Shown here: positions 1 to 64,000 of the stretch, piece after piece
How the letters are laid out: every line of letters begins with the position of its first letter
Numbering within the stretch: the stretch's first letter is position 1
Source: Naegleria gruberi
Lineage: Eukaryota
DNA length: 64,000 nucleotides
NCBI GenBank assembly: GCA_000004985.1
Contig: GG738849.1
Strand: one strand, 5' to 3'
The notes under the pieces: model-generated
What the model saw: the letters and a program-made list of their open reading frames with translations, nothing else
Databases searched by the model: none
What the model was told of the DNA's origin: nothing
Translations under genes and position numbers: made by a program

Positions 1-58
1 GTTCCCTTTAAATAACCCAATCACCAATTTTCACAAACACATCAAATACACAAAAAAA

Positions 59-1841
59 ATGGTCAAATCCCTTCTGATAGCACTCACACTCTGTGTTATC
101 TTCTCCCTTGCCAATGCACAACTTTCCGAAAAGTTGTTAAATTCCCAATACGTCCAATTACATAGTGCTCCTCTTGTTCCTCAAGGATGGACTCGTTTCT
201 TTGACCATGCCAACATTTCTCCAAACATCGTTGGTGAAGTTTTGAATAATCAACGTACCAAGATTACCTTTGCTTTGCATTCCCAAAATCTCGAAGTTTT
301 GAACTCTAAATTTGAAGCCATCACTGATCCAGAATCACCACTGTTCAGAAAGTACATGACAATGGATGAAGTTGCCAAATTGACCTCTCCTCACTCCTCC
401 CACAAGTCCATGGTTATGGAATATATTAAATCCATTCCAGAAGCCAAGATTGTCCAAGTTTCTGCTCATGAAAACTTTGTTACTGTCGATATGCCATTAA
501 AGTCCATCGATCGTTACTTTAAAACTAAGATGACTCCATTCATTCATAAGGAATCTGGTAAGATTATCTATCGTTCTGAACAAGGTTTCGCTCTCCCACA
601 ACCATTGTCCTATGCTGTCAAGACTTTGATTGGTGTTCACAATTTCCCAGTTTTCCAACATAAGGCCAAGCAAACTCGTGTCATGGCCAGTGATTCCCTC
701 ACTACTCCACAAGAACTCTGGAGAAGATATAACATTTCTCTTCCAACAAGCACTTCACCAAAGAGCTCACAAGCTGTTGGTTCATTCTTAGGTCAATATG
801 TTTCAGTTGAAGATTTGCTCCAATTCCAACAAACTTACAATTTGCCAATTACCAAGCCAACCATTATTGGTCCAAATGTTGATTCTGAACCAGGTGTTGA
901 AGCTGCTCTCGATATTCAATATATTATCTCAACTGGTTATTTGATTAATACCACAATTAACTCCACTCCAAAGAAGTACGATGATGAAGATCCATTCATG
1001 TATTGGGCCATTGCTCAACAAAAGATGGGTGACAAGAGTGCTTGGGTTCATAGTATTTCATATGGAGGTGTTGAAAAGTACATGCCAAAGGATTACTTGA
1101 CTAGTCTCGATTTGGAATTCCAAAAGTTGACCATTACTGGTAGATCAATTTTGATTGCTTCTGGTGACAATGGTGCTCGTTGTTCTGATTCTGGTGATTC
1201 TTTCGAACCAGAATGGCCAACTTCCTCTCCATTTATTACTTCAGTTGGTGCTACTCGCCCAGATTCCAGATATGTTGAAAGATCTGTCAGTTGGGGTGGT
1301 GGTGGTTTCTCTGCATTGTAAGTTTTTCAAAGTACTAATTTGTTGAATCTAATAATTTTAGCTATCCACGTCCAAAGTATCAAGCTGATGCTGTCACTGC
1401 TTATTTGTCTCAAAATGCTGTTCCACCAACCACTTATTTCAATGTTAATGGTAGAATGTACCCAGATATTGCTGCTCTCGGTGTTGAGTATGTATTTCTA
1501 TAATTTTTGAAATTTTAACACTTTATAGTTATCAAGTTGTTGTCAATGGACAAATCCAATCTGTTGCTGGAACTTCTGCTTCCACTCCTGCAGTTGCTGG
1601 TATTATCTCCTTATTGAATGATTTGAGATTCAAGGCTGGTAAGGGTCCTTTGGGTTTCTTGAATCCATGGTTGTACAAGGTTGTTTTGAATACTAAGGGT
1701 GCTACTTTCGATATTGTTCAAGGTAACAATGCTGTTTCTCCTTGCCCTGGTTTCCCAGCAACACAAGGTGCCGATGCCATCTCTGGTGTTGGTGTTCCAA
1801 ACTTTGCTGTTTTGGCTAAACTTGCTGTCCAAAGTGCTTAA
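59..1841 (+). CDS. Secreted sedolisin-family serine peptidase (tripeptidyl-peptidase I-like, peptidase S53). Three exons: 59..1317, 1362..1487, 1529..1841.
   Basis: N-terminal signal peptide MVKSLLIALTLCVIFSLANA. The S53 catalytic region carries SGDNGA, GGGFSA(F)YPRPKYQ and the active-site serine motif GTSASTPAVAGIISLLND, followed by LGFLNPWLY. The C-terminal half aligns colinearly with human TPP1. Two short introns, GTAAGT...TTTTAG (1318..1361) and GTATGT...TTATAG (1488..1528), restore the frame; splicing yields the conserved D in AALGVDYQVVVNG. The read-through ORFs end in junk. Confidence 0.85.
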
Positions 1842-1861
1842 ATAAAAAAAGATTTTATATT

Positions 1862-1897
1862 AGAAATAGTATTCATTATTTCTAATGAATTGATTCA
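1862..1897. other. Two adjacent perfect hairpins in the 130-bp spacer between convergent genes. A possible bidirectional 3'-end element.
   Basis: agaaata-gtattcat-tatttct (7-bp stem) and tgaat-tg-attca (5-bp stem), directly seen in the sequence. Confidence 0.3.
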
Positions 1898-1970
1898 TCA
1901 TTTGATTTATGTGTTTATTATTCAATATTTGGAAAAGTATTAAGGATGTATTTGAAACAAAATTTTTATA

Positions 1971-3599
1971 TTACAGCTTGGAAGTTTTGAATGGAGCATT
2001 TGGAGTTTCTATTACTTTGAAAACACCCTTATCCTCATTCAAGCATTCCATTTCAGTATCCCTAATTTGGTTGGACCAAATCATTGGTTTACCGGTGCAA
2101 TCTCTTACATCCAAAAACAAGTTATGTTCCTCTTCATCTGGATTTGAGGATGGTTGAGGCGGAAGGAGAAGGAATCTTGCAACTGGATCAGTTTCTGGAT
2201 TCACCTTCTTGATGAATTTCATATTATCTTGAAGTGTATAATACAAGGAAGCATATGAAATGCTATCCAAATCAGAGTATCTCTTTAAGAGATATTTATA
2301 CATTGATCCACCGTGAGTAGCAAAGACCAAATTGACTAATTTGGTATCCACATTGCCACACATTTGTGGTAAGATCTTTTGAGTGAGTGAATTAATGATA
2401 GATTCACACTGAGATTCTGTTAGTTTCTTGTTACAGTTAGTTGTATGACTGGTATTGTATACAACAAATGCAGGCATTTGAGCCTTTGTCTTTTGGTCGA
2501 CTGAATATTTAGCTCTCCAAAGTTGGAAAGTGACTTGATTTTGAGGATCTACAAAACAACCAGCAAAATTTGGATGGTAGTACAATTTTTCGAGTTGAGT
2601 AATCAAAAAGTTTGCCTTCCCATACACTCTTTCCATCAAAGTCTTGTACTCTTCCAAAGAAACTAATTGAGCAGATTGATCAGAAGCAGCATTTGATTCT
2701 TCAACTTCGTTAATTTGCTTTTGTGTGCGAATCAATTCCTTATTTCTGACCTCATCCTTTCCACTAATATTTGTATTGAACCCAAGGAACTTTAACCTGA
2801 ATCGAGATGGAACCATTCCACTCTTTGAAATATAAGACAAACTCTTTGCGTTGTCAGCAAAAACATGAGCATAACAATATCTGATACCAAGTTGGTACAT
2901 TAACAGAATTTTCATGTACCAAGCAGAGAATTTCACATCAGCACCATGATCTCTGTACTTTTTGTTACACCACCCAGAACCAGCCAAACCAACTTTGTAT
3001 TCCTTACCATCAATGTATTGAGTTTTGACAGAGAAGGCTATTGTTCCTCCTGGAATGTAACGTGGTGGTTTTGTTGGATGTTCCTTGGCATAATCTTCGT
3101 CGAGTACTTTTACATTGAGGACAAAGTGAGAACGATCTTTGTTTTGAGATGTGATGGTTGGTTTTTGTGGTTGTTCTGGGTTTTCAATGAAAGAGAATTG
3201 ACTCCATCTTTCGTATATATTTTCATGGACTTTGAGCATGCTGATAGTATCATGTTGTTTGAAATAGGAAAAGTATTCTTCAAGATCTTCCTTGTTACTA
3301 TCTAGATCTGAGAGTTCTCTCTTGAACCAATCGTCTAGATTCGAATAAATGTCGTCCCTTTCGTTGAGAAGCGATTTAGTGGTTTCAACGTATGACTTAT
3401 CTAATTCATCTTGTGTGAGAATTCTATTCTGATATTTGGCAGCCAAATAATTATCAGGATTCATCAAGGTAAATAAGAAAGCAGCTGGTTGACCATTTGA
3501 ATGTGAAAGAACATTCCACTCCTTGTCTGTTCTTAACACCTGATCTCTCAAGAGCATGGCTGCATGCTTTGGAAATAGCTTGGCTCTCAGAATATCCAT
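1971..3599 (-). CDS. Conserved hypothetical protein of 542 aa, single exon. It has a possible atypical kinase or nucleotidyltransferase-like core, but the family is not recognised.
   Basis: Uninterrupted 542-codon ORF with a true ATG at 3597-3599 (minus strand). Composition is coding-like, not AT-extreme. The central region is conserved-looking (RYIPGGTIAFSVKTQYIDGKEYKVGLAGSGWCNKKYRDHGADVKFSAWYMKILLMYQLGIRYCYAHVFADNAK), but I cannot assign a family from memory. Confidence 0.65.
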   Translation of the reverse strand: MDILRAKLFPKHAAMLLRDQVLRTDKEWNVLSHSNGQPAAFLFTLMNPDNYLAAKYQNRILTQDELDKSYVETTKSLLNERDDIYSNLDDWFKRELSDLDSNKEDLEEYFSYFKQHDTISMLKVHENIYERWSQFSFIENPEQPQKPTITSQNKDRSHFVLNVKVLDEDYAKEHPTKPPRYIPGGTIAFSVKTQYIDGKEYKVGLAGSGWCNKKYRDHGADVKFSAWYMKILLMYQLGIRYCYAHVFADNAKSLSYISKSGMVPSRFRLKFLGFNTNISGKDEVRNKELIRTQKQINEVEESNAASDQSAQLVSLEEYKTLMERVYGKANFLITQLEKLYYHPNFAGCFVDPQNQVTFQLWRAKYSVDQKTKAQMPAFVVYNTSHTTNCNKKLTESQCESIINSLTQKILPQMCGNVDTKLVNLVFATHGGSMYKYLLKRYSDLDSISYASLYYTLQDNMKFIKKVNPETDPVARFLLLPPQPSSNPDEEEHNLFLDVRDCTGKPMIWSNQIRDTEMECLNEDKGVFKVIETPNAPFKTSKL

Positions 3600-4475
3600 T
3601 GTCTATTGTGTAATGTTGTTTTTTTAAATTATTGTTCGAAATCTAGAGTGTTTTTCATGCTTGTTTTGGAACATCTTCCTTGAGTTAAAAACTGACAAGT
3701 AAATCAAACTCAACTTCTAGTACGTGTGATGGAGAGGGTAAGATCTCTCTACTGTCATCACTTAGATTAACAATAAAGTTAAATATCATTTACATGATCC
3801 GCTACTAGAATATCAGAACTCTAAACTTCTTGATTGTAATCGATTGTATAATACTCAATATTACAACGCATTGAGGTAAACACGAAATCATTCCATTACG
3901 TACATTCCAAGTAGAAGAATACAAGTAAGATTTACATTGAGTCTTCCAGTTCTCGGAATTATTATGCTGTAAGAGACTACTTGACCAATTAGACAAGTAA
4001 TGAATTAAACTTCCCTTCTTGACCAATTTCCATCTCAATCTCCTCTAATTAACCCAGCTGTAATACTCTGCTGGTGGAACATTTTCCATCATCACTTTCA
4101 AATAAAATACATATGAGCCCTTCATTCATTATCTTATTCTCTGGAAATTCAAAGCCTTACGAAAAAGCTATCGAGCAGCTGAACAGCAACAGTATCGGAG
4201 TGGTTTTTTTTTAAAGCAAACCGAGGGTTGGATTTTCGAAGCTTTTTGATGAGCATCACATATTCCTTGCTAGCAAAAACTTTAAAAAAAACTCCGTGTG
4301 TGGATCATTCATTATCATCGTTTGATTTTAAAATTATTGTTGTTGTTAGATAATAAAATCAATAGACGATATTAATTTGTTATTATTTAAAAACTCAGAA
4401 GATTTATAACACACAACGACGACTACTATTAAATCTATTTAAAAAGTTTTTTAAGTTTAGGAAGAAGAAGAAAAA

Positions 4476-5353
4476 TTGGAAACTATGAACAACAAAAAGT
4501 CTTTTAAAATTGTCCTTTTGGGAGAAGGAAGAGTAGGAAAAACATCACTCACTCTCCGTTTTATTAAAGATGTTTTTGATGATAACCAACAATCGACCAT
4601 ACAAGCAACCTATCTTCAAAAAGACATTATTGTTGGAAATCAACAAGTAACTTTATCCGTTTGGGATACAGCCGGTCAAGAGGTAAGAGGAAAAATTGAA
4701 TTTTAAACTGATTTTAATAATTTAATAATAATAATATATTATTATAATAATAATTTTAATAACTGAAAATATGAACAAAATTTAATATTAACAGAGATTC
4801 CATGCTCTTGGACCAATTTATTACAGAAATGCCGATGGTGCCTTGTTGGTATATGATATTACTGACCAAGATACATTTGATAGAGCTAAAACTTGGGTGA
4901 TGGAATTGAGAAAAGTTCTCGGGGATGATATTGTTATTACAATTGTTGGTAACAAATGTGATATGATTAAACACAGACAAGTATCGGAAGAACAGGCTTT
5001 GGAATATGCCCAATCAGTGGGAGCAAATCACTTACTAGTCAGTGCTAAAGCAAACAAAAATGTTGCAGAATCTTTCTTGGATCTGACGAAACGAATTCTT
5101 GAAAAGAAGGCAAATACTCCTATGGGAGGATCTCCACAAGCTCATAGAGCTTCTGTCAGAATGTCCACAAGAGGTGTCAGTGGATTAACTATTCAAGAAA
5201 ATCCGTAAGTTTTTACATTAGTTGTCTAAATTACTAAATTTTAAAATTAGTAATCAAAAACCAGTTAATAACAGAATTAGTTCTCGAGTTAGTGGACTTA
5301 CAATCACAGATGAAGAACCTAAAAAAACAGATAATGGTACCTGTTGTAAATAA
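4476..5353 (+). CDS. rab21: Small GTPase Rab21. Three exons: 4476..4682, 4795..5204, 5251..5353.
   Basis: The P-loop is GEGRVGKTS and the switch II motif WDTAGQERF is split by intron 1 (GTAAGA...AACAG). FHALGPIYYRNADGALLVYDITD, GNKCDM and SAKANKNV are near-identical to human RAB21 across the G domain. Intron 2 is 5205..5250 (GTAAGT...AAATTAG). The C-terminal tail ends in the cysteine pair GTCCK, the prenylation site. Confidence 0.9.
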
Positions 5354-5651
5354 TGAGATTATCATGTTCCGAGTTTAATTTTTGATATTCTAACTTGTAC
5401 ATTTTAAGAGTTATTGGTTAAATATCAATAGTAAAATATTGATATTTAATAAATAACAATGGAGATATTTATTAAAATTATCATCAACCTTTAATAATTT
5501 CATTAAGGAATTTTATTTCTGAATAATCATTGGATCACATACCTAAAATGAAAATCCAATTTGCTACAGACTTAATTTGAAAATTTAATAAGGATTATCG
5601 ATTATAATGGACTGTTGACACGTTGATTTCTCAATCATTCCACATTAAAAA

Positions 5652-8123
5652 ATGCGTCAACATCTCACACGAAAGAATATCGCTTTTGCTGTGATGGGTT
5701 TTCTCATCCTCATTACTCTATTCCAATTCTTTATTGGCAAACATATTGGAAATACGAAACATGACATGAGTATGAAAATTCAACATGTTGCCACAATTCC
5801 CGATCAAAACATACAAAATGAAGTGGTAGTACCACTCAAACAACCAGAAGATGTGGAGGTAGCAGCAGATCATGTGGAAAAGGAGGCAGAAATAGAAACA
5901 AAACCAACAACAGTCGGAGTGGTGGAAAAGAAGGAGGAACAGAAAGTGCAGAAGGTGGTGGAAAAGAAGACGGGACAGAAGAAGGAGGAAAGGAATAGTT
6001 TACTTTCGTCAACCAAAACAACAGCTTCAACCAATGTTGCCTCCACATCATCACAGAAAAAGAAAAAGAATTCTAAACTGAAAAAACAAAAGAAGGAAAA
6101 TACTAAACCTGTAGAAGAAACAAGAAAATCTACAAAACTTCCACCAGTCTACTTTTTATTTATCTGCACTCTCGATAAGGAACAATGTGAAAAACCAAAA
6201 CAACAAAGTTGGAAAGATTCACTCATCAAGTCTTACAATCAAATCTCTTCAACTGCAAAGGATAATGTTGAATCAATTAATTTTGTGATTTTTGGTGGTG
6301 ATTCTAATATTCCATCACTTTTTACACGTGTGGAAACTTCACAAAAGGGCATAGTTCAAAGTGTGAGTGATTTTATTGCCAATTCTATCAAGGACGATAA
6401 TGCAATGATTATTTTCATAACTGATTTGTCCATTCCAGTTTCACATTCCTTCACTGATACGTACTACATGTTGCAAGATTCAATTCTTGTTGGAAGTATT
6501 GTAATTAATGAAAAGAGCGGAAAGATTCTGAACTCGGGTTGGGATTTGAAATTGAGAAGTTGTAAGGGACAAACTACTCATTCAATTGCCTTTACTCCTC
6601 ACATGTATGGCAAAGAGCTTTCTGCATTATTGGAATCCAATGATAGTGATGAGGAAGAAATGGTTGTTTTCATTCCTTCCTTTAATGGAGCATCGATTCT
6701 CAAGCAAACTTGGAAATATTTTGGTGGATTCCAAATGGACTACCGAAAGGATTATATCTTTGATTTCTTGTTAAGAATTCAAGAACACAATCAAGTAGCT
6801 CCAATTATTCCTGAAAATATCGTGAAATCATATGGAAGTGAAAATTATGAAGAATATATCATTTCAGATACTGAACCATGTAGTTTGGATGAGAAAATTT
6901 CCTTCAGAAATGCAGAATCTGAAATCTCCAAACAATACTATGAAAGTACCATGAACTCATTCTTTAACAGATTGGAAGTTAAGAATATTAATCTAATCTA
7001 TACCATTCCAGCTGATTTACCATCACAATCACTTCAACAAATTTCAAATGCAATCAATATTGAGGGTAAAATTATTCTCAAACTCAACACAACTCTGAGC
7101 GGAATTCACGTGAGTGAGAGTGATAGAATTGCATTCAATAGAATGAAGAATATTGTTCACTCTGATGCGAACATTCCTCTCGTTAATATTGTTCCATTTG
7201 ATCCTAATTGGAATTGTCCTAGAAAACAATACTGCATTGGACTGTTTATGAGTGATATTAAACAGATTAAACAAGAAGATGTCAACAAGATGAAGCAACA
7301 ATATGATGAAATATGGGTCTCTGAGCAACGACATGCCAAGTTATTGAAACGAATGGGGATTAAGAAGAGCAAAACTCAATTCATTCCAAATGGAGTTGAT
7401 ACTTTGGCATTCAAACAGGATGAAAACAAGAATGCTCCAACCAATTACTTGTCCGTGTTTTCAGATTGGGAAAAGGAAAGGTAATTAGTTTAATTATTTT
7501 ATTTAATTCTTATTTCAATAATAGAAACCAAATCAAATTATTGGTAGAATCATTTGCCACAAGTTTTGATCAAGTATCCAATGTCAAGTTGACCATTTTT
7601 ATTCAAGATTTTACATCTGCTTCCAATGATAAGACCTCTCAGGAAATTATCAAGCAATTGGGAATTGAAACTGTCTTTACCAAACCACCATCAATTGAAA
7701 TATTACCTTTAGATGCAAGAAAAGTAGAGCTTCCATCATTCTATCGTGATTATCATGTATTACTTGTAAGTTTTTCACAAAACAATCTCAAATTTTAATA
7801 TCAAATTGCAGATATTAACTGAAAATCAAAGTGCAAGACTCGTCATGCAAGCCATGTCATCAGGCCTCTTAATTGTTTCTCCAGGAGGAGAATTATTCGA
7901 ATTCCTCAATAAGGATAATAGCTTAATTATCAAGCAAGCCAAATCAGTGGAATCATGGATTGAAACACTCAAATATATTCATTCAGAGGGTAATCTTTCA
8001 CTCATACATGAATTATGTAAAGTAGCTCGTCTCGACATGGTCGAATATTATGATAATACTGTAATTGCCAAGGATATTTTATCTAGATTAGGAGATATTG
8101 AGGAATTTATGAATGCTCATTAA
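5652..8123 (+). CDS. Type II membrane glycosyltransferase with a GT4-like (GT-B) C-terminal domain. Three exons: 5652..7480, 7525..7765, 7812..8123.
   Basis: N-terminal signal anchor IAFAVMGFLILITLFQFFIG, then a K/E-rich low-complexity stalk, then the catalytic region. The GT4 nucleotide-sugar motif spans the second intron: YRDYHVLL|ILTENQSARLVMQAMSSGLLIVSPGGELFEFL (the E-x7-E type). The introns GTAATT...AATAG and GTAAGT...TTGCAG restore a single frame. Confidence 0.75.
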
Positions 8124-8256
8124 TTTATGTTTTACACTCTATATTTTGTATTATTAAGATCAATGATAATCGAGTTGATTAAAATTCGAAAGAAGAAATT
8201 TTATTAAGAAATTATAAAAATTAATTGGCGCCAAAATATTTATAACTACAAAAAAA

Positions 8257-9102
8257 ATGACTGATTTATTATCAACCCTCAATTCCGACACTGTTCTCTA
8301 CAAGACCATGAAGACAACAACAACAACAACAAACAATATGGATGAGACAATTTTGGAGGAGAAGGAAAGAGTGTATGGATATTTGAAGGGAACCAATGAT
8401 GCTCATTATGTTTTGGAGAAGAAAAAGATAGTGATTGGAAAAGATCCCGATAAATGTGATATTGTATTACATAATGGAAAGACTATATCGCCTGAACATG
8501 CCAGGATTGAATTTAGAAAGACTGCAACTTCATACACTTGTATGATTACTGATTTACAGTCACAGAATGGTACATTGGTGAATGATAAACGATTGTTTTT
8601 GGATAGTGTCACAAAACAGTTACATCATGGAGATAGAATTCGATTTGGATTTGATCAGACATTTTATACGATTGAGTTTCTTTATGAGGAGGAACAACCA
8701 AACAAAAATTCAACAGATGAGAGAGGATTTGTTGGAATACTCAATCCAAATTTCAAACCAGGAAAATCTAGGAGAAGTAAATCAGCTGAAAAGTCTCTAT
8801 CAAGGCCTAAAGCTGAACCTTCTAAAGAATACAAAGAAAAATTGGAAAAGCAACAACAGGAATTCAAAAGCTTACTTGAAAAGAGGAGGAGCGAAAAAAA
8901 GAGGGCGGAAAAAGATCCAAAAGATCCTTCCACAATAACCTTTCAAACAGCAACAGGATCAAAAACTGTCTCTCTAAATGATCTTCAGGAAAGTGATGAG
9001 GAAGGTATTGAGGATGATTTTATTCCACAAGAAACAATTAAGGAAACCATATCAATAGCAAAACCAACTGTGGACTCCAAGACAAACTCTCCCAAATTAT
9101 GA
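8257..9102 (+). CDS. FHA (forkhead-associated) domain protein with a charged, lysine-rich C-terminal region.
   Basis: The N-terminal FHA signature is IVIGKDPDKCDIVLHNGKTISPEHARIEF...LQSQNGTLVNDKRL...GDRIRFG. It has a true ATG start and is continuous in one frame to the TGA at 9100-9102. Confidence 0.8.
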   Translation: MTDLLSTLNSDTVLYKTMKTTTTTTNNMDETILEEKERVYGYLKGTNDAHYVLEKKKIVIGKDPDKCDIVLHNGKTISPEHARIEFRKTATSYTCMITDLQSQNGTLVNDKRLFLDSVTKQLHHGDRIRFGFDQTFYTIEFLYEEEQPNKNSTDERGFVGILNPNFKPGKSRRSKSAEKSLSRPKAEPSKEYKEKLEKQQQEFKSLLEKRRSEKKRAEKDPKDPSTITFQTATGSKTVSLNDLQESDEEGIEDDFIPQETIKETISIAKPTVDSKTNSPKL

Positions 9103-9235
9103 TATTCTTTCATCTCGAATTGAGAATATTGAAAAAACTATTTATACAGAACAAAAGAATGAGGAACAGGAATTTTATCATTTAAATCTATTGGTAAACA
9201 GCGTACATTTATTGTCTTACAAGTTGTTAAACGAG

Positions 9236-10549
9236 ATGGGACATCAGGATAAAACTAGTAGCGACGCCCATGACGAAGATGACACTCTAGGCCAAAGCAA
9301 AACAGTGAGGGAAATAATGACTGAAAAATTGAAGGATGTGAAAGGAATTCTGACAGCTTGTATTGGGAGAGTGAATGTTGTCGATAGAGAAAAGGAACGA
9401 ACAATGAAAGAAAAGGAAAATTTAAGAAGCCAAGCTTTGGAAAGATACGCAACAGAATTACAAGTAGAGCTGGATACAATACGATTCGAGTTTGAGAGAA
9501 AGAATATGTTGGTGGAAGAGTTAAAACGACAATCCCTCGACAGGAAAAAGGATCAAGATACGATCAAGACTCTTAGGGAGTGTTTAGAATTCAAAGATGC
9601 TGAAATGAGAGAATTGCAAAGTCAACTAGCTTCTAATTCCTTGATTGGATATAACAGTGAGGCTGCTAAATCGAGAATGCAAAATTTGATAGCTACATTA
9701 ATGAAAGACACGGAAGAATGCAAGAGAAGAAATATGGAATCACAACATAGGCTCGAAAAGAGACTGCTCGAATGGCAACAAGTGAAGGAAGAAAACAAAA
9801 AGCTAAGATTTAGAGTTTCTGACCTTCAAGAAACAATTCACAGACAAATGAACGATCTTCACATCTCTTTAATGCATAAAGAGCAAAAATTGAATGCTTG
9901 GAAGTCTAAAGTCGCAGAGTTGGCTTCTGATAATAACGAAATGCGATATAGAGCTGCGGGCTTTTTACTTTCTCTAGTGAGTGAACAAGATAATAGAGAT
10001 ACAGAACTATTATTGAAATATGAGGAAACTAAGAGAAATCTACACTTTTCTCAAATGGAAAATAACGAGCTTCGATTGGAAATTCAAAATTTGAAAGATG
10101 TCCTCCAATACACAGATGTACATACAACCAAACAAACAATGGACATGTTAAGAGATAAGATACACCAAATGGAAATTGAATGCTCAGTAGATAGAGTTCT
10201 GGAATACCAGAACACCATAACCAATCTAAGTTCCAAAGTTTCAGAATACGAGAGAATGCAAGGTCTCTATATCCAAGAATTTAGTAGATTGAAAAAGTTG
10301 AATACTAAATTCAATGAGGGAGCATGTATTGGAACATTGGAACGTAAAATTCAACTCTACGAAAAGAAGATTGAGAGTTTGGAAAAACACATTGACCAAG
10401 CTTTTGTGGAAAGAGAGTCTGCCATTTCACCAATTCTGCCCTCCTCACAGATGCAATTGTTGAACCCTTCAAATCCATTAAGTGCTATTCAACGAGTTGA
10501 GCTGAAAGAAACTACTCCAAATATCATACCAAAACCTCTTTCTTCCTAG
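9236..10549 (+). CDS. Coiled-coil protein of about 438 aa. The start is taken at the first in-frame ATG and the true 5' end is uncertain.
   Basis: Long heptad-rich ORF in frame 2 that is open from 9059. The ORF-track start at 9191 is a TTG. The first ATG is at 9236 (MGHQDK...). The ORF ends with a Pro/Ser-rich tail at 10547-10549. Whether it is an independent gene or a 3' part of the upstream FHA gene is unresolved. Confidence 0.6.
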   Translation: MGHQDKTSSDAHDEDDTLGQSKTVREIMTEKLKDVKGILTACIGRVNVVDREKERTMKEKENLRSQALERYATELQVELDTIRFEFERKNMLVEELKRQSLDRKKDQDTIKTLRECLEFKDAEMRELQSQLASNSLIGYNSEAAKSRMQNLIATLMKDTEECKRRNMESQHRLEKRLLEWQQVKEENKKLRFRVSDLQETIHRQMNDLHISLMHKEQKLNAWKSKVAELASDNNEMRYRAAGFLLSLVSEQDNRDTELLLKYEETKRNLHFSQMENNELRLEIQNLKDVLQYTDVHTTKQTMDMLRDKIHQMEIECSVDRVLEYQNTITNLSSKVSEYERMQGLYIQEFSRLKKLNTKFNEGACIGTLERKIQLYEKKIESLEKHIDQAFVERESAISPILPSSQMQLLNPSNPLSAIQRVELKETTPNIIPKPLSS

Positions 10550-10728
10550 AAGGTCATCAAAAGGTGACTTGAGAGCTGTCATTGAACAAACCCAACAGAG
10601 TGAAATAGCTCAACAAGAAACAAAAGAAACATTACCAGTATTGGAAAAGAAACCATCCAAAACGAATATAATTCCAGTTGAGGAAGTAAATAATAGTATA
10701 ATTACAGATCAATAAATAAAATATTTAA

Positions 10729-11712
10729 TTACATCTTTTTTCTAGCAAGAATACCTTGTTTTATCCTCTTGATATGATTTTTCTCTTCGATATTATATTG
10801 TGACAAAGTGGCATCGTCCAATTGTAAAATTTGTAATCTTTGATCCTCACTCATATTATCTATAATATTAATGATATCATTATCAATGTATGCATTTTGA
10901 TTTTGTGGTTGTCTTTGAGCCATCCTAGGATCTCTTGGATCACTTCTAGGATCAACTCTTGAATCTCTAGGATCACTTCTAGGATCACCTCTTGGATCAC
11001 TAAATGGTTGATTATGTTGTGGTGGTGGAGGTTGATTCATAGGTTGTCTCATCATATTTTGTGGTGGTGGTTGATTGAAAGGTTGATCTACCATTCCTAG
11101 GATGTATTGGATGTGTAATAATACTACAGAAAGGGTTGGGTTTTGTGCCAAAATATTCTTTGCTAATTCCGGATTTGTTTGAACCAAATCTCTCATTTCC
11201 ACAAGACAATCATATAATTGTTGTTTTGAAATTTGGTTTAAAGCTTCCATTACTGGATCTTGATTAGAATCTGTCATTTGATCATAATTTTGCATTCCAA
11301 CATTTTGATTCATCATTGGATTATTAGAATAAGAATTTAATCTAGGATCACTTCTTGATGATGATGATGATGGCATTGGTGGAGGAGGTTGATTCATAGG
11401 CATTGAATTTCCCATCGATTCTCCTTCCCCAGGCATATTAATTTTGTTATTATCAGCAAAATCAACACGAAGTTTTCTTCCGTTAAAATCCCTTCCATCC
11501 AATGTTTTCATAGCATTACTAGCACTACCTTCATCAATAAATTCACAAAAAGCATATCCCTTAGGTTTGTTAGTTTCCCTATCGAAAACCATACGAAAAT
11601 TAACAACTTGTCCAGCCTCGTTAAATATTTGTTTTAATTTATCGGTAGAGGCATCATAGGCAATATTACCAATGAATACACAACGTGATGGTGTTCGGTT
11701 GGTTTTGCTCAT
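10729..11712 (-). CDS. Cleavage stimulation factor subunit 2 (CstF-64) homolog.
   Basis: N-terminal RRM (RCVFIGNIAYDASTDKLKQIFNEAGQVVNFRMVFDRETNKPKGYAFCEFID). Hinge domain (ALNQISKQQLYDCLVEMRDLVQTNPELAKNILAQNPTLSVVLLHIQ). P/Q/M-rich middle region and the conserved C-terminal helical domain (EDQRLQILQLDDATLSQY). The order and spacing match metazoan CSTF2. True ATG at 11710-11712 (minus strand). Confidence 0.85.
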   Translation of the reverse strand: MSKTNRTPSRCVFIGNIAYDASTDKLKQIFNEAGQVVNFRMVFDRETNKPKGYAFCEFIDEGSASNAMKTLDGRDFNGRKLRVDFADNNKINMPGEGESMGNSMPMNQPPPPMPSSSSSRSDPRLNSYSNNPMMNQNVGMQNYDQMTDSNQDPVMEALNQISKQQLYDCLVEMRDLVQTNPELAKNILAQNPTLSVVLLHIQYILGMVDQPFNQPPPQNMMRQPMNQPPPPQHNQPFSDPRGDPRSDPRDSRVDPRSDPRDPRMAQRQPQNQNAYIDNDIINIIDNMSEDQRLQILQLDDATLSQYNIEEKNHIKRIKQGILARKKM

Positions 11713-11944
11713 TTTTTTTATGATTTTGGATTTAATTTTTTTGCTTTTTTATTGAATGAGAAGTGAGTGGAGTAAGAATTATTGAAATTCAGGACAAAGT
11801 TGAAGGTAAACCATTGAAAAATTATCAATAAATCACTGATAGAAAGTCTATTTAAATAAGAAATGAGGTGGAAATTGAAAATGATGATTAATTCCACGCA
11901 GAATCATGTGAGCTCTTCAAGTTATCAATGATAATGTCATATAA

Positions 11945-13339
11945 TTACTTGCTGAAATAGTTGAGTAGGGCTTTCTTTGCCTTCCTAAATAATTGAATTG
12001 ACCAATCTTTGATAAATGTAAAATTCATTCCCAATATTTGAAACTTCCCTAATGCGTGCAATAAACAAAACATTTGAGTGAGTTCAATTGGTGCCAAGTA
12101 GTACTTCCTTTCAATATCGACATTAAGTGTGTAATTCTTCAAATACAACAAAACATTTAAAAGGAAATAAAGTGCATACAATAACAACTCAACATCTCCC
12201 AGTACTATCATTACAATACCAATTGGCAAATACATTACATAGGCAACAATCAAATAATAGGCAACAAATGGAAAAAATTTAAAAAAGCCCGTAAGTGAAA
12301 ATCCAATTCTTTCTTCCAACACAGATATGGAATTGAAAAAATAGGTAAATCCAAAAACCTTAGTATTACAATAGAGCAAAACCAACAATGACAAAATAAC
12401 TGCCACACATTCCATTACAACTTTCAAAATAGCTGGTGAAATGAGTACGTTCATTGGACTTTCATAGCTAATTGAGAGTTGTGATGTTAGTTTTGAAATA
12501 TGAACTGTAGTGGGATATTGTCGAAAGAGTCGTTGTTGGTTAAATCTGTTAAATCTATTTCCAAACAAGTGGCAAACATTTTCCATTCTCAATTTAATGT
12601 TCCTTCTTGGAAGTTCCAAACATTGTTTTGCAATCAAATTGGTAACAAAATTTTGTTCCTGATATTTCCTATGATGCAGAGTTGATACAATAAATTTGTA
12701 TAAAATCTCTGGATTTGAGAGCTGAGCGTAAATAGAATTTGCTTGTGTGTTCCAGCAAGAGTTACTAAAATTGAGTTTTTGAGGTGGTTTTTCATCTTCC
12801 TTTTTAAATTCTGATATATGGAAATTCTTATTTCGTCTGTATCCTTTGAATATTAGAATATCCTCCTTCTTAATTTCATTGATTATTTGAGGTATTTGGC
12901 TATTGATATGAGTAATCAATTTTGTATAGCATTTAAATTCAGGATCTGAAACTTCCTTGAGATTATTTCCATCAATTCGAATAATAAAATCCCAATCATG
13001 ACTATTCTTATTGAGAAGTAAATAATTAAACTTCAGATACAGAGCCAAACATTCCTTCAACTCTTTTCTATTGCAAATTTCCTTTCGTTTCATCTTTTCG
13101 ACCAATTCCTCCTCTCTGATGGTATAAATTACATTCTTTACAACATTTTCCAAGTGATCCACAATTTTCTCTTGAATTGTATTGATGGTCCAATGGAAAT
13201 ATGGATGATCATTATCTAGAATTCGGAAGGGGAAAAATTCATTAAACATTCTGTTGTTGGTTTGAGAGAGGCTGAACATATCGCATGGAGTCGAATATTT
13301 GCAAATCTCAAGTAATTCATCAGAGGAGAGGGAAATCAT
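11945..13339 (-). CDS. F-box-like protein with a C-terminal multi-helix transmembrane region.
   Basis: True ATG at 13337-13339. The N-terminal motif is LSSDELLEICKYSTPCDMFSL (F-box-like). The C-terminal 150 aa contain about four strongly hydrophobic helices (VAVILSLLVLLY..., FFPFVAYYLIVAYVMYLPIGIVMIVLG..., LLLYALYFLLNVLLYL). Confidence 0.6.
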   Translation of the reverse strand: MISLSSDELLEICKYSTPCDMFSLSQTNNRMFNEFFPFRILDNDHPYFHWTINTIQEKIVDHLENVVKNVIYTIREEELVEKMKRKEICNRKELKECLALYLKFNYLLLNKNSHDWDFIIRIDGNNLKEVSDPEFKCYTKLITHINSQIPQIINEIKKEDILIFKGYRRNKNFHISEFKKEDEKPPQKLNFSNSCWNTQANSIYAQLSNPEILYKFIVSTLHHRKYQEQNFVTNLIAKQCLELPRRNIKLRMENVCHLFGNRFNRFNQQRLFRQYPTTVHISKLTSQLSISYESPMNVLISPAILKVVMECVAVILSLLVLLYCNTKVFGFTYFFNSISVLEERIGFSLTGFFKFFPFVAYYLIVAYVMYLPIGIVMIVLGDVELLLYALYFLLNVLLYLKNYTLNVDIERKYYLAPIELTQMFCLLHALGKFQILGMNFTFIKDWSIQLFRKAKKALLNYFSK

Positions 13340-13399
13340 TTTTTTGAGTTATAATGTTCGTTTTTGAAATTGAAAATTACAAAGAAATCAATGGAATAT

Positions 13400-14925
13400 T
13401 TAATTAACATATTTAGATCTTAAAGAGTCAATCTTTTGTGTTTCAATTCCATTGAATTGATAAAAGAGTTCAAAGATTGCCTTGACAAGTTGCATTTCTA
13501 AACTCTCCAAGAACATGACAGTCATGTCGAATCTATTCACATCTGCAATCTTTTGCATTAATTCAAAAGCATTCTCCACGTCTTCCTTATTGAATGGTTT
13601 GGCTAAAAAGTATTTATGTATGGATGAAAGAATGGTGACTAAAACTTCTGGTGACAAAGAATCATGCAAAACTGAATGTAATCGGGTTGGTGGTATGATC
13701 TATATTGTTAATAAATTTAGTGATTATTAAGCCATTTCCAATTTAAAAAAACTTACTCTGAGATAATTAGCAAAGTCTTCACCTCTTAATTCCTTATATT
13801 GCTTTTCAAATTCATAGAATGATTTTGGAGCTGATTGAGGGAATGTTGGTTTGATTGTTACCTTGACAGTCTCAACAACTGGTTCCTTATTTGTGACTGG
13901 TTCAACAACAATTGGTTTTTGTTCTGGTTTCTTGACAGGTTCACTTCTTGGTAATTCTTCCTTCTTTGGTTCAGGAGTTGGTTCAACTTTAGGTTGGGTC
14001 TTAGCTGGTTGTTCTTTCTTTGGTTCAGGAGTTGGTTGTTTGGTCATTTCCTTAATGTTCTTAGATGCTCCTGTTGTAATTAAATCCTCAATTTCCTCTT
14101 CCACAACAGGTTTTTTAACGTCAGCAATTATTGTTGTTTTGGTGACTGCTGGCGATTGTTCTTTTGGTTTTTCTACTACTGGTGGTTGAGTTGTTTGTTT
14201 TGGAGTTGGCTTTGTTTCTTCCTCTTCATCGTCATCCTCTTGAATGACAACCTTTTTTGCCTTTCCTTCCTCACTCTTCTTTAATAATTCGATAGCTTTC
14301 AATAATTCTCTTTCAGTTTCCACATGATTAGGATTTAATTTTCTAGCATATTCAAAATCTTCCTTAGATTCCTTATATTTCTTCAATTCTCTTCTTGCCA
14401 TACCTCTTCTCATGTAACTCTTGACATAACTACTATTCAATGAGAGTGATCGAGTGGCATCCAATTCCGATTCAATAAAATTAGATAATTTGAAATGTGC
14501 TTGACTTCTATTACTGTACACAACTGCATCTTGCTTGAATTGTAAGCTCTTTGTATAAAATTCAATAGCCTTATTTAAATCTCCTTTCTTAAAATATTCA
14601 TTACCAGTTTCTTTGGCTTTTTCTGCTTGTTCATCGGGATCCAGTTGTGTTGGTTGAGCCTTTGCACTGGTTGGCTGTGTTGTTGCCGATGTAGTTGTTG
14701 GGTCACTTCCTCTAACAGGTGGATAACTCTAAAATATTGTTAGATTATTCAAAAGGTATTAATTTTAATTACCTTCTTCTTTTCTCCTTCTTGCAACTTT
14801 TTATCCTTTTCAGAAATTTCCTTTGTCCACTTTTGCAAATCATTTACAAACTCATTGTATTCTTGTGCATTATTTCTGATCTGGTGTTGCATTCTAATCA
14901 GATTTGATTGATAGTCCTTGCTCAT
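13400..14925 (-). CDS. RNA polymerase II-associated protein 3 (RPAP3)-like TPR protein. Three exons: 14773..14925, 13757..14728, 13400..13699.
   Basis: Exon 1 (MSKDYQSNLIRMQ...EGEKKK) has a true ATG at 14923-14925. A 44-nt intron GTAATT...TTTTAG follows. TPR repeats are AEKAKETGNEYFKKGDLNKAIEFYTKSL and SNRSQAHFKLSNFIESELDATRSLSLNSSYVKSYMRRGMARRELKKYKESKEDFEYARKL. An acidic/proline-rich linker follows. Intron 13700..13756 (GTAAGT...ATATAG) joins the C-terminal domain KSFYEFEKQYKEL...VNRFDMTVMFLESLE, which matches the RPAP3 C-terminal (RUVBL-binding) domain pattern. Confidence 0.8.
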
Positions 14926-15402
14926 TTCCGAGAGAGTTCCGAAGTTTTTTGTATTTTACTAGTACTTTTTTGCTCTATCCAACAGGGTAAAGACGAGTTT
15001 GCTTTTTTTTGTTGTATTTTAATTGCTCAAAAGTTGTATTTGGCCTAAAATTAGATGTTATTTAAGAAAAGAGTTGTAAAGCAAAGTAAGCGATTAATTT
15101 AATTGTATTAATTGTTTTAAGAAGGGAGATATTAAAATAATTAAGGTTGTTTTTCCTGAGTTCAAATTCAACAGTTTTTTAAGGATATTAATAACACTTA
15201 ATTGATTTTATTGTACACTATGCAAGTCAATTCAACCCTCGAAAGATACTTCAATTCTTGTCTTGAACGAACAATTTACAACAAGGTTCAACTTTTGCGT
15301 TTCGACACAAGTATGATGTTCATTCTCATCACCCAGCTAAGAGAATTAAAGCAAATAAAAAAGGCTTGAAGGGAATACGAGCCAAAAATAAAATACAAAA
15401 AA

Positions 15403-18400
15403 ATGTTGTCAACACCAAGTAGCCAAGACAAGATGGTCGATGAAGTTGCAGCTGATCAACAACCAGAAGTCGATGAAAAGTTATACAGCAGACAATTATA
15501 CGTGTTGGGTATTGATGCCATGAAGAGAATGCAACAATCGAATGTTTTGATTTGCGGACTCGGAGGTTTGGGTGTAGAAGTTGCCAAGAATGTTATTCTT
15601 ACAGGTGTTAAGAGTGTTACTTTGCACGATACAAAGAATATTACATTGGAAGATCTCTCTGCTCAATTCTATGCATCTGAAAAGGATGTTGGTCTCAACA
15701 GAGCAGAAGTTTCCCTCTCACAACTTAAAGAATTGAATCCATACGTTCCTGTAAAGATTCATCAAGGAGAATTGAACGAAGAGTTTATTACACAATTCTC
15801 TGTTGTTGTTTTCACAGATTCTCACATTCCACAACTCTCAGAGTTGAGTGATGTCTGCCACAAGCATAATATTAAATTTATTGCTTCCGAGAGTAGAGGT
15901 TTGATGGGATCAATCTTTTGCGATTTTGGAACAGATTTTACAGTCTATGATAATGATGGTGAAAATCCAGTATCAAACATTGTTACAGATATTACAAACG
16001 GAAATCCAGCCACAGTTACAGTCTATGATGATAAACCAAGCCACCAATTGTATGATGATGATTATGTTCAATTCGAAGGTATTGAAGGAATGACAGAAAT
16101 TAACAATACTGAACCAGTCAAGGTTCAAGTTTCTGGTAAACATACTTTCAAGATTCATCTCGATACCACTAAATTCAGTGAATACAAGTCTGGATCTGGT
16201 GGTTATGTGAGACAAGTTAAGGTTCCAACAAAGCATTCTTATCAACCATTGAAAGATCAATTGGTTAACCCAACTTGTATTGATTTTGATTATGCCAAGC
16301 TTGGTAGACCTCAAAGCATTCACGTTGCCATGATAGCTCTCAGCGAATTTGAAAAGAGAAATCAACATCTTCCAAAGCCATACAACAAGGCTGATGCTGA
16401 AAGATTATTGGAAATTGCTAAAGAAATTGTTCCAGAAGCTCTCAAGACATCTTTGGATGAAAATGTTGTCAAGATGTTGTCTTACACTTGTAGAGGTAAT
16501 TTGAATCCAATGGCAGCATTTTTGGGAGGTATTGTTGCTCAAGAAGTCCAAAAGGCTTGCAGTGGTAAATTCACACCATTGAACCAATATTTACATTTTG
16601 ATTCTTTGGAAAGTTTGGGAGAAGATGAAAGCAAATATCCAACTGAAGAAGATTGTCAATTCACTTCAACCAGATACGATGGTCAAATTGTTGTTTTCGG
16701 TAAACAATTCCAAGAAAAATTGTCAAATGTTAAGGAATTCATTGTTGGTGCTGGTGCCCTTGGTTGCGAATATCTTAAGAACTATGCCATGATGGGTGTT
16801 GGTTGTGGAAATAACGGAAAGATGTTTGTTACTGACATGGACAGTATTGAAGTTTCCAATTTGAATAGACAATTCTTGTTCAGAAGAAAGCATGTTGGTT
16901 CACAAAAGTCTACAACAGCTGCTGAAGTTGTCAAGGGAATGAATCCTGCATTCAACATTGTTGCTTTGCAAGATAAGGTTGCTCCTGAAACTGAACAAAC
17001 ATTCGATGATGAATTCTGGGAACAATTAACAGGTGTCACTAATGCTTTGGACAATGTTCAAGCAAGACTCTATGTAGATTCTAGATGTGTATATTATTCT
17101 AAGCCTTTGATTGAATCTGGTACTTTGGGTGCTAAGGGTAACACTCAAATTGTTGTTCCAAAGTTGACTGAATCATATGGTTCAACTAGAGATCCACCAG
17201 AAAAGGAAATCCCAATCTGTACTCTTAAGAACTTCCCTAATGCCATTGAACACACCATCCAATGGGCCAGAGATTCATTCGAAGGTTTGTTCAACAAGGT
17301 TCCAAATGAAGTTAACACTTACCTCTCAAAGACTGACTATTTGAAGGAACTTGATAGTGAAAATTCAAGGAAGATGATTTTGGAAAATATTTTCGAATCA
17401 CTCGTCAGCAACAAGCCAATCACTTTTGAAAATTGTGTTGAATGGGCTAGAATCAAGTTTGAACAATTGTTCAACAATAATATTCAACAATTGTTGTACA
17501 ATTTCCCAATTGGTATGATCACTTCATCTGGTACCGAATTCTGGGGAGGTGCTAAACGTCCACCAACTCCATTGACTTTCGATCCTAAGGATCAAGCTCA
17601 TTTGGACTTTGTCATTGCTGCCTCTAACCTCAGAGCTTTCATGTATGGATTGAAGGGATTCACCAAGGAAGAATACGATTTTGCCTCAGTTGTTTCAAAG
17701 ATTGTTGTTCCTGAATTTTCTCCAAAGAGTGGTGTCAAGATTCAAAGTGACGAAAAGGAAAATAAGGAACCAGAACAAGAATTAACTGAATCAGACGAAC
17801 AAGAAATTAAAGTTTTGACCTCCAAGATTCCAAAGCCTTCAGAATTAGCTGGATTCCGTTTGAATGTTAGTGACTTTGAAAAGGATGATGATTCTAACTA
17901 TCACATTGATTTCATTACTGCTACCAGTAACTTGCGTGCCAGAAACTATAAGATTCCAGAAGCTGATAGACACAAGACTAAGGGTATTGCCGGTAAGATT
18001 ATTCCTGCCATGGTTACTACTACTGCTCTCGTTACTGGTCTTGCTTGTTTGGAATTCTACAAGGTATGTTTACTTTTGAAATTTTACATTTTTTTACCCT
18101 TTAATTACACACCTATACTTTTTGTTGGTGTTGCTCTTGTTTGAGTCACCGGGCTATCAGAACAGCTTGATAATAGAGAATATAATTGTCAATGCTCACT
18201 CATATAGCCTATATTAACCAATGGTGACAATATAACAGAGCGCATCAATGAAAGTACTGGACCATTTATGTGCTTACATATATTGTTAAATTTCAAATTT
18301 TGATTTAAACATACAATAGCTCATGCAAGGTGCTGAAAAGATTGCCACTTACAAGAATGGTTTCGTCAATATTGCTTTGCCTTTCATGACCTTGTCTGAA

Positions 18401-18760
18401 CCAGCTGAACCACCAAAACAAACCTACTTGGGAGACAAGACATGGACTTTGTGGGATAGATTCGAAGTTGATGAAGGTAGAGATATCACCCTCAAGGAAT
18501 TGATGGATATCTTCAAGGAAAGACACAAATTGGAAATTACCATGATGTCTGCTGGTAAATCTTTAATCTATTCATTCTTTGGTAACAAGAAATCCAACGA
18601 AGAAAAGATGAAGACACCAATCAGTAAGATTATTGAAAATACTTCTGGTCCTTTCTTGCCAAAGGAAAAGTATGTCAACTTGGAAGTTTGTGTTCAAGAT
18701 TTGGATAATGGTGATGATCAAGAAGTCCCATACATTAGATACAAGTTCAGAGGTTTTTAA
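15403..18760 (+). CDS. uba1: Ubiquitin-activating enzyme E1 (UBA1). Two exons: 15403..18063, 18320..18760.
   Basis: YSRQLYVLGIDAMKRMQQSNVLICGLGGLGVEVAKN (inactive adenylation domain). Second ThiF repeat GAGALGCEYLKN. Catalytic cysteine region PICTLKNFPNAIEHTIQWARD. C-terminal ubiquitin-fold domain YKNGFVNIALPFM...TLWDRFEV...HKLEITMMSAGKSLIYSFF. The track ORF 18323..18760 is in frame with the upstream exon. The 256-nt intron GTATGT...ACAATAG makes EFYKV|LMQGAEKIATYKNGF, matching human UBA1. Confidence 0.95.
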
Positions 18761-18835
18761 ATGTAGATAAAAATTAATTTATATTCATATAATATTCTTT
18801 GATTTGAGGTTTAATAATTGAGAGCTTACATATCA

Positions 18836-19966
18836 TTAAAACCAACAAGAACAAAGGGTCTTGCCAAGTACAACACAACAAAGCACAAATATCACGGAAT
18901 TATCGAGAGCTAAATTCTTATTGTTACTCGTATTATTATTACTCAGATTAAGAAATGTCAAGTGGCTCATTAAATTGCTCTCATTAATATAGTTTACACC
19001 ATCATCATCCAGCTGATTAGATGACAGATCCAGTGTGTGCAAATTACTCAAATATTGACTATCTGAAAGGTATTTTGCTCCTGCATTTCCAATAAAGTTT
19101 GTTGTCAAGAATAATTTTCCAAGTTTCGACATGAACTGACTCTCTGCAATATATTTGATTCCCTCATCTCCAATTTCATTCGATTTTAAGGTTAATTCTT
19201 CCAAATTAGACATGTACTGACTCTCTGCAATATACTTCAATCCCAAATTACGAATAGTATTATCTGACAAACTTAACACTCTCAAATTTGACATGGATTG
19301 AGATGAGGTAATATATTCAAGTCCTTCATTTCCAATCTTATTTCTATCCAAATCGAGTATCTGCAAATTGGTCAAGTAAGGACTCTCCACAATACATTTC
19401 ACACCTTCAGCTCCATAAAACGTTGCACTCAAAATCAACTTTCTCAAATTGGACATGAATGGACTTTGTGTTAAATATTTCACACCATCGAGCCGAAACT
19501 CGTTAAAATACAGATCCAGAGTTTGCAAATTTTTCAAATATTCACTTTCTGCCAAGTATTTAACACCCTCATCTCCAATCTTGTTACTTCCCAAGTACAA
19601 TGCTTTCAAGTTGACCATGAATTCACTTTCAGCAATACATTTCACACCTCTATCCTTTATTTCAGCTCCATTCAAATCCAAACTACTCAAATTTAAAGCC
19701 AATTTTTGATCAGTAGAAACCACCCTCACCAAATCACTATAATTAATCCGAAAATATTTAACATGAAGTGGAACAGATTTAGTCAACTGATGCCACTTCT
19801 TACAAGTTAACGAGCAAGATCCAATACAATATTTCGCCTCCAGAAATTGAAAGATCAGACAGAGAACATCATCTGACAGCACGGAGACACTCTCTATCAA
19901 AGTAATCATCAAAGAGGAAGGCACAGCTTGACTCATATTTTTTTTCGTTTGATTTTTTTGCATCAT
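18836..19966 (-). CDS. F-box / leucine-rich-repeat protein with RNI-like LRRs.
   Basis: N-terminal F-box LSDDVLCLIFQFLEAKYCIGSCSLTCKKWHQL. This is followed by about ten 28-residue RNI-type LRRs (LxxLxLxxNxIGDEGxKYIAESxxMxNL). Confidence 0.75.
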   Translation of the reverse strand: MMQKNQTKKNMSQAVPSSLMITLIESVSVLSDDVLCLIFQFLEAKYCIGSCSLTCKKWHQLTKSVPLHVKYFRINYSDLVRVVSTDQKLALNLSSLDLNGAEIKDRGVKCIAESEFMVNLKALYLGSNKIGDEGVKYLAESEYLKNLQTLDLYFNEFRLDGVKYLTQSPFMSNLRKLILSATFYGAEGVKCIVESPYLTNLQILDLDRNKIGNEGLEYITSSQSMSNLRVLSLSDNTIRNLGLKYIAESQYMSNLEELTLKSNEIGDEGIKYIAESQFMSKLGKLFLTTNFIGNAGAKYLSDSQYLSNLHTLDLSSNQLDDDGVNYINESNLMSHLTFLNLSNNNTSNNKNLALDNSVIFVLCCVVLGKTLCSCWF

Positions 19967-20160
19967 GCGCTTGAAATTTACTTTTCAGGCAATTAAAATT
20001 TTCATGTTCATCAACAGTTCTCTATGAAACTCTTCATTATTATAATATTTTTTCAACGAATTCTTATCTCTCACTATTATTTGCTCAAAAATAATCTAAT
20101 TAAATACTTTACAATAATATTCAATTATTTTACAATAATATTTATTAATTTACAATTTCA

Positions 20161-20181
20161 ATAATAATAATAATAATAAAA
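20161..20181. repeat. (ATA)n / A-rich microsatellite in the intergenic spacer.
   Basis: The simple repeat ataataataataataataaaaa sits between the EF-hand gene 3' end and the F-box/LRR gene start. Confidence 0.7.
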
Positions 20182-20201
20182 ATACACAACCATCATCACT
20201 A

Positions 20202-20651
20202 TTATTGTTTAGAACATAAACGTGAAGCAAATTCACGATAATCAAAAGTTCCTTCACCATCAATATTTGCCTCCTTCATTAATTCTTCCCAATCTTCATC
20301 CGAAAGACCAGTTGCTTGTTGAATTTGATCTTTAAATTCCTTAGCTTCAATTCTAAAAACATTCTTTGTATCAAAAACTCTCATTGCTTCAATAATATCC
20401 TCTGATTTACTGTCATCTCTAATTAATTTATTGACAACTGACATGAATCCTTGCAATTCAATACCATCCTTTCCAGATAAATTTGATTTTTTGGCATCAG
20501 AAATTGATGATTTAATCATTGATTCCTTCAATCCCATACTTTTCAATAATCCTTCCATTTCCTTTTCGGAAACAAGACCATCACCATTTATATCTAGGAG
20601 AGAGAAGGCTTCTTTTAATTCTTTTTCATCTTGTTGTGAAATGAGGGCCAT
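20202..20651 (-). CDS. EF-hand calcium-binding protein (calmodulin-like, about 149 aa).
   Basis: Canonical EF loops DINGDGLVSEKE and NIDGEGTFDYREF, plus two degenerate loops. The true ATG (MALISQQDEK) is at 20649-20651. The longer track ORF begins at a TTG. Confidence 0.75.
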   Translation of the reverse strand: MALISQQDEKELKEAFSLLDINGDGLVSEKEMEGLLKSMGLKESMIKSSISDAKKSNLSGKDGIELQGFMSVVNKLIRDDSKSEDIIEAMRVFDTKNVFRIEAKEFKDQIQQATGLSDEDWEELMKEANIDGEGTFDYREFASRLCSKQ

Positions 20652-21008
20652 TTTGATGATCAAGTGATGTTGAGGTTATTGTTTTGTTGGTAACGGAAAG
20701 TTTTTTTTAAAATATTTTTTTTTTATGAATAATTTTTTAATATTTTGATGATCGAATGTCAGACTTTTTGGATGTCTCTTGTCAAATCATTAGCCAAACA
20801 CGGGCCATTTTGCTTCAGAATCACAATGTTGAATAAAACATTGAGATTTATCAATACATTGCTGTTGATACAAGTTATTGGAATAATTGAAAGTTTCTTC
20901 ATATTTACCTATTTACAAATTCAAAATAGACGAATGTCAAATCTAATATTCTTCTCTGATTACAATTTTTCAATCATGACAATAATATTTAAATATCCAA
21001 TTAAAAAA

Positions 21009-24000
21009 ATGTCTCAAAAACATCAACAGCATCAACAACCTCTCGCTCAAATTTCCATTCCCAGCAAATCGACACTCTACGCAACAGCCATCAAACAAAA
21101 TTCATCATCATCAAGAAATCCGAATATTGGCCAAAATGTTGCTGCTTCTTCTTCTTCATCATCAATTGTTGTAACACCTTCCACTCCATCAACTCCTTCA
21201 GCAAGTCCGAATTCATCAGCATCATCACTTGTTTTATCGGTGAGACCACTCTCTATTAATCAATGTGAATTGTCTAGTAGTAGTAGCTGTGGTAGTATTG
21301 GAGGAGTAGTTGGAGGAGGAGTTGGAGATTGTTTAAAAGAATTAATTAAACAATCGTCAATGAAATCAAATTCTTCGGTTTATGAAAATAATTACAAAAA
21401 GTTGGAAAATGATTTAAATGATATTTCATTTCTTGATTTGATTGAATGTAAATTGAATTGGTTGAAGGAAAAGAAGTTTTTTGATCATTATAATATATGT
21501 CAGGTTGTGGATTTAGTGTCAATGCCTCATTTGGATTCACATTTCAAGTACAAGACAAAGATTAGATTTTCCAGTGATGAATCGTCGAGTAATGTAGTGT
21601 TTGATCCATTTACTTGCTTTTTTGTGAGTTTGGAGAATAGAACTACACTTAGGAATGAAGTGGATTTTTGTAAAAAAGAAGGAAAGAGAGTGAGTGATGA
21701 TAGAGTTTACAAAATTGCTTCTCAATTGATGAGTACTGTACATTTTATGCACATGTTTGGGATTTTTCACACCATGTTATGTCCTGAATTGATTTGTATA
21801 GCTGATAATGTAGGTTTTTTATTGGAATAATTGATCATTTAATTCGAATTATAGGGTGATATCAAAGTGAAAGATGCCTTTTATTATCATATGGTTGTTT
21901 GGATTAATTCATCCCTTCAGACTCCCAATGTCTTCTTGAAGGAAGCTCGAGATTTTGAATTGTTTGTTCCATATTTGGCTCCTGAATTGTTTTCTTTGGC
22001 TTGCTATGAGGAGAATTATTTTCAAGATGTAAATAACAAGTGCGATATCTGGTCAATTGGTGTAATTTTATTGGAATTTATTTTAGGTAATAGAATACCA
22101 TTTCCTACACGTTTAGATACTAAGGATAAAACAAAAGAGGAATGGATTGAGTCGGCAATGAATATTTATTTGGATATTTTTGATTTTGTAGATTATTGTA
22201 AATATAGGGAGAATGTAGAAGAAACTGAAACTGAAACTCCAGACGATGCCAAATATAAGAATGCATGGAAGAGAATTCAAAGATTGGACAAATCACTCAG
22301 AGATTTATTATTCCACTGTTTGGCATTCAGACCAAGTGAAAGACCTGATATGGATTGGCTCATTGAGCAACCTTATTTCCAAACCATTTCAAAGGAACGA
22401 TTGGCTCACTACTCGTATAGAATTGCCAAATATCCACACCTGAAGAGTTTGGATGAAAAACCTCTAATTACCAATAAGAAGGAAGTTTCCATCACCTCTG
22501 GTACTCTCTCACCACTCCAGGAAAGACAAAACATGTTCAAGCAAAAGTACTTTGATTGGAAAAAGCTCTACGATGGAAAAATTAGTATATTCGATTTGTT
22601 TTACAGGAGAATATTTGACATGTCCATTGTACCTCACTTTTTCAGATATAATAAGAATTGTCCAGGTGATAAACTTCACATGAGCTATGCCAGCATCTCA
22701 CAAGCTCATGTCGATAGTTACCTATTGATTCCAATGAGCTACCTCGAGGAAGCTCTCACTCACATCAAACTCTACAATAATGATGCTCTGGGAATTAGAT
22801 CTGATACACCCGAAACACCAATCGACTCTCCAACAACAGTGGATGATCGATTGTATCCCTCACTCGTTCACGTCTCTGGTGATATTGGAAAGAAGAGAAG
22901 TCTCTACAATAAGGAAAACATTATGAATGGAAATACCAATACTTGGAATAGATTTTCTGCACTCATCACTGAGAAGGATATGAACTTTGCCTATCAGCAA
23001 AAGAGAGTTCACACCTTTAGAAAATTACTTCTCAGTTATCCATCGAGTAGGGAGGAGATTATCAGAGAGGCCAAGATTGATATTCCCTCAATTCTTAGAG
23101 GAGAAGTTTGGGCTGCCATCTTGGGAGTTGAAGAAGATTTGAAAGCTGAGGATATTTATACTAAAATTCTATTCGAATTACAAAAGCAACCACTCTCAAA
23201 TGTTACAAAACGACAAATTGGAGTAGATGTGCCCAGATGTCACCAATATAATCCACTTCTCCATTCCAAGATTGGTCATGAAAAATTGAGGAAAGTTCTC
23301 GAAGCATGGGTCTATTATCATAAGAATGAAGGACTCGTTTATTGGCAAGGTCTGGATTCATTGTGTGCTCCTCTCCTTGTGTTGAATTTTGACTTTGAAG
23401 CAAAGGCATTCTGTTGCCTTAAAGCCCTCGTCAATAAGTATACTCACGATTTTTTCACATCGAGAGCCAACTCAACTGCCATGGAAGAGAGATTGTCAGT
23501 ATTTAAAAAGTTGCACATGTATCATGATCCAGAGGTTGCCTCTCATTTGCATCACATTTCATTCCTTCCAGAATTGTATGCTATCAGTTGGTTCCTCACA
23601 CTCTTTGCTCACTCATTGCCAATTGAAAAATTATTCAAATTGTGGGATGCTCTCATTCTTGGAACACCTGAATTACCTGTTTTCATTGCAGTTGCCATTC
23701 TCAAACAAATGAGAAATAAGATTCTCGAATCGGATTTCAACAGTGCCATGTATCTATTCCAGAATATTCAAGGTGTTGACATTATTCAAGTATTGGACGA
23801 TACGAGAAGAATTCAAGAAAAGTCTCCAAGTGGTCTCACCAATCCAAAATTCTTCCAATCCAATCATTCTTTCCGTATCTCAATTGATGATTACAATAGA
23901 GAGTGTTTCTATCCGAGAATTACATTGGAAGATTTTGAAAATTCAACACTTTCGTCCATTTCTTTCATTGTGGACATTCGACCAATTGAGGATTACAAAC

Positions 24001-24347
24001 TAGATCACTATCCTTCAGCCAACCACATTTCCACTTTTATTTCCAACGATGAAGAATCACTCAATCTCTCTGCAAACAACCTATTCCAACACAATCTCAC
24101 TCAACTCACAACTGAACTCAACTTTAAGAAAGGTCTTGCCATCGTTGTAATGGCCCATTTGAATCAAACAGATCAATTACTCCAATTAGAACATGCCTTA
24201 ATGTTAGAATCGATACCATACGTTTCTATAGTCCTATTACATCCTCCAGAAAGTAGCGAATCATTGTCAACAGAGTACTCTGATCCAATCAGAGAACAAA
24301 CTCAAAATTCTGAACAAATTGCAATTGTTCAAGAAATTGGAAATTAA
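21009..24347 (+). CDS. tbck: TBC domain-containing protein kinase-like protein (TBCK: pseudokinase + Rab-GAP TBC + rhodanese). Two exons: 21009..21809, 21855..24347.
   Basis: The kinase-like domain (HFMHMFGIFHTMLCPELICIADN|GDIKV...YLAPELF...DIWSIGVILLEF) is split by a 45-nt intron GTAGGT...TTATAG. The TBC domain has the Arg finger IGVDVPRCHQY and the Gln finger YWQGLDSLCAPLL. The C-terminal rhodanese-like domain is ISFIVDIRPIEDYKLDHYPSANHIS. The first ATG with a poly-A context is at 21009. The upstream part of the track ORF is AT-rich promoter-like sequence. Confidence 0.85.
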
Positions 24348-24361
24348 ATTTACAAAAAAAA

Positions 24362-25555
24362 ATGAAACGATTTCAAGCTAGAAAGTTGGGCGCAATTTTT
24401 CCATTTTCTGCTTCTTCTTCTTCCAATAAATTGATAATGAAGAAGGAAATGATGAATAAATTAAATTCAAGTGAGAATTGTGTGATGGCTGCTGTTCCGA
24501 AATTAAATAATAATAGTAGTAATTATCATTATCATTATCATCAGCAGTTGCATTGGATGTTTTGGGAATTAAATAGTGTGCAGGGAAGTGTTAGGAATTA
24601 TGCAAAGAGTTTGAAGAAGAAATCAACAAGTAAAATAATAGTGAATAATCAAAAGTTGATGGAGAAGGAGAGAATAATTGAGGATTCAGTGAATGAGGAG
24701 GAAGAATCAGAGGAGGCCAATGTTGCACCATCAGTGATAATGGATGAAAAGACAATGGATGAAGAAGTGGAAAGGAATTCAAAATTGCAAACTCCACCTG
24801 GTTTGTATATTATTGCCACTCCGATTGGTAATTTGAATGATATTTCAGAGAGGGCTAAATTTGTGTTATCTCAATCGAATATGATTGCTTGTGAAGATAC
24901 GAGAACGACAAGGAAATTACTTCATTTTCATTCGTTGATTTCGGATCCTCCTCAGCAATTGATTAGTTTTGTGGAAAATAAGAATGCATCTGAGGTTTAT
25001 AGTCAATCTAAAAAGCATTTGAGCTTAATTTTGAATCGATTGACTAGCTCAAGTGATGTAGTATCGGTGGTTAGTGAATGTGGAAGTCCTTGTATTTCAG
25101 ATCCTGGTTGGATTCTAGTTAAGAATTGGTATGTGAAATATTTGAAAATTATATTAATTTTAAATAGTCATGAATTAGGAGTTCCTGTTTATTCAGTACC
25201 TGGTCCTAGCTCTATAATTGCAGCATTATCAATTAGTGGTTTCAATAGTAATAGATTTATTTTTGACGGCTTCTTACCAGCCATTCCAAAGAAGAGAAGG
25301 AAGTTGTTACAAGAACTTAGGGAAATACAAGGAAATCGTTGTGTTGTATTCTTTGAAAATCCAAACAGAATTAAGCAAACTTTAGCAGATTGTGTTGAAA
25401 TTTTTGGAGGTGATACACAAATTGCTCTTTGTTTTGAATTAACCAAACTCTTTGAGAGAATTCAAAAGGGAAAACTTTCAACAATTGAACGAGTAATGCG
25501 AAATGAAGATATTAAGGGTGAATGTACGATCATTATTGGCAACAATTCAGAATAG
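24362..25555 (+). CDS. RsmI-type tetrapyrrole-methylase-family rRNA 2'-O-methyltransferase, probably organellar. Two exons: 24362..25128, 25168..25555.
   Basis: LYIIATPIGNLNDISERAKFVLSQSNMIACEDTRTTRKLLHFH matches the RsmI N-terminal motif (LYLVATPIGNLEDIT...AEDTR). SDPGWILVKN|CHELGVPVYSVPGPSSIIAALSISGFNSNRFIFDGFLP matches the DPGY..VR.....GI.VVP.PGP...AL..SGLP.DRF block only after removing the 39-nt in-frame intron GTATGT...AAATAG. A basic, Ser-rich N-terminal extension of about 150 aa is presequence-like. Confidence 0.8.
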   Translation: MKRFQARKLGAIFPFSASSSSNKLIMKKEMMNKLNSSENCVMAAVPKLNNNSSNYHYHYHQQLHWMFWELNSVQGSVRNYAKSLKKKSTSKIIVNNQKLMEKERIIEDSVNEEEESEEANVAPSVIMDEKTMDEEVERNSKLQTPPGLYIIATPIGNLNDISERAKFVLSQSNMIACEDTRTTRKLLHFHSLISDPPQQLISFVENKNASEVYSQSKKHLSLILNRLTSSSDVVSVVSECGSPCISDPGWILVKNWYVKYLKIILILNSHELGVPVYSVPGPSSIIAALSISGFNSNRFIFDGFLPAIPKKRRKLLQELREIQGNRCVVFFENPNRIKQTLADCVEIFGGDTQIALCFELTKLFERIQKGKLSTIERVMRNEDIKGECTIIIGNNSE

Positions 25556-25610
25556 TAAACTCTTTATTTACAACAAAAGTCACAATATTTTGAGATTATT
25601 CCACACAAGC

Positions 25611-27694
25611 TCAAGAAATCCAAAGTTTGTACATGGCAGAAACAATATAGAATCCAATACATAAAATTGTTGGGGTTGGAATCAATGGCAAAGTGAATAG
25701 TCTATAATTTACACCCATCATTACTTCCAGACCTAACGAACAAATGAAGAGAAAGACTACATTAATCATCAAGGCAATACCAAGCTTTTTCATTTTAGGT
25801 CTTTTAGCAGGAGGAGTAAACATGGTACAGAATCGTTTCAGAATAAATCCAAACATTAAACATGTTGCAACGTGCATGATGGCAATTAAAACATGCATAC
25901 CAATAACAATATATGAAATTGTAGCTGCCAATCCATCCTCATCATCAGGTGAAGCATCTGCTTTTTGGCTGTAGTGAAGTAAAACAAAAGCTCCTCCAAT
26001 CAGTAAACAGAAAAATAAGTGAAGAGCCGTATTGATAATATTTCTAATAATTAATTGTCTTCTATTTCCTCCCAATGCTGCAGTTAATGTTATTGTTTGA
26101 GAAATCCAAGAGACAACCTATTGAAAAAATTAAGCTTGAATATTAAATAATATCAACTTACTGTAATTAGAATGAAAGCAATTAGGAAAGGTGACATTAT
26201 AAAGGAATAGTTATTTACAATTCTCTTAAAAGCATAGAATTTGATATTCTCAATGCCAGGAGTATCATCCATCAAATATTTGGCAGATAATGGGAATATA
26301 CAGGAAAGATTAACCATAAAGAAGAATCCAGTCAAGCCAAATATGAAAATTAATCCAATAAGGATGACCAATACTCCTTGAACAGTTTGTCTTGATTTGA
26401 GTTTAAATCTCAAATAGGCCTTTGTAAATTGTTGAAATAATACAATAATACCACAAAACAGTGGTGGATATAAAAATGCAAAAGGTAATATCCAGTATCC
26501 ATCGATTGCGTTAGGATCGTCCATTGATACGGAAAACATGTCGAAATTCATTTTGATTAGTTGTAATATGAGACAGAGAGTGGCAGAGGCTGTGGAAATT
26601 GGCACTCCCAAAAAGAATGTGAAATAATATTGAGTATTGTGACACATTTCATACATGTTTTCCAATTTTTCTCTTCCCTTGTTATGAGTTTCTAATTGTT
26701 TGGTTGCTGTTGAAACAAAATTGTTCAATTTTTGGAAGCAAAGCTTGTAGAATGAGCAAATATATGGTGCATGTAAAAGAGTGTAAAACTCTCTTTCATA
26801 TCTATTAATTTCACTTGTACCAATACTACTAACTGCCTTATCTCCCAAAATATTCCTCAAATTATAGTGATTTTGTTTGAATTTATCCTCCAACTCTTCC
26901 TCAATTTCTCCCTCGATTCTAATTTTAATTTCCTTTCTCTTTTCATCCTCAACCTCACCCTCAAATCTTGTACTATCATTATTATTAGGATTTGGATCAA
27001 AGAGTGGAATGTAAAATCTACTCTGAAGGGATTCTAATAAATTCTCCTTTTTATCAATCTCTGGTAAGTATTTCGAACCTTGGAATGAGGAAAAGATGAA
27101 TTTGGAATGTTTTGATGGAAACAATTGTTTAAGAAAGAATTTCTCCCACAAAATATTCTGTTGAGAGAGGAATAGCCACTCCTTTGAGACTTGAGAAATG
27201 GACATGATCAGAGATTCATAAGGCAAGAATGAAAATACAATAAGGAGAACATCTCTAGGTATTTGCTCCCATTGAGAAGGTACACTATATTCAGAAGTTC
27301 TATCAGGATTTACATTGAATCCATAAATTGAGTACAAGACATGATGATTGAAAACACCAATAGCTCTCGAAGAAGAAACTTGTGTTGCCTCATCATCATT
27401 TGTTTCCAATAATTCATCCATTTCATCACTTGATAATTGTTCATCAAAGGCATTACCACGAGGAGAAGTCATCATTCTCTTTCCCGATATCAATTCAATC
27501 AAACCGTTAAATACATTTCCCAAACTAAATTCTCCATTGTTATTAGCAATACTACGATTGTTGTTATGATTACTACTGTGGTGACGAGTGTTGCTTCTAT
27601 GTACAATTAGATTTGTCGTTCCGTCATCGTTTAATTGTTCCTCTTCTTCGGCATGGTGGTGCTGATCATCATTGCCCAAAGAACGTAAAGACAT
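25611..27694 (-). CDS. F-box protein with a C-terminal multipass transmembrane domain. Two exons: 26162..27694, 25611..26117.
   Basis: True ATG at 27692-27694. F-box IPRDVLLIVFSFLPYESLIMSISQVSKEWLFL. The C-terminal about 250 aa hold at least six hydrophobic helices. A 44-nt intron GTAAGT...TCAATAG (26118..26161) joins the two track ORFs in frame (…ILIT|VVSWISQ…). Confidence 0.65.
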
Positions 27695-27865
27695 TTTTTG
27701 ATTTTTAATAAATTGTAAGGTTTTCGTTTTGTTCTGTTATTGTGTTCCTTCTAAAATAGAGTTCTAATTCTTGTTTTTTATTGTTGTTCTAATAAGCAAT
27801 CTTAATTTTAATAGTTTAAATAACAAATATTTGTAACAAGTTAAAAAAACAGATATCTTTAGAAC

Positions 27866-28273
27866 ATGACTGATTCTCTTCCTCCAATTCCTTCCTTGAA
27901 TTTTGTTTATCATCTCGTATCGGAGAGTGCCTATTTGAAAGATGTACAAGAACACAACGGTCAATATTTCAATGGTGATAAGAGGGATGGCTTTCTTCAC
28001 ATGTCCATTGCTTCCGAAGTTGAAAAGAGTTGCAAATTGTATATGCACTCTGTAAAGGATTTGATAATATTAAAGATTGATATCAAGAGTTTGGAAGCTA
28101 GAGTTTCAAGTTCAACTGTTGTTGAGAAGATTGCCTACGATTGGGTTCCTGCAAGAAGTAATTATTTTCCTCATCTCTATGGATTATTACCAGTCGAGTG
28201 TATTGTAGATAGAATTTCCGTGCCAGTCGTTCAAGATGAACACTCTTTTGATGGTATTCACTTGGATAATTAA
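27866..28273 (+). CDS. DUF952-family small protein (135 aa).
   Basis: YHLVSESAY...DGFLHMSIASEV...LIILKIDIKSLEARV...NYFPHLYGLLPVECIV matches the DUF952 consensus (YHI..W...EGFIHCS...L.LL.ID...L...V..E....FPHIYGPL). Single exon, ATG start. Confidence 0.7.
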   Translation: MTDSLPPIPSLNFVYHLVSESAYLKDVQEHNGQYFNGDKRDGFLHMSIASEVEKSCKLYMHSVKDLIILKIDIKSLEARVSSSTVVEKIAYDWVPARSNYFPHLYGLLPVECIVDRISVPVVQDEHSFDGIHLDN

Positions 28274-28578
28274 ACTCTTCTATTGTTCAAAAAGCTTTTG
28301 AAAAATTCTTTCGTCAGGAGTATTTAATTCTACCATCAAAATATTGTCGGCAAAATTTCATATTAATAATATTCCATCTTTAAATCTTCATCTTTTAGTT
28401 AATATTTTCTACATATTCTTATTGTTGTTGTGTGTTTTGTTTTATTGGAGAGTGAATTCTATCATCTTTATTCAACTTAGAAAGGCGCCTTTTATGTGCT
28501 TTGTAACAGTGGTGGTTGACTCTGCCCATATTTGCCTATTTTTGGGGCCATACAATTTTGTTTTAATTAAATAAAAAA

Positions 28579-28941
28579 ATGTTGAACAGATTCGCTAAGA
28601 AGACTGCCCAAAGCGTTATTCAAACTTCTTCTAACACTTCTAGATCCCTCCACACAAATCCAGTCTATGACTACAAGGGTGCTTGGAAGACATACAAGGG
28701 TGCTAAGATGCAAGCTTTCGCTTTAGGTCTTGTTGCTTGTGTTCTTGGTCCTCTCTGGGTCTGGAAGGCTGAACACGACGATATTAGAACCGTCTACGTT
28801 TTCGATGGTAAACCAGTTTTCGCCAAGTTGAGACCAAAGTTGTACGCTTGGAAGAGTGATTGTCTCGATTGTGGTCTCTTCGATAAGGACTGTGCTGCTA
28901 TGTGTAAGCAAATTCAAGATGCCAAGAAGAAGGGTCTCTAA
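28579..28941 (+). CDS. Small mitochondrial-type single-pass membrane protein (120 aa). The family is not assigned.
   Basis: Presequence-like N-terminus MLNRFAKKTAQSVIQTSSNTSRSLHT. One TM helix MQAFALGLVACVLGPLWVW. A C-terminal Cys cluster CLDCGLFDKDCAAMC. Coding-like composition in AT-rich flanks. Confidence 0.5.
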   Translation: MLNRFAKKTAQSVIQTSSNTSRSLHTNPVYDYKGAWKTYKGAKMQAFALGLVACVLGPLWVWKAEHDDIRTVYVFDGKPVFAKLRPKLYAWKSDCLDCGLFDKDCAAMCKQIQDAKKKGL

Positions 28942-29054
28942 ATTAAAATATTATCATCATCATCCGAATGAAATAACATTTTTTAAAATTGTAACTTTAA
29001 ATTAGGGATTTTTAAATTAAAGGCGCCACTATTAGGTTTTTTGAAAAGACAATT

Positions 29055-31637
29055 TTATTGTAAATTTAAAACCATTCTCTTCTTATCTGCCTTCTTTCTT
29101 CTATCGTGATTAGCACTTTTGGCCTTGTTTTCTCCTTTTTGTTTGAAGTTATTGTTGTTTCCGCCACGTTGTTGTTCATTTGGTGAGGAAGTAGTATCAC
29201 TGTTGTTATCTTGACTAGTTGTAGCACTGTTGGTAACAACCTTGTTAGTGGCAGTAGCAGTTGGTTGTTTGCTTACTTGCTTCGAGGCATCATTTGAACC
29301 TTGGTTGGATGTATCTGCAGATTGTTGTTTGGATTGTTGATGAGTGCTCACTTGATGATAGCCTCCACCTCTCTTTCCTCTATTAGCTGTTGATCCTCCT
29401 CTGTTGTTATTGTTGTTTTGATTTCTTTGAGGTTTGGAATTGGATTCGATACCAGCAGCGTTAGCATTATTTGAGGAGGATTGAGAAGTATTTGGAGTTG
29501 AGGCAGATTGATTATTGTTGTTTGATTGTTGTTGGTGATGTTTGTTTCTATTTGGATTACCTTGTTGCTTATTGCCTTGTTGCTGCTTATTCTCTTGTTG
29601 TTGCTGTTGTTGTTGAGGAGGCTTATTCTCTATTGTTTGTGGCTTTTCTTCACCATGGTGGTGTTGATGATTTGGATTACTATTGTAAGCCTTTGGAACC
29701 TTAATCTTGTTAAAGTTTTCGTCTTCATGTTCACCTTCAGTTGTGACAGCCATCACACTATCATATGAATCATCATATTCATCATCGTAGGCATATTCGA
29801 GGAGAATACGTTGCTTGATAGTTTCGTCTGTTTCATTAAAGTTGGTTCTATTGTCCTTCTTTTTACCAATTCTGACCGATGCGAAAAAGTCAGTATCCAT
29901 CCAGACAGTTGGTGAAACAATTGGTGAGGCAGGTTCGTAAGAGGATGATGATGATCCACTTGTTGAGCCAGTATTGAGAAGAGATGAAGGTGGCTTACTT
30001 CCAGTATTTGTTGGAGCCTTATAGGATTTGAGTGACAATTTGTTGTCCATCTTCTTCAAGTGCAATGGCAATTGATTATCCATGAGGGCATTTGTAGTGT
30101 TGGTAATATCATTATTGAAATGATCGAGACATGCTTGTAAGAATCCATTTCCATAATCTGGGAAGAATGATTTGAGTTGTTTGAGCATTTCTGTTAGAGC
30201 TGGTTCATCTTCACTGTTGGTTGATCCCTCTGTTTGAGCATTTTCAGATAATTTAGTGAAAATAGTTGTTGAAATATTATAGACAGAAGAGACACTACTC
30301 AGTAAAGCATTTCCCAAAATAACTTGTTCTAACCACTTTCCTAAACCATATAACTTGTCATATTGATAGATTACATAGTTGAATTTAGTTTGATCCTTAG
30401 CTTGGAATTTGAAAAATCCTTGTAAAATGTCCAATAATTCCAAAACAATTCCTGTTGCTTGTCTTGTAAGTTGCTTGTCAAGAGTAAATTTACACAAGAG
30501 TTCGAGTTTAGATTTTGGAATTTGTTCCTTCTTGAATGATGATTCAAAATATCTAGTGTACAATGTTTCCATATGACTTGTTGTTGATCTATTTGAATGA
30601 GTTTCTCCAGTAATTAAATCTTCAATATTTCTCATATAGTATTCTCTAAACAAAACATGAAGAATAGAAACAATATTAAGTTTGACTTGTCTGCATACAA
30701 ATCTATAATCAGGGTCATCACCAATAATACTCAAAAGTTGGGGTATAATCTTATCGTGACATTCCATCAAAAGATTAGGGAATTGATAATTGACAGGAGT
30801 TTTGGTTTCTCTAGTGTCAACCATGAAAGCATAGGACGCCAGTGGGAAAACATCAAGGAGGGATCTTATGGTAAATGTAGAATCGTATAAATAGTAAATT
30901 AACTTTCTAATTTGATGACAATCAGATTTTGAGTTTGAAGTCACCTTGTTTGAGGCATCAAACAAATCTCTCCACGTAACACAAATACTATTCAAAACAT
31001 GTTCATTGAGTTCGTGCATATAATTTGGTGAAGAGAGGAAAATTCTGGAAAGTAACTCGGTGGTAAGCATTGAATTAGGATATCCATAAAGTGAAGAGAG
31101 ATCAAATATTTTACCAACATCTAGTAAATGCTTTTCACAAATGACAAACCCAGCATCTAACCATTCTTCACGATTTACATTATTCAAGTCTGTTGGATGT
31201 GAAATGTCAATATTTCCCTTTCCATGTAAATTAAAGTTCATAAATAATCTATAGTAAATCATGAAGAGACGTCTATATATTTTGATTTCCTCACGTTGTT
31301 CATTCCTTGGACAATTTTCATTGATTTGATTAAATCCAATATCAAAAGGTCTCGGAAACAATCTAAATACACTTTCTAAGCTTCTCTTGAGAGAGGTATC
31401 ATTCAACATGAGCACCCAAAAATCATGATCATTACAAGTTAACAATTTATGATAATCTCTATTCAAAATTTTTAAACATTCAATTCTAGTTATTCTCTTA
31501 TCAGATGCCAACAATGGATTTAAACGATCCATGAACGGAATCATTTCCAATCCTTGTCCCTTTCCTAAAGAATAATAATTCTCTAGCCTAGTATGTAATT
31601 GAGTAAAGGATTGAACATCAATGGGAGTATTGTTCAT
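29055..31637 (-). CDS. ascc2: Activating signal cointegrator 1 complex subunit 2 (ASCC2)-like protein with a CUE domain and a poly-Q/N C-terminal region.
   Basis: CUE domain LTEMLKQLKSFFPDYGNGFLQACLDHFNNDITNTTNALMDNQLP. The acidic Tyr/Asp motif YAYDDEYDDSYDSV and the C-terminal basic tail ANHDRRKKADKKRMV both match human ASCC2 landmarks in the same order. True ATG at 31635-31637 (MNNTPID); the track start is a TTG. The poly-Q tract is at about 29575-29640. Confidence 0.8.
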   Translation of the reverse strand: MNNTPIDVQSFTQLHTRLENYYSLGKGQGLEMIPFMDRLNPLLASDKRITRIECLKILNRDYHKLLTCNDHDFWVLMLNDTSLKRSLESVFRLFPRPFDIGFNQINENCPRNEQREEIKIYRRLFMIYYRLFMNFNLHGKGNIDISHPTDLNNVNREEWLDAGFVICEKHLLDVGKIFDLSSLYGYPNSMLTTELLSRIFLSSPNYMHELNEHVLNSICVTWRDLFDASNKVTSNSKSDCHQIRKLIYYLYDSTFTIRSLLDVFPLASYAFMVDTRETKTPVNYQFPNLLMECHDKIIPQLLSIIGDDPDYRFVCRQVKLNIVSILHVLFREYYMRNIEDLITGETHSNRSTTSHMETLYTRYFESSFKKEQIPKSKLELLCKFTLDKQLTRQATGIVLELLDILQGFFKFQAKDQTKFNYVIYQYDKLYGLGKWLEQVILGNALLSSVSSVYNISTTIFTKLSENAQTEGSTNSEDEPALTEMLKQLKSFFPDYGNGFLQACLDHFNNDITNTTNALMDNQLPLHLKKMDNKLSLKSYKAPTNTGSKPPSSLLNTGSTSGSSSSSYEPASPIVSPTVWMDTDFFASVRIGKKKDNRTNFNETDETIKQRILLEYAYDDEYDDSYDSVMAVTTEGEHEDENFNKIKVPKAYNSNPNHQHHHGEEKPQTIENKPPQQQQQQQENKQQQGNKQQGNPNRNKHHQQQSNNNNQSASTPNTSQSSSNNANAAGIESNSKPQRNQNNNNNRGGSTANRGKRGGGYHQVSTHQQSKQQSADTSNQGSNDASKQVSKQPTATATNKVVTNSATTSQDNNSDTTSSPNEQQRGGNNNNFKQKGENKAKSANHDRRKKADKKRMVLNLQ

Positions 31638-32403
31638 TTTGTGTGTGATGATGAATTTTTTCAAATTTTTTGTTTTATTTTTAAAAATATTAAATAATCA
31701 AATTGCTGATGGTGATGAGCAAAAACTTCAAGGCAACAATTTCGGGAATGAACTCAAGTACGATATTGAACAGAATAATTGTTTCCTTGATGGTGTGAAG
31801 AAAAAGATAATGTTTAATTTGAGACTAATTTTGAAATGTTTAGCAACCTACAATATAATCCTAAATTCTATTTAATAATCTGTAGTGAGAGAACAATTGT
31901 AAAGATTGAGTTTCCATGGAAACAAATTTCAAGAACAATCATCAGCTGATGAATGAGATTGGAATTTCTCCTCATATACGGAAACAAAAAGGAAAACTTT
32001 TACCATCATGTATGGTCATTTCCCAATACTTATTATTATCCAAGTTACCCACCAACGAACAACACCTACGACACTATCTTGTTACAAAATAGAAACCACT
32101 TCCTCTCCAACACGACTATTTTCAATTCCTTAATATCCTTTTCATCAACATTCTCTGTGAGGAAAGTCCACGCATATGGAACACCTCTCTTATTGGAAAG
32201 TATTCAAAATGAAATTGAGTTAAATTTCATGAAGTATGAAGGTAACCCGATCGTGATTGTTTAGATAGTGCTTCCTCCTCTAGTACCCTATCAAGTCACA
32301 AATCAACATACAAATGTTGTAGTCTGTGGGATTCTCTTTTCAAAAAAAAGTAACAATCATTATCGTTGTCTAGTTGACTTGAATTGTTATTAGTTGATAC
32401 AAA

Positions 32404-34632
32404 ATGTTTAGAAAGGGATTTCTGTTACTGCTAATTCTTTCACTGTTGGTGATAGCTGGTTTTTACACACAGTCAACTGTGGCGACTCTAGTTAACTCAA
32501 ATACTTATCCAAGTGCAAATGTAATTTCTACGAGTGATGGGTTTAAAATGTATTGGAGATTATTGGCAGGAAATGGCACCAATTCCATTATTGAAATTGC
32601 AATCATTGCTACTGGATGTGCCAGTGGATGGGTTGGTTTAGGAATAGATCACGACGTTTCGAGTGGTATGTCAAATGTTGATACAGTGATGGCAAGGTTT
32701 GTACGAAATATTTCACATTATTTATAATTTGATGATGAAACTTTTATTATCCGTATGATGATGATGTTTAGATATACTGGATCAATTGATATCAAAGATA
32801 TGTACTTGGCTACAAATTCACGATCAGCTCCTATTCAAGATACTATTGACAATTTGATTTTCAAAGATGGTGGAGTGAGTGGAAGTGATCTTCATGTGAT
32901 TTTCAGAAGATACTTGAATACTGGAGATAGTTCAAGAGACAAAATTATTAGAAACGAAACTATGAGGTTCAGTTATGCCTACTCTTTATCTTCCAATGAT
33001 TTCCAATCATATCACGATAAGACTGGAAAGTTCACGACCAATTTGCTCTTGATTGCTACAAATTCATCAAGTGGAGGCACCACAACAGGCACTACAAATA
33101 ATCTCTATAATTTCCATCTGATTGTTACGGGAATCATGTTTGTGATTGTACTTTCATTGGGCATTGTCTTTACATTTATTCCAGTTTTGGTTAAACCAAA
33201 TCTACTGACAGATTTGATTTTATATAGAAGATTTTGCAAAGTTTCGACAAACAAATACTTGGGAGGAATGATTAATTCATTGGCTGACTTGACCATTGGA
33301 GAAGTTTTAATCGTGTCATCATATTGGCTCATTCTAGCTGCTTGGGCAGTTTATGGAGGTATTTCGGCAAGCTCATTCCCAGCTGGAAGAGCTTTTGCTT
33401 ATGTGAATGTTTGGAATTTTAGTTTGATACTATTCCCTTTGAGTAGATATTCAGTTTTACTTGCCCTGTTCGGTATTTCATTTGAGAGAGCTATCAAATT
33501 CCACAAATGGTTGGGAAGATCAACTCACTTCTTTGTTACTGTTCACTTCCTTGCCATGTTGATTGAAAATGCAATGATCAATAATGCTGCCTATTTGTGG
33601 TCAATGTCAACAATTAATTATCCTCTCTTGGGTTTTATTTCTTGGATTTTATTGAGTATTCTAGTGATGGGAACTTTTGAGCCAATTAGAAGAAAGTTGT
33701 GGGAACTTTTCTATGGTTCACATATTATTCTTGCTGTTCTAGTGATTGGATTATCCATTGCACACGGTAGAGGATGGATTACATTACTCCCTTATATGGC
33801 TGCAAGTATTCTCTTGTATTTGATTGATTTGCTATTCAGATGGGTATTTGGCTTTGGAATTCCAACAAAGGTTGTTGGTATTAGTTATAATGAGGATTGT
33901 AGTGTAACAACCGTTACTTTCCAGAAGAGATTTTTGACCTTCCTTAATATTGGAGGAAAACCTGGAAAGGGTTCATTTATTTTTGTTTATTTGCCTTCAG
34001 TTTCTCCTTTCGAATATCATCCATTTACTGTGAGTAGTTACAAGGAATTGGATAAGAAGGGAACCTATGAATTTACATGCCATGTCAAGAATCATCATGG
34101 TAAGGGTTATGGAAACAAGTTGGCCAATCTTGCCAAATCCAATCCAGATGTTAGTCGTCTATTTGCCAGAGTTGAGGGAGCATTTGGAAATCTCTCCATT
34201 CCTATTCAACATTATCAAACCGTCATCTTAATTAGTGGTGGTATTGGTATTACATTTGTTCATTCACTCCTCGATGGTCTAGTTCAGAGAGGAGAAGACA
34301 AGTCAAAGAAGATTCACTTGTGGTGGTCATTCAGACATCCCTCAATGTTGGATTTATTCCCAACGATTAAGAATAATTCATCTATCGAAAAGGAACTTTT
34401 CCTCACTGGAAAGGACACTGAGATGGGTTCTCATTCTCACAGTGACATTAAAATGTCAAGAATGGACGTTAAACAATTACTGGAAAAGGTGAAGAGTAAT
34501 ACCAATGATTCCTATGTTGGAGTATTCGTCTGTGGACCAACTCAATTAATTTCCACTGTACAAAATGCAATTTTCGATGTGAATGGTGGAGGTACTAGAT
34601 TCCATCTCCACAAGGAAGTATTTGAATTTTAA
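32404..34632 (+). CDS. Signal peptide + DOMON domain + ferric-reductase (FRE/NOX-type) transmembrane domain + FAD/NADPH-binding domain. Two exons: 32404..32696, 32772..34632. The junction is approximate.
   Basis: Signal peptide FLLLLILSLLVIAGFYT. A DOMON-like beta-sandwich is split by the intron (…SNVDTVMA|R|YTGSIDIKDMYLATNSRSAP…). Two His pairs with 13-residue spacing sit in TM helices (HIILAVLVIGLSIAH and HKWLGRSTHFFVTVH), i.e. a bis-heme site. The FAD motif is HPFTVSS and the NADPH motif is GGIGITFVHSLL. The donor is GTTTGT at 32697, the acceptor TTTAG at 32770-32771. Confidence 0.8.
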
Positions 34633-34735
34633 TAAATTCATGAAATATTCTACTAAAACTCCCTCAATCAGAAATATATTAACAAACAGCCATTCAGAGC
34701 TATAGCTCTCTTCAATATTTTCCAACCTTAAAAAA

Positions 34736-35675
34736 ATGAAACTCTATGATCTACCAACGGAATTGTTGCAAGAAATTTTCAGTTTTCTCTTTAATTTGAG
34801 GGAGAGCAAGAAGACTCTCTATAATTCGCTTATTGAGGCAAGACAGTCGCTTCAACAAATTTGTCAAATGCAACAAGTTTGTACTACTTTTCGATCATCG
34901 GAGGAAATTATTGAATTATTTAATGATTTAATGTGGAGTTTATTCTGCAAGAGTTTTCCCTCTGCACTGATCGAAAATCTAGTCGAATTGTGTGGTGATG
35001 AATTTGAGGAGGAAATTCTAGAGCCAATTCGGAAGAAACATTTGATGAGGAAATACATTACTGGATTGATGAGAAAAATTGGAAAATTATCTTCATCAAG
35101 CGATAATTTAAAAGTATTATTTCTTGGTAAATATTAAATTATATAATATTTCAATTTTTATTAAAAATTTGGAAATTTATTTAGGAAATGGAAAGACAAC
35201 TTTATTGAAAAAGCTATCAGGTGGCAGATTTAAATCAATTGTAGGGTCCATTAAGAAAAAGATTAATCAAATTGGAAACGTTTCATTTGTATGCATGGAA
35301 CCAACTAATGAGACAACTTGTTTCCGTCTCATTTCCACCATGGAAAATAGATTTGATTGTTTTGTGATTGTAAATTATCCAGTGGATAATCGTGTGGGTA
35401 GTAATATAGTGCTACAATATCCTATGGATTTTAAAGATATTTCTGTATCAGTTGACTTTCCAATAGTTATTGTAATGAAGAATTGTTTTGTTTTGGGAGT
35501 GAGAAGTTTATTTTCTGATTTCAAGAATGTATCAATTATTGTAACTGAAGATGATGAAAGTGAGTTTTCAACAGGTAAAATTTTAGAGGAGGTTTATTTC
35601 AGAACATTCAAAACTAAACAGAATTTGCTGGATATTCTAATAGAGGAGGCAAAAAGTTTACAAAAATATGATTGA
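34736..35675 (+). CDS. F-box protein fused to a P-loop NTPase-like domain. Two exons: 34736..35126, 35185..35675.
   Basis: N-terminal F-box LPTELLQEIFSFLFNL. A 58-nt intron GTAAAT...TATTTAG follows. The Walker-A-like motif VLFLGNGKTTLLKKLSGG spans the junction. A hydrophobic-D segment DCFVIVNY is Walker-B-like. Other G-motifs are not recognisable. Confidence 0.55.
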
Positions 35676-35683
35676 AATTATTG

Positions 35684-35800
35684 CAAATTTCTCATCAATT
35701 TTCCAACAAAAATTCAACTCTCATTAAGAAAGCAGTTTATTGTGGGCCAATAATTGAGATAGGATTTGTGTAAAGTTGGGTCTATTGGATGGCTCTTGGT
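35684..35800 (-). repeat. Copy A of a 117-bp duplicated segment. It carries the last 24 codons and 3' flank of the receptor-kinase gene.
   Basis: About 96% identical (5 mismatches in 117) to 40390..40506. On the minus strand it encodes QEPSNRPNFTQILSQLLAHNKLLS*, versus WDQEPSNRPNFTQILSQLLTINELLS* in the intact gene. Homology stops abruptly inside the coding sequence; in this copy the frame is closed by stops immediately upstream. Confidence 0.8.
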
Positions 35801-35997
35801 ATCATGATTACTTTCAACCAACAAGCTGCACAAGGCCCAGCAACATTCTAAAAAGGCTAGAGCAATTCAGTTTATTTAATATTCCAAAATTATTCGCTAA
35901 AAAATGAGTTTTAAACAAGCTTCTATTATTTAACTCAATTTTTCTAAAGTCTCCCATAATAACATTTCATACACAAATCAAAAGTATATAATAGAAT

Positions 35998-38900
35998 TTA
36001 GTAATTTCTATTTGCAATCATTTGTTTGAGAATTTCCTTCTTGCTCAAATTGGTCGTTGGCTTTAACCAAGACATGTTATCATAATTTTTCTTCAAAAAG
36101 CTTGACAAGACACTTCTACTTGGGAATAAATCTTTCAAATACATAATGGAAGCAATTTCGTATGGAGTAAGACCAAAGGCATTAATTGCATTAACATCAG
36201 CTCCATACTTTGTGACCAAAAGTTTGGCAAGTCCAATATTTGATGGATCCAAACAGGCAAGATGTAATGGAGTCATTAAACGGAGTGTTGGAATATTGAT
36301 AAGCTTTGGTTGTTTGTCGAGAACTGCTGTTATGATTTCTGTAGGTATACCAGTACGTTGGCTGGCCAAAATTGTGAGGCAAGTATATCCATTATCATCT
36401 CTGTACAAGAGATCTTCAGGTGACATATTTTCAATCAAGGTAAGGACGAATGGAACTGATCTCACCATGCTTGCCATCAATAAATTCAAAATGCTTGTCT
36501 CAATAATTCTTGGAGATTCAAATAACATAGCCTTTTGATCAAGTTCAAATGCTGGAACAGTTTGATTTAAATCAGAGATTTGACCATTGTAAATCATTTG
36601 AACGAGAGTAGCTTGTCTATTAAATTTGACTTCATCAGTAGAATCCAAAAAGTTGCAATAAGTTTTGGAGAAATCTTCTGAATATGGATCAGGGGTAGAT
36701 TTGGCGGATTGCATGTAAGTGATTCCTCCAAATACTTCTCTGAACTTTCCTAAACAAGTACACAAAGTTACAAGATTATCGATCAGTCTGATATCATCAT
36801 AGCTTGAAGTTAACATGGCAATAAGCTTGTCGGTAGTGATTTGAACCTTTTGCTTTTCATAATCAGGATGTGACTTTGGTTTAGTAAAGTATCTAAAGAA
36901 GACTTGCAAGGCTCTAACTTTTTGATCTGTAGAAAGCTCTTCTGTGCAGTTTGAGTCAGCTTCCACTTTCTTCAAGGTTTCTTCCAAATTATCAAGGCCT
37001 TGGAAATCTGAAATTTGAGACAGACTCTGTGCTAATAGTTCAATTGATCCATTTTCATAGAATAATTTGGCCATATAAAGATCTAAAAGGATGGTCTTGT
37101 CAAGATAGTATCCATTGATCTTACTACATTTACCAACCATGACTGAGAACATGAACTCTTCAAAGACGTGAGGATTCTTGAAGATATTCATACCAAAGTA
37201 TAACAAGACGTGACACCAGTGGAAGCTACCATCATAAATGATAGAATCTGGGTGGAGAAGGCTTTCTTCAGACTTGTTGTTATGATAGATGAGATATTCT
37301 TCAATAACTCTCTTTTCTTCTATGTGTTCGTAGTTGTAGGTATCTATAGCAGAATAAGGAATTTTGGATTTGATGCAATAATCAATAATTTCCTTCTTCT
37401 TAATGATGGATAATCCAGGGGATTGGGTCAATAATTGATTGATCAATGGTAGGAATTCTAATCTTTGTTCAGTCATTGCAGTTATTGGTCCTATCAAGTC
37501 CTTGTCAAGTTGGGCAACAAGAATGGCTCTGATAACCAATCTCTTTTCGTCTTCTCTATCGAGCATTGGACGAACAGTTAGAGCACCAGTAATATCGGCA
37601 GGGGTTTCTTGATTATCATCGTCATTATTTGTAAAGCCATCTTTTAAAGTATCTACTACCTTTTGAGGTTTACCTTCAAATAAGAAATAGAACTTGTCAT
37701 AAAACTTCTTCAAAACATCCTTGGCTGACTCAATATCAGCTGTTGTACTGGTATAAACGTTGGTCATCTGGGTATTGGAATCTGAATTTTCTCTTGTTTT
37801 TCCCAAAAAACTGATTTCCTTCATATTTGGGAAGAGTGTAGCAAGATATCCAATTTCAGTACCAAGAGAATATACATAATCACCATATGGGGCTAACTTG
37901 ACCTTTTTAACATTGTTAGCAAAGCAGGATCTGAGGAGATTCTTACTAACACTATCAAATTCTTGCAACTCTTCGAAATCGAAATATGATTTAATGGCCA
38001 AAGGATCCTTTGAAAGCCCATCAAGTTTTCCAGCATTAGGATAGAAGGATCTATCATTTGAGAAAACAAATGAAAGATTATCGAGTACAAAGTTAACAAA
38101 GGTAATCTCCTCAATATGACTACCACATACAGTACCTTTAACCAAGCTAGGATCAACAATCTTTGGAATTGTCTTACCATTCTCCAACAAGATATGTAAC
38201 AATATATTGTTCAAGAAGTTATAACTTTGGAAATTGATTAAGCTGATGGACTTGAATAACTTGTAAGTTTCCTCATGCCATTCACTGAACAGATCAGGAA
38301 GGGCTTTCCTAAGGGACAAACGAACCAAAGCGCAAAGATAAGTTTCGTATGTGTAAACAGGAGAGTATGCTAGAGTGTGAGGAGTCAAAATAAACTCGTG
38401 ATTCATTCTTGGAATACCCTCTGGGAAGTATTTTTTGTAAAGTTCAGATGGTTCCATATTGTCAAAGTTATCATTCAACAAATCCAACCCAATTTCTGTA
38501 GTGTCAACTGTTAATGGTAGTTTAGATTATGATAGCGACTTAAAATACTTACGTTCTAGAACTATATCGGCTCCTTTTGGACGTTTTTTGATCTTGTCCT
38601 TCTTGCTTGATTGGGTGACCAGACGTGAAAAGTTGGAAATCATATAATTATTATTCATAGTTTGTTGATTGAGTTCATCAACTAAATCTGCTTCAGTAGT
38701 TTCTTCATCTTGTGCTTCTTCATCTTGACTTTCTTTTTTGTCAACTTGAAGGAAAGTATCCTCTTCTACATCAACTTCAAGCGTTTCTTCTTTTTCTAAC
38801 TTTTCGTCAGTTTTAGCTTCCTTCTTGGTTTCTTCATCAACTTCAATATCTAAATCATCCACGTTATTGTTATAATAATTGAGTCTATAGGATGGAATAG

Positions 38901-40048
38901 AACCTCCAATGGTAAAAGTTCCAGTTTCGGTATCTGTTTTCAAAAGGAACATTTCACTCCAATTGGATTTCAAGCATCCATAAACCTTTGGGCAATTTTT
39001 GTAGATGCCTTCATCTTCAAAGTGATCCAACTTTTTGGAGTGGTACCTCTTTTTAGCATTGATAAAACAGAGCAAGTGAGCATATTTTGACAAGAAGAGG
39101 TCAATATTATTTTCTGGTTCAAATGCATTAGTTCTTGGTGAATAGAAACGAATGAAAATGGAAGCAATATTCAAAGAATCGCATTCATTCATTAAATATT
39201 CTTGCATTCTTGTGTTAAATGTCTTTGAAATTGCACGATACTTGTGATATGTTACAAATACTGAATCAATGGTTTCAGTACAAAAGTTATTTGGAGTATT
39301 GGAAAAATACTTTTTAAACTGGAATATGGTACTAGATTCTCTTTCGAATGGAAGTTTGCTAGATGTTGGAATCATGGTAATAATATGGAATTTCAACTCG
39401 AAATCAAAATGTTCTCTAATAAGTTCACATAATTCTTCCAATTTCTCAGATGACTCATCAGCGCTTTTTTCAACAATAGTTTTTTCTATTAATTCAATTA
39501 TTAATCATTGTAGTTCATAAAGAGATAACAAACCTTCACTCTTCTTTCTATCTGCATCAGTCCAGATCTTACTCAAAGGTGTCATTTTCTCACCTTCAGC
39601 AGCTTCAAAATCAACAGAGGATGAATAAACCTTCGGATCAAGATTCTACAACCATCATCAGTTGTGTGATATTAAATTTGATCAAAATTATTACAAAATC
39701 ACAAGGAAAAACAAACCTCAACTTTTGGAAATTTAGCCATTCCATTATTCCAATAGGCTTGGGCATAATTAGTATATTTTGATTTATCCTTGTGATATTG
39801 TGGAATTGTTTCTATATTATGATCATTTAATAATATTCATATATTAACAACATAATAACATGATCGGATGGAATGATAGGAATCACACATTAATATGTTC
39901 ATATATAATAATCTTCATTAGCAATCTAACAACACATTCAAAAAAACAAACCTTTGATCGGGGTTAAAATAGCCTCTCCCACACGATCATGAATCATCTC
40001 CAACAAATTACTAGCACTGGTAATATCCAACCCGAAAGGACCGTTCAT
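35998..40048 (-). CDS. Large ankyrin-repeat-containing protein (about 1230 aa). Five exons: 39952..40048, 39717..39811, 39534..39645, 38553..39485, 35998..38507.
   Basis: The two long track ORFs (38527..39441 and 35998..38487, both listed from TTG) join in frame through a 45-nt intron GTAAGT...TAACAG. Three further 5' exons join with exact phase through introns that have GTTTGT donors and TAG acceptors. The apparent upstream stop TAG at 39646-39648 is the acceptor of intron B. ATG at 40046-40048 (MNGPFGLDITSASNLLEM...). The C-terminal ankyrin repeats are GYTCLTILASQ... and LMTPLHLACLDPSNIGLAKLLVTKYGADVNAINAFGLTPYEIA. Confidence 0.7.
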
Positions 40049-40389
40049 TCTTCTCCCTCTTGATGATTTGGATTTTTTTATGTTTTGATTTTGTGAAGGA
40101 AATTGGCACCATGTTCGATCAATGTTCCATAAAACGCATTACAATGGGATGTTGTGACGTAATTATCATGATTATCTTGGTGTTTATTGGGAGTTTCATT
40201 TTCTTTTGAATTTTCTCTTGAGATAATCAAAATATTGTGCTCAACACTCAAAAAAAAGACATCTTTCATTATAAGAATTTCATCCTAAGGCTTATTGCCA
40301 TTGGATCAATGACATTAGTTATGAAGGATCCAAATATACAAGTGAATAAAGCAATTAACATCATTAGGGTATTGTATTGTAAATAAAAT

Positions 40390-40506
40390 CAAATTTCTCA
40401 TCAATTTTCCAACAAAAATTCAACTCTCATTAAGACAGCAGTTCATTGATGGTCAATAATTGAGATAGGATTTGTGTAAAGTTGGGTCTATTGGATGGCT
40501 CTTGGT
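40390..40506 (-). repeat. Copy B of the 117-bp duplicated segment, in its native context at the 3' end of the receptor-kinase gene.
   Basis: See copy A. This copy covers the final 24 codons (WDQEPSNRPNFTQILSQLLTINELLS*) plus about 40 bp of 3' flank. Confidence 0.8.
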
Positions 40507-50300: not shown

Positions 50301-53300
50301 NNNNNNNNNNNNNNNNNNNNNNNNNNNNNNNNNNNNNNNNNNNNNNNNNNNNNNNNNNNNNNNNNNNNNNNNNNNNNNNNNNNNNNNNNNNNNNNNNNNN
50401 NNNNNNNNNNNNNNNNNNNNNNNNNNNNNNNNNNNNNNNNNNNNNNNNNNNNNNNNNNNNNNNNNNNNNNNNNNNNNNNNNNNNNNNNNNNNNNNNNNNN
50501 NNNNNNNNNNNNNNNNNNNNNNNNNNNNNNNNNNNNNNNNNNNNNNNNNNNNNNNNNNNNNNNNNNNNNNNNNNNNNNNNNNNNNNNNNNNNNNNNNNNN
50601 NNNNNNNNNNNNNNNNNNNNNNNNNNNNNNNNNNNNNNNNNNNNNNNNNNNNNNNNNNNNNNNNNNNNNNNNNNNNNNNNNNNNNNNNNNNNNNNNNNNN
50701 NNNNNNNNNNNNNNNNNNNNNNNNNNNNNNNNNNNNNNNNNNNNNNNNNNNNNNNNNNNNNNNNNNNNNNNNNNNNNNNNNNNNNNNNNNNNNNNNNNNN
50801 NNNNNNNNNNNNNNNNNNNNNNNNNNNNNNNNNNNNNNNNNNNNNNNNNNNNNNNNNNNNNNNNNNNNNNNNNNNNNNNNNNNNNNNNNNNNNNNNNNNN
50901 NNNNNNNNNNNNNNNNNNNNNNNNNNNNNNNNNNNNNNNNNNNNNNNNNNNNNNNNNNNNNNNNNNNNNNNNNNNNNNNNNNNNNNNNNNNNNNNNNNNN
51001 NNNNNNNNNNNNNNNNNNNNNNNNNNNNNNNNNNNNNNNNNNNNNNNNNNNNNNNNNNNNNNNNNNNNNNNNNNNNNNNNNNNNNNNNNNNNNNNNNNNN
51101 NNNNNNNNNNNNNNNNNNNNNNNNNNNNNNNNNNNNNNNNNNNNNNNNNNNNNNNNNNNNNNNNNNNNNNNNNNNNNNNNNNNNNNNNNNNNNNNNNNNN
51201 NNNNNNNNNNNNNNNNNNNNNNNNNNNNNNNNNNNNNNNNNNNNNNNNNNNNNNNNNNNNNNNNNNNNNNNNNNNNNNNNNNNNNNNNNNNNNNNNNNNN
51301 NNNNNNNNNNNNNNNNNNNNNNNNNNNNNNNNNNNNNNNNNNNNNNNNNNNNNNNNNNNNNNNNNNNNNNNNNNNNNNNNNNNNNNNNNNNNNNNNNNNN
51401 NNNNNNNNNNNNNNNNNNNNNNNNNNNNNNNNNNNNNNNNNNNNNNNNNNNNNNNNNNNNNNNNNNNNNNNNNNNNNNNNNNNNNNNNNNNNNNNNNNNN
51501 NNNNNNNNNNNNNNNNNNNNNNNNNNNNNNNNNNNNNNNNNNNNNNNNNNNNNNNNNNNNNNNNNNNNNNNNNNNNNNNNNNNNNNNNNNNNNNNNNNNN
51601 NNNNNNNNNNNNNNNNNNNNNNNNNNNNNNNNNNNNNNNNNNNNNNNNNNNNNNNNNNNNNNNNNNNNNNNNNNNNNNNNNNNNNNNNNNNNNNNNNNNN
51701 NNNNNNNNNNNNNNNNNNNNNNNNNNNNNNNNNNNNNNNNNNNNNNNNNNNNNNNNNNNNNNNNNNNNNNNNNNNNNNNNNNNNNNNNNNNNNNNNNNNN
51801 NNNNNNNNNNNNNNNNNNNNNNNNNNNNNNNNNNNNNNNNNNNNNNNNNNNNNNNNNNNNNNNNNNNNNNNNNNNNNNNNNNNNNNNNNNNNNNNNNNNN
51901 NNNNNNNNNNNNNNNNNNNNNNNNNNNNNNNNNNNNNNNNNNNNNNNNNNNNNNNNNNNNNNNNNNNNNNNNNNNNNNNNNNNNNNNNNNNNNNNNNNNN
52001 NNNNNNNNNNNNNNNNNNNNNNNNNNNNNNNNNNNNNNNNNNNNNNNNNNNNNNNNNNNNNNNNNNNNNNNNNNNNNNNNNNNNNNNNNNNNNNNNNNNN
52101 NNNNNNNNNNNNNNNNNNNNNNNNNNNNNNNNNNNNNNNNNNNNNNNNNNNNNNNNNNNNNNNNNNNNNNNNNNNNNNNNNNNNNNNNNNNNNNNNNNNN
52201 NNNNNNNNNNNNNNNNNNNNNNNNNNNNNNNNNNNNNNNNNNNNNNNNNNNNNNNNNNNNNNNNNNNNNNNNNNNNNNNNNNNNNNNNNNNNNNNNNNNN
52301 NNNNNNNNNNNNNNNNNNNNNNNNNNNNNNNNNNNNNNNNNNNNNNNNNNNNNNNNNNNNNNNNNNNNNNNNNNNNNNNNNNNNNNNNNNNNNNNNNNNN
52401 NNNNNNNNNNNNNNNNNNNNNNNNNNNNNNNNNNNNNNNNNNNNNNNNNNNNNNNNNNNNNNNNNNNNNNNNNNNNNNNNNNNNNNNNNNNNNNNNNNNN
52501 NNNNNNNNNNNNNNNNNNNNNNNNNNNNNNNNNNNNNNNNNNNNNNNNNNNNNNNNNNNNNNNNNNNNNNNNNNNNNNNNNNNNNNNNNNNNNNNNNNNN
52601 NNNNNNNNNNNNNNNNNNNNNNNNNNNNNNNNNNNNNNNNNNNNNNNNNNNNNNNNNNNNNNNNNNNNNNNNNNNNNNNNNNNNNNNNNNNNNNNNNNNN
52701 NNNNNNNNNNNNNNNNNNNNNNNNNNNNNNNNNNNNNNNNNNNNNNNNNNNNNNNNNNNNNNNNNNNNNNNNNNNNNNNNNNNNNNNNNNNNNNNNNNNN
52801 NNNNNNNNNNNNNNNNNNNNNNNNNNNNNNNNNNNNNNNNNNNNNNNNNNNNNNNNNNNNNNNNNNNNNNNNNNNNNNNNNNNNNNNNNNNNNNNNNNNN
52901 NNNNNNNNNNNNNNNNNNNNNNNNNNNNNNNNNNNNNNNNNNNNNNNNNNNNNNNNNNNNNNNNNNNNNNNNNNNNNNNNNNNNNNNNNNNNNNNNNNNN
53001 NNNNNNNNNNNNNNNNNNNNNNNNNNNNNNNNNNNNNNNNNNNNNNNNNNNNNNNNNNNNNNNNNNNNNNNNNNNNNNNNNNNNNNNNNNNNNNNNNNNN
53101 NNNNNNNNNNNNNNNNNNNNNNNNNNNNNNNNNNNNNNNNNNNNNNNNNNNNNNNNNNNNNNNNNNNNNNNNNNNNNNNNNNNNNNNNNNNNNNNNNNNN
53201 NNNNNNNNNNNNNNNNNNNNNNNNNNNNNNNNNNNNNNNNNNNNNNNNNNNNNNNNNNNNNNNNNNNNNNNNNNNNNNNNNNNNNNNNNNNNNNNNNNNN

Positions 53301-56300
53301 NNNNNNNNNNNNNNNNNNNNNNNNNNNNNNNNNNNNNNNNNNNNNNNNNNNNNNNNNNNNNNNNNNNNNNNNNNNNNNNNNNNNNNNNNNNNNNNNNNNN
53401 NNNNNNNNNNNNNNNNNNNNNNNNNNNNNNNNNNNNNNNNNNNNNNNNNNNNNNNNNNNNNNNNNNNNNNNNNNNNNNNNNNNNNNNNNNNNNNNNNNNN
53501 NNNNNNNNNNNNNNNNNNNNNNNNNNNNNNNNNNNNNNNNNNNNNNNNNNNNNNNNNNNNNNNNNNNNNNNNNNNNNNNNNNNNNNNNNNNNNNNNNNNN
53601 NNNNNNNNNNNNNNNNNNNNNNNNNNNNNNNNNNNNNNNNNNNNNNNNNNNNNNNNNNNNNNNNNNNNNNNNNNNNNNNNNNNNNNNNNNNNNNNNNNNN
53701 NNNNNNNNNNNNNNNNNNNNNNNNNNNNNNNNNNNNNNNNNNNNNNNNNNNNNNNNNNNNNNNNNNNNNNNNNNNNNNNNNNNNNNNNNNNNNNNNNNNN
53801 NNNNNNNNNNNNNNNNNNNNNNNNNNNNNNNNNNNNNNNNNNNNNNNNNNNNNNNNNNNNNNNNNNNNNNNNNNNNNNNNNNNNNNNNNNNNNNNNNNNN
53901 NNNNNNNNNNNNNNNNNNNNNNNNNNNNNNNNNNNNNNNNNNNNNNNNNNNNNNNNNNNNNNNNNNNNNNNNNNNNNNNNNNNNNNNNNNNNNNNNNNNN
54001 NNNNNNNNNNNNNNNNNNNNNNNNNNNNNNNNNNNNNNNNNNNNNNNNNNNNNNNNNNNNNNNNNNNNNNNNNNNNNNNNNNNNNNNNNNNNNNNNNNNN
54101 NNNNNNNNNNNNNNNNNNNNNNNNNNNNNNNNNNNNNNNNNNNNNNNNNNNNNNNNNNNNNNNNNNNNNNNNNNNNNNNNNNNNNNNNNNNNNNNNNNNN
54201 NNNNNNNNNNNNNNNNNNNNNNNNNNNNNNNNNNNNNNNNNNNNNNNNNNNNNNNNNNNNNNNNNNNNNNNNNNNNNNNNNNNNNNNNNNNNNNNNNNNN
54301 NNNNNNNNNNNNNNNNNNNNNNNNNNNNNNNNNNNNNNNNNNNNNNNNNNNNNNNNNNNNNNNNNNNNNNNNNNNNNNNNNNNNNNNNNNNNNNNNNNNN
54401 NNNNNNNNNNNNNNNNNNNNNNNNNNNNNNNNNNNNNNNNNNNNNNNNNNNNNNNNNNNNNNNNNNNNNNNNNNNNNNNNNNNNNNNNNNNNNNNNNNNN
54501 NNNNNNNNNNNNNNNNNNNNNNNNNNNNNNNNNNNNNNNNNNNNNNNNNNNNNNNNNNNNNNNNNNNNNNNNNNNNNNNNNNNNNNNNNNNNNNNNNNNN
54601 NNNNNNNNNNNNNNNNNNNNNNNNNNNNNNNNNNNNNNNNNNNNNNNNNNNNNNNNNNNNNNNNNNNNNNNNNNNNNNNNNNNNNNNNNNNNNNNNNNNN
54701 NNNNNNNNNNNNNNNNNNNNNNNNNNNNNNNNNNNNNNNNNNNNNNNNNNNNNNNNNNNNNNNNNNNNNNNNNNNNNNNNNNNNNNNNNNNNNNNNNNNN
54801 NNNNNNNNNNNNNNNNNNNNNNNNNNNNNNNNNNNNNNNNNNNNNNNNNNNNNNNNNNNNNNNNNNNNNNNNNNNNNNNNNNNNNNNNNNNNNNNNNNNN
54901 NNNNNNNNNNNNNNNNNNNNNNNNNNNNNNNNNNNNNNNNNNNNNNNNNNNNNNNNNNNNNNNNNNNNNNNNNNNNNNNNNNNNNNNNNNNNNNNNNNNN
55001 NNNNNNNNNNNNNNNNNNNNNNNNNNNNNNNNNNNNNNNNNNNNNNNNNNNNNNNNNNNNNNNNNNNNNNNNNNNNNNNNNNNNNNNNNNNNNNNNNNNN
55101 NNNNNNNNNNNNNNNNNNNNNNNNNNNNNNNNNNNNNNNNNNNNNNNNNNNNNNNNNNNNNNNNNNNNNNNNNNNNNNNNNNNNNNNNNNNNNNNNNNNN
55201 NNNNNNNNNNNNNNNNNNNNNNNNNNNNNNNNNNNNNNNNNNNNNNNNNNNNNNNNNNNNNNNNNNNNNNNNNNNNNNNNNNNNNNNNNNNNNNNNNNNN
55301 NNNNNNNNNNNNNNNNNNNNNNNNNNNNNNNNNNNNNNNNNNNNNNNNNNNNNNNNNNNNNNNNNNNNNNNNNNNNNNNNNNNNNNNNNNNNNNNNNNNN
55401 NNNNNNNNNNNNNNNNNNNNNNNNNNNNNNNNNNNNNNNNNNNNNNNNNNNNNNNNNNNNNNNNNNNNNNNNNNNNNNNNNNNNNNNNNNNNNNNNNNNN
55501 NNNNNNNNNNNNNNNNNNNNNNNNNNNNNNNNNNNNNNNNNNNNNNNNNNNNNNNNNNNNNNNNNNNNNNNNNNNNNNNNNNNNNNNNNNNNNNNNNNNN
55601 NNNNNNNNNNNNNNNNNNNNNNNNNNNNNNNNNNNNNNNNNNNNNNNNNNNNNNNNNNNNNNNNNNNNNNNNNNNNNNNNNNNNNNNNNNNNNNNNNNNN
55701 NNNNNNNNNNNNNNNNNNNNNNNNNNNNNNNNNNNNNNNNNNNNNNNNNNNNNNNNNNNNNNNNNNNNNNNNNNNNNNNNNNNNNNNNNNNNNNNNNNNN
55801 NNNNNNNNNNNNNNNNNNNNNNNNNNNNNNNNNNNNNNNNNNNNNNNNNNNNNNNNNNNNNNNNNNNNNNNNNNNNNNNNNNNNNNNNNNNNNNNNNNNN
55901 NNNNNNNNNNNNNNNNNNNNNNNNNNNNNNNNNNNNNNNNNNNNNNNNNNNNNNNNNNNNNNNNNNNNNNNNNNNNNNNNNNNNNNNNNNNNNNNNNNNN
56001 NNNNNNNNNNNNNNNNNNNNNNNNNNNNNNNNNNNNNNNNNNNNNNNNNNNNNNNNNNNNNNNNNNNNNNNNNNNNNNNNNNNNNNNNNNNNNNNNNNNN
56101 NNNNNNNNNNNNNNNNNNNNNNNNNNNNNNNNNNNNNNNNNNNNNNNNNNNNNNNNNNNNNNNNNNNNNNNNNNNNNNNNNNNNNNNNNNNNNNNNNNNN
56201 NNNNNNNNNNNNNNNNNNNNNNNNNNNNNNNNNNNNNNNNNNNNNNNNNNNNNNNNNNNNNNNNNNNNNNNNNNNNNNNNNNNNNNNNNNNNNNNNNNNN

Positions 56301-59300
56301 NNNNNNNNNNNNNNNNNNNNNNNNNNNNNNNNNNNNNNNNNNNNNNNNNNNNNNNNNNNNNNNNNNNNNNNNNNNNNNNNNNNNNNNNNNNNNNNNNNNN
56401 NNNNNNNNNNNNNNNNNNNNNNNNNNNNNNNNNNNNNNNNNNNNNNNNNNNNNNNNNNNNNNNNNNNNNNNNNNNNNNNNNNNNNNNNNNNNNNNNNNNN
56501 NNNNNNNNNNNNNNNNNNNNNNNNNNNNNNNNNNNNNNNNNNNNNNNNNNNNNNNNNNNNNNNNNNNNNNNNNNNNNNNNNNNNNNNNNNNNNNNNNNNN
56601 NNNNNNNNNNNNNNNNNNNNNNNNNNNNNNNNNNNNNNNNNNNNNNNNNNNNNNNNNNNNNNNNNNNNNNNNNNNNNNNNNNNNNNNNNNNNNNNNNNNN
56701 NNNNNNNNNNNNNNNNNNNNNNNNNNNNNNNNNNNNNNNNNNNNNNNNNNNNNNNNNNNNNNNNNNNNNNNNNNNNNNNNNNNNNNNNNNNNNNNNNNNN
56801 NNNNNNNNNNNNNNNNNNNNNNNNNNNNNNNNNNNNNNNNNNNNNNNNNNNNNNNNNNNNNNNNNNNNNNNNNNNNNNNNNNNNNNNNNNNNNNNNNNNN
56901 NNNNNNNNNNNNNNNNNNNNNNNNNNNNNNNNNNNNNNNNNNNNNNNNNNNNNNNNNNNNNNNNNNNNNNNNNNNNNNNNNNNNNNNNNNNNNNNNNNNN
57001 NNNNNNNNNNNNNNNNNNNNNNNNNNNNNNNNNNNNNNNNNNNNNNNNNNNNNNNNNNNNNNNNNNNNNNNNNNNNNNNNNNNNNNNNNNNNNNNNNNNN
57101 NNNNNNNNNNNNNNNNNNNNNNNNNNNNNNNNNNNNNNNNNNNNNNNNNNNNNNNNNNNNNNNNNNNNNNNNNNNNNNNNNNNNNNNNNNNNNNNNNNNN
57201 NNNNNNNNNNNNNNNNNNNNNNNNNNNNNNNNNNNNNNNNNNNNNNNNNNNNNNNNNNNNNNNNNNNNNNNNNNNNNNNNNNNNNNNNNNNNNNNNNNNN
57301 NNNNNNNNNNNNNNNNNNNNNNNNNNNNNNNNNNNNNNNNNNNNNNNNNNNNNNNNNNNNNNNNNNNNNNNNNNNNNNNNNNNNNNNNNNNNNNNNNNNN
57401 NNNNNNNNNNNNNNNNNNNNNNNNNNNNNNNNNNNNNNNNNNNNNNNNNNNNNNNNNNNNNNNNNNNNNNNNNNNNNNNNNNNNNNNNNNNNNNNNNNNN
57501 NNNNNNNNNNNNNNNNNNNNNNNNNNNNNNNNNNNNNNNNNNNNNNNNNNNNNNNNNNNNNNNNNNNNNNNNNNNNNNNNNNNNNNNNNNNNNNNNNNNN
57601 NNNNNNNNNNNNNNNNNNNNNNNNNNNNNNNNNNNNNNNNNNNNNNNNNNNNNNNNNNNNNNNNNNNNNNNNNNNNNNNNNNNNNNNNNNNNNNNNNNNN
57701 NNNNNNNNNNNNNNNNNNNNNNNNNNNNNNNNNNNNNNNNNNNNNNNNNNNNNNNNNNNNNNNNNNNNNNNNNNNNNNNNNNNNNNNNNNNNNNNNNNNN
57801 NNNNNNNNNNNNNNNNNNNNNNNNNNNNNNNNNNNNNNNNNNNNNNNNNNNNNNNNNNNNNNNNNNNNNNNNNNNNNNNNNNNNNNNNNNNNNNNNNNNN
57901 NNNNNNNNNNNNNNNNNNNNNNNNNNNNNNNNNNNNNNNNNNNNNNNNNNNNNNNNNNNNNNNNNNNNNNNNNNNNNNNNNNNNNNNNNNNNNNNNNNNN
58001 NNNNNNNNNNNNNNNNNNNNNNNNNNNNNNNNNNNNNNNNNNNNNNNNNNNNNNNNNNNNNNNNNNNNNNNNNNNNNNNNNNNNNNNNNNNNNNNNNNNN
58101 NNNNNNNNNNNNNNNNNNNNNNNNNNNNNNNNNNNNNNNNNNNNNNNNNNNNNNNNNNNNNNNNNNNNNNNNNNNNNNNNNNNNNNNNNNNNNNNNNNNN
58201 NNNNNNNNNNNNNNNNNNNNNNNNNNNNNNNNNNNNNNNNNNNNNNNNNNNNNNNNNNNNNNNNNNNNNNNNNNNNNNNNNNNNNNNNNNNNNNNNNNNN
58301 NNNNNNNNNNNNNNNNNNNNNNNNNNNNNNNNNNNNNNNNNNNNNNNNNNNNNNNNNNNNNNNNNNNNNNNNNNNNNNNNNNNNNNNNNNNNNNNNNNNN
58401 NNNNNNNNNNNNNNNNNNNNNNNNNNNNNNNNNNNNNNNNNNNNNNNNNNNNNNNNNNNNNNNNNNNNNNNNNNNNNNNNNNNNNNNNNNNNNNNNNNNN
58501 NNNNNNNNNNNNNNNNNNNNNNNNNNNNNNNNNNNNNNNNNNNNNNNNNNNNNNNNNNNNNNNNNNNNNNNNNNNNNNNNNNNNNNNNNNNNNNNNNNNN
58601 NNNNNNNNNNNNNNNNNNNNNNNNNNNNNNNNNNNNNNNNNNNNNNNNNNNNNNNNNNNNNNNNNNNNNNNNNNNNNNNNNNNNNNNNNNNNNNNNNNNN
58701 NNNNNNNNNNNNNNNNNNNNNNNNNNNNNNNNNNNNNNNNNNNNNNNNNNNNNNNNNNNNNNNNNNNNNNNNNNNNNNNNNNNNNNNNNNNNNNNNNNNN
58801 NNNNNNNNNNNNNNNNNNNNNNNNNNNNNNNNNNNNNNNNNNNNNNNNNNNNNNNNNNNNNNNNNNNNNNNNNNNNNNNNNNNNNNNNNNNNNNNNNNNN
58901 NNNNNNNNNNNNNNNNNNNNNNNNNNNNNNNNNNNNNNNNNNNNNNNNNNNNNNNNNNNNNNNNNNNNNNNNNNNNNNNNNNNNNNNNNNNNNNNNNNNN
59001 NNNNNNNNNNNNNNNNNNNNNNNNNNNNNNNNNNNNNNNNNNNNNNNNNNNNNNNNNNNNNNNNNNNNNNNNNNNNNNNNNNNNNNNNNNNNNNNNNNNN
59101 NNNNNNNNNNNNNNNNNNNNNNNNNNNNNNNNNNNNNNNNNNNNNNNNNNNNNNNNNNNNNNNNNNNNNNNNNNNNNNNNNNNNNNNNNNNNNNNNNNNN
59201 NNNNNNNNNNNNNNNNNNNNNNNNNNNNNNNNNNNNNNNNNNNNNNNNNNNNNNNNNNNNNNNNNNNNNNNNNNNNNNNNNNNNNNNNNNNNNNNNNNNN

Positions 59301-62300
59301 NNNNNNNNNNNNNNNNNNNNNNNNNNNNNNNNNNNNNNNNNNNNNNNNNNNNNNNNNNNNNNNNNNNNNNNNNNNNNNNNNNNNNNNNNNNNNNNNNNNN
59401 NNNNNNNNNNNNNNNNNNNNNNNNNNNNNNNNNNNNNNNNNNNNNNNNNNNNNNNNNNNNNNNNNNNNNNNNNNNNNNNNNNNNNNNNNNNNNNNNNNNN
59501 NNNNNNNNNNNNNNNNNNNNNNNNNNNNNNNNNNNNNNNNNNNNNNNNNNNNNNNNNNNNNNNNNNNNNNNNNNNNNNNNNNNNNNNNNNNNNNNNNNNN
59601 NNNNNNNNNNNNNNNNNNNNNNNNNNNNNNNNNNNNNNNNNNNNNNNNNNNNNNNNNNNNNNNNNNNNNNNNNNNNNNNNNNNNNNNNNNNNNNNNNNNN
59701 NNNNNNNNNNNNNNNNNNNNNNNNNNNNNNNNNNNNNNNNNNNNNNNNNNNNNNNNNNNNNNNNNNNNNNNNNNNNNNNNNNNNNNNNNNNNNNNNNNNN
59801 NNNNNNNNNNNNNNNNNNNNNNNNNNNNNNNNNNNNNNNNNNNNNNNNNNNNNNNNNNNNNNNNNNNNNNNNNNNNNNNNNNNNNNNNNNNNNNNNNNNN
59901 NNNNNNNNNNNNNNNNNNNNNNNNNNNNNNNNNNNNNNNNNNNNNNNNNNNNNNNNNNNNNNNNNNNNNNNNNNNNNNNNNNNNNNNNNNNNNNNNNNNN
60001 NNNNNNNNNNNNNNNNNNNNNNNNNNNNNNNNNNNNNNNNNNNNNNNNNNNNNNNNNNNNNNNNNNNNNNNNNNNNNNNNNNNNNNNNNNNNNNNNNNNN
60101 NNNNNNNNNNNNNNNNNNNNNNNNNNNNNNNNNNNNNNNNNNNNNNNNNNNNNNNNNNNNNNNNNNNNNNNNNNNNNNNNNNNNNNNNNNNNNNNNNNNN
60201 NNNNNNNNNNNNNNNNNNNNNNNNNNNNNNNNNNNNNNNNNNNNNNNNNNNNNNNNNNNNNNNNNNNNNNNNNNNNNNNNNNNNNNNNNNNNNNNNNNNN
60301 NNNNNNNNNNNNNNNNNNNNNNNNNNNNNNNNNNNNNNNNNNNNNNNNNNNNNNNNNNNNNNNNNNNNNNNNNNNNNNNNNNNNNNNNNNNNNNNNNNNN
60401 NNNNNNNNNNNNNNNNNNNNNNNNNNNNNNNNNNNNNNNNNNNNNNNNNNNNNNNNNNNNNNNNNNNNNNNNNNNNNNNNNNNNNNNNNNNNNNNNNNNN
60501 NNNNNNNNNNNNNNNNNNNNNNNNNNNNNNNNNNNNNNNNNNNNNNNNNNNNNNNNNNNNNNNNNNNNNNNNNNNNNNNNNNNNNNNNNNNNNNNNNNNN
60601 NNNNNNNNNNNNNNNNNNNNNNNNNNNNNNNNNNNNNNNNNNNNNNNNNNNNNNNNNNNNNNNNNNNNNNNNNNNNNNNNNNNNNNNNNNNNNNNNNNNN
60701 NNNNNNNNNNNNNNNNNNNNNNNNNNNNNNNNNNNNNNNNNNNNNNNNNNNNNNNNNNNNNNNNNNNNNNNNNNNNNNNNNNNNNNNNNNNNNNNNNNNN
60801 NNNNNNNNNNNNNNNNNNNNNNNNNNNNNNNNNNNNNNNNNNNNNNNNNNNNNNNNNNNNNNNNNNNNNNNNNNNNNNNNNNNNNNNNNNNNNNNNNNNN
60901 NNNNNNNNNNNNNNNNNNNNNNNNNNNNNNNNNNNNNNNNNNNNNNNNNNNNNNNNNNNNNNNNNNNNNNNNNNNNNNNNNNNNNNNNNNNNNNNNNNNN
61001 NNNNNNNNNNNNNNNNNNNNNNNNNNNNNNNNNNNNNNNNNNNNNNNNNNNNNNNNNNNNNNNNNNNNNNNNNNNNNNNNNNNNNNNNNNNNNNNNNNNN
61101 NNNNNNNNNNNNNNNNNNNNNNNNNNNNNNNNNNNNNNNNNNNNNNNNNNNNNNNNNNNNNNNNNNNNNNNNNNNNNNNNNNNNNNNNNNNNNNNNNNNN
61201 NNNNNNNNNNNNNNNNNNNNNNNNNNNNNNNNNNNNNNNNNNNNNNNNNNNNNNNNNNNNNNNNNNNNNNNNNNNNNNNNNNNNNNNNNNNNNNNNNNNN
61301 NNNNNNNNNNNNNNNNNNNNNNNNNNNNNNNNNNNNNNNNNNNNNNNNNNNNNNNNNNNNNNNNNNNNNNNNNNNNNNNNNNNNNNNNNNNNNNNNNNNN
61401 NNNNNNNNNNNNNNNNNNNNNNNNNNNNNNNNNNNNNNNNNNNNNNNNNNNNNNNNNNNNNNNNNNNNNNNNNNNNNNNNNNNNNNNNNNNNNNNNNNNN
61501 NNNNNNNNNNNNNNNNNNNNNNNNNNNNNNNNNNNNNNNNNNNNNNNNNNNNNNNNNNNNNNNNNNNNNNNNNNNNNNNNNNNNNNNNNNNNNNNNNNNN
61601 NNNNNNNNNNNNNNNNNNNNNNNNNNNNNNNNNNNNNNNNNNNNNNNNNNNNNNNNNNNNNNNNNNNNNNNNNNNNNNNNNNNNNNNNNNNNNNNNNNNN
61701 NNNNNNNNNNNNNNNNNNNNNNNNNNNNNNNNNNNNNNNNNNNNNNNNNNNNNNNNNNNNNNNNNNNNNNNNNNNNNNNNNNNNNNNNNNNNNNNNNNNN
61801 NNNNNNNNNNNNNNNNNNNNNNNNNNNNNNNNNNNNNNNNNNNNNNNNNNNNNNNNNNNNNNNNNNNNNNNNNNNNNNNNNNNNNNNNNNNNNNNNNNNN
61901 NNNNNNNNNNNNNNNNNNNNNNNNNNNNNNNNNNNNNNNNNNNNNNNNNNNNNNNNNNNNNNNNNNNNNNNNNNNNNNNNNNNNNNNNNNNNNNNNNNNN
62001 NNNNNNNNNNNNNNNNNNNNNNNNNNNNNNNNNNNNNNNNNNNNNNNNNNNNNNNNNNNNNNNNNNNNNNNNNNNNNNNNNNNNNNNNNNNNNNNNNNNN
62101 NNNNNNNNNNNNNNNNNNNNNNNNNNNNNNNNNNNNNNNNNNNNNNNNNNNNNNNNNNNNNNNNNNNNNNNNNNNNNNNNNNNNNNNNNNNNNNNNNNNN
62201 NNNNNNNNNNNNNNNNNNNNNNNNNNNNNNNNNNNNNNNNNNNNNNNNNNNNNNNNNNNNNNNNNNNNNNNNNNNNNNNNNNNNNNNNNNNNNNNNNNNN

Positions 62301-64000
62301 NNNNNNNNNNNNNNNNNNNNNNNNNNNNNNNNNNNNNNNNNNNNNNNNNNNNNNNNNNNNNNNNNNNNNNNNNNNNNNNNNNNNNNNNNNNNNNNNNNNN
62401 NNNNNNNNNNNNNNNNNNNNNNNNNNNNNNNNNNNNNNNNNNNNNNNNNNNNNNNNNNNNNNNNNNNNNNNNNNNNNNNNNNNNNNNNNNNNNNNNNNNN
62501 NNNNNNNNNNNNNNNNNNNNNNNNNNNNNNNNNNNNNNNNNNNNNNNNNNNNNNNNNNNNNNNNNNNNNNNNNNNNNNNNNNNNNNNNNNNNNNNNNNNN
62601 NNNNNNNNNNNNNNNNNNNNNNNNNNNNNNNNNNNNNNNNNNNNNNNNNNNNNNNNNNNNNNNNNNNNNNNNNNNNNNNNNNNNNNNNNNNNNNNNNNNN
62701 NNNNNNNNNNNNNNNNNNNNNNNNNNNNNNNNNNNNNNNNNNNNNNNNNNNNNNNNNNNNNNNNNNNNNNNNNNNNNNNNNNNNNNNNNNNNNNNNNNNN
62801 NNNNNNNNNNNNNNNNNNNNNNNNNNNNNNNNNNNNNNNNNNNNNNNNNNNNNNNNNNNNNNNNNNNNNNNNNNNNNNNNNNNNNNNNNNNNNNNNNNNN
62901 NNNNNNNNNNNNNNNNNNNNNNNNNNNNNNNNNNNNNNNNNNNNNNNNNNNNNNNNNNNNNNNNNNNNNNNNNNNNNNNNNNNNNNNNNNNNNNNNNNNN
63001 NNNNNNNNNNNNNNNNNNNNNNNNNNNNNNNNNNNNNNNNNNNNNNNNNNNNNNNNNNNNNNNNNNNNNNNNNNNNNNNNNNNNNNNNNNNNNNNNNNNN
63101 NNNNNNNNNNNNNNNNNNNNNNNNNNNNNNNNNNNNNNNNNNNNNNNNNNNNNNNNNNNNNNNNNNNNNNNNNNNNNNNNNNNNNNNNNNNNNNNNNNNN
63201 NNNNNNNNNNNNNNNNNNNNNNNNNNNNNNNNNNNNNNNNNNNNNNNNNNNNNNNNNNNNNNNNNNNNNNNNNNNNNNNNNNNNNNNNNNNNNNNNNNNN
63301 NNNNNNNNNNNNNNNNNNNNNNNNNNNNNNNNNNNNNNNNNNNNNNNNNNNNNNNNNNNNNNNNNNNNNNNNNNNNNNNNNNNNNNNNNNNNNNNNNNNN
63401 NNNNNNNNNNNNNNNNNNNNNNNNNNNNNNNNNNNNNNNNNNNNNNNNNNNNNNNNNNNNNNNNNNNNNNNNNNNNNNNNNNNNNNNNNNNNNNNNNNNN
63501 NNNNNNNNNNNNNNNNNNNNNNNNNNNNNNNNNNNNNNNNNNNNNNNNNNNNNNNNNNNNNNNNNNNNNNNNNNNNNNNNNNNNNNNNNNNNNNNNNNNN
63601 NNNNNNNNNNNNNNNNNNNNNNNNNNNNNNNNNNNNNNNNNNNNNNNNNNNNNNNNNNNNNNNNNNNNNNNNNNNNNNNNNNNNNNNNNNNNNNNNNNNN
63701 NNNNNNNNNNNNNNNNNNNNNNNNNNNNNNNNNNNNNNNNNNNNNNNNNNNNNNNNNNNNNNNNNNNNNNNNNNNNNNNNNNNNNNNNNNNNNNNNNNNN
63801 NNNNNNNNNNNNNNNNNNNNNNNNNNNNNNNNNNNNNNNNNNNNNNNNNNNNNNNNNNNNNNNNNNNNNNNNNNNNNNNNNNNNNNNNNNNNNNNNNNNN
63901 NNNNNNNNNNNNNNNNNNNNNNNNNNNNNNNNNNNNNNNNNNNNNNNNNNNNNNNNNNNNNNNNNNNNNNNNNNNNNNNNNNNNNNNNNNNNNNNNNNNN
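44333..64000. other. 19.7-kb run of N: scaffold gap or padding with no sequence information.
   Basis: Uninterrupted n characters to the end of the window. Confidence 1.

What the first reader, a model, noticed from the sequence alone, without database searches (positions are those of the whole stretch)
35684..35800. 117-bp duplicated segment with the last 24 codons and 3' flank of the receptor kinase, copied into another gene's 3' spacer
35684..35800 and 40390..40506 are about 96% identical. In its native context (copy B) this is the C-terminal coding end (…WDQEPSNRPNFTQILSQLLTINELLS*) plus 3' flank of the TKL receptor-kinase gene. Copy A lies 9 bp after the stop of the unrelated F-box/P-loop gene, in the 320-bp spacer shared with the 3' end of the ankyrin gene. 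Its residual reading frame is closed by stops immediately upstream. It could be a relic of a deleted kinase paralog (a 3'-terminal pseudogene fragment). It could be a segmental micro-duplication. Or the 40-50 bp non-coding part (caaatttctcatcaattttccaacaaaaattcaactctcattaag) could be a reused 3'-end processing module.
Basis: seen in the sequence. Interest (0 to 1): 0.55.

Follow-up and report, generated by a model that had tools for sequence, protein, structure and literature searches.

The report
Duplicated kinase gene tail flanking neighbour
A 130-bp piece holding the last codons and 40 bases of 3' flank of a receptor-kinase gene has been copied 4.7 kb away, so that the two copies bracket the neighbouring ankyrin gene. 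The orphan copy looks like a non-coding by-product of a local DNA rearrangement, which is an ordinary kind of event.

Summary
The duplication is real. 35684-35800 and 40390-40506 match at 112/117. In-register homology runs on to 35813/40519 (130 bp, 93%, blastn E 6.6e-50). It is the only dispersed repeat in the 44.3 kb of real sequence.

Copy B is the true end of a PMP-repeat/TM/TKL kinase gene: the last 28 codons, the stop, and 40 nt of flank. Copy A is closed by TAA and TGA and shows no kinase homology beyond the unit.

The "ankyrin" gene runs from 40048 to 35998, and the two copies are direct repeats that bracket exactly this gene (A-X-A, X = 4576 bp). In Naegleria fowleri and N. lovaniensis the orthologous kinase and ankyrin genes lie about 17 kb apart with 7-8 genes between them.

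Mismatches are clustered, not uniform (p about 0.002). There is no poly(A) tract, no target-site duplication around copy A, no Rfam hit, no structure signal and no other copy in the window. The shared non-coding 40 nt has no AATAAA.

Best reading: a single DNA-level repair or template-switch event left a dead kinase-tail fragment. Most likely a 130-bp patch was copied into the next tolerated spacer. The main rival is insertion of the ankyrin cassette with a 130-bp target duplication. Interest is low. The whole-genome copy number, sister species and transcripts could not be checked.

The parts
35684..35813 (-). Copy A, the orphan kinase-tail fragment. It has a pseudo-coding part (35813-35727), a stop-equivalent TAA (35726-35724) and a 40-nt copy of the kinase 3' flank (35723-35684).
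   Evidence: The frame is closed by TAA 35810-35808 and TGA 35804-35802.
40390..40519 (-). Copy B, the native end of the receptor-kinase gene: the last 28 codons, the stop TAA 40432-40430, and 40 nt of 3' flank.
40430..43484 (-). Receptor kinase gene (Chlam_PMP-like repeat ectodomain, TM, TKL kinase). Exons are 43484-41164 (open at its 5' side towards the N gap), 41110-41066 and 41015-40430. The introns are 53 and 50 nt, GTATGT/GTAAGT..TAG.
   Evidence: The ortholog in N. fowleri has the same architecture.
35998..40048 (-). Multi-exon 'ankyrin' gene (ATG 40048-40046, stop 36000-35998). It is the ortholog of N. lovaniensis C9374_003529 and N. gruberi NAEGRDRAFT_80685. Ankyrin repeats occur only near the C-terminus.
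35814..40389 (.). Segment X, the 4576 bp enclosed by the two direct copies. It holds 184 bp of ankyrin 3' flank, the ankyrin gene, and 341 bp of its 5' flank.
   Evidence: Derived.
34736..35675 (+). Orphan F-box-like/degenerate P-loop gene. Exons are 34736-35126 and 35185-35675, with a 58-nt GTAAAT..TAG intron and stop TGA 35673-35675. Its 3' flank runs straight into copy A in antisense.
   Evidence: No homologs were found. Only one marginal hit appeared in 1.8 billion representatives.
35676..35997 (.). 322-bp convergent spacer between the F-box/P-loop stop and the ankyrin stop. Copy A fills 130 bp of it.
35871..35876 (-). First AATAAA after the ankyrin stop (121 nt downstream), followed by a T-rich stretch. 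It is a candidate ankyrin poly(A) signal lying upstream of copy A.
   Evidence: PMC11529991 gives signal usage in N. gruberi. The assignment is an inference.
35736..35741 (-). AATAAA inside copy A, created by the difference at 35738. Copy B has AATGAA at this position.
35730..35747 (-). Cluster of 5 mismatches within 18 nt, in the codons after the kinase domain (LTINELLS in B, LAHNKLLS in A). It is flanked by perfect runs of 53 and 46 nt.
   Evidence: p = 0.0016.

Best explanation
Copy A is a dead, non-coding fragment of the kinase gene's 3' end. It was made at the DNA level by one local repair or replication template-switch event.

Proposed mechanism: a break or stalled fork 8 nt past the F-box/P-loop stop codon was healed by copying about 130 bp from the nearest-but-one non-coding boundary on the same chromosome. 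That boundary is the kinase tail, 4.7 kb away in the same orientation. Synthesis then returned to the original template.

In this compact genome the ankyrin/F-box spacer is one of the few nearby places where such a patch is tolerated. That is why the copies end up bracketing exactly one gene.

The patch has no function of its own. Two side effects are possible:
- The F-box mRNA may carry a 3' UTR antisense to the kinase mRNA tail.
- The ankyrin gene now sits between 130-bp direct repeats.

Shown: the duplication, its sharp limits, the closed frame, and the absence of retrocopy marks. Inferred: the repair mechanism, the direction (B is the parent, A the copy), and the lack of function.
For: - The repeat is 130 bp at 93%, with a core of 112/117, and is unique in the window.
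- Homology ends abruptly on both sides. Flanks beyond the unit are no more alike than random window pairs (p 0.3-0.9). There is no kinase similarity elsewhere in 34600-38600 by tblastn, tblastx or blastn-short.
- Copy B is the parent. It is the in-frame end of a complete kinase domain and keeps the conserved W-D..P..RP.F motif seen in orthologs. Copy A carries TAA and TGA.
- The copies are in direct orientation with the template only 4.7 kb away.
- The junction on the X side shares a 4-nt TCAA/TTGA motif with a 2-nt slip.
- Mismatches sit in two clusters, one of them at the junction. Error-prone synthesis after a template switch would produce this (established knowledge on replicative rearrangements; inference here).
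- The genome is compact, with stop-to-stop spacers of 55-180 bp, so few insertion sites are tolerated.
Against: - The A-X-A layout with direct orientation is exactly what a target duplication around an inserted segment looks like (rival 1). Nothing in the window separates the two readings.
- Templated insertions as catalogued in human and yeast data are mostly shorter, use templates within about 100 bp and are often inverted (PMC8421209, PMC11724301).
- The mid-unit cluster of 5 mismatches in 18 nt, between perfect runs of 53 and 46 nt, is not explained by simple neutral decay.
- Only 44 kb of the genome could be searched, so a third, closer parent copy elsewhere cannot be excluded.
Confidence: 0.45

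Rival explanations
1. Target duplication from insertion of the ankyrin gene cassette. In this reading the kinase and the F-box/P-loop gene were originally tightly convergent, with about 48 bp between their stops. The 4576-bp segment X (the ankyrin gene with 341 bp of 5' flank and 184 bp of 3' flank) was then inserted. The insertion happened either by a template switch that returned 130 bp behind its point of departure, or by fill-in of a 130-nt staggered break. The result is A-X-A. Both flanking genes keep their native 3' ends, which would explain why the event was tolerated.
For: - The direct repeats abut exactly one complete gene with its flanks.
- Direct orientation is obligatory under this model.
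- In Naegleria the orthologous kinase and ankyrin genes are not adjacent. L003 (N. fowleri) and L001 (N. lovaniensis) overlap collinearly at 77-81% nt identity. This places the ankyrin gene about 17 kb downstream of the kinase, in the same orientation, with 7-8 other genes between them. Its neighbours there are L-PSP and FANCI, and L-PSP is also the neighbour on an unrelated metagenome contig.
- A 55-bp convergent spacer elsewhere in the window shows that a 48-bp spacer is plausible.
Against: - X has no mobile-element features. Pfam finds only ankyrin repeats, and there are no terminal inverted repeats at its ends.
- No second (donor) ankyrin copy, and no L-PSP or FANCI gene, lies within the 35 kb available downstream.
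- A 130-bp target duplication around a 4.6-kb host-gene insertion is a rarer event than a 130-bp patch.
- The split from Naegleria is ancient (34-47% aa identity) while the repeat is young, so non-adjacency in Naegleria is weak evidence.
- The F-box/P-loop gene shows no similarity to the kinase's convergent neighbour in N. fowleri.
Confidence: 0.25
2. Relic of a deleted kinase paralog. A whole second kinase gene once lay between the ankyrin and F-box genes. A later deletion removed all but its last 130 bp.
For: - The fragment is the very 3' end of the gene plus flank, as expected for a terminal remnant.
- Identity is somewhat lower at the inner edge (4 mismatches in 14 nt).
Against: - No residual similarity to any other part of the kinase in the 184 bp between copy A and the ankyrin stop, or anywhere in 34600-38600.
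- It needs two recent events: a duplication of at least 3 kb and a deletion. It also needs the duplication boundary to fall only 40 nt past the stop.
- No tail duplication is seen at the orthologous loci in Naegleria.
Confidence: 0.1
3. Assembly artefact. The scaffold mis-joins or mis-places sequence, for example allelic or paralogous reads, so the second copy is not where it appears to be.
For: - The window is a short-read-style scaffold with a 50-N gap.
- The source genome is absent from all searchable collections, so nothing could be cross-checked.
Against: - The copies differ at 9 positions, so they are distinct sequences rather than a collapsed repeat.
- Both junction regions are continuous and free of N.
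- The enclosed 4.6 kb is one coherent, conserved gene collinear with its orthologs.
Confidence: 0.08
4. A functional element kept by selection. One form is a shared 3'-end/poly(A) module. The other is an antisense trigger: the F-box/P-loop mRNA 3' UTR, which begins 8 nt before copy A, would pair with the kinase mRNA tail.
For: - The 46 nt next to the F-box stop and a further 53 nt are identical between the copies, while mismatches are clustered.
- The predicted intermolecular duplex is -196 kcal/mol, against -36.7 +/- 5.3 for shuffles.
- No AATAAA or ATTAAA occurs on the + strand for more than 400 nt after the F-box stop, so read-through into copy A is plausible.
- One difference creates AATAAA in copy A.
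Against: - There are only two copies and neither can be compared across species.
- The shared non-coding 40 nt has no canonical signal.
- The unit is not present at any other gene end in the window.
- There is no structure signal (z from -0.22 to +1.42) and no Rfam family.
- A strong duplex follows trivially from any inverted-sense duplication.
- The F-box/P-loop gene is an unsupported orphan.
Confidence: 0.05
5. A 5'-truncated retrocopy. The 3' end of the kinase mRNA was reverse-transcribed and inserted.
For: - The unit ends exactly 40 nt after the stop codon. The median 3' UTR in N. gruberi is 39 nt (PMC11529991).
- The unit is strictly 3'-terminal.
Against: - No A-tract follows the unit in copy A. 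The next bases are CAATAATTT and then the F-box stop.
- No target-site duplication flanks copy A.
- The kinase poly(A) site is unknown, and no AATAAA lies within 240 nt of its stop.
Confidence: 0.03

Closest known systems
Unprocessed (duplicated) pseudogene fragments and dispersed micro-segmental duplications
   Same: It is a truncated copy of part of a functional gene, including contiguous non-coding flank. The frame is disabled, there is no poly(A) tail, and it lies near the parent on the same chromosome.
   Different: It is very short (130 bp). It sits in a 3'/3' convergent spacer 8 nt from another gene's stop. Its mismatches are clustered rather than spread evenly.
Templated insertions and insertional duplications from replicative template switching (FoSTeS/MMBIR; MMB-TI as defined in PMC8421209; yeast DSB insertions in PMC11724301)
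   Same: A patch copied from a nearby template, short microhomology at a junction (TCAA with a 2-nt slip), and point changes concentrated next to a junction.
   Different: Catalogued MMB-TIs are mostly shorter, inverted, and templated from within about 100 bp. Here the copy is direct, 130 bp long, and 4.7 kb from its template.
Target-site duplication flanking an inserted segment
   Same: Direct repeats immediately abut a 4.6-kb segment that is a complete gene unit. The flanking genes keep intact ends.
   Different: The enclosed segment is a conserved host gene without transposase, LTR or TIR features. A 130-bp duplication is far longer than transposon target-site duplications.
5'-truncated processed pseudogenes
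   Same: The unit contains only the extreme 3' end of the transcript-coding sequence. It ends at about the typical 3' UTR length of the nearest studied relative (39 nt in N. gruberi, PMC11529991).
   Different: There is no poly(A) tract and no flanking target duplication. Intron loss cannot be tested.
Leishmania low-copy direct repeats that flank genes and mediate extrachromosomal amplification (PMC4028189)
   Same: Direct repeats bracket a gene in a member of the Discoba. Such repeats are substrates for loop-out recombination.
   Different: Only a single pair is seen here, not a genome-wide family, and it is short. There is no evidence of amplicons, and it is derived from a coding gene end.
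Pseudogene-derived antisense RNAs and endo-siRNAs (mouse oocytes, Trypanosoma brucei; recalled from my own knowledge, not checked here)
   Same: A gene fragment placed in antisense within another transcript could pair with the parent mRNA.
   Different: Nothing is known here about transcription or small RNAs. This is a possibility only.

Membership tests
Unprocessed pseudogene fragment / micro-segmental duplication | Significant nucleotide identity to a functional parent gene elsewhere in the genome | tested here: met
   130 bp at 93.1%, E 6.6e-50. The parent is a complete kinase CDS.
Unprocessed pseudogene fragment / micro-segmental duplication | Truncated and/or disabled reading frame | tested here: met
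   Only 28 codon-equivalents are present. TAA and TGA fall at codons 2 and 4. No usable splice acceptor or donor was seen in the sequence.
Unprocessed pseudogene fragment / micro-segmental duplication | Copy includes genomic (non-mRNA) sequence such as introns or flank beyond the poly(A) site | tested here: inconclusive
   The copy holds 40 nt past the stop. The kinase poly(A) site is unknown, and the duplicated part contains no intron.
Processed (retro) pseudogene, 5'-truncated | A-rich tract directly after the copied 3' end | tested here: not met
   Copy A is followed by CAATAATTT and then the F-box stop codon.
Processed (retro) pseudogene, 5'-truncated | Short target-site duplication flanking the insert | tested here: not met
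   The flanks GAAATTATTG and TCAACCAACA share nothing, and flank similarity is at chance level.
Target duplication around an inserted segment | Two direct copies immediately abutting the inserted DNA | tested here: met
   35684-35813 and 40390-40519 are direct repeats enclosing 35814-40389.
Target duplication around an inserted segment | Empty site (single copy, no insert) in a related genome | not testable with these tools
   The only relatives available are Naegleria species at 34-47% aa identity. There the kinase and ankyrin genes are about 17 kb apart, but the F-box gene has no ortholog.
Target duplication around an inserted segment | Insert has mobile-element hallmarks (transposase/RT, TIR or LTR) | tested here: not met
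   X encodes only the conserved ankyrin-repeat host gene. There are no inverted repeats at its ends.
LTR retrotransposon | Direct terminal repeats with TG..CA ends enclosing gag/pol | tested here: not met
   The unit starts CAAAT and ends in ..ACTT. The interior is a host gene.
MMB-TI templated insertion (PMC8421209 definition) | Inverted copy of a template within about 100 bp, flanked by microhomology | tested here: not met
   The copy is direct and its template is 4706 bp away. Only a 4-nt imperfect microhomology is present at one junction.
Shared 3'-end processing (poly(A)) module | AAUAAA-type hexamer 15-20 nt upstream of the cleavage site (N. gruberi, PMC11529991) | tested here: not met
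   There is no AATAAA or ATTAAA in the shared 40-nt non-coding part. Copy B has none within 240 nt of the stop.
Shared 3'-end processing (poly(A)) module | Recurs at the 3' ends of other genes | tested here: not met
   No other match to the unit exists in 44.3 kb carrying about 20 genes. A genome-wide count is not testable here.
Structured non-coding RNA | Match to a known family, or folding better than shuffles | tested here: not met
   Rfam gives no relevant hit at E <= 1. Fold z-scores range from -0.22 to +1.42 on both strands of both copies.

The most novel reading that the evidence does not exclude
The orphan copy may not be inert. It begins 8 nt after the stop of the lineage-specific F-box/P-loop gene, and no canonical poly(A) hexamer follows on that strand. 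That mRNA would therefore carry about 120 nt that are almost perfectly antisense to the receptor-kinase mRNA's last 90 coding nt plus its 3' UTR. It could act as a trans natural-antisense or RNAi trigger linking the two genes. A second possibility is that the 130-bp direct repeats let the ankyrin gene loop out or amplify, as direct repeats do in Leishmania.
Probability: 0.05. Interest if true: 0.55.

Novelty: new member of a known kind. Interest (0 to 1): 0.22.

Why it matters
The finding is a clean, datable footprint of a small rearrangement in a very compact heterolobosean genome. It marks a point where gene order differs from Naegleria: kinase and ankyrin genes are adjacent here but about 17 kb apart there. 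With a sister genome it would show directly whether the event was a patch insertion or a gene relocation. It does not point to a new kind of element or function. For annotation, copy A should be marked as a pseudogene fragment and not merged into either neighbouring gene. The ankyrin gene model should be extended to 40048.

Tried and rejected
- Extended homology. Gapped and ungapped alignment, blastn-short, tblastx and tblastn of the spacer and of 34600-38600 against the kinase found nothing beyond 130 bp.
- Copy A as a coding terminal exon. All six frames were read. The kinase frame is closed, no plausible acceptor lies after the TGA, and no donor lies before the ankyrin stop.
- Known RNA family or structured RNA: none.
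- Other copies. The window self-comparison shows no other copy. Exact 30-34-mers from both halves gave 0 hits in metagenome contigs and viral contigs.
- The source organism is not in the protein database. Best hits are Naegleria at 34-47% identity.
- An alternative local template for the two diverged zones: none in the window.
- A second kinase of this family in the window: none.
- Orthology between the F-box/P-loop gene and the convergent RGS-like neighbour of the N. fowleri kinase. This would have favoured the insertion model, but there is no similarity. The F-box/P-loop protein has no homologs and one marginal hit in the exhaustive search.
- A tail duplication at the Naegleria loci: none.
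- Poly(A) hexamer survey at window gene ends. It was too heterogeneous to define this organism's signal.
- Look-ups of the N. gruberi proteins P0001 and P0123 for genomic context failed because they are not on record.

Full report
**Observation**

The window holds real sequence only in 1..44332. There is a 50-N gap at 43488-43537, and everything from 44333 on is N. Within it, 35684-35800 and 40390-40506 match at 112 of 117 positions without gaps. The repeat finder and a blastn self-comparison extend the match in register to 35684-35813 vs 40390-40519: 130 bp, 93.1%, E 6.6e-50. This is the only dispersed repeat in the 44.3 kb. The duplication is real and far beyond chance.

**Gene anatomy**

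The locus is eukaryotic, with 33% GC and 50-58-nt introns of the form GTAAGT/GTATGT/GTTTGT..TAG.

- **Kinase gene.** On the minus strand its exons are 43484-41164, 41110-41066 and 41015-40430. They splice to a protein with a repeat-rich ectodomain, one TM segment and a TKL-type kinase domain. The domain matches Pfam PK_Tyr_Ser-Thr to its last profile position.
- **Relatives.** The best relatives are Naegleria gruberi, N. fowleri and N. lovaniensis kinases at 44-47% identity. The source is therefore a heterolobosean that is absent from the databases.
- **Copy B.** It is the last 28 codons (KQTWDQEPSNRPNFTQILSQLLTINELLS), the stop at 40432-40430, and 40 nt of flank.
- **Copy A.** In the same frame it reads K*S*YQEPSNRPNFTQILSQLLAHNKLLS*.
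- **F-box/P-loop gene.** On the plus strand it runs 34736-35126 and 35185-35675. Its F-box match is just below Pfam's cutoff. It has no homologs and one marginal hit in an exhaustive search. It stops 8 nt before copy A.
- **Ankyrin gene.** The N. lovaniensis ortholog C9374_003529 (1355 aa) aligns from residue 1 at 40048 to its end at 36007. Short introns account for the ORF breaks.

**Main new point**

The two copies are direct repeats that bracket exactly one gene. The layout is A (35684-35813), X (35814-40389, 4576 bp) and B (40390-40519). X consists of 184 bp of ankyrin 3' flank, the ankyrin gene, and 341 bp of its 5' flank.

**Comparison with relatives**

- In N. fowleri (L003) the orthologous receptor kinase is annotated as two adjacent models, Chlam_PMP 629 aa and kinase 530 aa. 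It is followed by a convergent RGS-like gene, then rhomboid, WD40, p450 and an ~880-aa gene.
- In N. lovaniensis (L001) the p450 and an ~840-aa gene are followed by a 198-aa gene, a DDE_3 transposase, RabGAP and L-PSP. Then come the ankyrin ortholog and FANCI.
- The two loci overlap collinearly at 77-81% nucleotide identity. In Naegleria the kinase and ankyrin genes are therefore co-oriented but about 17 kb apart, with 7-8 genes between them.
- In the window they are 381 bp apart, and none of the intervening Naegleria genes is present.
- A metagenomic relative (L002) also has L-PSP next to the ankyrin ortholog.
- No tail duplication exists at the Naegleria loci.
- These species are so distant (34-47% aa identity) that this shows only that gene order differs. 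It does not date the change.

**Fine structure of the repeat**

- Homology ends sharply. Flanks beyond the 130 bp are no more similar than random pairs of window segments (p 0.3-0.9). The 14 nt at the inner edge are still significantly alike (p 0.017).
- No other part of the kinase is detectable in the spacer or in 34600-38600 at DNA or protein level.
- The nine differences are not spread evenly. Four lie in the 14 nt at the inner edge, and two of these create the stops. Five lie within 18 nt in the codons after the kinase domain.
- Runs of 53 and 46 nt are perfect. The probability of the 18-nt span is 0.0016, and of two such runs 6.5e-5.
- No alternative template for the diverged zones exists in the window.
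- One difference turns AATGAA into AATAAA in copy A.

**Tests of the readings**

- **3'-end module.** N. gruberi uses AAUAAA 15-20 nt before the cleavage site and has a median 3' UTR of 39 nt (PMC11529991). The shared 40-nt flank has no AATAAA or ATTAAA, and the kinase has none within 240 nt. The unit recurs at no other gene end here. There is no Rfam hit and no folding signal. This reading is not supported.
- **Retrocopy.** The unit ends 40 nt after the stop, close to the N. gruberi median UTR. However, no A-tract follows it and no target duplication flanks copy A. This reading is rejected as unlikely.
- **Relic of a deleted paralog.** It is possible, but it needs two recent events and leaves no trace beyond 130 bp.
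- **Coding exon.** The frame is closed and no usable splice sites are present.
- **Artefact.** The copies differ at nine sites, and X is a coherent conserved gene. Without reads this cannot be excluded.

**Mechanism**

The simplest account is one DNA-level event that produced A-X-A. Two versions remain.

- **Version II (preferred, about 0.45).** A break or stalled fork just past the F-box stop was repaired by copying 130 bp from the kinase tail 4.7 kb away. In a genome with stop-to-stop spacers of 55-180 bp, the ankyrin/F-box spacer is one of very few nearby tolerated sites. Bracketing one gene is therefore not a striking coincidence.
- **Version I (about 0.25).** The ankyrin cassette was inserted into a tight kinase/F-box convergent spacer, with a 130-bp duplication of the target. 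That preserved both genes' native 3' ends. It fits the obligatory direct orientation and the non-adjacency in Naegleria. Against it, X has no mobile-element features, and no donor copy or Naegleria-like neighbours occur in the 35 kb available.

Both versions are compatible with two features:
- the 4-nt TCAA/TTGA microhomology with a 2-nt slip at the A|X junction;
- the mismatch cluster next to that junction, as expected from error-prone synthesis after a template switch. This last point is an inference from established work on replicative rearrangements.

The mid-unit mismatch cluster remains unexplained.

**Consequences (inferred, not shown)**

- If F-box transcripts extend more than about 30 nt past their stop, they carry sequence antisense to the kinase mRNA tail. 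No canonical hexamer follows on that strand for over 400 nt.
- The predicted duplex is -196 kcal/mol, against -36.7 +/- 5.3 for shuffles. This is trivially true of any such duplication.
- The ankyrin gene now lies between 130-bp direct repeats. Such a pair is a possible substrate for loop-out, as described for Leishmania repeats (PMC4028189).

**Comparison with known kinds, and verdict**

The feature behaves like an unprocessed pseudogene fragment or templated patch. It fails the defining tests for several other kinds:
- retrocopies;
- LTR or transposon insertions;
- MMB-TIs in the strict sense of PMC8421209 (inverted, template within 100 bp);
- poly(A) modules;
- structured RNAs.

It is a new instance of a known, ordinary kind of event. 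Interest is low. The only added value is the A-X-A geometry, which a sister genome could turn into a clear example of either patch repair or gene relocation.

Noticed in passing
window 43488-43537 and 44333-64000: The window is padded. Only 44,332 bases are real. A 50-N scaffold gap sits at the 5' part of the kinase gene, whose ORF is still open at 43484.
   Followed up: yes
window 35998-40048 (-): The 'ankyrin' gene is a multi-exon gene of about 1,250 aa, orthologous to N. lovaniensis C9374_003529. The two ORFs 38527-39441 and 35998-38487 are in the same frame and are separated by a ~46-nt GTAAGT..CAG intron that contains a stop.
   Followed up: yes
window 40078-40269 (-): A 63-aa ATG ORF lies between the kinase stop and the ankyrin ATG and ends 30 nt before that ATG. 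It could be an upstream ORF, a leader or a small gene. It contains the first AATAAA downstream of the kinase stop (40188).
   Followed up: no
window 24362-25555 (+) / 25611-26075 (-): Convergent ORFs lie only 55 bp apart between their stops. The minus gene's AATAAA overlaps the plus gene's stop region, so their 3' ends must overlap. This is a sign of how compact the genome is.
   Followed up: partly
window 20745-24347 (+): Adjacent ORFs encode the C-terminal part of a protein-kinase domain followed by a RabGAP-TBC domain. This is probably one gene with an unusual kinase-TBC architecture.
   Followed up: partly
window 18836-19966 (-): An F-box plus LRR_6 gene has internally repeated DNA (self-hits 19024-19649 at 68-74%). 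These are tandem LRR units.
   Followed up: partly
window 4714-4759 and 5410-5457: Two short palindromic (self-inverted) stretches of 46-48 nt at 78-83% appeared in the self-comparison.
   Followed up: no
window 43538-44332 (-): The C-terminal part of a proteasome alpha-type subunit (…AKTYFEKHYDTF…DEMVD*) lies upstream of the kinase gene at the contig end.
   Followed up: no
L003 8067-11800 (N. fowleri VFQX01000067.1): The public annotation splits the orthologous receptor kinase into two gene models 45 bp apart: 629 aa with faint Chlam_PMP and 530 aa kinase. By comparison with the window's single spliced gene, these are likely one gene.
   Followed up: partly
L001 5039-6109 (N. lovaniensis PYSW02000018.1): A DDE_3 transposase gene sits inside the kinase-to-ankyrin interval in N. 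lovaniensis. This hints at mobile-element activity in that region.
   Followed up: no
window 35127-35184: Splicing the F-box/P-loop gene gives ...KVLFLG|NGKTTLL.... This is a shortened, non-canonical Walker-A-like motif. The protein has no detectable homologs.
   Followed up: partly

What the first reader, a model, noticed from the sequence alone, without database searches (positions are those of the whole stretch)
39534..40048. Two intron-donor dialects in one locus: GTAAGT/GTATGT and GTTTGT, all with TAG acceptors. Three GTTTGT introns reveal hidden 5' exons of the ankyrin gene.
Most introns here start GTAAGT, GTATGT or GTAATT. Four, however, start GTTTGT: three in the ankyrin gene (39486..39533, 39646..39716, 39812..39951) and one in the DOMON gene (32697..32771). 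All join flanking exons with exact codon phase and extend ORFs that otherwise begin at non-ATG codons. The in-frame TAG at 39646-39648 that seems to close the ORF is actually the acceptor of intron B. GTTTGT...TAG is the canonical intron signature reported for Entamoeba, whereas GTAAGT dominates in Dictyostelium. Finding both in one compact locus is unusual and is a trap for ab-initio gene callers trained on GTAAGT only.
Basis: partly seen in the sequence, partly recalled or inferred. Interest (0 to 1): 0.5.

Follow-up and report, generated by a model that had tools for sequence, protein, structure and literature searches.

The report
Real GTTTGT introns in Naegleria genes
Four short introns that begin AG|GTTTGT instead of the usual GTAAGT are real in this Naegleria gruberi locus, look like ordinary spliceosomal introns rather than a second splicing "dialect", and matter mainly because the public annotation mishandles the two genes that carry them.

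Summary
On the minus strand, three introns (39951-39812, 39716-39646, 39533-39486) read AG|GTTTGT...TAG. Removing them joins three small 5' exons to the large ORF of a 1248-aa ankyrin-repeat gene. A fourth such intron (32697-32771, plus strand) joins exon 1 of a DOMON/ferric-reductase gene.

Homology supports every junction. The spliced 101-aa N-terminus aligns without gaps to a N. gruberi paralogue (E=1e-20) and to the N. lovaniensis orthologue (E=5e-29). The DOMON junction aligns without gaps to five homologues.

The window is Naegleria gruberi NEG-M (seven exact RefSeq protein matches), not an amoebozoan.

In my 18-intron table GTTTGT is the second commonest donor (4; GTAAGT 6). I do not think it is a separate system. 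All four donors follow an exonic AG. Predicted pairing to a canonical U1 5' end (-6.0 to -7.4 kcal/mol) falls inside the range of the other donors. Orthologous introns in relatives carry GTAAGT, GTATGT or GTACGT.

The "gene-caller trap" remark fits what I found. The RefSeq DOMON model starts at an ATG inside the intron and lacks exon 1, and no public protein model was found for the ankyrin gene.

This is ordinary biology with a useful annotation consequence.

The parts
39952..40048 (-). Ankyrin-family gene, exon 1 (ATG at 40048; 97 nt; MNGPFGLDITSASNLLEMIHDRVGEAILTPIK + 1 nt)
   Evidence: Hits N. lovaniensis P0001 aa 1-24 on its own, E=2.7e-9. Lies inside the ungapped alignment to the N. gruberi paralogue P0148.
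39812..39951 (-). Intron C, 140 nt, phase 1, AAAG|GTTTGTTT...ATATAG
   Evidence: Sequence. Same codon position and phase as N. lovaniensis intron 1, which starts GTAAGT, if ETIPQ is aligned to IVTPQ without a gap.
39717..39811 (-). Exon 2 (95 nt; ETIPQYHKDKSKYTNYAQAYWNNGMAKFPKVE)
   Evidence: E=9e-9 against P0001 aa 50-78 and E=2e-9 against N. fowleri P0002.
39646..39716 (-). Intron B, 71 nt, phase 0, TGAG|GTTTGTTT...GTTGTAG. Its TAG is the apparent in-frame stop at 39648-39646.
   Evidence: Sequence. Within one codon of N. lovaniensis intron 2 (GTATGT), same phase.
39534..39645 (-). Exon 3 (112 nt; NLDPKVYSSSVDFEAAEGEKMTPLSKIWTDADRKKSE + 1 nt)
   Evidence: E=6e-11 against P0001 aa 85-113 and E=1.5e-10 against P0002.
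39486..39533 (-). Intron A, 48 nt, phase 1, TGAAG|GTTTGTTA...TTAATAG. If retained it gives an in-frame TGA.
   Evidence: Sequence. No intron at this place in N. lovaniensis. The junction lies at the very end of the ungapped alignment to P0148, query aa 101 of 101.
38553..39485 (-). Exon 4 (933 nt), conserved N-terminal domain (LCELIREHFDFELKFHII...)
38508..38552 (-). Intron 4, 45 nt, GAAC|GTAAGTAT...TTAACAG. It holds the in-frame TAA at 38529-38527. An acceptor 12 nt further down (ACTACAG) is also possible.
   Evidence: The choice between the two acceptors is not resolved by homology.
35998..38507 (-). Exon 5 with the stop codon. Ankyrin repeats lie near the C-terminus.
   Evidence: Pfam Ank_5, Ank and Ank_2 hits. 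35% identity to P0001 over 100% of the query.
32404..32696 (+). DOMON/ferric-reductase gene, exon 1 (signal peptide and first half of the DOMON domain). Missing from RefSeq model XP_002681613.1.
32697..32771 (+). DOMON intron, 75 nt, phase 2, GCAAG|GTTTGTAC...GTTTAG. The RefSeq model's start ATG lies at its 3' end.
   Evidence: The junction VMAR|Y is ungapped against five homologues. The Pfam DOMON hit, aa 57-168, spans it. The donor is kept in a 98.6%-identical metagenome strain. There is no intron here in N. lovaniensis, L003 or L004.
32772..34632 (+). DOMON/ferric-reductase gene, exon 2 with the stop codon
17283..17290 (+). Unused AGGTTTGT inside the E1 (UBA1) coding exon. It encodes the conserved FEGLF and shows the octamer alone does not make a donor.
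   Evidence: The N. lovaniensis E1 matches over 100% of the query at nearly the same length.

Best explanation
These are four ordinary major-spliceosome (U2-type) GT-AG introns of Naegleria gruberi whose 5' splice sites carry U at +3 and +4 (AG|GUUUGU).

Shown: they must be removed to give the conserved proteins, and the junctions are exact.

Inferred: a canonical U1 5' end recognises them as it does every other intron in the locus. The two central mismatches are offset by pairing of the exonic A(-2) and G(-1) together with G+1, U+2, G+5 and U+6. The UGU at +4 to +6 also pairs with the ACA of the U6 ACAGA box, as in GUAUGU donors.

The short, AT-rich intron body (21-27% GC) and a nearby branch-like motif plus YAG probably supply the remaining specificity. 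An identical AGGTTTGT inside the E1 exon is not used.

GTTTGT is therefore one end of a degenerate (AG)|GTWWGT donor spectrum, not a second splicing system.
For: 1. Exons and junctions.
- The spliced N-terminal 101 aa match N. lovaniensis P0001 aa 1-113, E=5e-29.
- Each exon hits alone and in the right order: E=3e-9, 9e-9, 6e-11.
- The alignment to the N. gruberi paralogue P0148 is ungapped over 98 residues and crosses the junctions of introns C and B; the intron A junction sits at its end. E=1e-20.
- The DOMON junction is ungapped against five homologues and lies inside a Pfam DOMON hit.

2. One recognition system.
- Exonic AG precedes 4 of 4 GTTTGT donors, 2 of 2 GTAATT, 1 of 1 GTAAGA and 2 of 3 GTATGT, but only 1 of 6 GTAAGT. 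Non-GTAAGT 9/12 against GTAAGT 1/6, Fisher p=0.04.
- RNAduplex energy with AUACUUACCUG is -6.0 to -7.4 kcal/mol for the GTTTGT donors and -5.1 to -12.1 for the other 14.

3. The hexamer drifts at orthologous positions.
- Intron C corresponds to GTAAGT and intron B to GTATGT in N. lovaniensis.
- RPAP3-like intron 1 is AAG|GTAATT here, AAG|GTACGT in N. lovaniensis and AAG|GTTTGT in the annotated Willaertia magna gene.

4. Seven of the other introns in my table reproduce RefSeq N. gruberi proteins exactly, so the table is sound.

5. From the literature: (A/C)AG|GU(A/G)AGU is the sequence complementary to U1 (PMC3488318). GUAUGU lineages keep an unmodified U1, and GUUUGU improves U6 pairing (Roy and Bowser preprint).
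Against: - No RNA evidence was available, so splicing itself is inferred from homology.
- The N. gruberi U1 snRNA was not seen. None lies in the window or in 97 kb of related loci. The canonical 5' end is therefore assumed.
- The sample is 18 introns from one 44-kb locus, and three of the four GTTTGT donors sit in one gene.
- Three of the four are GTTTGTT, which is the extended Entamoeba motif.
- All four carry nTGAT near the 3' end, against 2 of 14 other introns (p=0.005, post hoc). That could hint at a subclass.
- The exonic AG could reflect proto-splice-site insertion rather than compensation.
Confidence: 0.8

Rival explanations
1. There is a true second dialect. N. gruberi has a dedicated recognition route for GUUUGU(U) introns, for example a second U1 snRNA variant with ACAAAC like Entamoeba's. 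The genome would then run two donor codes side by side.
For: - GTTTGT is the second commonest donor in the locus, 4 of 18.
- Three of the four read GTTTGTT, as in Entamoeba.
- A hypothetical ACAAAC U1 would pair at -10.2 to -11.6 kcal/mol.
- All four carry nTGAT near the 3' end, unlike most other introns.
- Entamoeba has a co-evolved U1, and Physarum is reported to have both standard and modified U1 variants.
Against: - Every GTTTGT donor has the exonic AG that a fully complementary U1 would not need.
- Pairing to a canonical U1 is already as good as for the nnn|GTAAGT donors.
- The orthologous introns carry GTAAGT or GTATGT in N. lovaniensis.
- The Willaertia GTTTGT intron has no TGAT.
- An AGGTTTGTT in the E1 exon is ignored.
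Confidence: 0.07
2. The exonic AG is a historical footprint, not compensation. GTTTGT introns would be relatively young insertions into AG|GT proto-splice sites that have not yet drifted toward GTAAGT.
For: - The DOMON intron is absent from the orthologues of N. lovaniensis and two other Naegleria-clade species.
- Intron A is absent from N. lovaniensis.
Against: - Introns B and C sit at, or within one codon of, N. lovaniensis intron positions, so they are old.
- The AG association also holds for GTAATT, GTAAGA and GTATGT donors.
- The GTTTGT introns show no sequence similarity that would suggest a common inserted element.
Confidence: 0.1
3. The upstream pieces are not exons. Transcription would start downstream of 39534, and the frame-compatible GTTTGT...TAG pairs would be coincidence or belong to a separate small gene.
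For: No transcript data were available. No public gene model exists for this locus.
Against: - All three pieces are conserved in order in one protein in N. lovaniensis and in a N. gruberi paralogue, and two of them in N. fowleri.
- The start MNGPF is shared with N. lovaniensis.
- Without the exons, the conserved LCELIREHFDFELKFH block has no ATG upstream of it.
Confidence: 0.03

Closest known systems
Entamoeba GUUUGU(U)...UAG introns with a co-evolved U1 snRNA (Roy and Bowser, bioRxiv 10.1101/2022.06.08.495308; E. invadens genome, PMC4053983)
   Same: The donor hexamer is identical. U at +7 is present in 3 of 4. The acceptor is UAG in 4 of 4. The introns are short and AT-rich.
   Different: In Entamoeba 88-90% of introns use GUUUGU, and U1 carries ACAAAC. 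Here the share is 4 of 18, in a heterolobosean, mixed with GTAAGT and GTATGT, and always with an exonic AG. The U1 sequence is unknown.
Canonical U1-complementary 5' splice sites, (A/C)AG|GU(A/G)AGU, where weak intronic positions are offset by exonic positions (PMC3488318 for the consensus; the compensation principle is my own knowledge of metazoan 5' splice-site studies)
   Same: GT-AG ends. The number of positions matching the consensus CAG|GTAAGTAT is about constant across donors at 6-10 of 11. Exonic AG is enriched at donors that deviate from GTAAGT.
   Different: U at both +3 and +4 is rare in most eukaryotes but frequent in this small sample.
GUAUGU-type donors of yeasts, Giardia and Trichomonas, which keep an unmodified U1 (summarised)
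   Same: UGU at +4 to +6, which favours U6 ACAGA pairing. U1 is imperfectly matched yet, by inference, unchanged. GTTTGT differs from GTATGT only at +3.
   Different: Those lineages are intron-poor with near-uniform donors. This locus is heterogeneous.
U12-type (minor spliceosome) introns
   Same: They are a minority class of introns living alongside the major class.
   Different: There is no /RTATCCTT donor and no TCCTTAAC branch site in any of the four introns.

Membership tests
U2-type (major spliceosome) GT-AG intron | GT at the 5' end and AG at the 3' end | tested here: met
   All four read GT...TAG.
U2-type (major spliceosome) GT-AG intron | Removal restores a continuous, conserved reading frame | tested here: met
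   Ungapped alignments across the junctions. Pfam DOMON spans the DOMON junction.
U2-type (major spliceosome) GT-AG intron | 5' splice site complementary to the U1 5' end | tested here: inconclusive
   6-7 of 11 positions match. Duplex energy is -6.0 to -7.4 kcal/mol with an assumed canonical U1, within the range of the other donors.
U2-type (major spliceosome) GT-AG intron | Branch-site-like yUnAy a short distance upstream of the 3' splice site | tested here: met
   CTGAT, ATGAT or TTAAT lie 7-19 nt upstream of the 3' end. Such motifs are common by chance in AT-rich sequence.
U2-type (major spliceosome) GT-AG intron | Spliced junctions observed in RNA | not testable with these tools
   No transcript data are reachable. 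RNA-seq PRJEB23822 exists.
Entamoeba-type GUUUGU system | GUUUGU(U) donor and UAG acceptor | tested here: met
   4 of 4 GTTTGT, 3 of 4 with T at +7, 4 of 4 TAG.
Entamoeba-type GUUUGU system | GUUUGU is the near-universal donor of the genome (about 88-90%) | tested here: not met
   4 of 18 introns in the window. GTAAGT 6, GTATGT 3, GTAATT 2.
Entamoeba-type GUUUGU system | U1 snRNA with ACAAAC in place of ACUUAC | not testable with these tools
   No U1 gene in the window or in the fetched loci.
Entamoeba-type GUUUGU system | Belongs to Archamoebae | tested here: not met
   Seven exact matches to Naegleria gruberi NEG-M RefSeq proteins.
U12-type (minor spliceosome) intron | /RTATCCTT donor and TCCTTAAC branch site | tested here: not met
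   The donors read GTTTGTTT, GTTTGTTA or GTTTGTAC. No TCCTTAAC is present.
Introner-like (transposon-derived) intron family | Sequence similarity among copies beyond the splice signals | tested here: not met
   Local alignments of all 153 intron pairs against shuffles. Among the GTTTGT introns the best is z=3.4 (the TGATGATG run) and the rest are z<=0.2.

The most novel reading that the evidence does not exclude
N. gruberi, and perhaps the whole Naegleria/Willaertia clade, holds a real sub-population of AG|GUUUGU(U) introns with their own branch-site flavour (nUGAU), served by a variant U1 or another dedicated factor. That would be a living intermediate of the splice-signal change seen complete in Entamoeba. 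Gene finders would then miss this class systematically, so a real share of N. gruberi gene models would be truncated or absent.
Probability: 0.07. Interest if true: 0.7.

Novelty: new member of a known kind. Interest (0 to 1): 0.3.

Why it matters
For splicing biology this is a small data point. A free-living heterolobosean tolerates UU at +3/+4 of the donor when the exon ends in AG, and the hexamer changes freely between sister species at the same intron position. That bears on the question of how Entamoeba-type signals could arise, but one locus cannot answer it.

The practical consequence is firmer. In the N. gruberi reference, the DOMON/ferric-reductase model NAEGRDRAFT_46125 lacks its signal peptide and half of its DOMON domain. 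A 1248-aa gene conserved across Naegleria has no protein model that I could find. If GTTTGT donors are as common genome-wide as in this window, a re-annotation guided by RNA-seq would recover more such cases.

Tried and rejected
- U12-type introns: rejected on sequence.
- Introner-like family: no similarity among the four introns.
- snRNA or other RNA genes: the Rfam gathering scan of the window and of 97 kb of related loci found nothing.
- More relatives of the ankyrin gene: a scan of JGI metagenome contigs with an N-terminal alignment found none.
- N. gruberi genomic context: look-ups by protein failed, because N. gruberi proteins are not in the position index. I therefore could not read the reference gene table or sample more N. 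gruberi introns.
- Literature: four searches for Naegleria donor motifs or U1 found nothing specific. The U1 supplement of PMC2396436 is not held. Davis et al. 2007 is not held.
- Alternative donors 6 nt upstream of introns A and B (GTGAAG, GTTGAG): both keep the frame but lack G at +5. For intron B this would also put a 2-aa gap into the alignment to P0148, which is ungapped. For intron A the junction lies at the end of that alignment, so only the weak donor sequence argues against it.
- A wrong early inference: because the homology searches returned no N. gruberi hit, I first thought the organism was an unsequenced Naegleria relative. That was an artefact of clusters represented by short metagenome fragments and of missing or truncated models. 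Exact look-ups corrected it.

Full report
WHAT IS IN THE WINDOW

Only bases 1-44332 are sequence. There is a 50-N gap at 43488-43537, and everything after 44332 is N. GC content is about 33%.

The finding lies on the minus strand. Read that way, an ATG at 40048 opens a 97-nt exon that ends ...ATCAAAG|GTTTGTTT. Two further small exons (39811-39717 and 39645-39534) and the large ORF from 39485 are each separated by a stretch that begins AG|GTTTGT and ends TAG.

Joining the pieces gives one open frame. A fourth intron, 38552-38508 (GTAAGT...CAG, 45 nt), removes an in-frame TAA and links the frame to the 842-codon ORF that carries ankyrin repeats near its C-terminus. The product is 1248 aa.

ARE THE HIDDEN EXONS REAL?

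- The 1248-aa product finds only two relatives in 5.8 billion clustered proteins. They are hypothetical proteins of Naegleria lovaniensis (35% identity, 100% of the query) and N. fowleri.
- The first 101 residues, which are the three small exons, align to the N. lovaniensis N-terminus with E=5e-29. Both start MNGPF.
- Each exon alone hits in the right order: E=2.7e-9, 9e-9 and 6e-11.
- The strongest test is a paralogue in the same genome, NAEGRDRAFT_80685, found by the exhaustive search. It aligns to residues 4-101 without a single gap, E=1e-20. The junctions of introns C and B lie inside that alignment, so a misplaced splice site there would show as a gap. The junction of intron A lies at the alignment's end.
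- I treat the exons and junctions as established short of RNA evidence.

THE DOMON GENE

- Splicing 32697-32771 joins a signal-peptide exon to the long ORF.
- The junction ...DTVMAR|YTGS... aligns without a gap to five homologues.
- It lies inside a Pfam DOMON match, aa 57-168.
- An ENA metagenome contig that is 98.6% identical keeps AAG|GTTTGT and changes only the -3 base of the acceptor.
- The orthologues in N. lovaniensis and in two other Naegleria-clade contigs have no intron at this place.

WHICH ORGANISM?

- Homology pointed to the Naegleria clade. E1 is 81% identical to N. lovaniensis, 74% to Willaertia and 63% to Acrasis. Gene order matches N. lovaniensis and Willaertia.
- Exact look-ups settled it. 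Three single-exon ORFs and four of my spliced models are identical to RefSeq proteins of Naegleria gruberi NEG-M on an 850-kb scaffold.
- The Entamoeba/Dictyostelium framing therefore does not apply. This is a heterolobosean.

DONOR TABLE FOR THE LOCUS

I could place 18 introns.

Support for them is as follows:
- Seven reproduce RefSeq proteins exactly.
- Others are supported by Pfam domains that run across the junction: S53 peptidase, Rab, kinase, RPAP3_C and DOMON.
- The E1 intron is supported by full-length homologues.
- The G19 intron (35127-35184) is the weakest.

| Donor | Count |
|---|---|
| GTAAGT | 6 |
| GTTTGT | 4 |
| GTATGT | 3 |
| GTAATT | 2 |
| GTAAGA | 1 |
| GTAGGT | 1 |
| GTAAAT | 1 |

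Acceptors are TAG in 15 and CAG in 3. AGGTTTGT occurs 7 times against 1.4 expected. Four are the donors, two lie antisense to genes, and one sits in the E1 exon, where it encodes the conserved FEGLF and is not spliced out.

ONE SYSTEM OR TWO?

Three observations favour one system.

First, the exon end. AG precedes all four GTTTGT donors, both GTAATT donors, the GTAAGA donor and two of three GTATGT donors, but only one of six GTAAGT donors. That is 9/12 against 1/6, p=0.04. This pattern is expected if a roughly constant amount of pairing to U1 is needed ((A/C)AG|GURAGU is the U1 complement; PMC3488318).

Second, predicted duplex energies with a canonical U1 5' end. They are -6.0 to -7.4 kcal/mol for the GTTTGT donors. 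That is the same as or better than the nnn|GTAAGT donors (-5.4 to -7.6) and inside the overall range of -5.1 to -12.1.

Third, the hexamer is not stable in evolution.
- Intron C sits at the position and phase of N. lovaniensis intron 1 (GTAAGT).
- Intron B sits within a codon of N. lovaniensis intron 2 (GTATGT).
- The first intron of the RPAP3-like gene is AAG|GTAATT here, AAG|GTACGT in N. lovaniensis and AAG|GTTTGT in the annotated Willaertia magna gene.

About 17 reconstructed N. lovaniensis introns include no GTTTGT, and one of five Willaertia introns is GTTTGT. These numbers are too small for a frequency claim.

GTTTGT differs from GTATGT only at +3 and keeps UGU at +4 to +6, which pairs with the ACA of the U6 ACAGA box (Roy and Bowser).

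WHAT STAYS OPEN

- The N. gruberi U1 was not available.
- In Entamoeba, GUUUGU(U) is used by 88-90% of introns and U1 has changed to ACAAAC. Physarum is reported to have both standard and modified U1 genes. A second U1 in Naegleria is therefore conceivable.
- Three of the four donors here read GTTTGTT.
- All four introns carry nTGAT 7-19 nt from the 3' end, against 2 of 14 other introns (p=0.005, post hoc). However, the Willaertia GTTTGT intron lacks TGAT, and the N. lovaniensis GTAAGT orthologue of intron C has it.
- The four introns share no other similarity, so they are not an introner family.
- I put the two-system reading at about 7%.

ANNOTATION CONSEQUENCE

- The RefSeq protein for the DOMON gene (XP_002681613.1, NAEGRDRAFT_46125, 624 aa) begins MMMFRYTGS. 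Its start codon is one of the ATGs in ...ATGATGATGATGTTTAG| at the 3' end of the intron. The model lacks the 98 residues of exon 1 that homologues from N. lovaniensis, Willaertia and two metagenome species possess.
- For the ankyrin gene, the word-indexed search with the whole protein found no N. gruberi model. An exhaustive phmmer search of the 842-aa ORF against 1.84 billion representatives found nothing above 37% identity.
- By contrast, neighbouring genes with GTAAGT, GTATGT or GTAATT introns are modelled correctly.
I did not test why those models fail.

VERDICT

These are ordinary spliceosomal introns with an uncommon donor variant in N. gruberi. The main value is two corrected gene models and a cheap hypothesis to test with existing RNA-seq (PRJEB23822).

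Noticed in passing
window 18064-18319 (+), with L003 10841-10556 (-): The E1 (UBA1) intron is 256 nt, against about 45-75 nt for most introns here. It is 77% identical to the orthologous intron of another Naegleria-clade species. It folds into two conserved hairpins, the first followed by TATATT (H-box-like) and the second by ACA, with two compensatory pairs. This is probably an intron-hosted H/ACA snoRNA. Rfam has no match even at E<=1.
   Followed up: partly
window 32755-34632 (+): RefSeq N. gruberi model XP_002681613.1 (NAEGRDRAFT_46125, 624 aa) is truncated at its 5' end. It starts at an ATG inside the intron and lacks the signal peptide and half of the DOMON domain.
   Followed up: yes
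window 35998-40048 (-): A 1248-aa gene conserved in N. lovaniensis and N. fowleri, with a N. gruberi paralogue (NAEGRDRAFT_80685), has no protein model in any public collection searched. Its conserved N-terminal domain matches no Pfam family.
   Followed up: yes
window 8218-10712 (+): Three long ORFs (8218-9099, 9059-10546, 10506-10712) overlap in different frames with no plausible GT..AG intron between them. They may be frameshift errors in the assembly, or separate genes.
   Followed up: no
window 39486-39951 (-) and 32697-32771 (+): All four GTTTGT introns carry ATGAT or CTGAT 7-19 nt upstream of the 3' splice site. Most other introns carry TTAAY or CTAAY there (p=0.005, post hoc).
   Followed up: partly
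window 30924-35021, compared with L002: An ENA metagenome assembly (ERZ929261, run ERR1078381, project PRJEB11402) holds a contig 98.6% identical to this N. gruberi region. A very close strain is therefore present in an environmental sample.
   Followed up: partly
window about 10700-34600, compared with L006 and L007: Gene order (CSTF2-like RRM, RPAP3-like, E1, EF-hand, pseudokinase-TBC, TP_methylase ... DOMON) is conserved with N. lovaniensis and partly with Willaertia magna. The pseudokinase-TBC intron is aat|GTAGGT here and aat|GTAAGT in N. lovaniensis at the same codon.
   Followed up: partly
window 43488-43537: A 50-N assembly gap interrupts the long upstream ORF of the receptor-like kinase gene (40430-43487, minus strand). 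A further coding-like ORF at 44091-44330 may belong to the same gene.
   Followed up: no
L007 13953-15209 (+), Willaertia magna: Two of the three introns reconstructed from the annotated F-box/Ras gene end AAG rather than YAG. This was the only solution that matched the annotated product length.
   Followed up: no
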